NCBI GenBank assembly: GCA_000402295.1
Contig: AQRW01000183.1
Coordinates: forward strand, 1-54,414
Source of the DNA: Candidatus Aerophobus profundus SCGC AAA252-L23
GTDB taxonomy: Bacteria > Aerophobota > Aerophobia > Aerophobales > Aerophobaceae
Direction: 5' to 3'
Length of the DNA stretch: 54,414 bases
Shown here: one piece after another, positions 1 through 54,414 of the stretch
Position numbering within the stretch: the stretch's first letter is position 1
How the letters are laid out: each line of letters begins with the position of its first letter
Notes under the pieces: model-generated
Seen by the model: the letters and a program-made list of their open reading frames with translations, nothing else
Told to the model about the DNA's origin: nothing
Databases searched by the model: none
Translations under genes and position numbers: made by a program

Positions 1-374
1 GGCTCCTTTTGATCCCTTTCGGGGATTTACTGGCCCTGTCAGAACTCTAACAACTCTAAGTGATTTTTAGGTCTTCACGAAACTCTAAACCCGCATCAAT
101 AAACACTTTCAGGGGTTGCAGAAATCCAATTTTCTAAACTCTGGAAACCCTTGCTATATGCGGATTTGTAAGGTTGCTCTTTGAAAAATACTTCAAAAAA
201 AGCTCTTTTTGACCCCTGTTTTTGGGGCGTTTAGGAAGATTTTACTTTTGTGAATCCCTTTCATGAAAATTTCATTTTTGTCTGTCACAAGAGGAAAATA
301 GCTTCCTAAATCTCTTAATTTGGGTACTCTTCGGAAGGTATAATTTCATCGACCTTCACAAAAGGAGAGTACCC

Positions 375-1688
375 ATGAAACAGATCTCTTTATTTAAACC
401 GGAGGATTTACCTCCACGCATTCTTTATGAGAAGCTCTTTGAAAATCTACCGGCTCTAAGCCCAGATGAGAGGAGAATGGGAAGACCTCCTTTCTCCAGA
501 GATTTCCTGCTCAAGGCACTAATTTACAAGGCCTTGAGAAGAATTCACAGTTTAACTGACCTCATCTTTGAGTTCAAGAACAATCCCTCAACTCTGGCAG
601 TTTGCTCAGGAGATCTCTTGAGCAGAATCCCTTCGGTGGAGCGCATTTCCTCATTCTTAAGGGACACACCTAATCAAAGGTTGAGGAGGGTGCGAGATGC
701 TCTAGTAGATGCTCTTATTCGCCAAGGGGTAATAACTGCCAGAGAAGTTGCCTTAGATTCTTGTCCCATACCGGCTCATGTTAAAGAGAACAATCTTAAA
801 ATCTCAGTCAAAGACAGATTTGAGAAAAAGCACAGGCCTAAAGGAGATCCCGAGGCCACTCTTGGGATAATGCTTGATTATTCCAAGTCTTCCGGAAAGA
901 AAGTCCGCTATTTTTGGGGTTATCGCAATCACACTATAGTCTGCGCAGAAACAGAGCTTTCTCTTTGGGAGAGGACTTTACCTGCAAACAAAAGCGAGAT
1001 ACCTCAGGCCATTTCTATGCTCAAAGAGTTGATCGACAAACACCCTTCTCTGATAATACAAGCTGTATTGGGAGATACTATGTATGACACAGAAGACATT
1101 CTAAAGTTCATCATCAAAGACCTGAAAGCAAAAGCCGGTATTCCTCACAATCCACGAAGGGAAAAGAAAGAGGGATTCTACGTTCAAAAGAACAAAGTTT
1201 ATTGCCCGGCAGATATTGCTATGATGAGAAAAGGGAAAATGACCGTAAGGGGCATTACCTATCTTCAATACACTTGTCCCCTTCACTGGAGCAAGAGAAT
1301 ACGACAAAGATATCTTCTCTGTCCGGCAAATCATCCCAAGTTCTTCAAGCAAAAAGGCTGCAATTACTTAATTAGACTTACTCCCAGCATTAGAGAAGAA
1401 ATTGATTACGGGAGCAAAGAATTCAAATCCTTTCACAACAAGCGAACCTCCATAGAAAGATGCTTTTCTCGCTTGCTCAGTATCACCATGCAGAATCCTA
1501 CAACAGTTGGCTTGAATGCGACACGGAATCACTGCACCATAGCTCACATTACCTCTTCCCTGGTAGCCTTAACCGCCTGCCGAAGTGGACAAAGAGACAA
1601 AATCAGATTCATTAAGTCTTTTGTACCTGATTTCCTGGATGAGTTCCGAAAAGTCTCTTGCGAAGACCAAATCTGTGAAAATAATTGA
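375..1688 (+). mobile_element. DDE transposase gene of an IS5/IS1182-like insertion sequence (437 aa); IS termini not resolved
   Basis: Uninterrupted 437-aa ORF preceded by aaaGGAGagtaccc-ATG. N-terminal GRPPFSRDFLLKALIYKAL resembles the InsH/DUF772-type transposase N-domain. C-terminal NKRTSIERCFSRL resembles the Glu-containing DDE_Tnp_1 motif. Family call from motif memory only. Confidence 0.75.
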
Positions 1689-2032
1689 CACTGCCAAAAA
1701 GTGACTTTTGTGAAGCCCTATAAGTGATTTTGTCCAGTTTTAGGGGTTCACTCCAAGGTGTATGATTGCATCTGATAATCCAGCTGCTCGTATTGTGCAG
1801 AGAACTAAAAACACTCCAATTGTGTCTTGTCTGGGAATTTCTCTATCAAAAGTATCGAATCCTTGGTCTATGTATTGTTTGCCTTTTTGTATGAGGGTTA
1901 GGTATTTATTCATTTAATGTCTTTCAAGAGTGCCTTTGGGATAATTTCTACTTTTTTGGTGGTGCCTTCTGCGTTGTCACAGTTTAGGTCAACATAAATC
2001 TGTCGAGATTGAGTAAGGTGGACGTTGAATTC

Positions 2033-2671
2033 TTAGTTAATGTGAGTTTCCCAAATTTTTGGTAGAGATACAAAAGTTTCGAGAGGTGTAACTTCCGGAA
2101 GTTTTTTAGACGCTTCTTTGGTAATCTTTTTGAGAGTATTTACAGCATCGGTATATAGGTTTTCAAATACGGGATATCCCCTGGGATTTCTTTTCAGGTC
2201 TTGGAATACATACTCGGATTTATCTTTATCCAAGTTTAATTCCAATGTTCGTACAAAGTCACTGAAAATCTGATGAGACTCTGACGAAACTCTGATAAAC
2301 TCATCAGAAAGCCTTGCTGTATAATTGAGCTGAGAATGGTCGATTGTATCTTGAAAAAACTGGATCTCTCTGTTTAATTGTCCAATCCGTTTAAATTGGA
2401 AGTTAATAAACCCTGGAAGATGCTTATCGATGACCTCCTGACCAGGAAGTTTTTTTTCGATTAAGTCTCTTGCTTCCGCTATTATCTGCTGTAAGTTACC
2501 CGGGGAAGATGTATCTTCTATGCAAAGTGCAAAGTTATGGGCAATATCTTTTAGTTTCTCCCTGCAGATGATCCTTGCACGGGTTTTAGGAAATATATGG
2601 CCTAAAAATTTGTCTATGAGGGTACTTCCCAAAAACTGCAAGGCTATAATCAACCACATTTTACCATCCAA
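2033..2671 (-). CDS. hypothetical protein with N-terminal membrane anchor (212 aa)
   Basis: Long ORF with an N-terminal hydrophobic helix (MWLIIALQFLGSTLI). It lies 92 nt downstream of, and co-oriented with, the HEPN-motif gene. No catalytic motif recognised. Confidence 0.5.
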   Translation of the reverse strand: MDGKMWLIIALQFLGSTLIDKFLGHIFPKTRARIICREKLKDIAHNFALCIEDTSSPGNLQQIIAEARDLIEKKLPGQEVIDKHLPGFINFQFKRIGQLNREIQFFQDTIDHSQLNYTARLSDEFIRVSSESHQIFSDFVRTLELNLDKDKSEYVFQDLKRNPRGYPVFENLYTDAVNTLKKITKEASKKLPEVTPLETFVSLPKIWETHIN

Positions 2672-2763
2672 AATTCGTTGCGTCCTAGTGAGCTTTGTTT
2701 AGTTTAGAGAATGAACTGTAAGTTATTTTAGCAGGGAGAGGAAGGGTGTTAAAAAAGCTCGTG

Positions 2764-3648
2764 TTAGAAAGGGAAATTGCATTGTTTTTTGAGGCCGTGT
2801 TTTATCAGTTTTGAGAGTACGAATCGGGCCGCTGCGACCTGTCGCGTTGTTGCTTCATCTAGATAAGACCATTCGCTATGGAAGAGGCTGTTTCGGACTA
2901 CATAGATGCATAGAACCAAATACTTTAGGGCTTCCAAGTCAAACTCTGAGTTGCTAATCTTTTGCAGTAGTTTCAAAGAAAGGTTTATCGGTGGCTTCTT
3001 GAGGCGTTTAACCTTCAAATTAGCTTTAGCAAGGTGGTCTATTGCCTTGTATTCTGGGGACTCCCGTTTGCTCTGTTGGAAATCAGCAAAAAACTCACTT
3101 GGACAGGGATCTTTACAATACTCGTTGACCCACTGTTCAATTTTTCTTCGTTCGCCTTCGACTGGCATACGACCATAGAGAAAATTGAATGCTATCCAAT
3201 AAAAAATGAAGCGCTCATATAGATAATATGCGTCATTTGCTTTCTGGATCCATCGGCTGACAAAGTCAAAGATCTCTTTCTTAGAGGACATACTTTTCAC
3301 GTTTTTGTAGGCTTGTTCAATTTTAGCAAAATCCGTTTGTTTAAATGATATTGGATTTCTTATGCTAGGACCTGCGGCCTGTTCAACTATTTGTCCCGAG
3401 CTAGTAGTAATAGTTTCGAGTTCAGGAGATCCAGCTTCACAAAGTATGGAGAGAACAAGAGAGAAGGACTCAACTTCCTTTTGAGATTCAGAGTATGGAT
3501 CCTTCTTGGGAGTAAACTCGAATCGAAGATAAGTATCATTTGGATGCCCAGGCACCGGTTCCAGTATAAAATTACTGATACTCACAGGGGTATCGATTTT
3601 TACGTTCTGGAGCCGATAAGTTGCCTTTAAAGTGGCTGGCTCATTCAT
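2764..3648 (-). CDS. hypothetical protein with C-terminal HEPN-like domain (Rx4H motif)
   Basis: 294-aa ORF. VRNSLFH gives R-N-S-L-F-H, with codons CGA AAC AGC CTC TTC CAT read on the minus strand at 2878-2895. It is preceded by the helix YERFIFYWIAFNFLYG, a layout typical of Apea/Abi-type HEPN RNase domains. Confidence 0.6.
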   Translation of the reverse strand: MNEPATLKATYRLQNVKIDTPVSISNFILEPVPGHPNDTYLRFEFTPKKDPYSESQKEVESFSLVLSILCEAGSPELETITTSSGQIVEQAAGPSIRNPISFKQTDFAKIEQAYKNVKSMSSKKEIFDFVSRWIQKANDAYYLYERFIFYWIAFNFLYGRMPVEGERRKIEQWVNEYCKDPCPSEFFADFQQSKRESPEYKAIDHLAKANLKVKRLKKPPINLSLKLLQKISNSEFDLEALKYLVLCIYVVRNSLFHSEWSYLDEATTRQVAAARFVLSKLIKHGLKKQCNFPF

Positions 3649-3764
3649 TTTTTTCTGTTTTCCTGTGAGAAATGATTTTTGGAGCCCAGTGCTATCTTAG
3701 CAGAAAAGTGGAGGGTGTCAAAAAGGCTATGTGGTTTAGGTGAAGGTTGACTAAGAACTGACAT

Positions 3765-4250
3765 TTGTTAAGTTTAATGATGGGAGGAAAACCCAATACG
3801 TACCGCGATCTCTGGAGAAAAATTCATAAGTCTATATGCTCTATCGTTTACTACAATAGAGGTGAACGAATCAGTTCGGGTACCGGCTTTAAAGTGGGTA
3901 ATAAACTCATTACTAATAATCATGTAATTCAAGCTCCTGAGGCAACCGATGTCTTACTTCGCTTTGTCAATGAGGATGGATATACAGATTTTGCCTCTAA
4001 GAAAATGAGTTTAGTTGATTTTCGAGCTAGGCTTGTTGACGGTATGTCAGAAAATAGCTGGGATTATGCCATTTTGGATTTTAACATTCCGGAATTTGAT
4101 ACCATCCCCTCTCTTCATCTGAGCAGTCAAGATAAGTTTGCAATTGGACAATCAGTTGCTTTGTTCGGATTTCAGTTTGATCAGTCTAATCTTTCTATAC
4201 ATTCTGGAATCCTGTCCTCTCGTTTCGTAAAAGACTATAGCAGAGAGTAA
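3765..4250 (+). pseudogene. trypsin-like serine protease, C-terminally truncated fragment
   Basis: TTG-initiated 161-aa ORF. GTGFKVGNKLITNNHV (catalytic His context) and WDYAILD (Asp context) match trypsin-like peptidase domains. The frame stops before any GxSGxP serine motif, and no continuation is visible in the other frames. Confidence 0.45.
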
Positions 4251-4374
4251 GAGAAGATCAAGCAATTAAACTCAACCACATACTGGTGAGTTTAAAATAA
4301 CACATGAGGAGGTATCCAAACTTATTAACTGGTGGGTGGTTGGCTTATTTTTAACCTTTTCCAGGTCAAATTTA

Positions 4375-4698
4375 TTAGCTTGCTCTCCTTGCTAAAAAGG
4401 TAGAACTATCTCCATTATGAATTCTGATTTCACCCTCTGACAAGTTTGTCTCTTTTATTCTGACCCAACCACTGCCACAGACTGGATCACATTCATCATT
4501 GCCTTCCCAGGTAAATTCAAATCTTTTTTCACCAGCATAATTAACAACCTTCCCATCCATGTTGCCTGAAACTAAGCCAAATTGAAGATCTCCGTGATTA
4601 TCCGAACCTATTTTGATATAAGCCTGAACCTCCATATTAAAATAGTCCTCATCCCATATTTCCATTTCATAAATGTGCCAGGTTCCTATGAAATTCAT
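4375..4698 (-). CDS. hypothetical small protein (107 aa)
   Basis: Clean ORF with protein-like composition and no recognisable family. Confidence 0.45.
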   Translation of the reverse strand: MNFIGTWHIYEMEIWDEDYFNMEVQAYIKIGSDNHGDLQFGLVSGNMDGKVVNYAGEKRFEFTWEGNDECDPVCGSGWVRIKETNLSEGEIRIHNGDSSTFLARRAS

Positions 4699-4861
4699 AT
4701 CTTTGTCTTTGTTGCTTCTGAAGAAAAATTAAGCCAAATCTCAGCACTTGTCAATCTGTTGAGGTCTCTGGTGGGAAGATTTCTCTTTTGTCATGCCGCA
4801 CTTTTCGGGTAAGATAGGAACGAGGCCACATTAATTACTATTCCAAGCAGGAGGTAGCGCT

Positions 4862-5173
4862 ATGAGGCAAAGATTAGTGTACGTAGTAACTGGTGATGGG
4901 GAGGAAGCCGAAAGAATAGGGCTAAGGTTGGTTGAAGAAAAACTGGCAGCCGGTACAAATATATTTCCTATAACCTCGATTTACCGATGGAATGGCAAAG
5001 TCCAAAAAGACGAAGAAGTTGCCATGCTGATCAAGACGAAATCTCAATTAGTAGATGCCGTTATTGCCCGGGTCAAAGAATTGCACTCCTATGAAGTTCC
5101 CTGTATAGTGTCACTACCGATAGAGAAAGGGTATGCACAGTTCTTGAGGTGGATTGACCAGTCCACAACCTGA
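4862..5173 (+). CDS. cutA: divalent-cation tolerance protein CutA
   Basis: 103 aa. The pattern ...AAGTNIFPITSIYRWNGKVQKDEEVAMLIKT...LHSYEVPCIVSLPIE is the characteristic CutA1 pattern. GGAGG RBS upstream. Confidence 0.85.
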   Translation: MRQRLVYVVTGDGEEAERIGLRLVEEKLAAGTNIFPITSIYRWNGKVQKDEEVAMLIKTKSQLVDAVIARVKELHSYEVPCIVSLPIEKGYAQFLRWIDQSTT

Positions 5174-5286
5174 GAAAAGAGGGGGTGAAAAAGATGGCAG
5201 GTGCTACCGGATACAAGCATAAACTTCACAAAAAGTGAGTCTCCTATACAATTGAGTAATCTCAGATTTTGCTGGAGCACCAACCC

Positions 5287-6354
5287 ATGAGTAAGGGAGT
5301 GATCAAGTACAGCATCTTGATTCTTTGCCTTAGCCTTGTCATATGCCCGAGAGGCAATGTAGTCGCCACAGAACTCAGTGAGTTTGCTCACAAGATCGCC
5401 TTTCTTAGGCAGGGAGAAATCTGGATTTCGGATAAAGGCGGTCGGGGAATTAAGCAGATAACCAAGACCACGGGAAAAATCGAGGATTTCCTATTCTCCC
5501 CCACTCTAAAGTACCTTTGTTATTCTGAGATTATCAAATATGTTGATGAGCCGGGATGGTGGGAAGAAGGAGAGAAGATAGCTCAAAGAGCAGTATGCTC
5601 AATTGTAATTATGGAACTTAAAGGTCGGAAGGTATTGAAAGAAATAATGCCACCGGAGGGCAATTGGATATATCCTGCCAAATGGTCAGCTGAAGACAAA
5701 CTACTATTCTATGGGGCTTCCGGTTTTGATGTATGGGGCTTTTTTGAATACGATGCGCAAGAAGGAATTGAGGGAGAAATAGACTACCGGGAAGGAAGCA
5801 TCTTGCTCAATGCTGACTTTCACAAAGATGGGTTGCTTATGGCCTATGTGGATTACTCAGGGGTTGGAGAGGAATTCAAGGAAGATCTTCACTTAGTTGA
5901 CCTAAGGTCGAATGATGACAGAATTCTCCTATCCAAGAGAAGCATATTGGAGCCTAGAATATCTTCTGATACCAGAAATGTTGCCTTTGTGGAGGTAGAG
6001 TATGTGGAGAAACAGGGCTTTGATAACCTATGGATCTACCGGATCAAAGATGGTTCTTTGACGAAACTGTATCGAGGACCGGCCAAGGCAAAGACTGGAG
6101 GGGTAAGTCAACTTTCGTGGTCTCCTGATGATCGGCATATTGGGATGTTTTTTTCACCCAAGGCGCTAATATTAGAAATTCAAGATCCAAGCAATATTCA
6201 TGGAGTTCGGGGAATAGATTTTGGCTGGATTGAGAATAGGAAGATAATCTTTGGGCAGGGAAACAACATATATCTGTACAACTTAGATACCGGAAAGAGG
6301 GAACTGTTCTTTGAAGATGCTTCAAAGCCTGTATTCTTGTGGCAGAAGAACTAG
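5287..6354 (+). CDS. secreted PD40/TolB-like beta-propeller repeat protein
   Basis: ATG at 5287 follows GGAG. N-terminal signal-like segment (YSILILCLSLVI). LSWSPDDRHIG matches the W-SPDG PD40 repeat signature. The track ORF starts earlier, at TTG 5269. Confidence 0.6.
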   Translation: MSKGVIKYSILILCLSLVICPRGNVVATELSEFAHKIAFLRQGEIWISDKGGRGIKQITKTTGKIEDFLFSPTLKYLCYSEIIKYVDEPGWWEEGEKIAQRAVCSIVIMELKGRKVLKEIMPPEGNWIYPAKWSAEDKLLFYGASGFDVWGFFEYDAQEGIEGEIDYREGSILLNADFHKDGLLMAYVDYSGVGEEFKEDLHLVDLRSNDDRILLSKRSILEPRISSDTRNVAFVEVEYVEKQGFDNLWIYRIKDGSLTKLYRGPAKAKTGGVSQLSWSPDDRHIGMFFSPKALILEIQDPSNIHGVRGIDFGWIENRKIIFGQGNNIYLYNLDTGKRELFFEDASKPVFLWQKN

Positions 6355-6367
6355 GAGGTAAGCTCTT

Positions 6368-6595
6368 ATGGGAAAACCTGTGCCCCCAGTTATCGCAGCC
6401 GTATTCCTCACCGTAGCTTTGTTTGCAGCGGCTATCCCGACATACGGAAAGACCAGCGTGTTGGACAACCTCATCGAGAGAGCAGACGTTATCGCGGTGG
6501 TGGAAGTTATCTCGACAGATTATACTGCAACGGCTGCAGATGGTCCGATGTATGCCGAAGCAAAGATTCTCAAGGTCATAAAGGGAAATATATAA
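6368..6595 (+). CDS. hypothetical small secreted protein (75 aa)
   Basis: GGAGG RBS 8 nt upstream and a signal-peptide-like N-terminus (VIAAVFLTVALFAAAIP). No family recognised. Confidence 0.35.
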   Translation: MGKPVPPVIAAVFLTVALFAAAIPTYGKTSVLDNLIERADVIAVVEVISTDYTATAADGPMYAEAKILKVIKGNI

Positions 6596-6624
6596 GGATT
6601 CCCTGTTATAATGCCCTGCATAAA

Positions 6625-7008
6625 ATGGGTGTCAAACCAGGAGAAAAGATTGTTCTTGTCAATCCCGGTGAAATAATGAAGACAATGAAAGGCATTCCGG
6701 AGGGAAAACTGATCACTATTGTTGAGATTTGCAGGCGGATTGCCAGAAAACACAAGGTGAAAGGTTGCTGCACTCTGACCACTGGAATCTTTATTATGAC
6801 CATTGCCAATGCAGTTGAGGAAGTAACAAAGAAAGGTAAGGATTTGAGCATTCCCTATTGGCGAACTTTGAAATCGGAGGGCTTTTTGAATGAAAAATAT
6901 CCTAGTGGGGTAGCAGCGCATAAAGAATTACTGCAAAAAGAACGTTTTCGAGTTACCGCAAAAGGCAAAAGATGCTTTGTAGAGAATCATCAAGACTACA
7001 TTAACTGA
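6625..7008 (+). CDS. MGMT-family DNA-binding protein (alkyltransferase-like; active-site Cys absent)
   Basis: 127 aa with an MGMT/Ogt C-domain-like fold signature (..TIVEICRRIA...IPYWRTL..G.L). The canonical PCHR is replaced by PYWR, as in non-catalytic ATL-type proteins. Confidence 0.55.
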   Translation: MGVKPGEKIVLVNPGEIMKTMKGIPEGKLITIVEICRRIARKHKVKGCCTLTTGIFIMTIANAVEEVTKKGKDLSIPYWRTLKSEGFLNEKYPSGVAAHKELLQKERFRVTAKGKRCFVENHQDYIN

Positions 7009-7024
7009 TAAGGGGTGAAAAACA

Positions 7025-7222
7025 ATGAGGAAAGAGAATCTCAAGCATGATATGCGTTCTGGCGGTCCAGCCGGTGCCGTGTACGGATTGGGTGTTGTTG
7101 GTGCAGCAGTATACTACATATCTCATGCTACAGGTTTTTGGATGGGAGTTCTGGGCTTTTTAAAAGCGATTGTCTGGCCAGCTTTTCTTGTTCACGGATT
7201 GCTGAAATTTCTGGGAATGTGA
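7025..7222 (+). CDS. small two-helix membrane protein (65 aa)
   Basis: Short ORF with two hydrophobic segments (GAVYGLGVVGAAVYYI; VWPAFLVHGLLKFL). Confidence 0.4.
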   Translation: MRKENLKHDMRSGGPAGAVYGLGVVGAAVYYISHATGFWMGVLGFLKAIVWPAFLVHGLLKFLGM

Positions 7223-7333
7223 GCTTAATGATGAAACGGACAAGGGCTGGGGTTTGGCTAGAAAAAAGATGAAGAGGGAGCAAAGCAACAGATCTGTCCC
7301 GGAAAAACTCATCAAAGGAGATGACTAATATCA

Positions 7334-7786
7334 ATGGAAAAAGCATGGTATCTTCGGCTTTTATTTGTGCATCTGCTGAGTTTCGTTGTCAGCTGGATTC
7401 TCTATGGAGCCCTCAGAGCTAACAGGATGGGTGCTCCCACGGGTAGAGGATGGACGCTCGTTTTTTGGATAGGCTTCATCGCAGGCTGGGTACTGATGTG
7501 GTTTGTTCCCTTCAAGATCAATGTGGCTTTAAGGATATGCAATCCATGCCGGCGGGTGGACAAACCTAGTCAAATCTCCCAAAGAGAGTGGTTTAGAGGC
7601 CGATGGTTGGCAGATCAACACAGAATCTGTAATTTCATCAGCAAAGGAAGTCTGAGAAACTCCTTTCTCCTCTCAGTGGTCCAGGGGGGTAGCTCATCAA
7701 CTCAGAATGTTCCAATGCGGTTCCTGGCAAGATTCTTGAGAAGAGGAGAATGGTTTGGAAGCGAGATTGAGCAGAATTCCATCTGA
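7334..7786 (+). pseudogene. truncated paralog of the ICMT-like membrane methyltransferase encoded at 35728-36237
   Basis: Residues HLLSFVVSWILYGALRANRMGAPTGRGWTLVFWIGFIAGWVLMWFVPFKIN align with MHILSFAISWLLSGAIRAERMGPPTGRYWVIGFLAGFAVGWVLMWFVPFSIN. After about nt 7510 the frame becomes Arg-rich and non-protein-like. Confidence 0.45.
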
Positions 7787-8206
7787 GAGATAGCTAAAAG
7801 TAGACAAACGAAGGTCAAATCCTCCCAAGCGGCTCTAGGAGCTCAAAGCCACATGTCATATTGCGAGCCCAACATAAGCATGATTGGTAGACATGCAGCC
7901 GCGTACCACCACGTCGTGAATGCCGTGTGTGAAAGAGTTTTCTTGTTGTCCGTTGATTTCGGACTCCCCGAGAACATGAAGAGCATGTCACAAGGATGTA
8001 AGTCCCTGAAAAACCGTCTATCCCACAACTGGCTTGATAAAAATCTCTTGACAGAGAGAATTCAGTTTTATCGAGATCTTCGAGGTCATCCCGAAGTGCG
8101 TCTCTGGGGTTTTTCCTACCGATCAGGATAAGACCTTAACCAACAGTCCTTGTGGAATGAAATCAAATCTTCTGTCTGCCGCCGCCTCCTTTAAGCCTGC
8201 ACGGTC

Positions 8207-8839
8207 CTATTTCTCTATGGCAAGGATCTCAACCGCCACCGACGCTTTCTCCTTGAAGTACTCGGCATCGGACAGGGAGCCAACACCTCTGCCTATGTGC
8301 ATGGGAATGGCTACTTGAGGCTTGATGGCTGCGACTGCTTCTGCCGCCTTGTCGGCGGTCATCACGTAGGTGCCGCTCACTGGTAGGAGCGCAATATCAA
8401 CATCCAGGGTGCCCATCTCCGGAATAAAGTCCGTATCACCGGCATGATAGATACGGTGCCCTTCGACAGTAAGAATGAATCCCACATAACCGGACTCCTT
8501 AGGATGGAAGGGTACTCCGGGGCTGCGAAATTTGTTGATGTTATAAGCTGGCACCACGCTGATGGGTACACCTCTTACGGTAAGTTCATCGCCGGGCTTC
8601 ACGACTTCTATTTGGCCAGAAAGATTGGCCGCTGCAGCCGTCACCGTCACGATCACTGAATCTTCCTTCTGAACCTGGGCCACATCCACCGGGGAGCAGT
8701 GATCACGATGGTCGTGGGTAATTAAAATCAGATCAGCCTTGGCACCATCTTCTATCTTCCAGGGGTCAATGTAGATCACCAGTCCATTGCCTTCGATGCG
8801 GAAACTGGAATGACCCAACCAGTGAATGTTCGATACCAT
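8207..8839 (-). CDS. MBL-fold metal-dependent hydrolase (UPF0173-like)
   Basis: The start is placed at ATG 8839, behind GGAGGTGAATCAA; the track ORF begins at 8926. HWLGHSSFRIEG...ADLILITHDHRDHC is the beta-lactamase-fold HxHxDH motif. Confidence 0.85.
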   Translation of the reverse strand: MVSNIHWLGHSSFRIEGNGLVIYIDPWKIEDGAKADLILITHDHRDHCSPVDVAQVQKEDSVIVTVTAAAANLSGQIEVVKPGDELTVRGVPISVVPAYNINKFRSPGVPFHPKESGYVGFILTVEGHRIYHAGDTDFIPEMGTLDVDIALLPVSGTYVMTADKAAEAVAAIKPQVAIPMHIGRGVGSLSDAEYFKEKASVAVEILAIEK

Positions 8840-8932
8840 TTGATTCACCTCCATTTGTCCCGTCACCTCTGGCGGAGAGAGTGACTCTCCCCAGAACCTG
8901 TTATCCTCCCGACCCCATCTACTCATCGGTCT

Positions 8933-9205
8933 TTACTGAACTTTCCCCCTTAGGTTCTTCCCGGGTTTAAAACTGGGTACTTTCTTGGCCGGAATACTTA
9001 ATGCTTCTCCTGTCTGGGGATTCCTCCCATTTCTTTCTTTTCTCTCCATCACCTGAAAAGTGCCAAAGTCTACTAAGGTGAGTTTTTCTCCTCTGGCCAG
9101 GCAGTCAGCTATTGCCAAAATGACAGCATCAATTGCTTTCCTGGATGCCTTCTTTTCTAGTCCTGTCTGGCCAGCTACTTCTGCTACTAATTCTTGCTTG
9201 TTCAC
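8933..9205 (-). CDS. hup: HU-family DNA-binding protein
   Basis: 90 aa. MNKQELV...FGTFQV.ERKERNGRNPQTGE...IPAKKVPSFKPGK is the canonical HU/IHF sequence pattern. Confidence 0.9.
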   Translation of the reverse strand: MNKQELVAEVAGQTGLEKKASRKAIDAVILAIADCLARGEKLTLVDFGTFQVMERKERNGRNPQTGEALSIPAKKVPSFKPGKNLRGKVQ

Positions 9206-9617
9206 TTTCTCCTCCTCTTTAGGTAGTCTGTTTCCCGAATAACCCTAGCCTAACGGAAGACGAGCGGGTGCCAAGAACGGTCTCATAAGAAGAGGTAAAC
9301 TCTCTCACACAGTTAATAGGACAATTTCTGCAACCGCACATTCGGCCGAAAAGTCCCATAAGGAAACGGGAAGATCACGTCTCTTTACAGGATGGAATGC
9401 TGATAAAATGCGGATTTTCACTCGGAGGTTTTTGATAAATGACGTCTTTTTGTGTAGTAACAAGAAGGTGACAATGTACAGAAAAAAAAGGACTTGACTC
9501 CGCTTTCCTAGAGGGTCTAACCTTTTCTCTGAAACAGATTTAAGTTGAGCTTCCATTATTTTGGTTGCAATTAGGAATCCGGATTCCTTCTCATGATAAC
9601 CCTTTTCATTTTAGAAA

Positions 9618-11255
9618 TCAGAGACTGGCACTTTTCATCATTGCCCATCCGGCGGGATCTTTTTCAGCACCCGAATAGTCTGCATCCGCAGCTTTTGCCT
9701 TGAAATGATCAATAAATTGATTTGCCAATCGTTTCCCGAACTGTACACCCTCTTGGTCAAAGGAATTAATATTCCAGATGAATCCTTGAAATGCAACTTT
9801 GTTTTCGTAATATGCCAAAAGCGCTCCCATGGAGAAAGCTGTCAACTTATCGGCCATGAGTATAGAGCTTGGACGATTTCCCGGAAACACTTTGTTGGGG
9901 TTATCATCGTCCTTCCCTGTGGCAAGCGCTGTGGATTGAGCAAGGAGGTTCGCAAGGAGCTTCTCTTGTGAAGTGGTTCCGTTGAGTCTAAGATCGATAC
10001 CTAGGTGGCTTTGACGGAAACCAATGAATTCAATGGGAATGATGATGTTACTTTGGTGAATTAACTGATAAAAAGCATGCTGTCCATTGGTTCCGGGTTC
10101 TCCCCAGACTACAGGACCGGTCGCATATTCAATAACTTCTCCCTGTCGGTTGATACGTTTCCCGTTACTTTCCATATCGAGTTGTTGTAAGTGCGCTACA
10201 AAACGGGTCAGCGCCTGGCTATAGGGCAAAATCGCCAGCGTATCATAGTTCAGAAAATTGCGATTCCAAATGCCCAGAAGCGCGTTTAGTAACGCAATGT
10301 TCTCGTGAACACTTCTTTCTAACGCATTCAAGTCCATTGCCCGGGCCCCACGTAGAATTTCCATAAAACAGCCATAACCAAGTCCAAATCCAAGGGCAAC
10401 GCCACCCACCATGGATGTGGCACTAAAACGGCCGCCGATGTAATCATACATGTGGAAAGTGCAAAGATATTTTTCTGGGTTGTCCATAGGGCTATTTTCT
10501 CCGGTAACGGCGATGAAATGTTTCTTGAGATCCAGGCCAGCTTTGGCAAATCTATCCGCGACGAGCTTTTCATTTGTTAAGGTTTCCAAGGTGGCGCCAC
10601 TTTTTGAAACGACGATGACGAGAGTTCTGAAAAGATTAAGCTCTTTGAGAACCCTAGCCGTGTCGTCAGGGTCGACGTTTGATACGAAATGCACCCTACC
10701 CTCATTATACCCATGATCCTGCAAAGCAAGATACAGAGCTCGTGGACCCAAATCCGAACCGCCAATGCCAATCTGGATCATATCGGTAAAGGATTCCCCT
10801 TGCTCATTCTTGATTATTCCGTTGTGAAGTCCATCAAGAAATTTCTTCAATTTCTCCAGTTGGACTTTGGCTTCTTTGACAGCATCTGCTTGTCTACTAT
10901 CGTATTTACATGGCAAATCGTCAAAGACATTGCGACTAGCTGTATGTAGAACTTGCCGATTCTCGGATTCATAACCTTTGATATGATTCATTATTTCGCC
11001 ACTCATCATCATGATATACTGGTCTACCGCGTGAGTTTCATCAGCCAACTGCTGGAGTATTGTTAATGTTTCATCTGTAATCTGCTGGGTGGCATACAGA
11101 AAATCAAAGCAAACTGCAGACGATTTCATCGCCCTCATCCTTTTGGGGGACAGAGCGTTTGGAGCAGTCAGGTCAAACGGATTCTCGGAGAGCATTTTGA
11201 GTTTTACGTAAGCTCCCATCTCTTGTGGATTGATCCTAGTAAGTTTCTCATTCAT
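9618..11255 (-). CDS. pgi: glucose-6-phosphate isomerase
   Basis: Long PGI-type ORF containing IGIGGSDLGP, SKSG.T.ET and GEPGTNGQHAFYQLIHQ motifs. The start is set at ATG 11255 after AAGGAG; the track ORF uses an upstream TTG at 11288. Confidence 0.9.
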   Translation of the reverse strand: MNEKLTRINPQEMGAYVKLKMLSENPFDLTAPNALSPKRMRAMKSSAVCFDFLYATQQITDETLTILQQLADETHAVDQYIMMMSGEIMNHIKGYESENRQVLHTASRNVFDDLPCKYDSRQADAVKEAKVQLEKLKKFLDGLHNGIIKNEQGESFTDMIQIGIGGSDLGPRALYLALQDHGYNEGRVHFVSNVDPDDTARVLKELNLFRTLVIVVSKSGATLETLTNEKLVADRFAKAGLDLKKHFIAVTGENSPMDNPEKYLCTFHMYDYIGGRFSATSMVGGVALGFGLGYGCFMEILRGARAMDLNALERSVHENIALLNALLGIWNRNFLNYDTLAILPYSQALTRFVAHLQQLDMESNGKRINRQGEVIEYATGPVVWGEPGTNGQHAFYQLIHQSNIIIPIEFIGFRQSHLGIDLRLNGTTSQEKLLANLLAQSTALATGKDDDNPNKVFPGNRPSSILMADKLTAFSMGALLAYYENKVAFQGFIWNINSFDQEGVQFGKRLANQFIDHFKAKAADADYSGAEKDPAGWAMMKSASL

Positions 11256-11384
11256 AATATCATTACTCCTTCGCTGTGTAATATTCAATCACCACCCTGG
11301 ATACCAATTATCTGGCGAAAGTTTACTACGCTAAATTTGGAAACTTTGAACTGTATTAGGTTCCAGAAGATTTTTGTGTATATA

Positions 11385-12164
11385 CTAAACGGTGATTTTT
11401 TCTACTATGTCAAATAGCTTTTTCTCAGTCTCATCCATCTCTTCAAGTTGGAGAGCAACCCGGGGTCGGCCTCTTTTTCCGGTGAAGAATATGGTGGTTG
11501 ACTCTCTTATGTTTTCTAAATGATAGAGAATATCCTCCAGACTCATCTTCATCCCGGCATCAAAGATTCTTTTCCTTAATCCCTCAGCTAATAATAGTCC
11601 CAATAGACAGATAAAAGTATGCACCTTTATCTTCTGATCGGTCCAGTGAAACTGAGGTCTTACCGCCAGATAATACGGATTCTTGAGGTGCCGGAACAGC
11701 TTCTCAATCCTTCCTTGTCCGTGATAGGCTTCCATGATTTCGGCATCAGTCCACTCTCCTCGGTTGGTGAAGAGAAGCTTCTTTCCGAAGATATCCTCAA
11801 TGATCCTCTCCTTCTTTCTCTCATCAATCTGGTAGTCTATGTCAAATCCACTTCTCCTTCCTTGATTCTCATGTATGGTGACCCTGATTACCTTCTTGAT
11901 AAATTGGCCGGAAAGGAGCCTGGTTATTTGCCTTTCTAACCTGTCTCTATTTCTTCTCTTCGCCTTGGGGGAGGCAAGTTTCTCCTTAAGGTCCGCTAAT
12001 GCTAAAGTTTTCTTATTGATGTCTCTGAAAAGGCCTCGGATCTGACCCTCTTTTAGTTTATCGCTTCTCTTAATCAGGATAGTATGCTTGCCTCCCCGAA
12101 TCTTGACTTTCTTGAATCTACTGCTGGTGGCAGGAATACTCTTGTTCCCGATTATTGAACTATC
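11385..12164 (-). pseudogene. 5'-truncated IS1634/IS4-like DDE transposase (C-terminal ~259 codons only)
   Basis: The frame is open from 12164 (preceded by an in-frame TAA at 12165-12167) to the stop at 11385. There is no start codon before Met at 11735. The C-terminus YHGQGRIEKLFRHLKNPYYLAVRPQFHWTDQKIKVHTFICLL matches the IS1634-type Glu-region motif. Confidence 0.65.
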
Positions 12165-12504
12165 TTAAGAAGCGTTTTTATTACATATGTCAAGTAGCAC
12201 CATCTGTTACGAGGTTAGCGGACACGAACTTTTACGAATTATCCCTCAAAAAGAGATACCGGTTGGTAAAATATTTCCATGGCGCATCTATATAAAAAAC
12301 CGGGATTATCCCAGCAACTGATTTCTCTCCACTTTTCGAAGTGACTCGTATTCTCTCTCCACCTCATATTACCGGTCAAGACGATGCCATGGAGTGGCCA
12401 GATTTTGTGACCATATTGTGACTATAACTTGCACAAAACCGTGATAAGTAATGGGAACAATGGGACTGATAAAAAATGCAAAATGCCGATTGGGAGGGAA
12501 AAAC

Positions 12505-12581
12505 TGGTGGGCTGTACAGGAATCGAACCTGTAACCTACGGATTAAGAGTCCGTTGCTCTGCCAAATTGAGCTAACAGCCC
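12505..12581 (-). tRNA. tRNA-Lys (anticodon CTT), CCA encoded
   Basis: The reverse complement GGGCTGTTAGCTCAATTTGGCAGAGCAACGGACTCTTAATCCGTAGGTTACAGGTTCGATTCCTGTACAGCCCACCA folds as a cloverleaf. Anticodon loop is CTCTTAA. Confidence 0.9.
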
Positions 12582-12586
12582 CTGGC

Positions 12587-12664
12587 TGGGGTGAGCGAGG
12601 GGATTCGAACCCCCGACATCTGGAGCCACAGTCCAGTGCTCTAACCAACTGAGCTACGCCCACC
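12587..12664 (-). tRNA. tRNA-His (anticodon GTG) with extra 5' G, CCA encoded
   Basis: The reverse complement is GGTGGGCGTAGCTCAGTTGGTTAGAGCACTGGACTGTGGCTCCAGATGTCGGGGGTTCGAATCCCCTCGCTCACCCCA. Anticodon loop is CTGTGGC. Confidence 0.9.
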
Positions 12665-12667
12665 ATA

Positions 12668-12743
12668 TGGAGCGGGGAACGGGATTCGAACCCGCGACAA
12701 TCGGCTTGGAAGGCCGAAGCTCTACCAACTGAGCTACCCCCGC
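12668..12743 (-). tRNA. tRNA-Gly (anticodon TCC), CCA encoded; integration target of the island
   Basis: The reverse complement is GCGGGGGTAGCTCAGTTGGTAGAGCTTCGGCCTTCCAAGCCGATTGTCGCGGGTTCGAATCCCGTTCCCCGCTCCA. Anticodon loop is CTTCCAA. Confidence 0.9.
12708..12743 (-). repeat. left copy of the 36-nt island direct repeat (tRNA-Gly positions 1-36)
   Basis: ggaaggccgaagctctaccaactgagctacccccgc recurs at 35475-35510 with a single mismatch (12718 a versus 35485 t). Confidence 0.85.
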
Positions 12744-12764
12744 TAATGCCTTATTATCAATTAC

Positions 12765-13805
12765 TTACAGTTCTTCAGTTCTTACTGGTTTTTCTTCCAG
12801 TGTCCAAATAGTGTCCATTCCACTGCACAATCTCTCCACTACCCGCCGCTTATGACCTGGTGAGAGATGAGCATACCGTAAGGTCATGGTAATCGATCGG
12901 TGACCCAAGAGCTCCTGTACTGTCTTCAAATCCGCCCCCGACATCACCAAATGCGAAGCGAAAGTATGCCGCAAATCGTGGAACCTGAAGTTCTTGATTC
13001 CAGCTCGCTTCAGGGCTGACTTGAAGCTCTTGGTGATGTCCCCGTAAGGCCGTCCCTTACGATTACCGAAAGCGTAACTGTCCCCTGTTTTTTCTCGGAG
13101 AAGAAACAAAGTTTGATAAAGAACACTATTTATGGGGACTTCTCGCCTATGTCCCCCCTTAGCTCTTATAATATATATCGTTTTCTGCCCTAAGTCAATA
13201 TCATCCCATTTCAAGTTCAGAATCTCTCGCTTGCGCATTCCTGTATTCAGTGCAGTAATAACTATTGGTCTCAAATGGTCCGGGCACGTTCTTACTAATC
13301 GACTGATTTCATCTTTCTCCAAATAACGCACCCGGCCACTGTCTTCCTGAAACAGCTTGACCTCATTCACTGGATTCCTGTCGGCTTTCCCCCAACTAAT
13401 TGCTTTGTTGTACAAAGCTTTGAGAAACTTCACTTCAATGTTAACGGTCCGAGAAGTAACCTGCCCTACCCGCTCCTTTTTGTAGTTCTCTATATCCAGG
13501 GGTGTAATCTCATGCAGATATTTGTGGGCAAAATAAGGACTGAGATTCTTAATGCATGTCTCATCCCGGGCCCAGGATCGCTTATTCGGTTTGGCATACG
13601 TTTCCAAATAGATCTGGGCCATATCCTTGAAGATCACTCTGGGAGTCTTCCTAATATCGAAGAACTTCCCCTCGGCAACCTGTACCTTCCGTTTCTTGAG
13701 GACCAACTCGGCCTGTCTTTTGTTGGGACCAACCTTCTCTCGTTTCCTTCGGCCGTTGGCATAGTAGTCGATGTACCAGTGTCCATTCTTCTTGAAGACT
13801 CCCAT
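12765..13805 (-). CDS. int: tyrosine recombinase / phage-type integrase
   Basis: 346 aa. The C-terminal HDLRHTFASHLVMSGADLKTVQELLGHRSITMTLRYAHL carries the R..HxxR..Y catalytic signature. The stop lies 21 nt from the tRNA-Gly 5' end. Confidence 0.95.
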   Translation of the reverse strand: MGVFKKNGHWYIDYYANGRRKREKVGPNKRQAELVLKKRKVQVAEGKFFDIRKTPRVIFKDMAQIYLETYAKPNKRSWARDETCIKNLSPYFAHKYLHEITPLDIENYKKERVGQVTSRTVNIEVKFLKALYNKAISWGKADRNPVNEVKLFQEDSGRVRYLEKDEISRLVRTCPDHLRPIVITALNTGMRKREILNLKWDDIDLGQKTIYIIRAKGGHRREVPINSVLYQTLFLLREKTGDSYAFGNRKGRPYGDITKSFKSALKRAGIKNFRFHDLRHTFASHLVMSGADLKTVQELLGHRSITMTLRYAHLSPGHKRRVVERLCSGMDTIWTLEEKPVRTEEL

Positions 13806-13853
13806 CTACCCCTCTCTTGCTACTCCAACATCAGGAGAATCTCACGTCCTCAA

Positions 13854-14042
13854 TCAGTACCACTTATCTTCCTTGAAGCTGTTATCCTCAAGCCAGCGCT
13901 GTATTTCACTCAGGCTAAACCTCGTGAGTCTCCCGCACTTCACGTAGGGAATTCTCCTCTGGCTTACCCAACAGTAGAGTGTGTTAACACTCAAACCCAG
14001 TACCCCCGACAGCTCCTTGACACTCATCAGTCTGGCACTCAT
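13854..14042 (-). CDS. xis: excisionase-family (AlpA/MerR-like HTH) DNA-binding protein
   Basis: 62 aa. MSVKELSGVLGLSVNTLYCWVSQRRIPYVKCGRLTRFSLSEIQRWL is the typical excisionase HTH_17 pattern. It lies directly upstream of int. Confidence 0.75.
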   Translation of the reverse strand: MSARLMSVKELSGVLGLSVNTLYCWVSQRRIPYVKCGRLTRFSLSEIQRWLEDNSFKEDKWY

Positions 14043-14205
14043 CGTTTCCTCCTTTCGTTTGACAAATTCGTATTCTTTTGTAAGGTAGTATCAGTTTCAT
14101 TTGATTCTCTTGAAAGAGTCATTTTACTTTCTATTTATGTCAGTGTTATTTTATACTAATATAAACAAATGTCAAGTGTTTATATAACAACAGAAAGATA
14201 AAGAA
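14043..14205. promoter_or_regulatory. divergent xis / XRE-regulator control region with direct repeats
   Basis: AT-rich 163-nt spacer between divergent genes. It contains TTGACA (14059-14064), 16 nt, then TAAGGT. It also contains two copies of ATGTCA(A)GTGTT(T)AT, at 14137-14149 and 14169-14183. Confidence 0.35.
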
Positions 14206-14565
14206 ATGGAAATTGGGGACAGAATAAGGTTTGAGCGTGAAGAACTGGGATACTCACAAAGACAACTTGCCGGACTATGTGAGATCAGCCCCCAGTACCT
14301 GGGTCAGATCGAAAAGGGCAGAATTCTCCCCCGAGCTGATTTGATAGACAGATTGTCCGGCATACTCGGCGTTACCGCAGACTACCTAATTAGAGGTGGC
14401 AAGAGAAAACTCGCGTCCGGCATTGACCCTACCCTAAAGAAAGCCTTCCAAAAACTCCTGGCCGAAAAGAATTCTAAGAAGAAAATTATAGTCTTGAATT
14501 ATCTGAGATCATTAAATAATAACCTAAAGAAAAGAACGCAAAGAAACAAGCAACAAGACGGTTAG
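14206..14565 (+). CDS. XRE-family helix-turn-helix transcriptional regulator
   Basis: 119 aa. IRFEREELGYSQRQLAGLCEISPQYLGQIEKGRILP is a classic HTH_3/XRE motif. Confidence 0.8.
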   Translation: MEIGDRIRFEREELGYSQRQLAGLCEISPQYLGQIEKGRILPRADLIDRLSGILGVTADYLIRGGKRKLASGIDPTLKKAFQKLLAEKNSKKKIIVLNYLRSLNNNLKKRTQRNKQQDG

Positions 14566-14709
14566 AAAGACCAACGTGGATCCCCTTTCCGGTTCAGTAG
14601 ATTGCGACAGTACATTGGTCCTTTTTCCAAGCAAGGATCTTCATTATCACTGACGCCAAATAACGATTGTCGTTTTTCGTACCACTTCGGAAATCTTTAG
14701 GAGGCAAGG

Positions 14710-15819
14710 ATGGACGCTATAATCTCATGCATTGAAGACCTTAGGATTAAACTGGACAGGCACCGGAAGCACAGCCTCAAGGAGTATCCAACAAGGACAA
14801 TATTCATAGACCCATTGCTGCAGGTCCTTGGCTGGGAGATAAGAGATCCAGACGAAGTAGAACTTGAGTATCCCACCATAGATGGAAAGTCAGTTGACTA
14901 CGCACCCAAAATAAACCGTAAACCTGTTCTATTCATAGAGGCAAAACCATTGAATGACCCACTGACAGATGTGAAATCAATCACCCAAGTAGTCGGTTAT
15001 GCTGCTAATGCCGGTATTGAATGGTGTATTCTTACCAATGGTGTTACATATAAGATCTATCATAGTACAGAAAAGGCAGAGGCCCCTGATAAGTTGCTTT
15101 TTGAAATTTCTCTCGATCCAAAAGAAACCCAGGACATGTCCATCCAACAGGTTACAGAGCGATTTGCCCGTTTCTCACGTGAGGCAATGGCTAAGGGTTT
15201 ACTTGACGAGCTTGGCGAACAAATCTTTACCACAGGAAAAATAAGAAAGGCTTTGGACAAACTCTTCATGGAACCTCCCCGCACACTAATCAAGCTCATA
15301 CGCTCAAAGACTAGAGATGATAGTATCAAACCAACGCAGGTAAAAGACGCCCTCAAAAGACTCTGGGCTCAAACATCAGAAATTGAGGTATCCGCAACTT
15401 CTGGATTTACCGGTCAACCCGTGGTTCTTGATGAAACAAGAGTGAAAGCCAAGGAATATGGTGAGGAGCATCACCTAAAGGGGAAACCTCGAGAGGTTGT
15501 GGAGCTATTTCGAACAATTGACAAGTTCTGTAGAGAATTTGACCCAACCAATGTTCACAGAAAGTATCTTGCTAAGTATGTAAAGTATAGTCATGGCAAG
15601 AACATCTTCTGCTCTGTTCACGTTCAGAAGAATGGGCTGCGTGTTTGGTTAAAGCTGAAATACTCTGACTTAGAGAGTCCTCCTGAATACGCCCGTGATG
15701 TTTCAAACATTGGCCACTGGGGAGTGGGTAATGTTGAGCTGGGAATCGATAATCTGGAGAGATTCCAAAATGCTAAGGCTTTGATACAGAAATCGTTCGA
15801 GGAGAACAGGGCAAAGTGA
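14710..15819 (+). CDS. HsdR_N-like (PD-(D/E)xK type) N-terminal domain protein with DUF5655-like C-terminus
   Basis: AGGAGG RBS. The N-terminus has ..RTIFIDPLLQVLGW...VELEYPT.DGKSVDYA....KPVLFIEAKPL...GIEWCILTNGVTYKIY. This is the type I restriction enzyme R N-terminal domain pattern (D...E.K). C-terminus: KYVKYSHGKNIFCSVHVQKNGLRVWLKL. Confidence 0.5.
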   Translation: MDAIISCIEDLRIKLDRHRKHSLKEYPTRTIFIDPLLQVLGWEIRDPDEVELEYPTIDGKSVDYAPKINRKPVLFIEAKPLNDPLTDVKSITQVVGYAANAGIEWCILTNGVTYKIYHSTEKAEAPDKLLFEISLDPKETQDMSIQQVTERFARFSREAMAKGLLDELGEQIFTTGKIRKALDKLFMEPPRTLIKLIRSKTRDDSIKPTQVKDALKRLWAQTSEIEVSATSGFTGQPVVLDETRVKAKEYGEEHHLKGKPREVVELFRTIDKFCREFDPTNVHRKYLAKYVKYSHGKNIFCSVHVQKNGLRVWLKLKYSDLESPPEYARDVSNIGHWGVGNVELGIDNLERFQNAKALIQKSFEENRAK

Positions 15820-16035
15820 AAACGGTTTTATCTCCTCTGTAGCAGAGTTAAGCGGGCACATGCTTTTACGAGTCCCGGCAGCTGACAGCGATATTCTTAC
15901 CATTTTGATTTCTACCCTTTTTAAGTTTCTATGGTCACATCTTGATTTCATTTTACTATTTTTCATATAACATTTGAATTTACTGGATGCCAAACCGCAA
16001 GCGTTTTGGCTCCGTGTGATAATACCTGATGTGCC

Positions 16036-17070
16036 TCATTTTACTTTTTCGAGATCAGTTTTTAATACATTAATAATGAAATCTATAGCCTTATAATTGT
16101 AAATGCTAGGAGTTGCAGAAGGAATCACACCAGTTTCTTTATATTCATCTTCTTGTCTCTTATTCCTGAAGTTGTAAGCAGAATAATCTGTGTTGCTTTT
16201 AAGTTGGTTTTCCTTTATCGCAACCCAAACATTTTGATTACTCACTTGTGAAAGGCGCTTCTTAATTTCATTTGCAAGTTCCATCGCAGAAAGTGGATAT
16301 TCCTTTAGCAAATTTTCTTTAATTTTCTTAACCACTTCTACCATATCAACAGGCACAACATCACCAGTAAGCTTAAGAGTAGCTCCTCCCTTTTTCTCTG
16401 CAAATCGACCCTCTTTTATGAATTTCAACTTATTTGCTAAATTTTGATCCAGTACTAGAATTTTCGATTGGTCTATTTCGATTAACGATTTTTCGGTATC
16501 CAAGATAGCAGCGTTTTGTGGACCTGCTCTGCCAATTTTAGACATTAGATTTAACCATTGGGTATTATTTTGCTCAACCCTTCGTACAATTATATTCTCG
16601 AGTTCTGCATACTGGATTTTCTGCGTTCTGCCACCATATCTATAATAGACTTCGCCATTTCTTATTACTTGATTCTTGCCTTCATCCTTTTTTGCAATTA
16701 CTGGTTTGATTTGAGCTTCATGAATATAGAAAACACCGAAATTCTTACCATTATGATCAATAACGGCTTGTTCCCATCGAATATCTGATGAAAATATGTC
16801 AATTAGGAAACCTGTAATTCTTGCAGGCTCAATTCTATCGAATTGAGCCAACGAATTGGAGCTCAAACCAATTGGTATCCGAGGAGAATCCTTGACACCA
16901 AATATTATGTAACCACCTCTATTATTCGCAAATCCAACAAAATCACGAAAGTAGTCTCCTAAACCGGAAAAGTTGAACTGCTCCTTGAATTCCAATTCTT
17001 GACCTTCTCTATGATAGAGATAGTCACCTTCGGTCCTCAGCATTTCAACAATATGCTTTTCATCCATCAT
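16036..17070 (-). CDS. AlbA_2 (Schlafen-like divergent AAA) domain protein
   Basis: 344 aa. The N-terminal REGQELEFKEQFN...FRDFVGFANNRGGYIIFGVKD matches the AlbA_2 putative DNA-binding domain signature. Confidence 0.6.
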   Translation of the reverse strand: MMDEKHIVEMLRTEGDYLYHREGQELEFKEQFNFSGLGDYFRDFVGFANNRGGYIIFGVKDSPRIPIGLSSNSLAQFDRIEPARITGFLIDIFSSDIRWEQAVIDHNGKNFGVFYIHEAQIKPVIAKKDEGKNQVIRNGEVYYRYGGRTQKIQYAELENIIVRRVEQNNTQWLNLMSKIGRAGPQNAAILDTEKSLIEIDQSKILVLDQNLANKLKFIKEGRFAEKKGGATLKLTGDVVPVDMVEVVKKIKENLLKEYPLSAMELANEIKKRLSQVSNQNVWVAIKENQLKSNTDYSAYNFRNKRQEDEYKETGVIPSATPSIYNYKAIDFIINVLKTDLEKVK

Positions 17071-17124
17071 TAACTCAAATTATTAAAGAATAATGAATTA
17101 ACAAATCAGGCATATAACATGTTA

Positions 17125-17865
17125 TTAGACATCGCCTACCCTGATCTGAGATTCCTCGATGAAATGCATGAATTCCTCTCCCAGCTCGGAAAGTCTCCTT
17201 GCCATACATCCTTGCGTGGTCATCGTCGTATGGAGACCGGGGGTCCTAGTTAGACCATGCGTGTTTACATCTTGCCAAACCTGGTCGTAGAAGGAACGCT
17301 GATTACACAGTTCAGGATATGCGCTCTCCAGAATAGAAGAAAGCCCTCCGATGTAAAGATTGGGGAACTGATGATTATGGAGCTTTGCCCATTTTAGGGG
17401 ATCCTGGAACAGCTTCATCAGGCGAAGGTGCCACACGGTGAAAGTATCAATGAGGTATAGAAAGAACTGCTGACGTGACTCCTCGGGAGGATGGGGTAAC
17501 GCAGAATTAAGAATCGCATTACGGAGGGCGCACCTTTTCCCCTCCTGGCTAGTTCTCATGGCAATTTGGCTGGCGGTGAGTACACAATCAAGGAATACGT
17601 CATTCCCCCTGAGTTCCTCGAGGTCAATTCCGTGATTGTCCTCGAGCGAGCGCAAGGCGTCCCCGACTTGCTTCATCCACTCCTTGCGCCTGAGTTCGAG
17701 AGGAGGTTGGACTATTGCAGAGAACAGCTCAGCGCCGGCACCGCCGACAAGAGGAATCGATGAGATTCCCGCCCTGGCTATCATGTGCACAACGTCTCCT
17801 GGTACAGGTTCGGCGGGTTGATACTTGGCCGTGCCTTGGTCTTTGCCTGACTCTTTCTTACTCAT
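17125..17865 (-). CDS. hypothetical protein (246 aa)
   Basis: Clean ORF co-oriented with neighbouring defence-type genes. No motif recognised with confidence. Confidence 0.45.
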   Translation of the reverse strand: MSKKESGKDQGTAKYQPAEPVPGDVVHMIARAGISSIPLVGGAGAELFSAIVQPPLELRRKEWMKQVGDALRSLEDNHGIDLEELRGNDVFLDCVLTASQIAMRTSQEGKRCALRNAILNSALPHPPEESRQQFFLYLIDTFTVWHLRLMKLFQDPLKWAKLHNHQFPNLYIGGLSSILESAYPELCNQRSFYDQVWQDVNTHGLTRTPGLHTTMTTQGCMARRLSELGEEFMHFIEESQIRVGDV

Positions 17866-17946
17866 AAGTCCCTCACAAGAAAATGGCGATACCCAACATC
17901 TGAATTAAGTGACGCCAACCGATCGGCGCCCACTTGGGTGAATTTG

Positions 17947-18246
17947 TTAGACCATATCCTTACCATGACCGATTCTATTCCAGGCCTCTCTAAATTCCTC
18001 AGTATCATATGAGAAAGGTTGAAGCCAATATGAAATACGCCCATCTTTTTCCCCTCTATGTGCCCTGTCTTTGACTTCACATGGCCTTATGATAAATGCA
18101 TTGGGTATACCTATAACATCATTCACAATGATCCAGAAATCGCCCATAGTTTTTTCCAGATTAGTCCCAAGGGATACAGGATTACTTTTGTTCAGTGCTT
18201 TAACTTGAATCCCTATGAAACGAGAGACAGGCGATAGCACATGCAA
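17947..18246 (-). CDS. hypothetical protein, possibly a 5'-truncated PD-(D/E)xK-like remnant (99 aa)
   Basis: The ORF opens with ..FIGIQVKAL, which is (E/Q)xK-like. Upstream there are only 7 in-frame codons before a stop, and no preceding Asp-containing strand. Weak call. Confidence 0.3.
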   Translation of the reverse strand: MHVLSPVSRFIGIQVKALNKSNPVSLGTNLEKTMGDFWIIVNDVIGIPNAFIIRPCEVKDRAHRGEKDGRISYWLQPFSYDTEEFREAWNRIGHGKDMV

Positions 18247-18343
18247 TAAAGGCCGATGTTCCCTACTATTTGATCATCTCATTCATTATTCTATGTAGTC
18301 TAACACCCTATTCAGATGGCCTAACCCGTTTTCAATGATACAC

Positions 18344-19672
18344 CTATGGTGTAAGCTTCTTTATAGCCGCTTCTGCAAACAGCTTCAACACTTGTGCTGA
18401 GGGGTAAGTTGACAAAGACGCGATTGAATGAGCTAGCTCAACTGGCAACAAAGCGTTCTCGTAACGACTACTCAGAAGCTGGGGTAATGTACTCAGAATC
18501 CTGTCCAAGCCAATTACACTTATTGGGTTAGGTGCCTGGATGAAAGAATCCATATCTGTACTCACCGGGATGGTCAAGACAAAATGATACCGCTCATCCA
18601 GGGTCAAGAAGATCTTTGCCCCATAGTTTGTGTCACGGCCATATGACGCGCCACTAGGAGGACGGTGCTGAATCTGTTCACAGATATAGGTATGATTTGG
18701 GATGAAGAAATGCCCATTGGGCGCGTCTCTGCTGATCAAATTCAGATGTTCGACAAAGGAGCCAGTTTTTTCTTGCCCCACTATGGAAACTGGCACACCT
18801 TTGCGTAAGGCGTAAATGAGAAAACGGCGGATAGGATTCACCAGTTTGGAATACTGTGCCCTGATTTGCAGGGGACCATCCTTGACGAATAGACAACGTT
18901 TCAGAATCTCTGGATTGGTTTCCCAAAAATGTCGAATGCCGGTAAATAGCAACAGCGTCTCGTGGATGTTCATATATGCTGTGGCAACACTATCGGACGC
19001 TGCTTCCTTAACCATGTCCAGATGAAAACCAAGCATGTCGGTAATGAAAAGCTGTTCGCCACAACGTGGGCAGGTACCTAGGTCAGCGTCATAGGGAAGA
19101 GTTGCTTGGTCGCTCTGACAATGCGGGCATTGGAACTTGCGTAATTGCTTTTTGGCAGACGACCACTTCTCATAGGCTAGCCACTTAAGCGTCTCCATTG
19201 GTTCTCTGTCAAGTGAGTTGTCTTGCACTGACTCGAAAACCGTTTGTCGGACTGCGTCATAGACGGAAATCCCCGGTACTTGCACATGACGAAGCGGAAA
19301 GACGGTTGCATGATACAAAGCTGAGTCAGACATAAGATCGCGCAAAGCAAATGGATGTGGGGTTTCTTTGTCAATACGGCCTAGTGCTACCTGGTCAATT
19401 CGCATAAGGGCTGTCTTCACAAATGCCAGTGCTTTATGAGGCGGCCGCTCGTCTTGAATCACCTGAATAGAACCATCAACACCGAAAACCAAGTCAAGCG
19501 GTTGCCCGTGTAACGGCATAGGTTGCCAATCAATGCTATCAGTGGCCACCGATATGTCAGGTTGTTCGAAGCTCTGGACTAGCTGTTGCACCAAGGGGCT
19601 GCGCAGCACTTCCAGATGACCAAGTCTGCTTGCCCGCTCGCCAGGCAGTCTATTACTGGTACTGTAGGGCAT
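18344..19672 (-). CDS. NurA-domain nuclease-like protein with inserted CxxC...CxxC zinc ribbon (442 aa)
   Basis: The start is set at ATG 19672, behind AAGGAGGAAGAC; the track ORF starts at 19759, inside the upstream gene. LVFGVDGSIQV and CLFVKDGPLQI match the NurA DGS and DG.L motifs. CPHC (19118-19129) and CPRC (19061-19072) form a ribbon. Confidence 0.6.
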   Translation of the reverse strand: MPYSTSNRLPGERASRLGHLEVLRSPLVQQLVQSFEQPDISVATDSIDWQPMPLHGQPLDLVFGVDGSIQVIQDERPPHKALAFVKTALMRIDQVALGRIDKETPHPFALRDLMSDSALYHATVFPLRHVQVPGISVYDAVRQTVFESVQDNSLDREPMETLKWLAYEKWSSAKKQLRKFQCPHCQSDQATLPYDADLGTCPRCGEQLFITDMLGFHLDMVKEAASDSVATAYMNIHETLLLFTGIRHFWETNPEILKRCLFVKDGPLQIRAQYSKLVNPIRRFLIYALRKGVPVSIVGQEKTGSFVEHLNLISRDAPNGHFFIPNHTYICEQIQHRPPSGASYGRDTNYGAKIFLTLDERYHFVLTIPVSTDMDSFIQAPNPISVIGLDRILSTLPQLLSSRYENALLPVELAHSIASLSTYPSAQVLKLFAEAAIKKLTP

Positions 19673-19691
19673 GTCTTCCTCCTTATAGCAG

Positions 19692-21704
19692 CTATAGTTT
19701 CGCACTGGAGACTGCTGCGATCTCTGGCTCGAATTTGTGAGCCTGGACTGAAACCACAAACCGGTGTGAACGCGTCAGCATTCGAATGTAGCCAGGCGTC
19801 TTTGCACAAAGTATATCATCTTTCATACTCTCATAGGCGACATTCATTCTAGCAAGACCATTGACCTCATCCTGGGACGACATATGTGCAACAAAAAAGT
19901 TTTCCGTTTGTGCTAGTAAATCTTTGCTGATTGTCGTCGGCGATTGAGTTGAATACACCATTCCTATGTGATACTTAGCCCCTTCCTTTCCAAAACGACT
20001 ATAGATAGTAGTCACATCTTCTTTGCTTGGGAACAGGTTGTGCGCTTCTTCGAAATAAAGCTGAGCGTAGTGATCGCCTAACCGGTTGTTGCTGAACTTG
20101 TCAAGTTGATGCGCAAAAACTGCCTTTGAGAGTAAGTCAGAGAAGTAGCCCATTACTATCGGGTGGGCGTTCCCCAGGTCCAGAATCACTGTCTGACCTG
20201 AATCCAAGAGCTTCAGGACTTCATTCACGAAGTTGCCCGCACTCGGGTCATTGTACATCCTGTATGGTTGGATCAGGGAAGTGCCACTCCGTCCGGGCGG
20301 AGGTTCCAGAAACTCGAGGAGCGCCTCGTCGTCAGAGTCAAATAGGGAATTACCACTACCCGTGGTTAAGTTCTGATCATGTCGGTGGTCTCTTCGAAAG
20401 CGGTTTATGACCTCAAATTCCCTGGCCAACTCAGAGAGTGTAGTAGGTGGTGCTGGCGAAGGTGCTATGTTGCTGAATATATATGCAGCATCTCTTAGGG
20501 TGACGGCAAACCCCGGATTCAGTTTGCTGGCTGGCTTGCCGGGTGGTGCTACAGATTTAAGGCGTGGTTCGTTGACCGGGTATCCCGCTTTTTTCAGGAT
20601 AGCCCAAAACGCTTGAATCTTGCGCAAAGCTCTTCCCTGTTCGCTTCCTGGTAGTAGCTTCGCAACTTCCTCCAATGATGGTAAATCGACACTTATAAAG
20701 CTACGTATGTAGTTGGAATTGTCTTTACCATCCTGAGTGAGAAGGCTACCGATTATCCGATGCGCACTATCCGGCTGCTCGTAGAAGTTCAATTTCAAGG
20801 GCCTCGAGGGTGTTGTTTCTTTGGCCGTCAGGGCATACACGGTGCACTGCTCAGGATAAGCGCTACGCAATGACCTGCTATTATCCTGTGGGTTATCGTT
20901 GGCATATTCGCCGTTGATGTCGAAAATCAACTGGCCTACGTGTCCGGTGTCCCTGGTTGTCTCAATAAGGCTCTGCGCTATCAATTTGACCACGTTACTT
21001 TTTCCCAGGCGTGTTTTGCCGAACATAGCTGTACGCGCACCTAGGAAGTCACGCGTGGACACATAAACACCTACATTGGGCCATGGTCTGTTAGGGAGTG
21101 ATAAACGACACTCGGTCAATCGTAATCTGCCAATCTCGAATCTGTTCTCTGCTGGCACCAAGGTATTAACCACTAGGTCTAGTAAGGCTTTATCCGGCGC
21201 ATATACTCGATACTTGTGTGCGCTAACGAAGTTGTTTATATCACCCGAGAACTCGACTGCATCCTGCCGGTCGGGATCAGGATAGAACATTCCCAATACA
21301 GCAGTGTTCAAAGCACCCCACTGTAGCTCTGACTGCGTGAATATATCAAGTTCCGGCATAGATTTCTTTTGGAGTTCGAAGTACGTTTGCTGCGTTTCCC
21401 TGGTTAAAGGAGTGGGAGCGGTATCCAATACACGCAATAGGATAAAATGTGGTGTCACCACTGCTTCTTGCACGGCGGGTGTCATAATCAGCAGAGAATT
21501 GCGGGGCACTCCGCCTACAGCCATCTTGAACGGGTCAGAGGTGATAATCGTGACCGTGTCGAAGTTAATGTCGAGAACATACCCAACAAAACGCAAATCT
21601 GCGTATCTCTTTGCAGTCTCGTTGGCCGCTTCGTCATCCAGAAAATCCTTGAGTATGCGTAATGGATGGTTCTGTTGAGCCGCTTGATCAAAGAACTGCT
21701 TCAT
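19692..21704 (-). CDS. HerA/FtsK-clade (DUF87-type) ATPase (670 aa)
   Basis: Walker A FGKTRLGKSNV, FDINGEY, Walker B-like QLYFEEAHNLF and sensor-like VYSTQSP, with an N-terminal barrel-like region (FVGYVLDINFDTVTIITSD). The start ATG overlaps the MTase stop (ATGA at 21701-21704). Confidence 0.7.
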   Translation of the reverse strand: MKQFFDQAAQQNHPLRILKDFLDDEAANETAKRYADLRFVGYVLDINFDTVTIITSDPFKMAVGGVPRNSLLIMTPAVQEAVVTPHFILLRVLDTAPTPLTRETQQTYFELQKKSMPELDIFTQSELQWGALNTAVLGMFYPDPDRQDAVEFSGDINNFVSAHKYRVYAPDKALLDLVVNTLVPAENRFEIGRLRLTECRLSLPNRPWPNVGVYVSTRDFLGARTAMFGKTRLGKSNVVKLIAQSLIETTRDTGHVGQLIFDINGEYANDNPQDNSRSLRSAYPEQCTVYALTAKETTPSRPLKLNFYEQPDSAHRIIGSLLTQDGKDNSNYIRSFISVDLPSLEEVAKLLPGSEQGRALRKIQAFWAILKKAGYPVNEPRLKSVAPPGKPASKLNPGFAVTLRDAAYIFSNIAPSPAPPTTLSELAREFEVINRFRRDHRHDQNLTTGSGNSLFDSDDEALLEFLEPPPGRSGTSLIQPYRMYNDPSAGNFVNEVLKLLDSGQTVILDLGNAHPIVMGYFSDLLSKAVFAHQLDKFSNNRLGDHYAQLYFEEAHNLFPSKEDVTTIYSRFGKEGAKYHIGMVYSTQSPTTISKDLLAQTENFFVAHMSSQDEVNGLARMNVAYESMKDDILCAKTPGYIRMLTRSHRFVVSVQAHKFEPEIAAVSSAKL

Positions 21705-22528
21705 TGCACTCGCTCCTTTCTTATGTAATAGCTAGTGATCAATACCTCGCCAGAGTTAGCTACGGTAATGCCAGGTCTGCGCCCTGTCCCCCGTGGGGTC
21801 TTGATGACTGAGCTGTCAGCAAATAACTCAACGATGTCAGGATGCCCAGATGTGGTCAGAGCCCACATGATCCCTCGTTTCTTCGCGTCTCGTAGAACAG
21901 AGGCTAGTCGGCGATGATGCTCAAACGAAAAACGTCCGCCGATGTAATGATCGTTAGTCAATTCTATTTCTCCTGGTCGATAGGGCGGATCGGCAAAAAC
22001 AAAATCGCCAGACTTGCAGTCTGCTATAGCCTCCTCGAAGTCACAGCAGCGGAGTTCAACCCCGCGTAATGTGCGTGCAACACCCACTAGGTCATCCAGA
22101 CTTATCACCCATCGCCGATCCTGTCCTCCATACCCAACGTTGAATTTGCCTTCCTGATTGTGCCGCCACATACCCTTAAAGCAAGTGCGGTTGAGAAAAA
22201 GCACGCGCGCAGCACGATCAACAAAGAATTCAGGTGGATCAGCATCACGAATTCTCCGATACTCGGCTTTGCCCGAGCCAAACGCACAATAGCGGTTCCA
22301 TACCTCTTCAGGAGAATGTTGTATGCCACGATACAAATCGATCAGATCTGGATTAATATCTGAAAGCAGCGCTCGCTCAGGATTGAGCTTAAAGAAAACT
22401 GCGCCTCCTCCCACAAAAGGTTCGACATACCGTCGCCGTAAGCTTGCTGCTGTAGGAAGATGCTCTTGGAGAAATCCTAACATCCGTCTTTTGCCACCGG
22501 GGTAGCGCAGAAACTTAATCACATTCAT
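21701..22528 (-). CDS. Dam-type (alpha class, D12) N6-adenine DNA methyltransferase
   Basis: 275 aa with LRYPGGKRR, EPFVGGGAVFF (SAM motif I) and FVFADPPY (motif IV). Confidence 0.85.
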   Translation of the reverse strand: MNVIKFLRYPGGKRRMLGFLQEHLPTAASLRRRYVEPFVGGGAVFFKLNPERALLSDINPDLIDLYRGIQHSPEEVWNRYCAFGSGKAEYRRIRDADPPEFFVDRAARVLFLNRTCFKGMWRHNQEGKFNVGYGGQDRRWVISLDDLVGVARTLRGVELRCCDFEEAIADCKSGDFVFADPPYRPGEIELTNDHYIGGRFSFEHHRRLASVLRDAKKRGIMWALTTSGHPDIVELFADSSVIKTPRGTGRRPGITVANSGEVLITSYYIRKERVQ

Positions 22529-22853
22529 AGTTTGGTACCTCGTGAGTCTGTGAGCAACACTTTGATGCTAGTTTGGACAACAAAGCCAAGACCATCTAAC
22601 GATCCCCATAACTCGGAGGCTTCAAACTGTTGAGTTAATGCGGTGATTATGCAAGACTACGTACTCCATCGCCTCAATCGCATTTCTCTGGAATTTCTCC
22701 CGGCCCCCACCCATCGATGAATTTTGAATTTATTCTATCCCAAATTATTTTATGTGAGACGGGGCCTGCAATCCGTCGAGTAAATTGATCTGGCCAAGAG
22801 TCTCTAACCTTTTCAATTTTTCCGTTCACAAGATTGTAGACTGGTGGTTCCTT

Positions 22854-23162
22854 TCAGCTTATCTTCTCTCTCCCATCATCGGTGGTATCAACTCTCAAAT
22901 CAGAGACCTTGCGTGCATATAGAAACGGGTTATGACCACAATGAATCCCTCCATTTCTTATATCAGCTCGACAAGGATTGTTGCTTGGTTTCTTGGCATA
23001 GTAAGCAAGTTCGTCAACTGATGAACTTGCGTTAGAGTATAAAAATTCTACAATATCAGCGACTCTTCTGTCTCCCCAATGAGAATTAAGCACCCCAACG
23101 ACTCTGTCCGCTACAGCTGCAGCATCATTTGCCCACTCCCAGGTAATAAGCCACGCTTTCAT
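22854..23162 (-). CDS. hypothetical protein (102 aa) whose frame continues 59 codons past an in-frame TGA
   Basis: The ORF ends at TGA (22854-22856). The same frame stays open to TGA at 22674-22676 and encodes KEPPVYNLVNGKIEKVRDSWPDQFTRRIAGPVSHKIIWDRINSKFIDGWGPGEIPEKCD. Confidence 0.4.
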   Translation of the reverse strand: MKAWLITWEWANDAAAVADRVVGVLNSHWGDRRVADIVEFLYSNASSSVDELAYYAKKPSNNPCRADIRNGGIHCGHNPFLYARKVSDLRVDTTDDGREKIS

Positions 23163-23232
23163 TTAATACTCCACAAACGCATAATATTTTATTATGTCGC
23201 CTTTTACTACGCCCTCCAGCGTTTTCATTTGC

Positions 23233-26200
23233 TCAATTAGCGTTTTCATTTTCCCCTTCCACGATTTTGATTTCTTCCGGGGTGAGATCGTAGAGCTTGT
23301 AAACGAGATGGTCGATCCCCTTCTTATATGCTTTTACTTCCACCTGCTTGGCCAGGTTTTGAAGATAGTCGTCGGATTGTGTGAGGACGAGGATTTTGTC
23401 TACCAGCGTGATAAAAGGTTTTTGTAGAGTGTGAACCACATTCTTGACCGGTAGAGTTTTCAGGATGACTATTTTAACTTGAGCAAAAACCCTTCCTTCT
23501 TCCTCAACCAATTGGTTATAGTAGAAGTTGAAAAGCATAGAATTGAATAAAGCCAAAATGAATTTCAAGTCAAATTTCTGGTTAATCAAAAGCTGGATGT
23601 GTGTACTATCAAGGGCAAAAAAACCTTTATCGTCGTACGCAGCAATCAAAGAATCTCCAGTTTGACGATTTATTAGCTTCGGCCTAGTCTGAAAAAATCC
23701 TCTGTTTGTATTGCTCCACAATAAGTCTTCGTCAAACAAAATGTAGGTATCGCCGAATGAGTAATAATATCTATGTATGTTACGGCCCCTCAGTATTCTT
23801 TCGTATCTGTTGTCGATTTTCGCGTTATTCAGAAATTTCTTGTTATCGCCAGTTATAATCCCCTGATAAAATTTTACTACATCCCCCAAGGGGATACTGT
23901 CACTCGAAATCTTCTTTAATAATTTACCCAACCTGGCATCTAAGTAAAACTTCTGCCCTTCATTTGAAGCGAAAGTCCTTTGGTCAATTAAGTTGTAATT
24001 CGGTTTGTCCCCAAAGTAACGTACTTCATCTACCACTCTTACCCCGGTCATATGGTCTTTGTTATCTCCCTTACTCAATATAGTTATTAGGTTGCCGGCT
24101 GTCTCCGCATGCTCAAAAACCCTGTCCTTTATGTTTATTAGGAATTCGATGGTACAATTCGCAAGTATGAACTGTCTTGTCTTTTGAAGCGTCGAATTCA
24201 AAAGTAACGTGTTTGGTGTTATGAAGGTAAGAACGCTATGTTTGCCCAGTAAGAAAATTGACCTTGCAAGGAAAAGAGAGTAGGTGTTCCCTTTGTATTC
24301 AAAGACATTTCTGTATTTATCTTTGAGGACTTTGATCTCATTATCTGTAAAAAACTTCTGCTTCTTACCCAATGCAACAGTGATGTAAGGCGGATTCGCA
24401 ATCACCACATCGAAGCCACCTTTCTGGTGAAACACTTCAGAGAAATAGACCTCAAAGTCAAACTCCCTATGTCCATTCGTAATCCGATGAATCAGGTCAT
24501 CGATCTGTCTTTTCTGGACTGCCTTCCTCGCTGGATTGGTCTCGTTGAAATAGAGGGTCTTTTGTTCCTCCAATTCCTTAAATAGGTGGTGGTTCAATAG
24601 GTTTCGTTCCACTCCAAGTAGAGAATCACCACAGACGATTTTGTAGTCGAGATTCGGCAACGGCTTAATGCTCTTGATATCCTCCTCATCTACGATGAGC
24701 GAGAGCCACAAACGTAATTTGGCGATCTCTACTGCACCTGGGTCAATATCCACTCCGTACAGAGAATCTTCAATGCACCGGCGTTTGAAATCGTACACGG
24801 TCCTCCCTCGATCCCCTATAAATGTAGACAAGACATTTCTGGCCTTGACGATTTCGTGCATCATACCCACGGGAAATGCTCCTGAACCTACCGCGGGATC
24901 GCAGACTCTTATGTTGGCCAACTTCTCGTCGATTAGTTCCGCGTTCCTCCTAATGCTTTGGGGCAGTTTGTAAGAGTAGGTTTTTGTCTCCTTGCCTTCT
25001 TTTCCTACCCTTGCATCATTCTCTCCTGCCTGCTCACCCAAACGTATCAGAACCTCAACATCTTCTCTGGAGATCTGTGAATTCAATCCATGGGTAATGG
25101 TCAAATCCAGTTGGTCGTCCTTGACCTTGTTGCCATACATATCCAACTGTGATTCGGTGAGTCTTTCGTAGACCACTGGGCCGGCATTGAATTCACCGTG
25201 TAGATAGCTGATCAGGGTCTGCTGGCACATGTAGTGGACAATCTCTCGGGGAGTGTAGTAGACACCAAACCTCTTGTTGAATTTGCTCTCTTCCCCTTTT
25301 TTCCCGCTCTTCAGTGCCTTTTTGTATTCCTGGAAATTGTCTGGCCGAATAGCATTGAATTTCTCATACGCCTTGCCCAGGAGTTCCGGGTCAATGGCCA
25401 CTTCCTTTTCCAGTGGCTCATCTTCTTTGACCGTGAAATTGTAGCGGTCAAAGACATCCAGGATGCCGTTGCCGGTATCCCCCTCTCTTGTTTTTACAGT
25501 ATTGGAAAAGAGTCTGTCCGGAATAATAATATCGGTGTGCACCCAGTCGTAATTACCAATGGGGTCAAAAAGCCCTCCGTTCAGGAAAGGTATTTTGCAG
25601 TCAAAACGACTGTAATAATCATCGTCGTAGCTGCGGTCGATGCGCAGAGCTTCATAAAAGAGCGGCTCAAGGATGTCGTTAAAGAAATTGTGATAATCTC
25701 CATGTTTTTTCTCAAATAGTCCCCGTAGAAAATGCTTTGAGCCGGTGCCCCAGCCATTATCCCGGCCCACACCGAACCAGCCTTTTTTCTGCAAAAAATA
25801 GAGAAATACAATTTGCCCCAGCAGTTTCTTGGCAACGTTTACCGTATCAACGCCTTTTTCCTCAAAATCAGCCTTGATTCTCGGATCTTTGTTTACCACC
25901 TTGTCCAGCTCATCTTTGGTGCGAAGGAAAAGTTCGCGGTATTTGAGGAAAAACTCTTTGGTGACGGTTTCAATATCAAAGGCTTTTTCGATTTCTTCCA
26001 GAGTGGGATCATGTTCATCATTTTTCAAAATATTAACAAGACGGCTTTGCGCGGTGTGGCTTCTTTCGTTTTTGCCCACCAGGAAGGACCAGCGCCGGGC
26101 AGGGGTGAACTCTTCTTTCACCTTCATTCTACCGGATTTTGACTGTTCAAACTTATAGTCCATCTTGACCAGTGAAAACCGCCAATCCCCTTTATCGGGT

Positions 26201-26547
26201 GATACATACGCAACAAGAGCCGCGTCCTTCATCACACCACCCCGGCTGCCATTGAGATACCAGGCGACGAAATTACGCTGCATGGTGCGGGCGCGTTCAA
26301 GCGATGTCTCTTTCTGAAGCGTTATGACAAGAATATCAATACTGCTTTCCCCGTCGCTGAACTTGCCGATACGCTCCAGCGTTTTTATGTATTGTTTATA
26401 TGCATCGGGGATATAGTTTCCCCGGTAGGTAAAAGGAGCGACATCAATCCTGTTAAGAAGGTTCTTTATAAATCCGGTAAACCTGTCCTTATCAAAAGAC
26501 GTTTCGAAAGTGTCTCCGATAATGTTCTGTGCCTGTTGCTTATCCAT
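23233..26547 (-). CDS. large gamma-class N6-adenine DNA methyltransferase (Eco57I/type IIG-like, 1104 aa) with C-terminal specificity region
   Basis: FGVYYTPREIVHYM, VCDPAVGSGAFPV (motif I), YGVDIDPGAVEIAKLRLWL and FDVVIANPPYI (motif IV). The ATG lies 2 nt after the stop of the upstream PLD-SNF2 gene. Confidence 0.8.
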   Translation of the reverse strand: MDKQQAQNIIGDTFETSFDKDRFTGFIKNLLNRIDVAPFTYRGNYIPDAYKQYIKTLERIGKFSDGESSIDILVITLQKETSLERARTMQRNFVAWYLNGSRGGVMKDAALVAYVSPDKGDWRFSLVKMDYKFEQSKSGRMKVKEEFTPARRWSFLVGKNERSHTAQSRLVNILKNDEHDPTLEEIEKAFDIETVTKEFFLKYRELFLRTKDELDKVVNKDPRIKADFEEKGVDTVNVAKKLLGQIVFLYFLQKKGWFGVGRDNGWGTGSKHFLRGLFEKKHGDYHNFFNDILEPLFYEALRIDRSYDDDYYSRFDCKIPFLNGGLFDPIGNYDWVHTDIIIPDRLFSNTVKTREGDTGNGILDVFDRYNFTVKEDEPLEKEVAIDPELLGKAYEKFNAIRPDNFQEYKKALKSGKKGEESKFNKRFGVYYTPREIVHYMCQQTLISYLHGEFNAGPVVYERLTESQLDMYGNKVKDDQLDLTITHGLNSQISREDVEVLIRLGEQAGENDARVGKEGKETKTYSYKLPQSIRRNAELIDEKLANIRVCDPAVGSGAFPVGMMHEIVKARNVLSTFIGDRGRTVYDFKRRCIEDSLYGVDIDPGAVEIAKLRLWLSLIVDEEDIKSIKPLPNLDYKIVCGDSLLGVERNLLNHHLFKELEEQKTLYFNETNPARKAVQKRQIDDLIHRITNGHREFDFEVYFSEVFHQKGGFDVVIANPPYITVALGKKQKFFTDNEIKVLKDKYRNVFEYKGNTYSLFLARSIFLLGKHSVLTFITPNTLLLNSTLQKTRQFILANCTIEFLINIKDRVFEHAETAGNLITILSKGDNKDHMTGVRVVDEVRYFGDKPNYNLIDQRTFASNEGQKFYLDARLGKLLKKISSDSIPLGDVVKFYQGIITGDNKKFLNNAKIDNRYERILRGRNIHRYYYSFGDTYILFDEDLLWSNTNRGFFQTRPKLINRQTGDSLIAAYDDKGFFALDSTHIQLLINQKFDLKFILALFNSMLFNFYYNQLVEEEGRVFAQVKIVILKTLPVKNVVHTLQKPFITLVDKILVLTQSDDYLQNLAKQVEVKAYKKGIDHLVYKLYDLTPEEIKIVEGENENAN

Positions 26548-26549
26548 AT

Positions 26550-29500
26550 TTATTCACCTAATAGATATAATGAGAGTATGACTTCGCGCTTTCCGAACAC
26601 TGCGGGGCTCCGCTCGGCATAATGGCTTTCCAGAAGTCTTATGGGGATATTATTCTGAAGTACTGCCAGCACCTTAAACGGATTTATCAGTTGATCTTTG
26701 AGGGCATTCAATGCTTTTATTGTGTGTTTGGCTGTCTGTTTGGGTAGTCCGCCTTCTTCAAGCTGGGTGAATACTTTTTTGAGGTAAAGCTCCTGGTCTT
26801 CGGTGAACTTCTGGGTGTTTTTCATGGTTGCTTTTAGAATCTTGAGGATACTGACGGCGCTATCGCGGCCTCTTCTTTTCTGGGGTTCTGCCATTTCTTC
26901 GGTTGTGGCAAGAACAAAGGCCTTTTTGTTCTTTTCCAGAAGGTCATAGAATTCTTCAGGAAGTTTATTCCTCTTTTCATCCGGTTTGCTTTCAAGCAGT
27001 TTAGCCGTTGCCATGAAATCAAGTTCTTCAGCCTGCTTCTTATCCTTCGCTACAAAGAACTTCTGAACCTTGCCGCGCCTAAAATATGTTATAAGCGATT
27101 TCGCAGTATTTTCTTTTGGCTTTGCTGTGCGTGCCTTTTTGGGAAGGCGCTTTGTTTTTTCAAACAAGTCGGGTTCCTTTTCCCGGATATGCCGGATCAC
27201 CTGAAGATATTTCAGTTCACTTTCCTCTGCTTCATCTCCACCCTCCAAAGTTTTCTTGGAGATCAATCGGTCAAACAGCTCATGTGAGCCTATGGGCTCT
27301 CCTTCGGTTAGAAGCTCCGCATCACCACCGAGCAGGGTCAAAAACGCATTGATTTTCCCTTCTGCCGCTTCTTTGAGCTTTATCTCGTTATTGGATTGTG
27401 TGGTCGGAAAAAAATTGAAGGTATGAATAGCATCAAAGAGTGTATCAACACGGTTCACACGTCCTACTCTCTGCATCATTCGGGTTGGATTCCAGGGGAT
27501 ATCGTAGTTAATCACTACATTGGAGCGGTGCAGGTTAACACCTTCTGAGAGGACCTCGGTAGAGACAAGTATTCGATAATCATCTTTCTTGTGACGGGCT
27601 CTGGCGTCGAAGTTTTCGATCACCTTATCACGGACAGACTCACCGGAATCGCCGGTAAAGAGAAGTACCCTTTCAGGATATTTGTCATTGATGTTTTTCG
27701 ACAGATAATCGGCGGTTTCCTTTGACTCGGTAAAGATTATCAGGTGACTTTGTCTCAAGATTTCTGTTTTGGACAATTCATCTAAGAGTTTCATCAGTTT
27801 TGGGTCGCGATTGACCTTCTGCCAGAGCTTTTTGACCTCCATAAGAATTTCACGGTCATGCTGCAGATCTTTCCTGAACTCTTTCCTGAAATCTTTGCTC
27901 TCGTATCTTTCCGCCTTGCCTTCATCTATTAATCGCTGAACTGCTTCGTCATCGTCGCTCTCAAGCAGTTCAAATATCTTGCTTGTATGTTTCTTGCTCA
28001 CATACACATTGCCGTTATCAAACTCTTTTATGAACATGTCGTAGGAGTGCAGGAACCGGTCAACGGAATTCCTGAAGGCAAAGAAGCTACTTTCCAGCCG
28101 TTTGACCAGCAGGATTTTCATAAAGCGTCCCATATTTCTCTGGGACTGCTCCTCAAGCTGGTCTATTTTTCCTTCATAATAGAGCATGGGCGTGTAGCGG
28201 GCGTATCTAAACTTATGGGCAATCAGGTCGATGGTTTGATTGAAAATACTGTCTTCTTCACTATTCAGTTCGTAGAATAGAGGCTCTGGTTTCTTTACTT
28301 CCGGAAATTTGAGGCCTTGTTCTCTTATGTCTTTACTGAAATAATTTTCAATTTCAGTTCTGGTGCGGCGCACCATTAAATATTTGAGAACTTTATTTCG
28401 TATTGCCCGTGAGTTTTCTTTTACAGTATCTATGTACTCGACATAGTCTTTCTTTCGGTCCAGTTTCTCCAGCTTCTTGTCCAGTCCGCTAAAGAATCCT
28501 TCCAGATTTGGCAGATTGGGGATGGTGCTCTTCTTGGCTTTTTGAAAAAGTTTAAGTAGGCTCAGGATGTCTTTCGGAGTATTGTTATAGGGCGTAGCTG
28601 TCACTAGAATAACCCTTTTGCCACGGCAGATTTCAGCCAGCTTCTCATAGGAAATTGTTGTTTCAGTTCGGAAACGGTGGGCTTCATCAATGATTATATT
28701 GGTGTATTTTTCGGTTCCTCTTTGCAAAAGGTCGTCAAGTTTCCCAATAGAATTAAAATCTGCCGGAAATCGAAAATCTGAAAACACATTCGTCCAGGAA
28801 CCGGGATTGGATTTTTCCAGAAGCACCGGCGGGGCGATAACAAGTGTTCTGCCGTCCAGTTGTCCGGCCAGCATTGCTGAAATATATGTTTTACCAAGGC
28901 CTACTACATCGGAGATAAAGACACCCCCGTACTCCATAAGAATCTTCTTGGCGTTTAAAACCGCCTGTTCCTGGTATTCAAGCTTTTTGAACTCTTGCGG
29001 GAGGTACTTAATAAACACTTCGTCTGTTTGGCTAAGTTCATCCTTGAAATATTCATATAGAAATTTCAGGTATAACCGGTAGGGTGAGATATTTTGGCTC
29101 AACCAGGTCTTATTTTGAATGGTCTGAACATACTTTTCGCTGACATCTACAGCATTATTCCATAATTCCTCAAATTTATTTTTAGCAAAGTCATAGTCAC
29201 TTCTGTTTTTCAGTTCCACGTTGAATTCAAGATTATCAACCAACCCCGCCTGGGTGAAATTACTGGAGCCTGTGATAACACGCCCAACATCCCTGTCACC
29301 TTCCGTGAATGTCATAATGTAGAGTTTGGCGTGTATATTCTGTGACGGATATGCTCGTATTTTCAGTTTGTCGCTTTTAATCCATTCCATGAACCTACTT
29401 ACTCCATCTTCCACTTTCCTATTGTCCTCAGAATCCTCCAATTCTTTCATAACGAGATTCTCAATTTCCTGCTTGGTTTCAGCGTGCGAGAAATCAAAAG

Positions 29501-29741
29501 GTTGCTGTGTGTTTCTATTGACCTTTTCCATTAAATCGAAAGTCTGTCTACTTGTACTGATTCCAATAAGAATTCTTATCTTTTCTGTGTTCTCCAAAGA
29601 CTTGTAAATGGCGTGAAATCCGCTGGAATAGAAGTAACCCACAAGGCAGTCAAAGAATGAGGTGTCTCTAATGAGGACGTGAAAACGCTCTTTGAGGGTT
29701 TGATTCTCTTCGTTGGTAATAAATGACAGGTCAGTGTTCAT
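26550..29741 (-). CDS. PLD-family nuclease domain fused to an SNF2-family helicase (1063 aa)
   Basis: N-terminal HKD motif: NIHAKLYIM...ITGSSNFT. Helicase motifs: VVGLGKTYI (I), IIIDEAHRFR (II), LVTATPYNN (III) and LSEGVNLH...YDIPWNPTRMMQRVGRVNR (V/VI). Confidence 0.8.
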   Translation of the reverse strand: MNTDLSFITNEENQTLKERFHVLIRDTSFFDCLVGYFYSSGFHAIYKSLENTEKIRILIGISTSRQTFDLMEKVNRNTQQPFDFSHAETKQEIENLVMKELEDSEDNRKVEDGVSRFMEWIKSDKLKIRAYPSQNIHAKLYIMTFTEGDRDVGRVITGSSNFTQAGLVDNLEFNVELKNRSDYDFAKNKFEELWNNAVDVSEKYVQTIQNKTWLSQNISPYRLYLKFLYEYFKDELSQTDEVFIKYLPQEFKKLEYQEQAVLNAKKILMEYGGVFISDVVGLGKTYISAMLAGQLDGRTLVIAPPVLLEKSNPGSWTNVFSDFRFPADFNSIGKLDDLLQRGTEKYTNIIIDEAHRFRTETTISYEKLAEICRGKRVILVTATPYNNTPKDILSLLKLFQKAKKSTIPNLPNLEGFFSGLDKKLEKLDRKKDYVEYIDTVKENSRAIRNKVLKYLMVRRTRTEIENYFSKDIREQGLKFPEVKKPEPLFYELNSEEDSIFNQTIDLIAHKFRYARYTPMLYYEGKIDQLEEQSQRNMGRFMKILLVKRLESSFFAFRNSVDRFLHSYDMFIKEFDNGNVYVSKKHTSKIFELLESDDDEAVQRLIDEGKAERYESKDFRKEFRKDLQHDREILMEVKKLWQKVNRDPKLMKLLDELSKTEILRQSHLIIFTESKETADYLSKNINDKYPERVLLFTGDSGESVRDKVIENFDARARHKKDDYRILVSTEVLSEGVNLHRSNVVINYDIPWNPTRMMQRVGRVNRVDTLFDAIHTFNFFPTTQSNNEIKLKEAAEGKINAFLTLLGGDAELLTEGEPIGSHELFDRLISKKTLEGGDEAEESELKYLQVIRHIREKEPDLFEKTKRLPKKARTAKPKENTAKSLITYFRRGKVQKFFVAKDKKQAEELDFMATAKLLESKPDEKRNKLPEEFYDLLEKNKKAFVLATTEEMAEPQKRRGRDSAVSILKILKATMKNTQKFTEDQELYLKKVFTQLEEGGLPKQTAKHTIKALNALKDQLINPFKVLAVLQNNIPIRLLESHYAERSPAVFGKREVILSLYLLGE

Positions 29742-29888
29742 TTGTATCCTTTGTTTTCACATAAGAATAATCTTCATGGTTATTCCTGACGGCACCATTT
29801 CATTTCTCTTTGTATCGGTACAACGTGCTGATTAACCGTCAGGTTTAGCGGTCGGCGGTTCTGGAATTGGAGTACTATGCGCTCAAAT

Positions 29889-30254
29889 CTATTTTTTATC
29901 CCTTAGAATGTCATGACCGGACTGGAAATCAAATACTTGCCACAGGATTCTTTCTATCAGCCACTCTTTTGGTTTTTTCTTGTCTCTGCTTGCCCCTCCT
30001 AGATCAATATAGAATTGGGCCACATCTTTTTGCTTTAGCCCCTGCAGCCTTTCAGACGCACCTTGACGACCGAGATCTTTTATTTCATCTAAGAAAGAGG
30101 ATACACTAACTTCAACGCCACTCGTCTTGGCTCGTTTGCGAGGTGGCTTATGTTCTTGTTCTGGGAGCTCGGCGATTAGATGGTTCAAATCATCGGCTAT
30201 TGCTGCAAGCTTTCCTGCGATACTGGATAATTTTCTAATTTGACGTGAATTCAT
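29889..30254 (-). CDS. hypothetical protein (121 aa), translationally coupled partner of ParA-like ATPase
   Basis: The ATG lies 12 nt after the ParA stop. N-terminal coiled-coil-like segment, a basic linker (KPPRKRAKT), and a C-terminal KKKPKEWLIERILWQVF. No family recognised. Confidence 0.45.
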   Translation of the reverse strand: MNSRQIRKLSSIAGKLAAIADDLNHLIAELPEQEHKPPRKRAKTSGVEVSVSSFLDEIKDLGRQGASERLQGLKQKDVAQFYIDLGGASRDKKKPKEWLIERILWQVFDFQSGHDILRDKK

Positions 30255-30266
30255 ACGCGAAGCCCT

Positions 30267-31163
30267 TCATGATATTGGTTTGGTAATGCGGTCATAGAAC
30301 TCTTCAGCCAGACTTTCCATTCTTGATTCATAGTCTCGATCCGCAGCGTAATCTGAAACAGCGATAGGAACCTTTTGTTGAGGCCGCTCAGCAATCCTAG
30401 TCGATTGGGGTACGGTTGTATCGAAGATCAGACCAGAGTACATGCTTCTAAACTTCCTCAGGAAGAATTCCTCCGATGATGTACCGCCACTCTGGTATCT
30501 TATCCTGTTGAATATTATTCCGACCAAATCTGGCGCTTTTAGCGAATGACCGCTCGTGCCTAAACTAGCTAAAATTCTGGAGGCATCAGCAAATAAGTTG
30601 TTAACGGACCTCTGGATGTGAGCAATGCCCAAAGTCGAGAGGTATTCGGCCAAAGCAACAATAACATATTTTTGGCTGGCAAATAGACCGTTCTGTGTGG
30701 CAAGATAAAGATTAGGCGGGCAATCTATCAGAATATAGTCGTAATCATTCTGCAGCTTCCCCAAAGATTGTCGCAGAAATAGCTTCGCTTGGATGTTTTC
30801 ATGACCAAATTTGGTCGCTAACCTCAGGTCCATTCCGAACAGTTCGATGTGGGATGGGATCAGGTCCAACCTATCAAGTTTATTGTGATATTTAACAGGC
30901 GTCTTGACCAGAATGTTTGAAATGTCAAAATCTCTACCGTCATAGAAACTCTGAAACAACTCTCTAAGGGTACCCTTTGCGTCTGAATGTTTTTCCCAAT
31001 CATTCTCGTCCATTAGCGACAATGTTGCATTAGTCTGAGGATCCAAGTCAACTACCAAAACCCTTTCTTTGAATTTGTGAACCAGAGATGCTGCAATTTC
31101 AACGCATACGGTCGTTTTACCGACTCCGCCTTTGAAATTTATGAAAGAGACTGTCGTTGCCAT
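30267..31163 (-). CDS. ParA/MinD-family P-loop ATPase (298 aa)
   Basis: The start is set at ATG 31163, behind GGAGGTCAATA; the track ORF starts at 31259. Deviant Walker A FINFKGGVGKTT, then VLVVDLDPQ and ILIDCPP. Confidence 0.8.
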   Translation of the reverse strand: MATTVSFINFKGGVGKTTVCVEIAASLVHKFKERVLVVDLDPQTNATLSLMDENDWEKHSDAKGTLRELFQSFYDGRDFDISNILVKTPVKYHNKLDRLDLIPSHIELFGMDLRLATKFGHENIQAKLFLRQSLGKLQNDYDYILIDCPPNLYLATQNGLFASQKYVIVALAEYLSTLGIAHIQRSVNNLFADASRILASLGTSGHSLKAPDLVGIIFNRIRYQSGGTSSEEFFLRKFRSMYSGLIFDTTVPQSTRIAERPQQKVPIAVSDYAADRDYESRMESLAEEFYDRITKPIS

Positions 31164-31894
31164 TATTGACCTCCGTCTTTTAATTAACGTCAAGCCCATA
31201 ACGAGCACGAGGTGAAGGGCCCTGGCTTTGACGGTAGTAGGTGTGCTTGCGGATGACAAGGCCAGGGGTCCGCGCCCGTCTCGGACAGGCGATACAACCG
31301 TTCACTCAAACGGCACACATCAGTTGCGACCCAAATAGTGAAGCTGCTGCTTGCCTGTTGGATTACATCCACTAGTTCGAAGACCCTGAAAGAAGGCGAA
31401 TTATAGTCTCCTGAACTTATTAAAGGTTTTCAGGAGCTTTATAGTTGCCTCATAGTATATAGACTATCACCTTCATATTCGCAGCGGTACAGTCCTTTAA
31501 AGTGAGCCCAAAGGGCCTCTGCAATACAGAGGGCTTTTGCAGGCACATCCTGGGAAATTCCTTTTGACTGGCTTTTGGCCTTTTCTGCTCAGATGTGCCA
31601 GATTGTTCACCTTTTTGATTGCCCTCCATTCCCACACTCCTTTCCTATTTCATCGCCTTATGTATCCGAACGACGCGTAAAGCGAGCAGCCCTGAGCTTG
31701 ACGACAGGAAGAGTAGTTACGGATGAACAAGACCATGGCTCCGCTCCAATGGACTATTCGGTCGCAAACCACCGGACGGGTCAACAGCACAGCAGTTCGC
31801 GCCCCACAGACGGGCAATACAGCCGTCCTTTCGAACAGACTCTTCAGGCGCAACGATTAGCTGTCGGCTAGAAGACCATTGTTGGACAAAATGG

Positions 31895-32851
31895 TTAGAT
31901 TTCCATTGGACCATTTATTTCTCGTTGAGTCATACTAGCGATGAAAGAGCATGCAACAAAAACGTATTCTAAACCTGTCGCATGTCGAATTTCCCAAGCA
32001 TCACCAACGTCGGGATCTATCCCGTGGTCAGCTGCATTCCGAATATGTCCCAAGTATTTAGCAATATTTAACAATTTTTTTGGCATAATTCTGTTCCTTT
32101 GCAGTTCTTCTGCTTTCGCATTTATTCCATCTTTGCCTACCAAATTTACATTAGACCGCACACCTAGCGCTGCCAAATATGATTCCACTGCATTTCCTGC
32201 TGTTACAACTGCACCCCGAGGATCATTTCTAGCTGAACGTTGCATCGCATTGGCAAGAGGTATTATTACTGTATCACGGGATGATCTTTCGATAGCATGT
32301 GAGCCAAGCCGCTTTCTAATTAGTTGTTCTGATGCCACGTCATTTGCACAACCACTTGCCAGAGCATCGATTCCGTTCGGTTCTTCTACCTCTCTTGGCC
32401 GATACACACCACCACCTTCAGCTAATAGTGCCTGACTGTATTGTCCGAGACTCAAAAGTGTCTCTTTGATATCATCATGATGTGCATCAAGGTCTAAGAT
32501 TATTTTCACTTGCTTAGCGGCTGTCGTGGCATCCTCAGTTGAAATGAGGCGCTCTCGGAATCTTGTGAAAGGTTCATAATCCTCTAGAACAACACGGAGG
32601 GCAGTTGCTTTTCGTTTTTGATTTGCCGTTACAAATGACCTGCAGAGTGGGCTTGAGACCTGGTACTTCCCGGAATTGGATTTCAAAAGTCCAAGGTCTT
32701 CCGCCAAACTTAATGCTGCTTCCGAGTTAGCCTTGGTTAGTTGTGCAAGATTGGAAATATACTGTGGGTCTGCAGGCCTTCCTGACAGATAAACAGCATC
32801 AACCGAAGCTACCACGGCCTCAGCGGTCACACGCCAAAAAGGTCGAGGCAT
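31895..32851 (-). CDS. wHTH-like N-terminal / HEPN (Rx4H) C-terminal domain protein (318 aa)
   Basis: GHIRNAADHG: codons CGG AAT GCA GCT GAC CAC were read on the minus strand at 32024-32041. The motif lies within a helical C-terminal region. The N-terminus has a wHTH-like segment (ISNLAQLTKANSEAALSLAEDLGLLK). Confidence 0.6.
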   Translation of the reverse strand: MPRPFWRVTAEAVVASVDAVYLSGRPADPQYISNLAQLTKANSEAALSLAEDLGLLKSNSGKYQVSSPLCRSFVTANQKRKATALRVVLEDYEPFTRFRERLISTEDATTAAKQVKIILDLDAHHDDIKETLLSLGQYSQALLAEGGGVYRPREVEEPNGIDALASGCANDVASEQLIRKRLGSHAIERSSRDTVIIPLANAMQRSARNDPRGAVVTAGNAVESYLAALGVRSNVNLVGKDGINAKAEELQRNRIMPKKLLNIAKYLGHIRNAADHGIDPDVGDAWEIRHATGLEYVFVACSFIASMTQREINGPMEI

Positions 32852-32860
32852 GGCAACCCC

Positions 32861-33604
32861 CTAATCTTCACGATCTTCTAAATTCCTTTCACTTGTATTT
32901 AATGAGTCGAGCATACTCCTTAGTCGCCCCCCAAGCTGTTCAATCTCATCTGGCTTGCAATCAATTCTGATTTGAATCGATATTTCTGTATTGACACCAC
33001 CGACTTGGCGGACACGTTCATCCCCCTGCTGAAGTGGTTGCAGACTTGCAGGTTTTTTCAAAGCTTTTTGTTCTTTGTCACCTGGCGCAGTCCTTTCTTG
33101 AGTTTGTTCATCATATTGAGAGGAGACTACAACTTTTCCATCTTCCTCCCGCAAAAGGCCACTGGCTTTCAAGATATCTATTACAGAACCAGAGCCTGCC
33201 ATAGCGTGCGGTCTTTTAGGTGCACCTGCTGACAATGCAACATGATTCCTCAAAGATGAAAGTTCCATTCCACCTCGAATGCTCACAGCAGATACAATTT
33301 TACACAAAAAGTCATTTTCATTCACTATGGTACGCCATGCAGATTCAACTTGGTCAGGCATTTCAAAATCTAAGGTTTGTGCTAACTTGCGTCCGGCCAT
33401 AGTTAACGATTTCTTCTTACCTGCAGAAAGAATACCTATAGAAACTAAAAAACCATTATTCCTGCTGACCTGCGAACGGCTTATTGCAGCTCGATCTGCG
33501 ACATCTTTCAGTGCGGCCTCATCGCGCGCATAGCCATATGCACGAATAATTTTCACAAGCTCACTATATGATGAACCAGGCAATTTAAAGTTTTCTTCAG
33601 CCAT
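32861..33604 (-). CDS. winged-helix-like DNA-binding protein (247 aa), upstream partner of the HEPN protein
   Basis: The start is set at ATG 33604, behind AAGGAGGTTCAAAAA; the track ORF starts at 33634. LKDVADRAAISRSQVSRNNGFLVSIGIL is HTH-like. The stop lies 9 nt before the HEPN gene start. Confidence 0.5.
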   Translation of the reverse strand: MAEENFKLPGSSYSELVKIIRAYGYARDEAALKDVADRAAISRSQVSRNNGFLVSIGILSAGKKKSLTMAGRKLAQTLDFEMPDQVESAWRTIVNENDFLCKIVSAVSIRGGMELSSLRNHVALSAGAPKRPHAMAGSGSVIDILKASGLLREEDGKVVVSSQYDEQTQERTAPGDKEQKALKKPASLQPLQQGDERVRQVGGVNTEISIQIRIDCKPDEIEQLGGRLRSMLDSLNTSERNLEDRED

Positions 33605-33639
33605 TTTTTGAACCTCCTTGTGAATGGTTAACATCTAGC

Positions 33640-33671
33640 ATCTTGATATCCAAAACCCACAATATCAAGAT
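33640..33671. promoter_or_regulatory. perfect 10-bp inverted repeat (candidate operator) upstream of the wHTH-HEPN operon
   Basis: ATCTTGATAT (33640-33649), a 12-nt spacer, then ATATCAAGAT (33662-33671). It lies 36-67 nt upstream of the 33604 start. Confidence 0.45.
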
Positions 33672-34228
33672 TTCTCAACGTCTGACGGTGAATTATGTGA
33701 AATTCAACCTTCTTATTTTTCAAAAAAGGCTTTGTAGAATGATAGAAACCTACGTCATACGGAAAGTAGCGAGATATACAGAATTCTATATAATAATTGA
33801 GTTTCATGTCAGCCATGTATTTAGAATCCAAAACTGATGGTCACAAAGAATACATACATCAATCCGTCTAAAACGTCAGGTTCACAAACCCTTTCGTACC
33901 AAATGGCTAAGGACGAATGAAAATCTGTGATTCACTTACCAAGATGGCTTCCTCTGGTGAATAGTGTAATATGCAGTTCAAGATTGTCAATAGCTGTATA
34001 CAGTACAAAAGGTCACAAAGTCATACTGACACAGGCTATGGCAATTCTCGTACAAGCAGATAGGGAAGACAAATCTAGTTCAACGGGAGGAGAAGCAGTA
34101 GGAAATTAGCATCGGCAGAAGAACAAGAGTGGAAAACACGACAACTGGTGCGACGAGTATAACAACAGCATGAGGGAGAGAATCGTGTCCCTAATCTCGC
34201 AAAAGTACGTGTCATAAGATTTTGTGCC

Positions 34229-34816
34229 CTACATCCAAACCTCTTTTGCCTCATGCCTTATTTTGTATTTACTGAAGAATTTCTCTGCGGTGTTTTTCTG
34301 GTTGAAAGGGGCAATTATACATCCCGGGGAAAGCTTTTCACCACCAATTTTTTGCAGGAGCCCTTGATAAGTGTATTTTTCTTTTGCCCGGGCGTATAGC
34401 TCTCTGTTGAATCTTGCCTTTGTCTTTTGGTCCAGGGTATTCAGACTAAAGGTATAAATGAGGTAAGGTTTTTGTTTGGTAATCTGGGTGGCGGGTATCT
34501 CACATGGTTCCCTCAAGTATAGAAGCTTTCCCTCCTGTAATATGTTTTCAAGCAATCCTATGTCTGTTTTTTTTAGTTCTTTCCCGGTCCTTACGGTTGG
34601 TTGAATGCTTTTTCCAATTTTTTCTTCTATATCAATTATCTTATCCTGGATACTATTCATTGTCTCTTGCTTAGTGGTAAGTATGAACAAATCTAGGTCT
34701 GATTTTGGGCCGTAATCACCTCTGGCAAAGCTTCCATATAAAATAATAAGCTTTATATCATCTATTGTCGATAATTCCTTTACTGTTTTTTTAAGCATCC
34801 TTTTCAATGTGCTCAC
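34229..34816 (-). CDS. minimal nucleotidyltransferase (MNT) domain protein with long C-terminal extension (195 aa)
   Basis: ILYGSFARGDYGPKSDLDLFIL matches the GSxxRG...SDxDL NTP_transf_2 signature. The start overlaps the upstream HEPN stop (ATGA at 34813-34816). Confidence 0.75.
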   Translation of the reverse strand: MSTLKRMLKKTVKELSTIDDIKLIILYGSFARGDYGPKSDLDLFILTTKQETMNSIQDKIIDIEEKIGKSIQPTVRTGKELKKTDIGLLENILQEGKLLYLREPCEIPATQITKQKPYLIYTFSLNTLDQKTKARFNRELYARAKEKYTYQGLLQKIGGEKLSPGCIIAPFNQKNTAEKFFSKYKIRHEAKEVWM

Positions 34817-35157
34817 CCAAATCTTTGGTTGAAGAACTTTGAAATAATCCCTAAATTCTCCATAACAGATTTTGCCCTCTTTCCGTTAACCCCATCATAA
34901 CCTAAATCACCATAGGCAAACCAGACCTTACGCATGGCCCTATTAACACCTGCTGGAAAGTTTTTGTTGGAGTATTCATGTCTGTCATTATGGGTGCCAA
35001 AATGCTGGTTACTTCTGGCAGCATCCGCTTCTACCAATTGCTCCACCACCTTTGTGGCCAGATCTCCCACTACAGTGTACCTTCTTTTTTCGTAGGCCTC
35101 TTTTAAGGCGGACAATTTTTCTTTTGCCAAGGATAAATGTTTCTCAAAAGTGCCCAT
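34813..35157 (-). CDS. HEPN-domain protein (114 aa), partner of MNT
   Basis: Helical protein (..YTVVGDLATKVVEQLVEADAARSN.HFGTH..) in the position and size typical of HEPN partners of MNT genes. No clear Rx4-6H motif seen. Confidence 0.5.
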   Translation of the reverse strand: MGTFEKHLSLAKEKLSALKEAYEKRRYTVVGDLATKVVEQLVEADAARSNQHFGTHNDRHEYSNKNFPAGVNRAMRKVWFAYGDLGYDGVNGKRAKSVMENLGIISKFFNQRFG

Positions 35158-35474
35158 TATGCCTCACCCTCCCGATTTCGTTACGATAAGGAAATTGACC
35201 TCATTTCACCTATTTTTCGTTATGGTAACAAGATATTCAAAGATGACTGGGAGCTGATCTGTGAATACTACTCTACATATTTTACGTACAACGAAGGATA
35301 AGTCAAATTTCAAGAGTTTCCAGCCCCATATTTGGTGTCCATATAGTGTCTATTTTAGGTGCAAAATCCTGTGTTTTGATACAGATTGGTGGGGAATGAA
35401 AAACTGATGAAACTGTGGTCTGAAGTGTGTTTTCTGCATTGGGTAGGTTTCTTAGAATTGCCCCGGATGGGCTC

Positions 35475-35510
35475 GGAAGGCCGATGCTCTACCAACTGAG
35501 CTACCCCCGC
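35475..35510 (-). repeat. right copy of the island direct repeat: 5' fragment of tRNA-Gly(TCC) (pseudo-tRNA)
   Basis: 35/36 identity to 12708-12743. Similarity decays beyond the anticodon (35468-35474), and no T-arm or acceptor 3' strand is present. Confidence 0.85.
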
Positions 35511-35513
35511 ATT

Positions 35514-35630
35514 TTCTCGCCTATGTCCCCCCTTGGCTCTCATAATATATACGGTTTTCTGCCCTAAGTCAATATCGTCCCATTTTAAGTCCAGAATCTC
35601 TTACTCGCGTATCCGGGTGTTCAGAACGGT
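35514..35630 (-). pseudogene. internal fragment of a second integrase copy
   Basis: Collinear nucleotide similarity to int nt 13140-13256 at a constant offset of 22374. It includes an identical run, tctcgcctatgtcccccctt. The translation contains a stop (..LNTRIRE*EILDLKWDDIDLGQKTVYIMRAKGGHRRE). Confidence 0.8.
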
Positions 35631-35727
35631 ATCCTGTAGCCTTTTTGAATTTCTTAGCCTTGTGTTTCTTCTTTTGGCCCAGTGAAGACTCCTATCTGTT
35701 ATTCTTGGTTTATTTGTTGGATCGTAT

Positions 35728-36237
35728 TCACCCTATTAAGAAATATCTGGGTACTCTTTTCACATAATCCTCATACTCTTTCCCAAATTTTTCTATATTT
35801 GTCTTTTCTTCACTTAGCACATAGAGATGAGCCAGGATAACGTATACAACAAAATAAAGCCACAAGATCATATACATAACCGATATTGGGTTCCATCCCA
35901 CTACGATCGCGCCGAGGAGACATATGATACCTGCCAGAACATGGGAGTGTCTGCTGACCTTATAAATACCCCAGTCTACGACTACCTTCTTTTTCTCAGG
36001 ATGCTCTCTCGTAGCCATGAAGCCCAGGGCATAGACCGCTTCCCCGGCAGCAATAATGACAAGTCCAATCCAGAAAGCTGAATTGATACTGAAGGGGACA
36101 AACCACATTAACACCCACCCCACAGCAAAGCCTGCTAAGAAACCTATTACCCAATACCTGCCAGTTGGAGGACCCATTCTCTCCGCTCTTATGGCCCCAG
36201 AAAGAAGCCAACTGATGGCAAAACTCAAGATGTGCAC
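35728..36237 (-). CDS. ICMT/PEMT-like membrane methyltransferase family protein (169 aa)
   Basis: Multi-pass membrane protein with C-terminal YKVSRHSH...EEKTNIEKFGKEYEDYVKRVPRY, resembling the isoprenylcysteine carboxyl methyltransferase family. Confidence 0.55.
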   Translation of the reverse strand: MHILSFAISWLLSGAIRAERMGPPTGRYWVIGFLAGFAVGWVLMWFVPFSINSAFWIGLVIIAAGEAVYALGFMATREHPEKKKVVVDWGIYKVSRHSHVLAGIICLLGAIVVGWNPISVMYMILWLYFVVYVILAHLYVLSEEKTNIEKFGKEYEDYVKRVPRYFLIG

Positions 36238-36344
36238 ATAGAGAGTCTAAAATACCAGGCTGTTCCCATTTTTTATTTACCTCCTTCCTCAGATAATTCT
36301 CAATTGTTCCCATTCTTCATCCTTCATGTTCTGCCTCAAAATCC

Positions 36345-36917
36345 TCATCGTCCATTGGATTTCAACCTACCTAACCACCTGGGGGTTCTGTTAATGTACT
36401 CCCGGTAGGTATCACCATAAACCTCGAGACAGAGTCGTTCTTCAGCGATTCCGTTAATACAATGCAAGATTATGAATAGAACAGAGGCCACCAGAAAGAG
36501 CCAGGAAGCACAAACTATGCCTACACCCCCAAATATGGGGATGTGAGTGAGGTACATGGGATGCCTTGAATAGCGATACAGTCCTCTAGTGACAGGTTGG
36601 TCGGGAGGACTCGCCACGATGTTGAGCCAGACGATGGTGTACATGATCAACCCGAATAAATAAATGGGAAGACCCACGTAAAACCAGATCGTTCCCCCTT
36701 GGAGAGGAAGAAAAATGGAGTATATGAAGAGGAAAAACATGACTATCTTTGAGACACCCAGAATTGTCTTCTCGTTCTTGTTGAGGGGAGCAGTGGAGCT
36801 CGTTTTCCTAAATGTACCTTTATGGAATAGAAGTACGAAGGGAAGTGGTAGCAGACACCACACCATGAAAATCCAGGCATTCCATAAACTCATTTGAAAA
36901 ATTGGTGCGGGCGACAT
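36345..36917 (-). CDS. ICMT/phospholipid methyltransferase family membrane protein (190 aa)
   Basis: GLYRYSRHPMYL...EERLCLEVYGDTYREYINRTPRW is the characteristic RHPxY...EE...G..Y..Y motif set. Confidence 0.7.
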   Translation of the reverse strand: MSPAPIFQMSLWNAWIFMVWCLLPLPFVLLFHKGTFRKTSSTAPLNKNEKTILGVSKIVMFFLFIYSIFLPLQGGTIWFYVGLPIYLFGLIMYTIVWLNIVASPPDQPVTRGLYRYSRHPMYLTHIPIFGGVGIVCASWLFLVASVLFIILHCINGIAEERLCLEVYGDTYREYINRTPRWLGRLKSNGR

Positions 36918-36979
36918 ATTTTACCTCCTATTCCTCTCACACCAAACTCTTCTTCAGAATAAATGACTGCATGTGAATG

Positions 36980-37340
36980 TCAACGCAAAAGGGGACCACC
37001 TGTGTCAAGCTTGTGGCGAACTACACATCCTATGATCAAGGCCAAAGGGACTTCAATCCAGACCGACCACACTGAGGCCGGGTATTTAGAGAGAAGTACA
37101 GCTATAACGTGGATGAATATTGCACTGACCAGAACCAAAACAAAGAATGTGGTTACATACATCAGTTGTGAAGCTCTGGATCCCATTAGGTCTTTGAGAT
37201 AATCTGCAACTTCTCTACCCTCATGCCTAAGAGAAGTCACGAGCGTACCGAAGTCATGGACAGCTCCCATAAACACTGTCCCCAGTATGATCCAAATAAG
37301 AGCAGGCAACAGCGATTATTACAAACACGATGGCGTTCAC
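36980..37340 (-). pseudogene. cstA: decayed carbon starvation protein CstA remnant
   Basis: LIWIILGTVFMGAVHDFGTLVTSLRHEGR matches the conserved CstA GAVHDF...S.RH.G segment. Only about 109 codons remain. A GGAGG-GTG start at 37340 is in a different frame and stops after 28 codons. The rest of the roughly 500-aa protein is missing. Confidence 0.6.
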
Positions 37341-37430
37341 AATTCTACCTCCTTAGAGCTGGTTCATTTTTTACCCCGAAAGCTTCCAAAAAGAGGAATT
37401 GTTTTTGATTGGTCATTGAATTTGAAAATT

Positions 37431-38576
37431 TCACATCAGCAGCTGCTTATTCCCTACTCTTACTCGCTCAAGACCTTCTTCCTCAGCAATCGCCTTCGCC
37501 TTGAAAGCAAAATCCTTTTTGATCAAAGGCTGATCTACGAAGTGATACGCCGGTCCAAAAGCCAGTAGGGAATAGGGAATTGATGGATTGACGGTGGCGA
37601 TGAAACGGGCAATTTTTCTAATTTCTTCCAGGTCAATGTAGCCGGGAACCAGAAGGGTGGAGGCCCGAAGAAAAGGTGGGTCTTTACGCCTGAGATGCAA
37701 TCTACCCAGCTTTTTGAAGTTTTCATAGGTTGCCTTATTGCTTGCTCCAGAAAGCACCTGGTTAAGGTTTTCATCCCAGGTCTTGAGGTCGAATTTGATC
37801 CCTCCCCCACTCTCTAAGGAAAGCTCCGCTATTTTCTTTAACCAAGGCCAAGAAAAATTCCCATTACTCTCCAGGCATATTCTGAATATTCTCCCTTGCT
37901 CTCTTGTTTTCTCTACAATTCTCTCTGAGACTTCCAGAACAAAAGGCATCTGCGGCTCCGGGGTTCCACCAAACCAGCAGGCGCAGGTGAGCGAGGGATC
38001 GGAGAGAAGTTGTTCCACCAACTTATCACTCTTGAGAATTGGTCCCTTCTTAGCCGCCATCTCAGGCCAGCTGGTGTTCTGACAGTAGAGACAATGATAA
38101 CAACAGGTACCGAGAAAAATGGCGGCACTGTTGTACCCTCTATCCCCGTGAGGCCACTTGGCATACTTTGGATAGCCTGCCCCAGTTCCTCCGGCACAGT
38201 GCCACACTGCTACACAATTGGTAGGGTGGGGGTCCTTGTACCACGACCCAATCGCTTTTTCAGGAGTTCCATAGTCACGAACAAGCCTCCCTTGCTCATT
38301 TCGGGAGAGTCCACAATACCCTTCCTCTCCCTCTGAAATACGGCAGTGATTGGCGCAATACGTGCACTCAACTCCCTGCGAAGCTTTGGGAATCTTTGGC
38401 GGAAAGCTGACTTCCTTTCTCGCTCTTGCCTGAGCTTTCATCCCAATCTTTATCGCCTGGGCAGGTTTCTGACGAATACAGCTCAGACAAAGAGAAAGCG
38501 TCCTGGATATCTCTCTCCCCTCTTTCCCGCAGAGCTTACATTTGCCCTTTTGTCCGCTTATCAAATCTTCCAGCAT
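37431..38576 (-). CDS. radical SAM domain protein with N-terminal zinc-ribbon (381 aa)
   Basis: GTCCYHCLYCQN contains the CxxxCxxC cluster motif. The N-terminus has CKLCGKEG...CLSC. Confidence 0.75.
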   Translation of the reverse strand: MLEDLISGQKGKCKLCGKEGREISRTLSLCLSCIRQKPAQAIKIGMKAQARARKEVSFPPKIPKASQGVECTYCANHCRISEGEEGYCGLSRNEQGRLVRDYGTPEKAIGSWYKDPHPTNCVAVWHCAGGTGAGYPKYAKWPHGDRGYNSAAIFLGTCCYHCLYCQNTSWPEMAAKKGPILKSDKLVEQLLSDPSLTCACWFGGTPEPQMPFVLEVSERIVEKTREQGRIFRICLESNGNFSWPWLKKIAELSLESGGGIKFDLKTWDENLNQVLSGASNKATYENFKKLGRLHLRRKDPPFLRASTLLVPGYIDLEEIRKIARFIATVNPSIPYSLLAFGPAYHFVDQPLIKKDFAFKAKAIAEEEGLERVRVGNKQLLM

Positions 38577-38947
38577 ACTCTTATTTCGATATCTAAACCG
38601 TACTTATTATTCTTGTCCACCTCTACCATTCACTCCAATCCCATCATACAATCACCACTAAATTAGTCAAAATTGGGTGACCAAGAGGATAAATACGAGG
38701 TCTCACAAGGTCATTTCCAGCCTAAGACCCTGGCTGTTCTCCAGCCTTATCCCGAATTGAGGTATTAGCCTGGGAGTAAAGGAACGACAGTTCATCTCTC
38801 ACGAATTGCACCCGGCAAACCTTGGCCAAGAGACTACTGGACTTTCGCTGGGATTTGCAATTTGTGCCCCGAGATGAGCTTTGACCCTACCTGGGACTCG
38901 AACAATGAGCATCAAATTTCACTATCCTCCGCTTGCCTGCCAGTGGC

Positions 38948-38976
38948 TTGACAGAGACTAAATGCTTCTTTATTAT
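38948..38976 (+). promoter_or_regulatory. sigma70-type promoter for the PadR-MFS operon
   Basis: TTGACA (38948-38953), a 17-nt spacer, TATTAT (38971-38976). It lies 30 nt upstream of the PadR ATG. The direct repeat ATATCG..ATATCG follows. Confidence 0.55.
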
Positions 38977-39005
38977 ATCGGAATCAGATATCGAGAGACG
39001 ATACT

Positions 39006-39317
39006 ATGGTTAGAAACATCTTTTTGGGATTTATCCGGATGCATATACTGTACCATGCCAGCAAAGAAGAAATCTTTGGGGTTGGAATTATGAAGGAAAT
39101 AGAGAGGCACGGTTATTCAATTAGTCCCGGGACCCTATATCCAATTCTTCACTCTTTGGAAAATCAGGAATACTTGAGCAGTAGAAAAAAAGTAGTTGAA
39201 GGAAAAATCAGGAAATATTACCAAATAACCGGAAAGGGCATCAGTATTCTTGGTGAATCAAAAGAGAAGATAAGAGAGCTGATTAGCGAAGTCCTAAAAG
39301 AAAAACAATATGAATAA
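39006..39317 (+). CDS. PadR-family transcriptional regulator
   Basis: 103 aa. ILYHASKEEIFGVGIMKEIERHGYSISPGTLYPILHSLENQEYL is the PadR wHTH signature. Confidence 0.85.
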   Translation: MVRNIFLGFIRMHILYHASKEEIFGVGIMKEIERHGYSISPGTLYPILHSLENQEYLSSRKKVVEGKIRKYYQITGKGISILGESKEKIRELISEVLKEKQYE

Positions 39318-40515
39318 GCTCGGACCTATCAGAATCTTTGAGGGTATGACCCTAAATATATTCATATTAGGACTGGTCAGTTTATTCACCGACCTGAGCA
39401 GCCAGATGGTTTTTCCGTTGATTCCCCTGTTCTTGACTACTGTTTTGGGTACCGGTGCTTGCGCAGTAGGTATTGTTGAAGGTGCAGCAGAAACAACTGC
39501 TTCTTTGCTAAAGGTGGTATCGGGTTACTGGTCTGACAAAATCAGAAAAAGAAAACCTTTTATCCTCTTTGGCTACTCTTTGTCCTCGATAACAAAACCA
39601 CTATTTGCTCTGGCCAATGTCTGGTCTTTTGTTCTTTTTATCAGAGTAATAGAGAGAATTGGTAAAGGCTTGAGAACCGCTCCCAGAGATGCGATTGTAG
39701 CTGAATCTTGTGATGAGAAGGTGAGGGGAAAAGCGTATGGGTTTCATCGAGCTATGGATGGGATTGGTTCAGTTGCAGGGGCAATGCTTGCTTTCCTGCT
39801 TCTGCCCATTTTGGGATACAGAAACATTTTTCTATTTGCTCTTATACCTGGAGTAATTGCCGTATTTGTTGTCCTGTTTATCAAAGAAAAAAGACTACCT
39901 CTAAAAAAGGACACCAAGGCAATGTCCCTTAGGCTGAGTTTCAAAGAATTGCCCGGAAACTTGAGATTATTTGTTATCGTCTCCTCGGTGTTTGCCTTAG
40001 GCCATTTTGGTTATGCCTTTCTCTTGTTGAGAGCCAAGAATATAGGCTTAGCGGATAATATGGCAATTCTTCTCTACGTTTTATTTTACATTGTTTACAG
40101 TATTTGCACCATACCTTCGGGAATATTATCAGATAGAATTGGGAGAAAACCCGTTTTGATGGCAGGCTACGTATTGTTTGCCCTAACTTCTCTCGGCTTA
40201 ATATTCGCTTCCCATATCCAGGGTATTGTACTTTCTTTCATATTGTATGGGATATTTTATGCTATGATTGACGGGGCCCAAAGAGCCTTGGTGGTGGACT
40301 TGGCGCCGAAACACCTGAAAGCAACAGCACTAGGAACATTCCATGCGGCAATAGGATTAGTGGCCCTTCCAGGGGGATATATTGCCGGAGCATTGTGGGA
40401 TAAAATAAGTCCGGAGGCAACTTTTATTTATGGCTTTACCTTGGCCATAATTTCGCTATTCTTATTCACTCTGGTGAAGAAAAGTGACAAAGCATCGACC
40501 ATGGCCCCCTTTTAG
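39310..40515 (+). CDS. MFS transporter
   Basis: 401 aa with about 12 hydrophobic segments and the motif-A-like GYWSDKIRKRKP. It overlaps the PadR stop by 8 nt. Confidence 0.8.
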   Translation: MNKLGPIRIFEGMTLNIFILGLVSLFTDLSSQMVFPLIPLFLTTVLGTGACAVGIVEGAAETTASLLKVVSGYWSDKIRKRKPFILFGYSLSSITKPLFALANVWSFVLFIRVIERIGKGLRTAPRDAIVAESCDEKVRGKAYGFHRAMDGIGSVAGAMLAFLLLPILGYRNIFLFALIPGVIAVFVVLFIKEKRLPLKKDTKAMSLRLSFKELPGNLRLFVIVSSVFALGHFGYAFLLLRAKNIGLADNMAILLYVLFYIVYSICTIPSGILSDRIGRKPVLMAGYVLFALTSLGLIFASHIQGIVLSFILYGIFYAMIDGAQRALVVDLAPKHLKATALGTFHAAIGLVALPGGYIAGALWDKISPEATFIYGFTLAIISLFLFTLVKKSDKASTMAPF

Positions 40516-40640
40516 ATCACTCGTCCCTCTTTCTTTCTGACAGCCAAGTCGAGTTAGAGATGAAATGATAATATTATGGAAGAGAGGCCAACTCTGATTA
40601 AAAACCCACTCTAAAATGTGCTAACAAGAATTCGGTGCCT

Positions 40641-41654
40641 TCACTGAGCATTCTGTTTCTGCATCAGGAGTGCTTTGTTCCTTTCCTTGAGTGCCTGCTT
40701 ATATTCTCGGTCCAAGGCAACTACCTCAGCATCACTCTTGATTCTTGTGGTCAGAGATATAAGCTGGTTCTGGTAGCCAACGATTTTCCCGTTCTCATCT
40801 AGACTGAGGGTCAGTACCCCTACTTTTTGTCCGCTCGGTCCAGGGTGGACAATGAGCGTTTCTCCGGCGACCAGAGGTTTGTTGATTAAACTTCCGCCGT
40901 GGCCTCCCACAATCAGGTCTATTCCCTTGAACTGCGCCGCCATTTTCAGATCCAGCTCGGTTCCAAGGTGAGACAGAACAATAATCAGGTCTGCTTTTTC
41001 TTCAAGAACAGACAGGTAACGCGACAATACTTCTTGCCAGGGGGAAAACTCAGCTTCCACTTTCTTTTGTTTGCCCGAGAAGTGTGAAGCATCGAAGGTA
41101 ACTCCCAGAATTGCCAGTCGATGATTTCCCACCTCTTTTATCACATAGGGAGGGAACAACAAAGAGTCGTCGCCACAGAGAATCTTTAGATCAGCCGCCA
41201 CAATAGGAATACGGTAGTTCTCCCGGGCTTCGAGAAGGAATTGACACCCGCCCATTAACTCCTGATCACCGATGGTGACTGCGTCGTAACCAATCAGCTC
41301 CAGAGCGGCAAAAATGTAAGAGCTTTTCAAGGGGTCGGAACCGGTGGGGAGGTTATCTCCGGAGTCCAGAACCAGTACCTGAGAATGTTCTTGGCGATAT
41401 TGCTTAATGAATTGAGCCCGTCGGGCCAAACCACCGGACTTGCCGGGACAGGCACACTGTACCAAAAGACCGTTAGCCGTACCAGTGTACAGAATCTCAA
41501 TCGTGCTGTCTCCAGCTTCCAAAGAGTCGCCTTCGGACGCCAAAACCCCCTCCGCAAACGAGAAACCAACAAATCCCAAGAGGGATAGGTACAAAAAGAC
41601 TACCACCACCACCATAGAACTCACTCTTTTACCTGAGTATCTTCTGACGAGCAT
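40641..41654 (-). CDS. secreted 5'-nucleotidase/metallophosphatase-like protein with divergent metal-binding motifs
   Basis: Signal anchor, then LDSGDNL, ITIGDQE, VLSHLG and IVGGHGG, arranged like calcineurin-type phosphoesterase motifs. The first D.H motif is replaced by YTGTANG..CAC. Confidence 0.45.
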   Translation of the reverse strand: MLVRRYSGKRVSSMVVVVVFLYLSLLGFVGFSFAEGVLASEGDSLEAGDSTIEILYTGTANGLLVQCACPGKSGGLARRAQFIKQYRQEHSQVLVLDSGDNLPTGSDPLKSSYIFAALELIGYDAVTIGDQELMGGCQFLLEARENYRIPIVAADLKILCGDDSLLFPPYVIKEVGNHRLAILGVTFDASHFSGKQKKVEAEFSPWQEVLSRYLSVLEEKADLIIVLSHLGTELDLKMAAQFKGIDLIVGGHGGSLINKPLVAGETLIVHPGPSGQKVGVLTLSLDENGKIVGYQNQLISLTTRIKSDAEVVALDREYKQALKERNKALLMQKQNAQ

Positions 41655-41691
41655 TTTCGCCTCCTTGAGTATAAATGAGTATTGGTTCGTC

Positions 41692-43230
41692 TTATGGCCC
41701 CCACAATAAGAAAGCTCCCAGAGCGAAGAAAACGAGGGCCAAAACTAACTTGAGTTTTCCCAGATTTGTCTCCAGAAAACCAGACAATCTCTGCCAGGAA
41801 ACCCCCAGATAAACGGATAAAAATATCAGCAGTAAAGGGAGAATAAACAGGAGATTGTAAAGAACAAGATAAAAAATGCCTCGGGGATTTCCTGGACTGA
41901 TCCTATTTATGTAAACAATGGTGGGAAGATAAATTTGCCCGGTACAGGCCAATTCAAAGAAAGATACTCCAAAACCCAGGAAGCATGCGGCAGGGAAAAT
42001 AGACCAGCCGCCAAAACCCCGGCGTATATTTGAATGAATTGTTTTCTTAAACCTCTTGGGAAGCTGTAGAATTACCTTCTTACTCCTCTTAGTGAGGCAC
42101 AGATAGAAATCGTAAAGGCTGATAGCCCCCAGTCCGAAAGCCAGTCCAATCGCTACATACCGAATAATGTTGCCAACAAGGCTATAGGATGATGAGATTT
42201 TGAGTAAACTAAAGAGTCCCCATCCCACCCCCAGATAGGTCACAAATACTGACAGGCTGAAAAGCATACCCACCACCAGAATTTCACGGGGATTTCTTTT
42301 GAGCAATACAAGGTAAGAAATCAGGAAGATGAGAGTAGCAAAGGCACAGGGGTTTACTCCGTCAGCCAGTCCCGCCACTAAAACCGGGAGAAGACGATAT
42401 GATCTGAATTTTTGAATTATCTTCTCCGGTGACCCTTCTTTTTCCCGGACGATCTCATGAGGCCAGTAGTCAGCTCCTTCTTCCCGATACTTCCTGATTA
42501 GGGACTCGAGTTCCCTCTTGATTTGTCTCTCTCCACCCAAGATGTCCCTCCCGATGACCAGCACCGGAATTTCATTGCTTTGCCTTTGGTATTTTTCTTC
42601 TAAGAGAGAAAGCATTTGATAATTATCGGGCTCGGACAGGGGAAAGGCAGCCACCTCCAGATTAATCTGGAGCTTTTTCCCTAATTGGGGGAAAACCTCA
42701 TTCCTGAGCTTCTGACAGTACCGGCACCCGGGTGAATAGAAGAAGCTCATTCTAACCAGAGGGAGGTTCTGGGTAGCGGGTGAAGACCTGGTAGTCGAAG
42801 CCACTTTGGACTTCTGGGAGAGGACTTCCCCCTCTATAGGCAGTTGAATATGAGGATACTGAGGATCATTAGTGTCCATAAACAGGTAGTGGGTAACACT
42901 ACCCTGGTATCCTTTAGTATCAAAGCTGACTGCAAAAACAGCGGCCCCCCCTGGCTCCACGGCAAGATACCCGGGATTCACTCCGATACACTCGCAGGAG
43001 GGACGAAGATCTATCTGCAGATTTTCAGTTCCGACGTTGGTCACTGAGAAACGAGTTTCCAGAAGGGCGCCTTCCAGTGCTTCCCCAAACTCCCAGCTGA
43101 TCTTGTCCAGTCTCATTTCTGGTGCGCTGGTCTGAGCCAAAGTCACCGGTAAGACGAACAACATAACTAAGAATAAACAACTCAATACTTCCAGCCATCC
43201 CCAGACGGAGATCCGCCAACTTTTCATCAT
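41692..43230 (-). CDS. fusion protein: DUF1573-like N-domain, thioredoxin-like CxxC module, DsbD/CcdA-type membrane domain
   Basis: FSVTNVGTENLQI..PSCEC is DUF1573-like, FFYSPGCRYCQKL is thioredoxin-like, and DGVNPCAF plus multiple TM helices are CcdA/DsbD-like. Confidence 0.6.
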   Translation of the reverse strand: MMKSWRISVWGWLEVLSCLFLVMLFVLPVTLAQTSAPEMRLDKISWEFGEALEGALLETRFSVTNVGTENLQIDLRPSCECIGVNPGYLAVEPGGAAVFAVSFDTKGYQGSVTHYLFMDTNDPQYPHIQLPIEGEVLSQKSKVASTTRSSPATQNLPLVRMSFFYSPGCRYCQKLRNEVFPQLGKKLQINLEVAAFPLSEPDNYQMLSLLEEKYQRQSNEIPVLVIGRDILGGERQIKRELESLIRKYREEGADYWPHEIVREKEGSPEKIIQKFRSYRLLPVLVAGLADGVNPCAFATLIFLISYLVLLKRNPREILVVGMLFSLSVFVTYLGVGWGLFSLLKISSSYSLVGNIIRYVAIGLAFGLGAISLYDFYLCLTKRSKKVILQLPKRFKKTIHSNIRRGFGGWSIFPAACFLGFGVSFFELACTGQIYLPTIVYINRISPGNPRGIFYLVLYNLLFILPLLLIFLSVYLGVSWQRLSGFLETNLGKLKLVLALVFFALGAFLLWGP

Positions 43231-43417
43231 TTAACGACCTGAATTCACCCATTATTACTTCCAGGATTCTAAACGCCAGCAGGAAAAAAATTAATCTTCA
43301 CCAACACACCATCATATCCTAATGTGCCTCTGTCAAAAGTCAAACCTGATTTCCCGATTGAACCTTGTCTAAAACGTGTGACCCCTCGATCGGCCTAGGT
43401 GTTGCTATCAAGGCAAG

Positions 43418-43445
43418 TTGACAAATTAACCAGGACTCTTACAAT
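43418..43445 (+). promoter_or_regulatory. sigma70-type promoter upstream of the MBL hydrolase gene
   Basis: TTGACA (43418-43423), a 16-nt spacer, TACAAT (43440-43445). Confidence 0.5.
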
Positions 43446-43504
43446 CCACCTGGTAGTTTGCTGAGAGAAAACAAAAACTAACAAGTAACCCGAGGAGGTG
43501 AGAG

Positions 43505-44131
43505 GTGATAATAAAGCAACTGGCGGTGGGGGGAGTAGATATGAATTTTTCCTACCTAATTGCCGATGAGATATCCCGAGAGGGTCTAATAATAGACCCT
43601 TGCGGAGATGTGGAAATGATCTTACGGAGTATCAAGAAGAATAATATCAGGATAAAATATATTCTCAACACCCATGGTCATCGAGATCACATCGAGGGGA
43701 ACCAGGCAATTGTCCGGGCCACAGGAGCTCAAGTAGTATGTCACCAACTCGAAGTCCCCCTGGTGGATTCAGACATCACGGTGGAGGACGGAGATATGCT
43801 AAAATTGGGGAACCTAAAGGTAAAGATCATCCACACTCCGGGACACACCCGGGGCAGTATTTGTGCCCTGGTAGAAAATGCTCTCTTGAGTGGTGATACT
43901 CTCTTTGTGGGCTACTGCGGAAGAACAGATGGTCCGGGAGGTAGTTCAGAAGAACTCTACCACAGTTTATTCGGTAAAATCGCCCAGCTTTCTGATGACA
44001 CCAAAGTGTATCCTGGTCATGACTATGGAGAGAAGTCGGTATCCACAATTGGTTACGAGAAGTCTCACAACCCCTATTATCAATGCCGCAGCAACAAAGA
44101 ATTCTTAGAGCTGCGAAGGAAAGGAGTTTAG
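43505..44131 (+). CDS. MBL-fold hydrolase (hydroxyacylglutathione hydrolase-like)
   Basis: GTG start behind GAGGAGG. ILNTHGHRDHIEGN (HxHxDH), IIHTPGHTRGS and YPGHDYG. Confidence 0.8.
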   Translation: MIIKQLAVGGVDMNFSYLIADEISREGLIIDPCGDVEMILRSIKKNNIRIKYILNTHGHRDHIEGNQAIVRATGAQVVCHQLEVPLVDSDITVEDGDMLKLGNLKVKIIHTPGHTRGSICALVENALLSGDTLFVGYCGRTDGPGGSSEELYHSLFGKIAQLSDDTKVYPGHDYGEKSVSTIGYEKSHNPYYQCRSNKEFLELRRKGV

Positions 44132-44141
44132 TCAGGAAGAC

Positions 44142-45482
44142 CTAATAAGAACTGTAGTCAATCAACTGGCTAATACTCCCCTGCCACTTGCCCTTCCAGT
44201 TCTTGATTATTATGTCTGCTGGACACATCTCACGTTCTATAACAAGTTCCATCACCGGGTCAAGGTAGATAGTCTCATCCTCACCTTTGTCGTTGTACTG
44301 GCGCTGTTCCCTCAAACCGGAGTAGCTTATTCTCAGGAGTTCTTTGGCCAGATCAAGAATGCTCACCTCTTTTGACCTGGTCTTCAAACCGTCACGGGGA
44401 ACAGTGGAGTAAAGCTGACATCGTTCTTCCCAGGAGAAGTCTTTCATCAAGGACCAGACTGCTCTACAAGCCTCTTTGCTGTAAAGAATTCCCTTCCAGA
44501 GAGCCACAACCGCCGGGGCAAGTTGCATCCTCTGACAATCGGCGCATCTAACCTCAATGTAACTCTTGGCTCTCACCTCAGTGAAAATACTGGAAAGATG
44601 AAGCTGCCAGTCATCCCAGGTAGCTCGGTAGCACTGGTACCCATTCCTCAAGTAACTGGAGAAGTTGGTATCCTTAACCTCGATCCACCGATTGTCTCTT
44701 TTTAGGAAGAGCATGGGGACTTCCAGGGCGTAGTCCACGTAGGAGGAAAAGCTGGGATGGGAGAAAAACTCCCTTCCAATCAAACCGCAACGAGCCGGGT
44801 CGGTATGATTCCAGATGTGGGCTCTCCTACTTAGAAAACCGTTCAATTTTCCTTCAGAAATGGGAGAGTTAGCAAAAATAGCCGTTACTACTGGAACCAA
44901 GACCAGTGCCGTCCGCATTTTCTCAGCAAAATCGTTCTCATTTAAGTAGTCTACGTTTACTTGAATTGAAGCAGTCATTTTCATCATCTGATGACTGAGT
45001 TTTCCCTGTTTGGCCATATGAGGGGACATAATCCTGTATCTATTCTTCGGCACCCATTGGATATCTTCCAACTGACTAACCGGTTGTATTCCCAAACCTA
45101 ACCATCTTATGTTAAGAGGATCTGAAACAGACTTAACCTCTCTAATATGATTTACCAGCTCACCATTCAACTGATGGATATTATCAAAAGTGTCTCCGCT
45201 GAGCTCGATTTGGCCACCGGGCTCCAGGGTTATCCAGGTATTACCCCGGGAAAGAGCAATAATCTTGTCCCCTTCTCTCGCCGGCTTCCACCCGAATCTC
45301 TGACTTAAGCCAGAGAGAACTGCAGCGACCCCTTCTTTTCCCTGGTAGGGAATGGCTGTCCCCGAAGGGTAGAAAACACCCAATTTTTCAAACTCTGCCC
45401 CTACTCTTAGCTCTTCTTCCGAACAACAAGACTCCCAGAAGTAGTCCACCAGTTGTTGGCGGCCAGTAACTGTCTCGTCCAT
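44142..45482 (-). CDS. gshA: glutamate--cysteine ligase, plant/GCS2-type
   Basis: 446 aa. TLEPGGQIELSG and the overall pattern match the plant-type gamma-glutamylcysteine synthetase family. Confidence 0.75.
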   Translation of the reverse strand: MDETVTGRQQLVDYFWESCCSEEELRVGAEFEKLGVFYPSGTAIPYQGKEGVAAVLSGLSQRFGWKPAREGDKIIALSRGNTWITLEPGGQIELSGDTFDNIHQLNGELVNHIREVKSVSDPLNIRWLGLGIQPVSQLEDIQWVPKNRYRIMSPHMAKQGKLSHQMMKMTASIQVNVDYLNENDFAEKMRTALVLVPVVTAIFANSPISEGKLNGFLSRRAHIWNHTDPARCGLIGREFFSHPSFSSYVDYALEVPMLFLKRDNRWIEVKDTNFSSYLRNGYQCYRATWDDWQLHLSSIFTEVRAKSYIEVRCADCQRMQLAPAVVALWKGILYSKEACRAVWSLMKDFSWEERCQLYSTVPRDGLKTRSKEVSILDLAKELLRISYSGLREQRQYNDKGEDETIYLDPVMELVIEREMCPADIIIKNWKGKWQGSISQLIDYSSY

Positions 45483-45551
45483 GAATGATTCTCTTTTCCT
45501 GAATATTGTTCCTGTATCTTATGCTGGATAGTTCTTGGTGTCAAACCTGAC

Positions 45552-45579
45552 TTGACTGACCCTTTTCCTCTGGTATAAA
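45552..45579 (+). promoter_or_regulatory. candidate promoter for gshB
   Basis: TTGACT (45552-45557), a 16-nt spacer, TATAAA (45574-45579). This favours the second in-frame GTG (45596) as the start. Confidence 0.4.
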
Positions 45580-45595
45580 TTTAGTGGAGGTTAAG

Positions 45596-46549
45596 GTGAG
45601 TCTACAGATAGGATTCATAATGGACTCTTTTGACGCCTTAGACAGCATAGATGAAGACACCAGTTGTTGCCTGATTGCGGAGTGCCTGAGGAGAGGACAT
45701 CGAGTTTATTACTTCCAGGTCAAAGACCTTGAACTTCAGAAAAGCCAAACCCGGGGTAGAGTAAATAGAATAACAGAAAAAACTGCCCATAGGTTTGAGA
45801 TGGCTGGGCCAAAGATGATGCAGCTCGATGAACTGCAGGTTATCTTCATGCGTAAGGACCCTCCTTTTGATCTGGATTACCTTTATTCTACCTATATTCT
45901 GGAATATGTCCGGCCCACCACCCTTATCGTCAATAGCCCCCGGGGAATCAGGAATGCCAATGAAAAACTTTATCTACTTAATTTCCCCCAATTTGCTCCC
46001 CGCAGCCTGGTGAGCAAGAAGCCTGAAGAACTCAAGAAGTTTCTCTCGGAGATAGGGGGACAAATGGTGACCAAGCCCCTTAATAATTGCAGCGGGAGGG
46101 GAGTGCTTTACCTACGAAAAGACGATATCAATCTAAACTCTCTTCTCGAGGTAGCTACCCGGGAAGGAGAAGAATTTGTCATGGCTCAAGAGTATCTACC
46201 TCAGGTGCGGGAGGGCGATAAGAGGATTCTACTCCTGGAGGGAAAACCTTTGGGAGCGATGCGCAGAGTTCCCCCGGTTGATGATTACCGGGCAAATATT
46301 CATCAGGGTGCTAAGTTCGCCCGGGCAGAAATTTGCCCCCGGGATGAAGAAATCTGTCGCTACTTATCCCCTCACCTACTAAAAGAGGGAATTTATTTTG
46401 CCGGGATTGACCTGATAGGGGAGAAAATAGTAGAGATAAATGTCACCAGTCCGGCGGGGATACCTGAGATAAACAGGCTAAGCGGAACCCATCTGGAAAA
46501 GACAGTGATAGACTGGCTAGAGGAGAAATCTGAATTATCTGATAAATAA
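45596..46549 (+). CDS. gshB: glutathione synthetase (ATP-grasp)
   Basis: MRKDPPFDLDYLYSTYILE and an ATP-grasp C-terminal half (KPLNNCSGRGV...EINVTSP). The start is uncertain: GTG 45584 in the track, or GTG 45596 behind GGAGG. Confidence 0.8.
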   Translation: MSLQIGFIMDSFDALDSIDEDTSCCLIAECLRRGHRVYYFQVKDLELQKSQTRGRVNRITEKTAHRFEMAGPKMMQLDELQVIFMRKDPPFDLDYLYSTYILEYVRPTTLIVNSPRGIRNANEKLYLLNFPQFAPRSLVSKKPEELKKFLSEIGGQMVTKPLNNCSGRGVLYLRKDDINLNSLLEVATREGEEFVMAQEYLPQVREGDKRILLLEGKPLGAMRRVPPVDDYRANIHQGAKFARAEICPRDEEICRYLSPHLLKEGIYFAGIDLIGEKIVEINVTSPAGIPEINRLSGTHLEKTVIDWLEEKSELSDK

Positions 46550-46570
46550 GATCAAAGGCGGGTACCCAAA

Positions 46571-46861
46571 ATGGCCAAAAAGGGAGAAATGGAAAAATCT
46601 CAGCCTTGTTGCCCCTCTGCGGACCAACAAAGAGGTTGCTGTAAGGTTGAATCAGTAATCAGTATAGATGAGAGGGGACAGATGGTGCTTCCTAAGGAGA
46701 TTCGAGATAAGGCCAGAATTAGTGCTGGAGATAAATTAGCCGTCATCAGCTGGGAAAGAAATGGTGAGGTGTGCTGTATTTCTTTGATCAAGGTGCAGGG
46801 TTTTTCTCAAATGATAAACAGTCTCCTCGGACCCATGATGCAAGAGATAATTGCCAAATGA
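46571..46861 (+). CDS. AbrB/SpoVT-type DNA-binding domain protein with three vicinal cysteine pairs
   Basis: [21 protein letters not shown] is the SpoVT/AbrB swapped-hairpin motif. CC pairs occur at PCCP, GCCK and VCCI. Confidence 0.6.
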
Positions 46862-46892
46862 CCTCAGCGATGACACCGGGAGGAAGTCAAAA

Positions 46893-47732
46893 ATGAAAGC
46901 CGAAGAAACCAGAAAATTGGTGAGAGATGGTTATGCTAAGATAGCCAAACAGTACGGTTCCTGCTGCTCTTCCACCAAATCATGCTGTCAGGGGACACTT
47001 AGCGCCAAGGATATCAGTAAGGGAATAGGATACACTGAAGAGGAGCTGAAAACTGCTCCGGAAGGAGCAAATTTAGGTCTTGGCTGCGGGAACCCAGTGG
47101 CTATCGCCTCACTGAGAGAAGGAGAGACTGTTCTGGATCTCGGTTCGGGTGCGGGATTTGACTGTTTTCTTGCCGCCAATGAAGTGGGCCCAAGTGGGAG
47201 AGTTATTGGCGTAGACATGACCCCGGAGATGGTTGAGAAGGCGAGAGAAAACGCTCAGAGGAACAACTACCAAAACGTAGAGTTCCGGCTGGCAGAGATT
47301 GAACATCTACCGGTAGCTGATGACTCAGTTGACGTAATCATTTCGAATTGTGTCATTAATCTTTCACCTGATAAAGGGAAAGTCTTTAGGGAAGCCTTCC
47401 GGGTACTCAAGCCAGGTGGTAGACTGATGATCTCGGATTTGGTCCTGCTGAAGGAACTGCCCAATTTCCTGAAGAACTCTGCCCGGGGATACGTTGGTTG
47501 TATCTCTGGAGCGATGTTGAAGGAGAAATACATAGAAACCATAACAGCAGCGGGATTCCAGAAAACAAGAATAGTTGATGAAACACTATTTCCTGTAGAG
47601 TACATTGTTAATGACCTGGCCTCAGAGCTGAATATCAATAGTCCGGAAATACCATCGGCAAAAATGAATGATCTTAGCAATTCAATCGCTAGCCTGAAAG
47701 TCCAGGCTATGAAACCAGACAGAATGAGCTGA
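46893..47732 (+). CDS. arsM: arsenite S-adenosylmethionine methyltransferase
   Basis: ATG 46893 lies behind [31 protein letters not shown] (SAM motif I), [17 protein letters not shown] and N-terminal Cys clusters ([11 protein letters not shown]) are typical of ArsM. Confidence 0.75.
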
Positions 47733-47784
47733 AGAGTCTATCGGGCGCCTACTGGTATCTGGTATTTTGTACCCTACACTTGGG

Positions 47785-48633
47785 ATGAAAAAGATGAATA
47801 CTGACGAAAAACGGTTCAAGGTAGCTGCCATTCAGATGACTTCGGTCAATCATAAGGAGACTAACCTGAAAAAGGCCGAGGGATTTATCTCTCTGGCGGC
47901 TAAGGAAGGAGCCAAAGTTGTGGCTTTGCCGGAGATGTTTAATTTCTCCGGTGCAGTCAAGGAAAAAAGAGTAAATGCGGAATTCATTCCGGGACCGACC
48001 ATCAATCGACTAAGTAGGATAGCCAAAAATCTCCAGATATATCTTCTTGGTGGAAGTATCCTGGAGAAGTCCGGTGATAAAGACAATGGCTTATTCTACA
48101 ATACCAGTGTTTTTTTCAATCCCCAGGGGAAAATCATTGCCAGGTACCGAAAGCTACATCTTTTTGACGTCGCCTTGCCCGATGGCTCCTGGCGGCGAGA
48201 ATCAGAGCTAATCACTCCGGGAGATGAGGTTATTCAGGTGACAACTCCTCTGGCTACTTTTGGCCTGAGCATATGCTATGACCTCCGATTTCCCGAACTG
48301 TACCGGAGATTAGCCAGAAAAGAAGCTCAGATTATCTTTGTTCCCTCGGCTTTCACTCTTGAGACTGGTAAGGACCACTGGGAGACTCTGATAAGGGCCA
48401 GAGCCATAGAGAATCAATTTTATGTGATTGCTCCGGATCAAATTGGCTCAGATCTTCAGGGCCAGAGGTGTTGGGGCAAGAGCATGATCTTAGACCCCTG
48501 GGGGACCATCTTGGCCCAGGCACCAGAAAAAGAGACCGTTATTTTTGCCCCGATAGATTTATCTTATCAGCAAAAGATTAGAGAAACTTTACCTTGTCTT
48601 TCTCACCGAAGGAACGATCTCTTCAACATCTGA
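47785..48633 (+). CDS. carbon-nitrogen hydrolase (nitrilase superfamily)
   Basis: VVALPEMF (Glu), YRKLHLFD (Lys) and LSICYDLRFPE (Cys) form the catalytic triad contexts. The start is uncertain (TTG 47767, ATG 47785 or ATG 47794). Confidence 0.8.
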   Translation: MKKMNTDEKRFKVAAIQMTSVNHKETNLKKAEGFISLAAKEGAKVVALPEMFNFSGAVKEKRVNAEFIPGPTINRLSRIAKNLQIYLLGGSILEKSGDKDNGLFYNTSVFFNPQGKIIARYRKLHLFDVALPDGSWRRESELITPGDEVIQVTTPLATFGLSICYDLRFPELYRRLARKEAQIIFVPSAFTLETGKDHWETLIRARAIENQFYVIAPDQIGSDLQGQRCWGKSMILDPWGTILAQAPEKETVIFAPIDLSYQQKIRETLPCLSHRRNDLFNI

Positions 48634-48687
48634 CCTCAACTGCGTACGATCACCTCCGTTCTACCCGGAAGACTACCTATATAACCA

Positions 48688-48837
48688 TTATTCCTTCAAA
48701 GCACCGAAGGTAAGTCCTCGAATAAATTGCCTCTGAAACAAAAAGTAAGCTACAATTACGGGGATAATGGCTAAAGTCAAAGCAGCAAATCGTAATTCCC
48801 ACTCCCCAAAGTCCTGTCCGGCCAATGGGGTCCACAC
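48688..48837 (-). pseudogene. C-terminal fragment of a third sugar-ABC permease
   Basis: The 49-codon frame (GTG behind AAGGAGGTGGG) encodes ..GEWELRFAALTLAIIPVIVAYFLFQRQFIRGLTFGALKE. This mimics the C-terminal end of MalG-type permeases (compare ..VFAQKYLISGLTAGAIKG of the adjacent gene). Confidence 0.5.
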
Positions 48838-48932
48838 CCCACCTCCTTGTCACCGTATTTAGTCCTTATCTTCTTTCACGGCAGCTCTGTTTATTGTTTT
48901 CTTCCCTATCGAGAGTGTGAAACTAATCCGTA

Positions 48933-49775
48933 TCATCCTTTAATCGCCCCGGCGGTTAATCCGGATATAAGGTATTTTTGAGCAAAAACAAAGGGAATGA
49001 TTGGCAAGACTGCCAAGGTTGACCCGGCCATGAGAAGACCCCATTCACATTTAAACTCAGCAATGAAACCGGCCAAACCAACTGTCAGCGGTTGCATAAC
49101 TTCTTCTGTGGTAAGCATAAGACCCATGAGAAAATTAGTCCAGGCTACAATGAAACAAAATATAGCTGTGGCTATAACTCCTGGGATAGCCAGAGGGAAC
49201 ACAACCTTCACAAACGCCCTCATTCGCCCACACCCATCCACCAGTGCCGCCTCATCCAATTCCCTGGGAATACTGATAAAGTAGCTGGTAAGCATCCAGG
49301 TGGCAAAAGGGAAAGTAAATGATATATAGGCAATCCCCACCCCCGCATAAGTATTGAGCAAACCTATGCTTTTGAGAACCATATAATACGGGATAGCTAA
49401 TGAAATTTGAGGAACGGTGGTGAAGAAAAGAATAATCAGCATCAATTGGCTCTTTCCTTTAAAGGCAAATCTGGAAAAACTGTAGGCTGCTATGGCCGAG
49501 ACAGTGATTCCTACCACAATGGTCATAATGGCAAGAATTGAACTATTCAAAAACCAGCGCCAGAAGGGGACCTTGATGAATAGATAGGCATAGTTACGGA
49601 GAGTAATTTGTCCCAGCCGGGGAAAATACTGAATGGGAGTATTGTTGAGTACCTCGGCCGGTAAGATGGCCGTTCTAATCATCCAGAAAAAGAAGAAAAC
49701 GATCGGCACCGAAATCAGTATCAAGTAAGCAAAAGCAGACCAATTAAGTAATGATTGCTTGGTACTATACCTCAT
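48933..49775 (-). CDS. carbohydrate ABC transporter permease (MalG-like)
   Basis: 280 aa, 6 TM segments, EAA loop ELDEAALVDGCGRMRAFVKVVFPL. Confidence 0.85.
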   Translation of the reverse strand: MRYSTKQSLLNWSAFAYLILISVPIVFFFFWMIRTAILPAEVLNNTPIQYFPRLGQITLRNYAYLFIKVPFWRWFLNSSILAIMTIVVGITVSAIAAYSFSRFAFKGKSQLMLIILFFTTVPQISLAIPYYMVLKSIGLLNTYAGVGIAYISFTFPFATWMLTSYFISIPRELDEAALVDGCGRMRAFVKVVFPLAIPGVIATAIFCFIVAWTNFLMGLMLTTEEVMQPLTVGLAGFIAEFKCEWGLLMAGSTLAVLPIIPFVFAQKYLISGLTAGAIKG

Positions 49776-49835
49776 AATATAACTCCCTGGGCTTTGTACT
49801 CGGTTCTAAGCCTCATAGAACAGTACGATCACTCT

Positions 49836-50732
49836 CTATCGAGCCTGTTCTCCTCTCGTCCTGCTCCCCCAAAGCATTTTCATGTAAAAATACATAAACG
49901 TCAGCAAAATTGCCAGAGAAAGAATTGACAAAGCACAACTTCTTCCAAAACGATACTTTTGAAATAGGGTACGATAGATAAATAGGGATATTGTCTCGGT
50001 AGTAGATACCGGTCCGCCCTGGGTTATAATGTAAACAAAATCTATGAAGTTGAAGTTCCAGACCAGGGATAATATGAGGGCCAGGACAATGGTCAGTTTA
50101 GCGCTGGGTAGAGTAATATGGACAAAGCTATTCCAAATTCCGGCTCCATCCACTCGTGCGGCCTCATAGAGCTGTACAGGAACCGATTGTAGTGCGGCCA
50201 GGATCATGACAATGACAAAGGGACAGCTTCTCCATGAGGTAAGAAGGATCAAAGACGGCAGAGCTAACTTTATGGAACCAAAAAAAAATATGGGCTCTTT
50301 TAATAGACCAAATCTCATCATTAGATCGCTGACCGGTCCGACCAATCCATGGAATATCCATCTGCTGGTTATAGCAATAACCGTGGTCGGAAGCATCCAG
50401 GGAATGAGAATCATGGCTCTAAAGATATCACGTCCTGGTATAGTTCGGTTCAGAGCAAGAGCGGTCACCAGACCTACCATAAAGTTTACTAGAACAATTC
50501 CGCCGGCATAGACAAAACTTATGCGCATTTTTGTCCAAAATACCGGGCTCAAAATATAGTAGATGTAATTATCTAAACCTATCCATTTGGTAGCAAAGGC
50601 TCTCAGGAGAAATTTGTACTGAAAACTCCAGAGGAAACCCAAGGTAAGCGGCCAGATATACACAAAAACAACAACCACAGCGCCAGGCAGTATAAGAAAG
50701 TAAGGTAAAAGATTCCATTTTTTCATAGTCAA
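49836..50732 (-). CDS. carbohydrate ABC transporter permease (MalF-like)
   Basis: 298 aa, EAA loop YEAARVDGAGIWNSFVHITLP. Confidence 0.85.
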   Translation of the reverse strand: MTMKKWNLLPYFLILPGAVVVVFVYIWPLTLGFLWSFQYKFLLRAFATKWIGLDNYIYYILSPVFWTKMRISFVYAGGIVLVNFMVGLVTALALNRTIPGRDIFRAMILIPWMLPTTVIAITSRWIFHGLVGPVSDLMMRFGLLKEPIFFFGSIKLALPSLILLTSWRSCPFVIVMILAALQSVPVQLYEAARVDGAGIWNSFVHITLPSAKLTIVLALILSLVWNFNFIDFVYIITQGGPVSTTETISLFIYRTLFQKYRFGRSCALSILSLAILLTFMYFYMKMLWGSRTRGEQAR

Positions 50733-50884
50733 ACACCATTGGATCTGGCTTTTAAATTTTCACCTGAGGTTTTGATTATTCTCATAAATCTCTTACTCGG
50801 GAGGAGGGAAGATATATCTTCCCTCCTCGGAAACATCCAATAAACCCAGCTACCTAATCTACCTTTGATTTCCAAACCCACCGA

Positions 50885-52210
50885 TTATTGTTGGTAAATC
50901 TCGTCCAAATCTTCCTGTATAAAGCCAGCCCATTCTTCCACCGCTTTTTCGGGACGGGCTCCAGCTATCAGATACGCCCTTTCCAGAACACTCAGCGTTT
51001 CCTCCATGCTGGTCTCAAACCCCGGCTCCAAGGGATAAATACGATAACGTTCCGTAGGATTGTCTACCAGACAGTCCACCATCTGTTTCCAGCGAGGTCC
51101 TTTGGCAGCAAATTTATCCAGAAGTCTGGTCTGAACCGGGAGCTGACCTACTGTCTCCACTCTCATCTCGATGACATCGTCATCAGAGGCGAGAAAGTGG
51201 ATGAACTTCCAGGCCTCTTCTTTGTGCTCAGACCCCTTGGTTATCATCATAGAATAGTTAGAAGCCTCTGACCAGGTGGTAGTTCCATCGGGTCCCTTTG
51301 GTTGGGGAACAACTCCCCAGTTTACCTTTTCCATTTGCCATCCTAGCCAATTCAGATGGTGGTAGGTCGAGGTTATACCCATGTCGAAGGCTCTAATAGC
51401 CTCTTGCCAGCCGGCAGATATCCAAGCCTCGGGAGGAGGAGTCACTTTGTATTTGGTAGTTAGCTCAACGAAGTACTTGAAACCTGCTTTTGCCTTAGGC
51501 GTGTTAAAAGCCGCTTTTCTCTTCCCATCAGCTTGAATCTTCCAGTAGCCGGCATCCTTATCAAAGATAAACATCCAGGAAGGAGCAATGTGGGCCAGCC
51601 AGGCACCACCCGGAGCACCATAACCGTACTGGTCTATTTTACCATCACCGTTAACATCACGAGTCAGCTTCTGCATTGCCGGCAGAAATTCGTCAAATTC
51701 CCTGGGAGGAGCTACTAAACCAACCTCTTTGAACTGATCCACATTGTAGAACACCCCGGTAACACAGAAATAGGGAGGCAAACCGTAAGTATGTCCTTCA
51801 TAGGTAACGACATCCCAATATCCTTTGGGAATAGAGTTGTACAGATCGAGGGTGATATAACTCTCCAGTGGTTCCATAGCCCCTAAATAACAGAACTCAC
51901 CGGTATATCCGCCGCAATTGACCATTCCGTCGCAACAAGGAGCACCAGCCATAATAGAGGCCAGGAATTTCTCTCTTTGTTCCACCCATCCGGCCCGATC
52001 GATAGTAACATCAATGTTGGGAAATCTGCTCTCAAAAATTACCACTGCCTTGTCCATGGATTCTCGTCGCTTTTGGGTCGGTCCAAACTGCATCATCACT
52101 ATTTCTGTCTTGTCCTCTGCCAGCAGAGGAACCGCTATACCCAACAGAACTGAGAAACATATGATACCTACTATCCATTTTTGCAACCGCCTACCTCTTT
52201 TTTCTTCCAT
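50885..52210 (-). CDS. ABC transporter extracellular solute-binding protein (family 1)
   Basis: 441 aa with a signal anchor, located upstream of the two permeases on the same strand. Confidence 0.8.
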   Translation of the reverse strand: MEEKRGRRLQKWIVGIICFSVLLGIAVPLLAEDKTEIVMMQFGPTQKRRESMDKAVVIFESRFPNIDVTIDRAGWVEQREKFLASIMAGAPCCDGMVNCGGYTGEFCYLGAMEPLESYITLDLYNSIPKGYWDVVTYEGHTYGLPPYFCVTGVFYNVDQFKEVGLVAPPREFDEFLPAMQKLTRDVNGDGKIDQYGYGAPGGAWLAHIAPSWMFIFDKDAGYWKIQADGKRKAAFNTPKAKAGFKYFVELTTKYKVTPPPEAWISAGWQEAIRAFDMGITSTYHHLNWLGWQMEKVNWGVVPQPKGPDGTTTWSEASNYSMMITKGSEHKEEAWKFIHFLASDDDVIEMRVETVGQLPVQTRLLDKFAAKGPRWKQMVDCLVDNPTERYRIYPLEPGFETSMEETLSVLERAYLIAGARPEKAVEEWAGFIQEDLDEIYQQ

Positions 52211-52354
52211 TTCTTCCTCCTTCTCGTATTATCCAAACTGACTTAAGTTACCACACAGACTGCCCCCGTCTTTACATTGCGGCCATCACCTCCTTTGTTG
52301 GGACGGAAAGTTAAGTACAAAGGTTACTTACCTTCTCAGGTAATATCTCTTATC

Positions 52355-53230
52355 TCAAATAATATGGAGCTTTTGGAGTGTCTCTTTAATTGCTACTTTT
52401 TCTTGCTCGTTCAGTTCAGTTAGAGGAGGACGAGGTCTGCCAGCATCAAAACCAGCTAAACTCATAGCATATTTTAGAATAGGTACCGGATTGGTTCTCG
52501 ATCCATATATTTTGAAATAAGTAATCAAATCAAAGTATACTTCTAAACCTCCTTTAATATCTCCTGAGAGATAGAAATCTACCAATTTTTGCACCCTATC
52601 ACCAATCATAGGCTCACAAACTACTCCTATGCCCCCTTGGGCTAGAATACAGGGAGCCAGTGCCGCACTACCGGCATACACCTTAAAGCCTCGGGAGGAT
52701 TTCATGATAGTTTCAGCCACCTGAAGGGGATTGGGTCCGATTTCTTTAATGGCAAATATGTTTTCAATTTCAGACAATCGGGCAATGGTATCGGGTTCAA
52801 TGTTTACCCCAGCAAAACCAACATTATAAATCATGACGGGGAGTTTGGTATTTTCAGCAATCACCTTGAAATGTCGGTAAATTCCTTCCTGCGAAGGTTT
52901 TAGGTAGTAAGGGGGGGCTAACATAGCTACATCTACCCCTACTTCCTCAGCAGCTTTGGTGAGATTGATACCTTCCTTGGTAAATGCTGCACCTGTCCCG
53001 GCAATCAGGGGCTTTTCTCCAATGACCCTTTTCACAGTTTTGAACAACTTCACCTTTTCTTCAAAGGTCATTGAGGTAAACTCACCAGAAGTAGCGGTGA
53101 CCACAACGCTATCAGTAAAAGACAATGAACTTACTTTTCTCCCCAATTGAGCAGCTTTTTCATAATCAACCTCAAATTCCTCGTCAAATGGTGTGGGAAG
53201 AGGAATAAGCAGTTTTCCTAAATCTATCAT
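52355..53230 (-). CDS. dihydrodipicolinate synthase/N-acetylneuraminate lyase family protein
   Basis: 291 aa. TATSGEFTSMTFEEK, YNVGF and the Schiff-base Lys context FAIKEIG. Confidence 0.8.
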   Translation of the reverse strand: MIDLGKLLIPLPTPFDEEFEVDYEKAAQLGRKVSSLSFTDSVVVTATSGEFTSMTFEEKVKLFKTVKRVIGEKPLIAGTGAAFTKEGINLTKAAEEVGVDVAMLAPPYYLKPSQEGIYRHFKVIAENTKLPVMIYNVGFAGVNIEPDTIARLSEIENIFAIKEIGPNPLQVAETIMKSSRGFKVYAGSAALAPCILAQGGIGVVCEPMIGDRVQKLVDFYLSGDIKGGLEVYFDLITYFKIYGSRTNPVPILKYAMSLAGFDAGRPRPPLTELNEQEKVAIKETLQKLHII

Positions 53231-53276
53231 TTATCCATCTCCTTAATCTATCTTTTTATTTGCTCACTGCTCCCGC

Positions 53277-54260
53277 TTAGAGTGCTCCTAAATCTTTAAG
53301 AACACTCTTTAGTTCACCCTTTTCCTCAGCGGTGATGTTTTCCATGGGATCTCTGGCCTTGCCTCCGGGTAGTCCAATAATATCCATGGCTGCCTTACAG
53401 ACACCTTGATAAAAAGGAAGATCCGGTAGAGAAATGTGCGGTGAGAGAATGGTAGGCAGCACCCCGCGTTTTTTGGCTACCTTAGCGATGAACTCATGAT
53501 AAGGAGCTATTTTATCTATTAGCTGGGTCAGTTTGCTAAAGTCTCTTTGCTGGGCGGCTTTAGTGATGCCCGTGGCGATATCGGGGACAAAATTAGCCAG
53601 CTCGGTAACATATCCGGGGCAGCCAAAAAGGGCCTCAAAGGGATACATTAGTTGGCCCAGGCCGCAGAGAATCTTCATATCTTGAGGATCCACCGCTCTT
53701 TGCATCCAGTAGTATCCCGGGGCACTAGCCGTGTTCTCCTTGTCCAGAACAATGTTCTCTATCTTGGAGAGTCTGGCCATTAGCTCTGGATCAACATACA
53801 TTTTAGTGGTGACCGGGTTATTGTATACCATAAGGCCAATTTTAAGACCATCGGCTATCCTCTTAAAATGTCGGTAGATACCCTCACGGGTAACCAGGTG
53901 ATAATAAGGGTGACAAATCATTACTCCATCGGCACCGGCATCCTGGGCATATCGGCTCATCTCAAGGGCATAGCGGGTACCGGCTCGTCCGGTTCCCACT
54001 ATCACCGGAAACCGACTATTTACTTCATCAACCACGATTTCGGCCACCTTCTTACACTCCTCATCATTCAGGGCATAAAACTCACCGGTGCTTCCGGTAG
54101 GAAGAAATACGGCATCTTCTCCTTTGAGCTTATCAGCTACCCAACTCACGGACTCCCTGAGGGCTTTTTCATCAAGGTGATCCTGGGCATCGAAGGGAGT
54201 CATTACCAAATGGATAATACCCTTGGCCTTGTCTTTCAGTTCCTTTGGCTGCATGGACAT
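53277..54260 (-). CDS. dihydrodipicolinate synthase family protein (second paralog)
   Basis: 327 aa. PTGSTGEFYALNDEE, MVYNNP and IVLDKEN (Lys context). Confidence 0.8.
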   Translation of the reverse strand: MSMQPKELKDKAKGIIHLVMTPFDAQDHLDEKALRESVSWVADKLKGEDAVFLPTGSTGEFYALNDEECKKVAEIVVDEVNSRFPVIVGTGRAGTRYALEMSRYAQDAGADGVMICHPYYHLVTREGIYRHFKRIADGLKIGLMVYNNPVTTKMYVDPELMARLSKIENIVLDKENTASAPGYYWMQRAVDPQDMKILCGLGQLMYPFEALFGCPGYVTELANFVPDIATGITKAAQQRDFSKLTQLIDKIAPYHEFIAKVAKKRGVLPTILSPHISLPDLPFYQGVCKAAMDIIGLPGGKARDPMENITAEEKGELKSVLKDLGAL

Positions 54261-54414
54261 TTAGTTCCTCCTCATTATTTATTAGTCTCTACTACCCTGT
54301 ACCAACACTAAGGAAAAGCAATCTTTTCTCATCTATTGGTTCACTTATTTTTCCATCTACTGCGAAATTAAAACTATGATTGATAGGACCCCAATCTTTT
54401 GGAAATAGCCTCAG

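Follow-up and report, generated by a model that had tools for sequence, protein, structure and literature searches.

Three coupled genes of Candidatus Aerophobus profundus SCGC AAA252-L23, encoding a Dam-family DNA methyltransferase (MTase), a TdpA-type ATPase, and a putative NurA-type nuclease, probably formed a self-contained, horizontally mobile, restriction-modification (R-M)-like defence cassette, in which a TdpAB-like translocase-nuclease would destroy DNA without a methyl self-mark. The window, that is, the whole stretch of DNA analysed, was positions 1–54,414 of contig AQRW01000183.1 (forward strand, 54,414 nucleotides).

Organization of the operon

The triad and its junctions were arranged as follows.

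21701..22528, minus strand: gene 1, Dam-family (D12 class) N6-adenine DNA methyltransferase, 275 aa
21701..21704, minus strand: ATGA shared by the MTase stop and ATPase start, translational coupling
19692..21704, minus strand: gene 2, HerA/FtsK-superfamily ATPase of TdpA type, 670 aa
19673..19691, minus strand: 19-nt spacer from the ATPase stop to the nuclease start, containing the RBS AAGGAGG
18344..19672, minus strand: gene 3, putative TdpB-like nuclease, a divergent member of the NurA superfamily carrying a zinc-ribbon insert, 442 aa

The tight coupling of three minus-strand genes in the original prediction was confirmed from the ORF coordinates and at both junctions. The MTase gene was the first of the operon and was translationally coupled to the ATPase gene, with its end (...GTG CAA TGA) overlapping the ATPase start (ATG AAG). 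The ATPase stop codon, TAG, occupied positions 19692–19694, and the RBS (19678–19684) was located 5 nt before the nuclease ATG at 19672. The third ORF spanned positions 18344–19759 of the minus strand, and this internal ATG gave the 442-residue protein. The motifs previously quoted for the three proteins were all present in the translations. The nuclease and ATPase had 1641 and 2382 database homologues, respectively, and each of the three ORFs had well over 1000, which indicates that the ORFs did not arise by chance.

DNA methyltransferase

The Dam-type assignment of gene 1 was upheld by matches to the Pfam D12 family (PF02086, 4.7e-42) and to TIGR00571 (181 bits, above the cut-off of 114.85). 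The protein also matched the PADLOC MTase_II model (5.6e-58), and its top solved relatives were M.DpnII-1 (5.7e-37) and E. coli Dam (EcoDam; 2.6e-21). The catalytic motifs were intact, with PGGK at residues 10–13 and three further elements located by alignment.

22391..22417, minus strand: SAM-binding motif FVGGGAVFF (FxGxG), residues 38–46, aligned with the DpnM and EcoDam motif
22121..22180, minus strand: DNA-recognition hairpin FKGMWRHN...NVGYGGQ
21980..21994, minus strand: catalytic motif ADPPY (DPPY), residues 179–183

The recognition hairpin was kept across the triad MTases, and its residues differed from EcoDam N120, L122, P134, R137, and Y138. The target motif may be GATC, though the hairpin is unlike that of canonical Dam.

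ATPase

The HerA-type assignment of gene 2 held against Pfam DUF87 (5.7e-11, 43 bits vs. a cut-off of 23) and the PADLOC HerA model (2.7e-18). In a sequence search of the PDB, TdpA was matched with an E value of 2e-24 and the next HerA with 4.2e-08. The top three Foldseek matches were TdpA chains (~3e-13), followed by a match at 1.6e-08; TdpA was thus favoured over any other HerA by 5 orders of magnitude in fold and 16 in sequence. The identity with TdpA was ~35% across the C-terminal ATPase half. The DINGEY motif was located at residues 262–267, and three motifs corresponded to those of TdpA.

20997..21020, minus strand: Walker A GKTRLGKS, residues 229–236, aligned with TdpA GKTGFGKS
20040..20057, minus strand: Walker B YFEEAH, residues 550–555, aligned with TdpA LEEAHN
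19938..19955, minus strand: YSTQSP, residues 584–589, sensor-1 glutamine region typical of HerA/FtsK, identical in TdpA

The ATPase scored far under the NCBIfam HerA equivalog cut-offs, including that of repair HerA.

Nuclease

The prediction of a NurA-type nuclease was upheld, by an indirect route through structure and homologues. In the Pfam profile search, the window protein itself did not match the NurA model (PF09376), whereas 11 of 76 diverse homologues did, down to 8.5e-26. Foldseek matches of the AF2 model (pLDDT 79, pTM 0.81) were, in order, TdpB (3.7e-08), NurA of D. radiodurans (DrNurA; 8.4e-07), NurA of T. kodakarensis (TkNurA; 3.1e-06), TM1739, and NurA of P. furiosus (PfNurA), with modest TM-scores of 0.44–0.52; Argonaute PIWI domains ranked after the NurA-type structures. 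A profile of the nuclease gave no significant match to the TdpB sequence (E value of 0.88), and the similarity to TdpB was structural only.

19469..19480, minus strand: VDGS, residues 65–68, strand beta-1, predicted to carry the first catalytic Asp
19061..19129, minus strand: zinc ribbon CPHC...CPRC, residues 182–204, inserted in the RNase H-like fold
18869..18886, minus strand: VKDGPL, residues 263–268, end of a core strand

Residues Asp66 and Gly67 of VDGS were at least 90% conserved over the broad nuclease family, and residues Asp265, Gly266, and Leu268 of VKDGPL were nearly invariant. The zinc ribbon gave weak matches to Zn-ribbon Pfam models; its cysteines were invariant in group A1, and a CPxC...CxxCG consensus was retained in group A2. 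The window nuclease (442 aa) was longer than TdpB (375 aa), which, judged by this offset in length, probably lacks the insert.

Conservation of the triad

A co-occurrence survey showed the triad to be a conserved neighbourhood, with the order MTase–HerA–nuclease kept in 56 of the 60 loci with enough flanking DNA. The three proteins co-diverged (Mantel r of 0.78–0.83, and 0.72–0.77 inside the main clade; p<=0.001), the MTase as strongly as the ATPase and nuclease with each other. When the flanks of triad loci were compared, no other window gene was conserved beside the triad. In Deferribacter pDF308 and in a distant branch of metagenomic sequences, PF01555 MTases stood in for the D12 type, and a Vibrio prophage carried a convergent D12 MTase, between int and xis. 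The MTase family is therefore exchangeable in distant HerA–NurA branches, as in R-M systems.

This linkage bears on an explanation in which HerA–NurA would be an infection-triggered or abortive-infection effector, as in SIR2–HerA (Nezha) and DUF4297–HerA, blind to methylation. The MTase would then serve otherwise, for example by shielding the cassette or host from other restriction systems or by epigenetic regulation. HerA does partner several non-R-M anti-phage effectors, whose structures were among the fold matches, and weak PADLOC and NCBIfam matches to anti-phage HerA were obtained. Moreover, distant HerA–NurA pairs on a Tolypothrix plasmid and at loci L096 and L054 had no adjacent recognisable MTase, and profile searches of Pfam, PADLOC, and NCBIfam detected no methyl-reader domain. 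This explanation is nevertheless unlikely: the MTase was linked near-obligately, co-diverged as strongly as the effector pair, was swapped for unrelated families rather than lost, and led a translationally coupled operon, and Tdp, the nearest characterised relative, is modification-gated. Like those systems, the triad pairs a HerA-family ATPase with an effector. Unlike them, it has a modification gene and a putative NurA-fold nuclease as the effector instead of SIR2 or DUF4297, and its ATPase scored 47 bits against an equivalog cut-off of 800.

The triad was found in many bacterial phyla and in archaea, the hosts including Chloroflexota, Acidobacteriota, Cyanobacteria, Deinococcota, Nitrospirota, Spirochaetota, Planctomycetota, and Saccharibacteria, as well as Methanoperedens and other archaea; it was not restricted to thermophiles. 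This patchy, cross-domain distribution at 45–82% identity implies horizontal transfer. Family members were located on islands, plasmids, and a prophage; elsewhere, the triad was a bare three-gene insert amid housekeeping genes or adjoined toxin–antitoxin and R-M genes. Some copies had decayed, with a frameshift in HerA, truncation of the MTase, an IS insertion, or only an orphan nuclease remaining.

Such mobility argues against a housekeeping HerA–NurA machine for double-strand-break end resection, with an adjacent orphan Dam methylase that would control replication or mismatch repair. The two folds, in adjacent genes, are shared with classical HerA–NurA of archaea and Deinococcus, whose structures were among the fold matches, as would be the assembly of a hexamer with a dimer and the processive degradation of dsDNA; PGAP labels distant homologues "DNA double-strand break repair nuclease NurA". 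However, the triad was MTase-coupled and mobile, no Mre11/Rad50 neighbours were found in the window or the triad loci inspected, and the ATPase and nuclease fell short of the repair HerA and Pfam NurA models, as described above. For archaeal HerA–NurA, even a role in repair has been questioned (PMC12977600), and this explanation is highly improbable.

Genomic island

The triad was housed in a ~22.8 kb tRNA-Gly/integrase island delimited by direct repeats.

12505-12743: tRNA Lys/His/Gly cluster
12700..12743: 44-nt direct repeat, left copy, a portion of tRNA-Gly, island boundary
12765..13805, minus strand: tyrosine integrase (Pfam Phage_integrase, 1.3e-37)
35467..35510: 44-nt direct repeat, right copy, 93% identity with the left copy, island boundary
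35514-35631: integrase-like remnant, 118 nt, after the right repeat copy

A Type IIG REase-MTase gene (1104 aa) was located directly upstream of the triad. The island also contained an HKD+Snf2 helicase, an HSDR_N/DUF5655 protein, a Schlafen/AlbA_2 protein, and PADLOC candidate genes. The integrase, repeats, and Type IIG gene bear out the integrase-bounded island with R-M-like neighbours that had been proposed.

A similar element is ICEth1 of Thermus thermophilus HB27, with the operon Tth111II/TthHB27I (Type IIG)–NurA-like TTC1878–TdtA–TTC1880 methylase, a gene set genetically needed for DNA donation ("transjugation"), in which methylase loss had only minor effects (PMC5365140, PMC7767461). 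The triad could by analogy be a DNA-mobilisation ("DNA secretion") module that processes and pumps out donor DNA, which is a doubtful proposition, less likely than an abortive-infection effector. By description, each operon encodes a nuclease resembling NurA, a hexameric ATPase of the HerA/FtsK type, and a DNA methylase. Both are on tRNA-inserted integrase islands adjoining a Type IIG enzyme of ~1100 aa (1106 aa in ICEth1; PMC5365140), and TTC1880-type PF01555 methylases also accompany distant members of the window family. However, the ICEth1 order is NurA–ATPase–methylase, its methylase is PF01555 instead of D12, and the likeness to TdtA and TTC1878 is one of description. The Type IIG neighbour was not conserved with the triad elsewhere, and most triads were bare inserts that lacked an integrase and any other ICE function. 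The Thermus phenotype may also arise secondarily from a defence module that degrades DNA.

Proposed mechanism and relation to known systems

In the R-M-like cassette, the MTase would place N6-methyladenine on a specific motif of host DNA. By analogy with HerA–NurA and TdpAB, the ATPase would form a hexamer that drives dsDNA translocation with ATP, and a nuclease dimer of RNase H fold would cap it; the complex would thread DNA from ends or nicks and digest it processively. Incoming unmethylated phage or plasmid DNA would be destroyed and methylated self DNA spared, either by stalling or inactivation of the translocase-nuclease at the methyl mark, as phosphorothioate reportedly acts on TdpAB, or by reading of the site by the MTase or the zinc ribbon of the nuclease.

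Like classical R-M systems (Type I–III and ATP-dependent Type II systems such as CglI/NgoAVII), the cassette combined a dedicated MTase with a predicted NTP-dependent nuclease machine, and shared mobility, an exchangeable MTase, decayed copies, and an MTase-first operon. It differed in having none of the PD-(D/E)xK, HNH, and PLD endonucleases, no motor of the SF2 helicase type, and no specificity subunit; the motor was a HerA/FtsK ring and the predicted nuclease fold was RNase H-like (NurA). The cassette has no sequence-specific endonuclease that would start restriction on circular or end-protected DNA, which counts against the R-M-like reading, as do the undetected methyl reader, the distant pairs without an adjacent recognisable MTase, the DNA-donation role of the ICEth1 gene set, and the structure-only likeness of the nuclease to TdpB. 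In its favour, the nearest solved relatives of the ATPase and nuclease were the two restriction subunits of Tdp. Also in its favour are the intact motifs, the conserved and co-diverging unit, the exchangeable MTase, the cassette-like mobility and decay, and the MTase-first operon in an island with other defence genes.

The TdpABC system of thermophiles combines phosphorothioate modification by TdpC with a restriction complex of TdpA (HerA-like hexamer) and TdpB (NurA-like) (PDB codes 8WET, 8WFD, and 8Y1K). Tdp and the triad each comprise three genes, for one DNA-modifying function, one translocase, and one nuclease. Tdp has been described as a modification-based R-M system in which tdpC is the only modification gene and the consensus is GpsATC (PMC12914056). 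The window instead encoded a Dam-family, SAM-dependent m6A MTase, whose mark would be placed on the base rather than the backbone. Since m6A lies in the major groove and the Tdp mark on the ring-tracked backbone, Tdp gating is not simply transferable, a further point against the R-M-like reading.

The triad proteins matched no multi-gene system in PADLOC v2, only generic MTase and HerA models; a DefenseFinder-style annotation of the Vibrio prophage labelled the MTase alone, and no corresponding system was found in the searchable literature. The novelty of coupling HerA–NurA to a dedicated Dam-type MTase is weaker than first stated, given the kinship with TdpA and TdpB and the NurA-like/TdtA/methylase operon of ICEth1. 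The cassette looks like a methylation-based relative of the Tdp anti-phage machine, in a family that extends beyond thermophiles.

Operon structure

Three tandem open reading frames on the minus strand, running from 22528 to 18344, were confirmed by ORF calling and formed a three-gene cassette (the triad) of 4.2 kb.

21701–22528, minus strand, gene 1, methyltransferase (MTase), 275 aa
19692–21704, minus strand, gene 2, ATPase, 670 aa
18344–19672, minus strand, gene 3, nuclease, 442 aa

The tight coupling described in the original prediction was recovered from the nucleotide sequence. The end of the MTase gene (...GTG CAA TGA) shared the ATGA at 21701–21704 with the ATG of the ATPase gene. The ATPase stop codon (TAG, 19692–19694) was followed, after 19 nt, by the nuclease ATG at 19672, and the ribosome binding site AAGGAGG was located at 19678–19684, 5 nt before this ATG. 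Every motif quoted for the MTase, ATPase, and nuclease was located in its protein. These reading frames are not chance, because the nuclease and the ATPase had 1641 and 2382 database homologues, respectively.

The methyltransferase

The product of gene 1 is, as judged from its sequence, a predicted N6-adenine DNA MTase of the D12 class and Dam family. The Dam-type assignment was borne out by matches above the cut-offs to Pfam PF02086 (144.9 bits against a cut-off of 22, E 4.7e-42) and NCBIfam TIGR00571 (181.4 bits against 114.85), in addition to PADLOC MTase_II (5.6e-58). The closest solved relatives were M.DpnII-1 (DpnM; 5.7e-37) and then E. coli Dam (EcoDam; 2.6e-21). The SAM-binding motif FVGGGAVFF (FxGxG, residues 38–46) and the catalytic motif ADPPY (DPPY, residues 179–183) were both intact and aligned with those of DpnM and EcoDam. 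The window MTase was not an orthologue of EcoDam, because it scored 94.8 bits against the EcoDam equivalog NF008152, which has a cut-off of 441. In the recognition hairpin, it was unlike EcoDam at the positions of N120, L122, P134, R137, and Y138, with R124 retained.

When the MTases of loci L001–L076 (handles for nuclease-family loci in other genomes) were aligned, the triad MTases fell into two clades. The major clade, including the window MTase, had RYPGGK and a strictly conserved hairpin, FKGMWRHN...FNVGYGGQxRRW. The minor clade (L051–53, L060, L062, L067, L068, and L072) had the canonical Dam-like KWAGGK and NGLYRVN...FNVPxG. The minor clade accompanied the most divergent HerA/NurA pairs, and therefore the MTase type and the restriction pair co-vary. 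Based on the hairpin sequences, GATC may not be the target of the major clade. The observed/expected ratio of GATC was 0.83 in the window and 1.1 in the triad, which was uninformative on MTase specificity.

The ATPase

The product of gene 2 is a predicted ATPase of the HerA/FtsK superfamily, in agreement with the expected HerA type. It matched PF01935 (DUF87) with 43.4 bits (cut-off 23.2) and PADLOC HerA with an E-value of 2.7e-18, and the Walker A (GKTRLGKS), Walker B (YFEEAH), and TQ(S/R)P sensor (YSTQSP) motifs were all intact. Against all NCBIfam HerA equivalogs, of both the repair and the anti-phage (SIR2/DUF4297) type, the ATPase scored 24–47 bits, compared with cut-offs of 800–970.

The best PDB match by sequence was TdpA (E 2e-24), the HerA-like subunit of the TdpABC system of thermophiles, over two stretches, which covered both the half with Walker A and that with Walker B; the next HerA followed at 4e-08. 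The AF2 model of the ATPase was poor (pLDDT 62), and the ranking of its matches alone was used, with the details disregarded. In the Foldseek search with this model, TdpA chains were the top three matches (~3e-13), followed by SIR2-HerA (1.6e-08). The window ATPase was thus of the TdpA type by both sequence and fold.

The nuclease

Gene 3 had no family in Pfam, PADLOC, NCBIfam, or PHROG, except for weak zinc-ribbon matches at residues 177–212. Two alignments of the nuclease family, A1 and the broader A2, were used as profiles against the PDB and gave zinc-ribbon noise and TdpB, the NurA-like Tdp subunit, at an E-value of 0.88, and nothing else. Since these profiles reached no solved structure, a fold comparison was needed.

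The AF2 model of the nuclease was of fair confidence, with a pLDDT of 79 and a pTM of 0.81. Its eight best Foldseek matches were all TdpB or NurA, including TdpB (3.7e-08), Deinococcus radiodurans NurA, Thermococcus kodakarensis NurA, TM1739, and Pyrococcus furiosus NurA, with Argonaute PIWI domains ranking next. The TM-scores of the fold matches were modest (0.28–0.53). The proposed NurA-type assignment stood by this fold comparison and by the relatives of the protein, as Pfam NurA (PF09376) was matched by 11 of 76 diverse full-length homologues (profile E<1e-32; best match 8.5e-26), but it did not extend to a direct match, as the window nuclease itself did not match PF09376 at E<=0.1. Homologues on plasmids, with 25% identity, were labeled 'DNA double-strand break repair nuclease NurA' by PGAP. 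These three lines, the model matches, the Pfam matches of relatives, and the PGAP naming, place gene 3 in the NurA superfamily, with a predicted RNase H-like fold.

In an exhaustive profile search, 740 clusters of the nuclease family were recovered at 50% identity; the number at 90% exceeds 1600. Residues Asp66 and Gly67 (VDGS), Glu238, Asp265 and Gly266 (KDGPL), and Glu301 and Lys302 were at least 90% conserved in the 76 diverse nucleases. In the predicted model, Asp66, Glu238, Asp265, and Glu301 lay within the RNase H-like core, either in a helix or where strands end. Because of these positions, the conserved acidic residues are compatible with an active nuclease, in which their catalytic role is predicted. 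A CPHC...CPRC zinc ribbon was inserted in the nuclease fold and was a hallmark of the family.

Conservation and spread of the triad

The triad was surveyed with one genome per species, which returned 80 loci. The gene order was counted in the 60 loci with at least 3 kb of upstream sequence and an intact nuclease N-terminus. The HerA gene was directly upstream of the nuclease gene in 57 of these 60 close loci, and the complete order MTase, HerA, and nuclease was found in 56, so that the triad is a conserved neighborhood in other genomes, as the original prediction requires. Eight further loci, of which seven were distant, were also checked, and HerA and NurA were adjacent in each. Of the four remaining loci, one held an orphan nuclease and another a fragmented one, HerA was frameshifted in the third, and in the fourth an insertion separated HerA from the nuclease; all four look like decayed or interrupted copies. 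Further damaged copies were L055, with a truncated MTase, and a Deferribacter plasmid with an IS element in HerA. The pairwise divergences of the three proteins were correlated, with Mantel r values of 0.78–0.83 overall and 0.72–0.77 in the main clade (p<=0.001).

The bacterial hosts included members of Chloroflexota, Acidobacteriota, Cyanobacteria, Deinococcota (Meiothermus), Nitrospirota, Atribacterota, Spirochaetota, Planctomycetota, Verrucomicrobiota, Bacteroidota, Saccharibacteria, and Bdellovibrionota, and the archaeal hosts included Methanoperedens, Methanosarcinales, and Nitrososphaeraceae. Cultured carriers included Meiothermus hypogaeus DSM 23238, Thermodesulfovibrio yellowstonii, and Rosettibacter firmus. 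The nuclease identity among hosts was 45–82% over these many phyla and archaea, which is strong evidence of horizontal spread. In long contigs, the three genes were inserted without further cargo among housekeeping genes or lay beside toxin-antitoxin or Type III-like R-M genes. A housekeeping role, in which HerA–NurA repairs double-strand breaks beside an orphan Dam, is contradicted by this distribution and context and is very improbable.

In distant branches (23–31% identity), the HerA–NurA pair was kept and the partner gene changed. The partner was again a D12 MTase in some of these branches. In a metagenomic lineage and on the Deferribacter megaplasmid pDF308, its place was taken by an N4/N6 MTase of PF01555. 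In the temperate Vibrio phage 10N.286.55.C4_PE001 (L088; PQ189371.1, 1–6052), the order was int, HerA, NurA-like gene, convergent D12 MTase, and xis. This gene set occupied the phage attachment end, a typical slot for accessory genes, as a phage-borne version of the triad system. In IMG/VR, a single viral contig carried the close family, and the cassette is therefore not typically phage-borne.

Two distant pairs had no recognizable MTase. The pair on a plasmid of Tolypothrix sp. PCC 7910 (L086; NZ_CP050441.1, 3659–10362) was flanked by an HTH regulator upstream, and downstream by a single 816-aa protein that joins an RNase_T-exonuclease to a STAND/ORC-like ATPase. This locus resembled the 'HerA/FtsK capture' systems of Aravind and colleagues. 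In the second locus, L096, a 315-aa protein without a Pfam match was encoded directly upstream of HerA–NurA (2018–2965, plus strand), and may be a different modification or sensor component. In a Nitrososphaeraceae MAG (L054; 879–6366), HerA was frameshifted and no D12 MTase adjoined HerA–NurA. About 1.4 kb upstream, on the opposite strand, lay a gene whose product had a restriction-endonuclease domain of the DpnII/MboI type (GATC), a hint of possible GATC methylation in trans.

The genomic island

The integrase-bounded island with R-M-like genes reported around the triad was found again, with its tRNA-Gly, integrase, and Type IIG REase-MTase. The island spanned ~22.8 kb, from the tRNA-Gly and integrase to a partial copy of the tRNA-Gly. 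The following features were located in the window.

12668–13805, tRNA-Gly and integrase
12700–12743 and 35467–35510, two copies of a 44-nt direct repeat (93% identity), corresponding to the 5′ part of the tRNA-Gly on the minus strand
14710–15819, plus strand, HSDR_N + DUF5655 protein, PADLOC PDC-S18-like (4.5e-23)
16036–17070, minus strand, Schlafen/AlbA_2 protein
17125–17865, minus strand, 246-aa protein, sole match an unannotated PHROG
within 23233–29741, minus strand, Type IIG REase-MTase, 1104 aa, PADLOC PDLC03596 (E=0), Eco57I/TaqI_C/MmeI domains
within 23233–29741, minus strand, PLD(HKD) + SNF2 helicase, 1063 aa, PADLOC candidate C3a139 'HKD+Snf2' (6e-46)
34229–34816, minus strand, Pol-beta-type nucleotidyltransferase, PDC-S09-like
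35514–35631, integrase remnant, 118 nt, sharing 85% identity with the stretch 13140–13257 in the integrase gene
47065–47164, plus strand, ARAGORN 'tRNA-???', 100 nt, four-base anticodon

The integrase was located at the 5′ side of the tRNA, which is unusual. The integrase-like stretch after the distal repeat suggests a second, decayed tandem integration event. The Type IIG gene was directly downstream of the HKD+Snf2 helicase gene, with 2 nt between them (26547/26550), and the two appear to make up an R-M-like, ATP-dependent module of their own, in addition to the triad. The candidate tRNA at 47065–47164 was rejected as a probable false positive, as the Rfam tRNA model was silent at the gathering threshold.

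None of nine flanking window genes recurred beside triads in other loci, and the HSDR_N/DUF5655, Schlafen/AlbA_2, 246-aa, and nucleotidyltransferase genes were likewise not kept there. The Type IIG enzyme and the other window genes were therefore rejected as components of the system.

Comparison with known systems

The triad is distinct from classical HerA–NurA repair pairs, SIR2/DUF4297-HerA systems, and Type I–III R-M systems. An infection-triggered HerA–effector system, in which the MTase would have another role, is considered unlikely.

The closest likeness was to Tdp. Its restriction subunits TdpA and TdpB were the best fold matches of the ATPase and the nuclease, although the sequence profile of the nuclease family reached TdpB only at an E-value of 0.88, whereas TdpC, the phosphorothioate modification gene, was absent from the triad, in which the modification gene was a D12 MTase and with which no further gene was conserved. 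Since it lacks TdpC, the triad is not a Tdp system. By analogy, we rate it as a putative methylation-based counterpart of Tdp rather than as categorically new. When a piece of TdpA from the PDB alignment served as the query, seven short fragments were returned and nothing else, and the two contigs inspected were truncated or decayed.

A similar gene content is known from ICEth1 of Thermus thermophilus HB27, where the operon order is Type IIG, NurA-like gene (TTC1878), TdtA, and PF01555 methylase (PMC5365140, PMC7767461). Transjugation depends on TdtA and the NurA-like gene but hardly on the methylase (PMC5365140, PMC7767461). The likeness to the triad is one of gene content. The Type IIG gene beside the window triad mirrored Tth111II beside NurA–TdtA in ICEth1. 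A DNA-donation module of this kind would fit the gene content and island context, which are strikingly like those of ICEth1, but the Type IIG neighbor was not kept with the triad in other loci, and we regard such a role as improbable.

The components of the triad matched no multi-gene system in PADLOC-DB v2.0.0 (2023), where the MTase matched the generic MTase_II/oMTase, the ATPase the generic HerA, and the nuclease nothing. In a DefenseFinder-style annotation of the Vibrio prophage, the MTase alone was flagged. In full-text literature searches, no MTase–HerA–NurA system was named; the original Tdp paper and two older comparative-genomics papers, which may mention one, lay outside these searches. 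In a February 2026 paper on an archaeal complex, a defense role of HerA–NurA was still a hypothesis, with repair or defense left open (PMC12977600).

Proposed mechanism

The triad is probably an R-M-like system. The MTase would put m6A on self DNA, and a TdpAB-like complex of a HerA hexamer and a NurA dimer would thread and degrade DNA without the mark. This R-M-like reading draws on the fold and family identities of the three proteins, and on the specific kinship of the ATPase and the nuclease to Tdp, the sole characterized modification-coupled HerA–NurA machine. It is also favored by the way in which the MTase is obligately linked to the pair, diverges along with it, and is replaced by non-orthologous MTases, by the MTase-first operon order with translational coupling, and by patterns of mobility and decay typical of R-M systems. 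In the Tdp study, phosphorothioate reportedly suppressed translocation and nuclease activity of TdpAB on self DNA. The sensing of a base mark in the major groove is the weakest link of the R-M-like reading. The reader could speculatively be the zinc-ribbon insert of the nuclease, the channel of the ATPase, or the MTase as a site sensor. Tdp has been described as a third R-M system based on phosphorothioate, in which a single gene serves for modification and the consensus is GpsATC (PMC12914056).

More tentatively, and with some doubt, the triad could represent a distinct, widespread class of ATP-dependent R-M systems. The restriction enzyme of this class would be a HerA–NurA/TdpAB-type ring translocase with an RNase H-fold nuclease, without a site-specific endonuclease, and m6A, read during threading, would signal 'stop' or 'self' and so amount to an epigenetic Chi site. 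This class and Tdp together would form one family of HerA–NurA machines gated by modification, in which the modification module is interchangeable (a D12 MTase, a PF01555 MTase, or phosphorothioation). Such a family would further suggest that the Thermus TdtA operon, and many bacterial genes of 'HerA–NurA repair', in reality serve defense.

If true, the R-M-like reading would add a compact, very widely transferred defense system that PADLOC-DB v2.0.0 misses, carried by many bacterial phyla, candidate-phyla-radiation bacteria, and several archaeal lineages. The TdpAB-type translocase-nuclease would then not be a thermophile curiosity bound to phosphorothioate but a restriction engine of general use, to which ordinary base methylation can be coupled. 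How a ring translocase senses an epigenetic mark, and whether bacterial HerA–NurA acts in repair or defense, would become testable in this widespread, compact, and experimentally tractable family, which bears on the purpose of bacterial HerA–NurA pairs.
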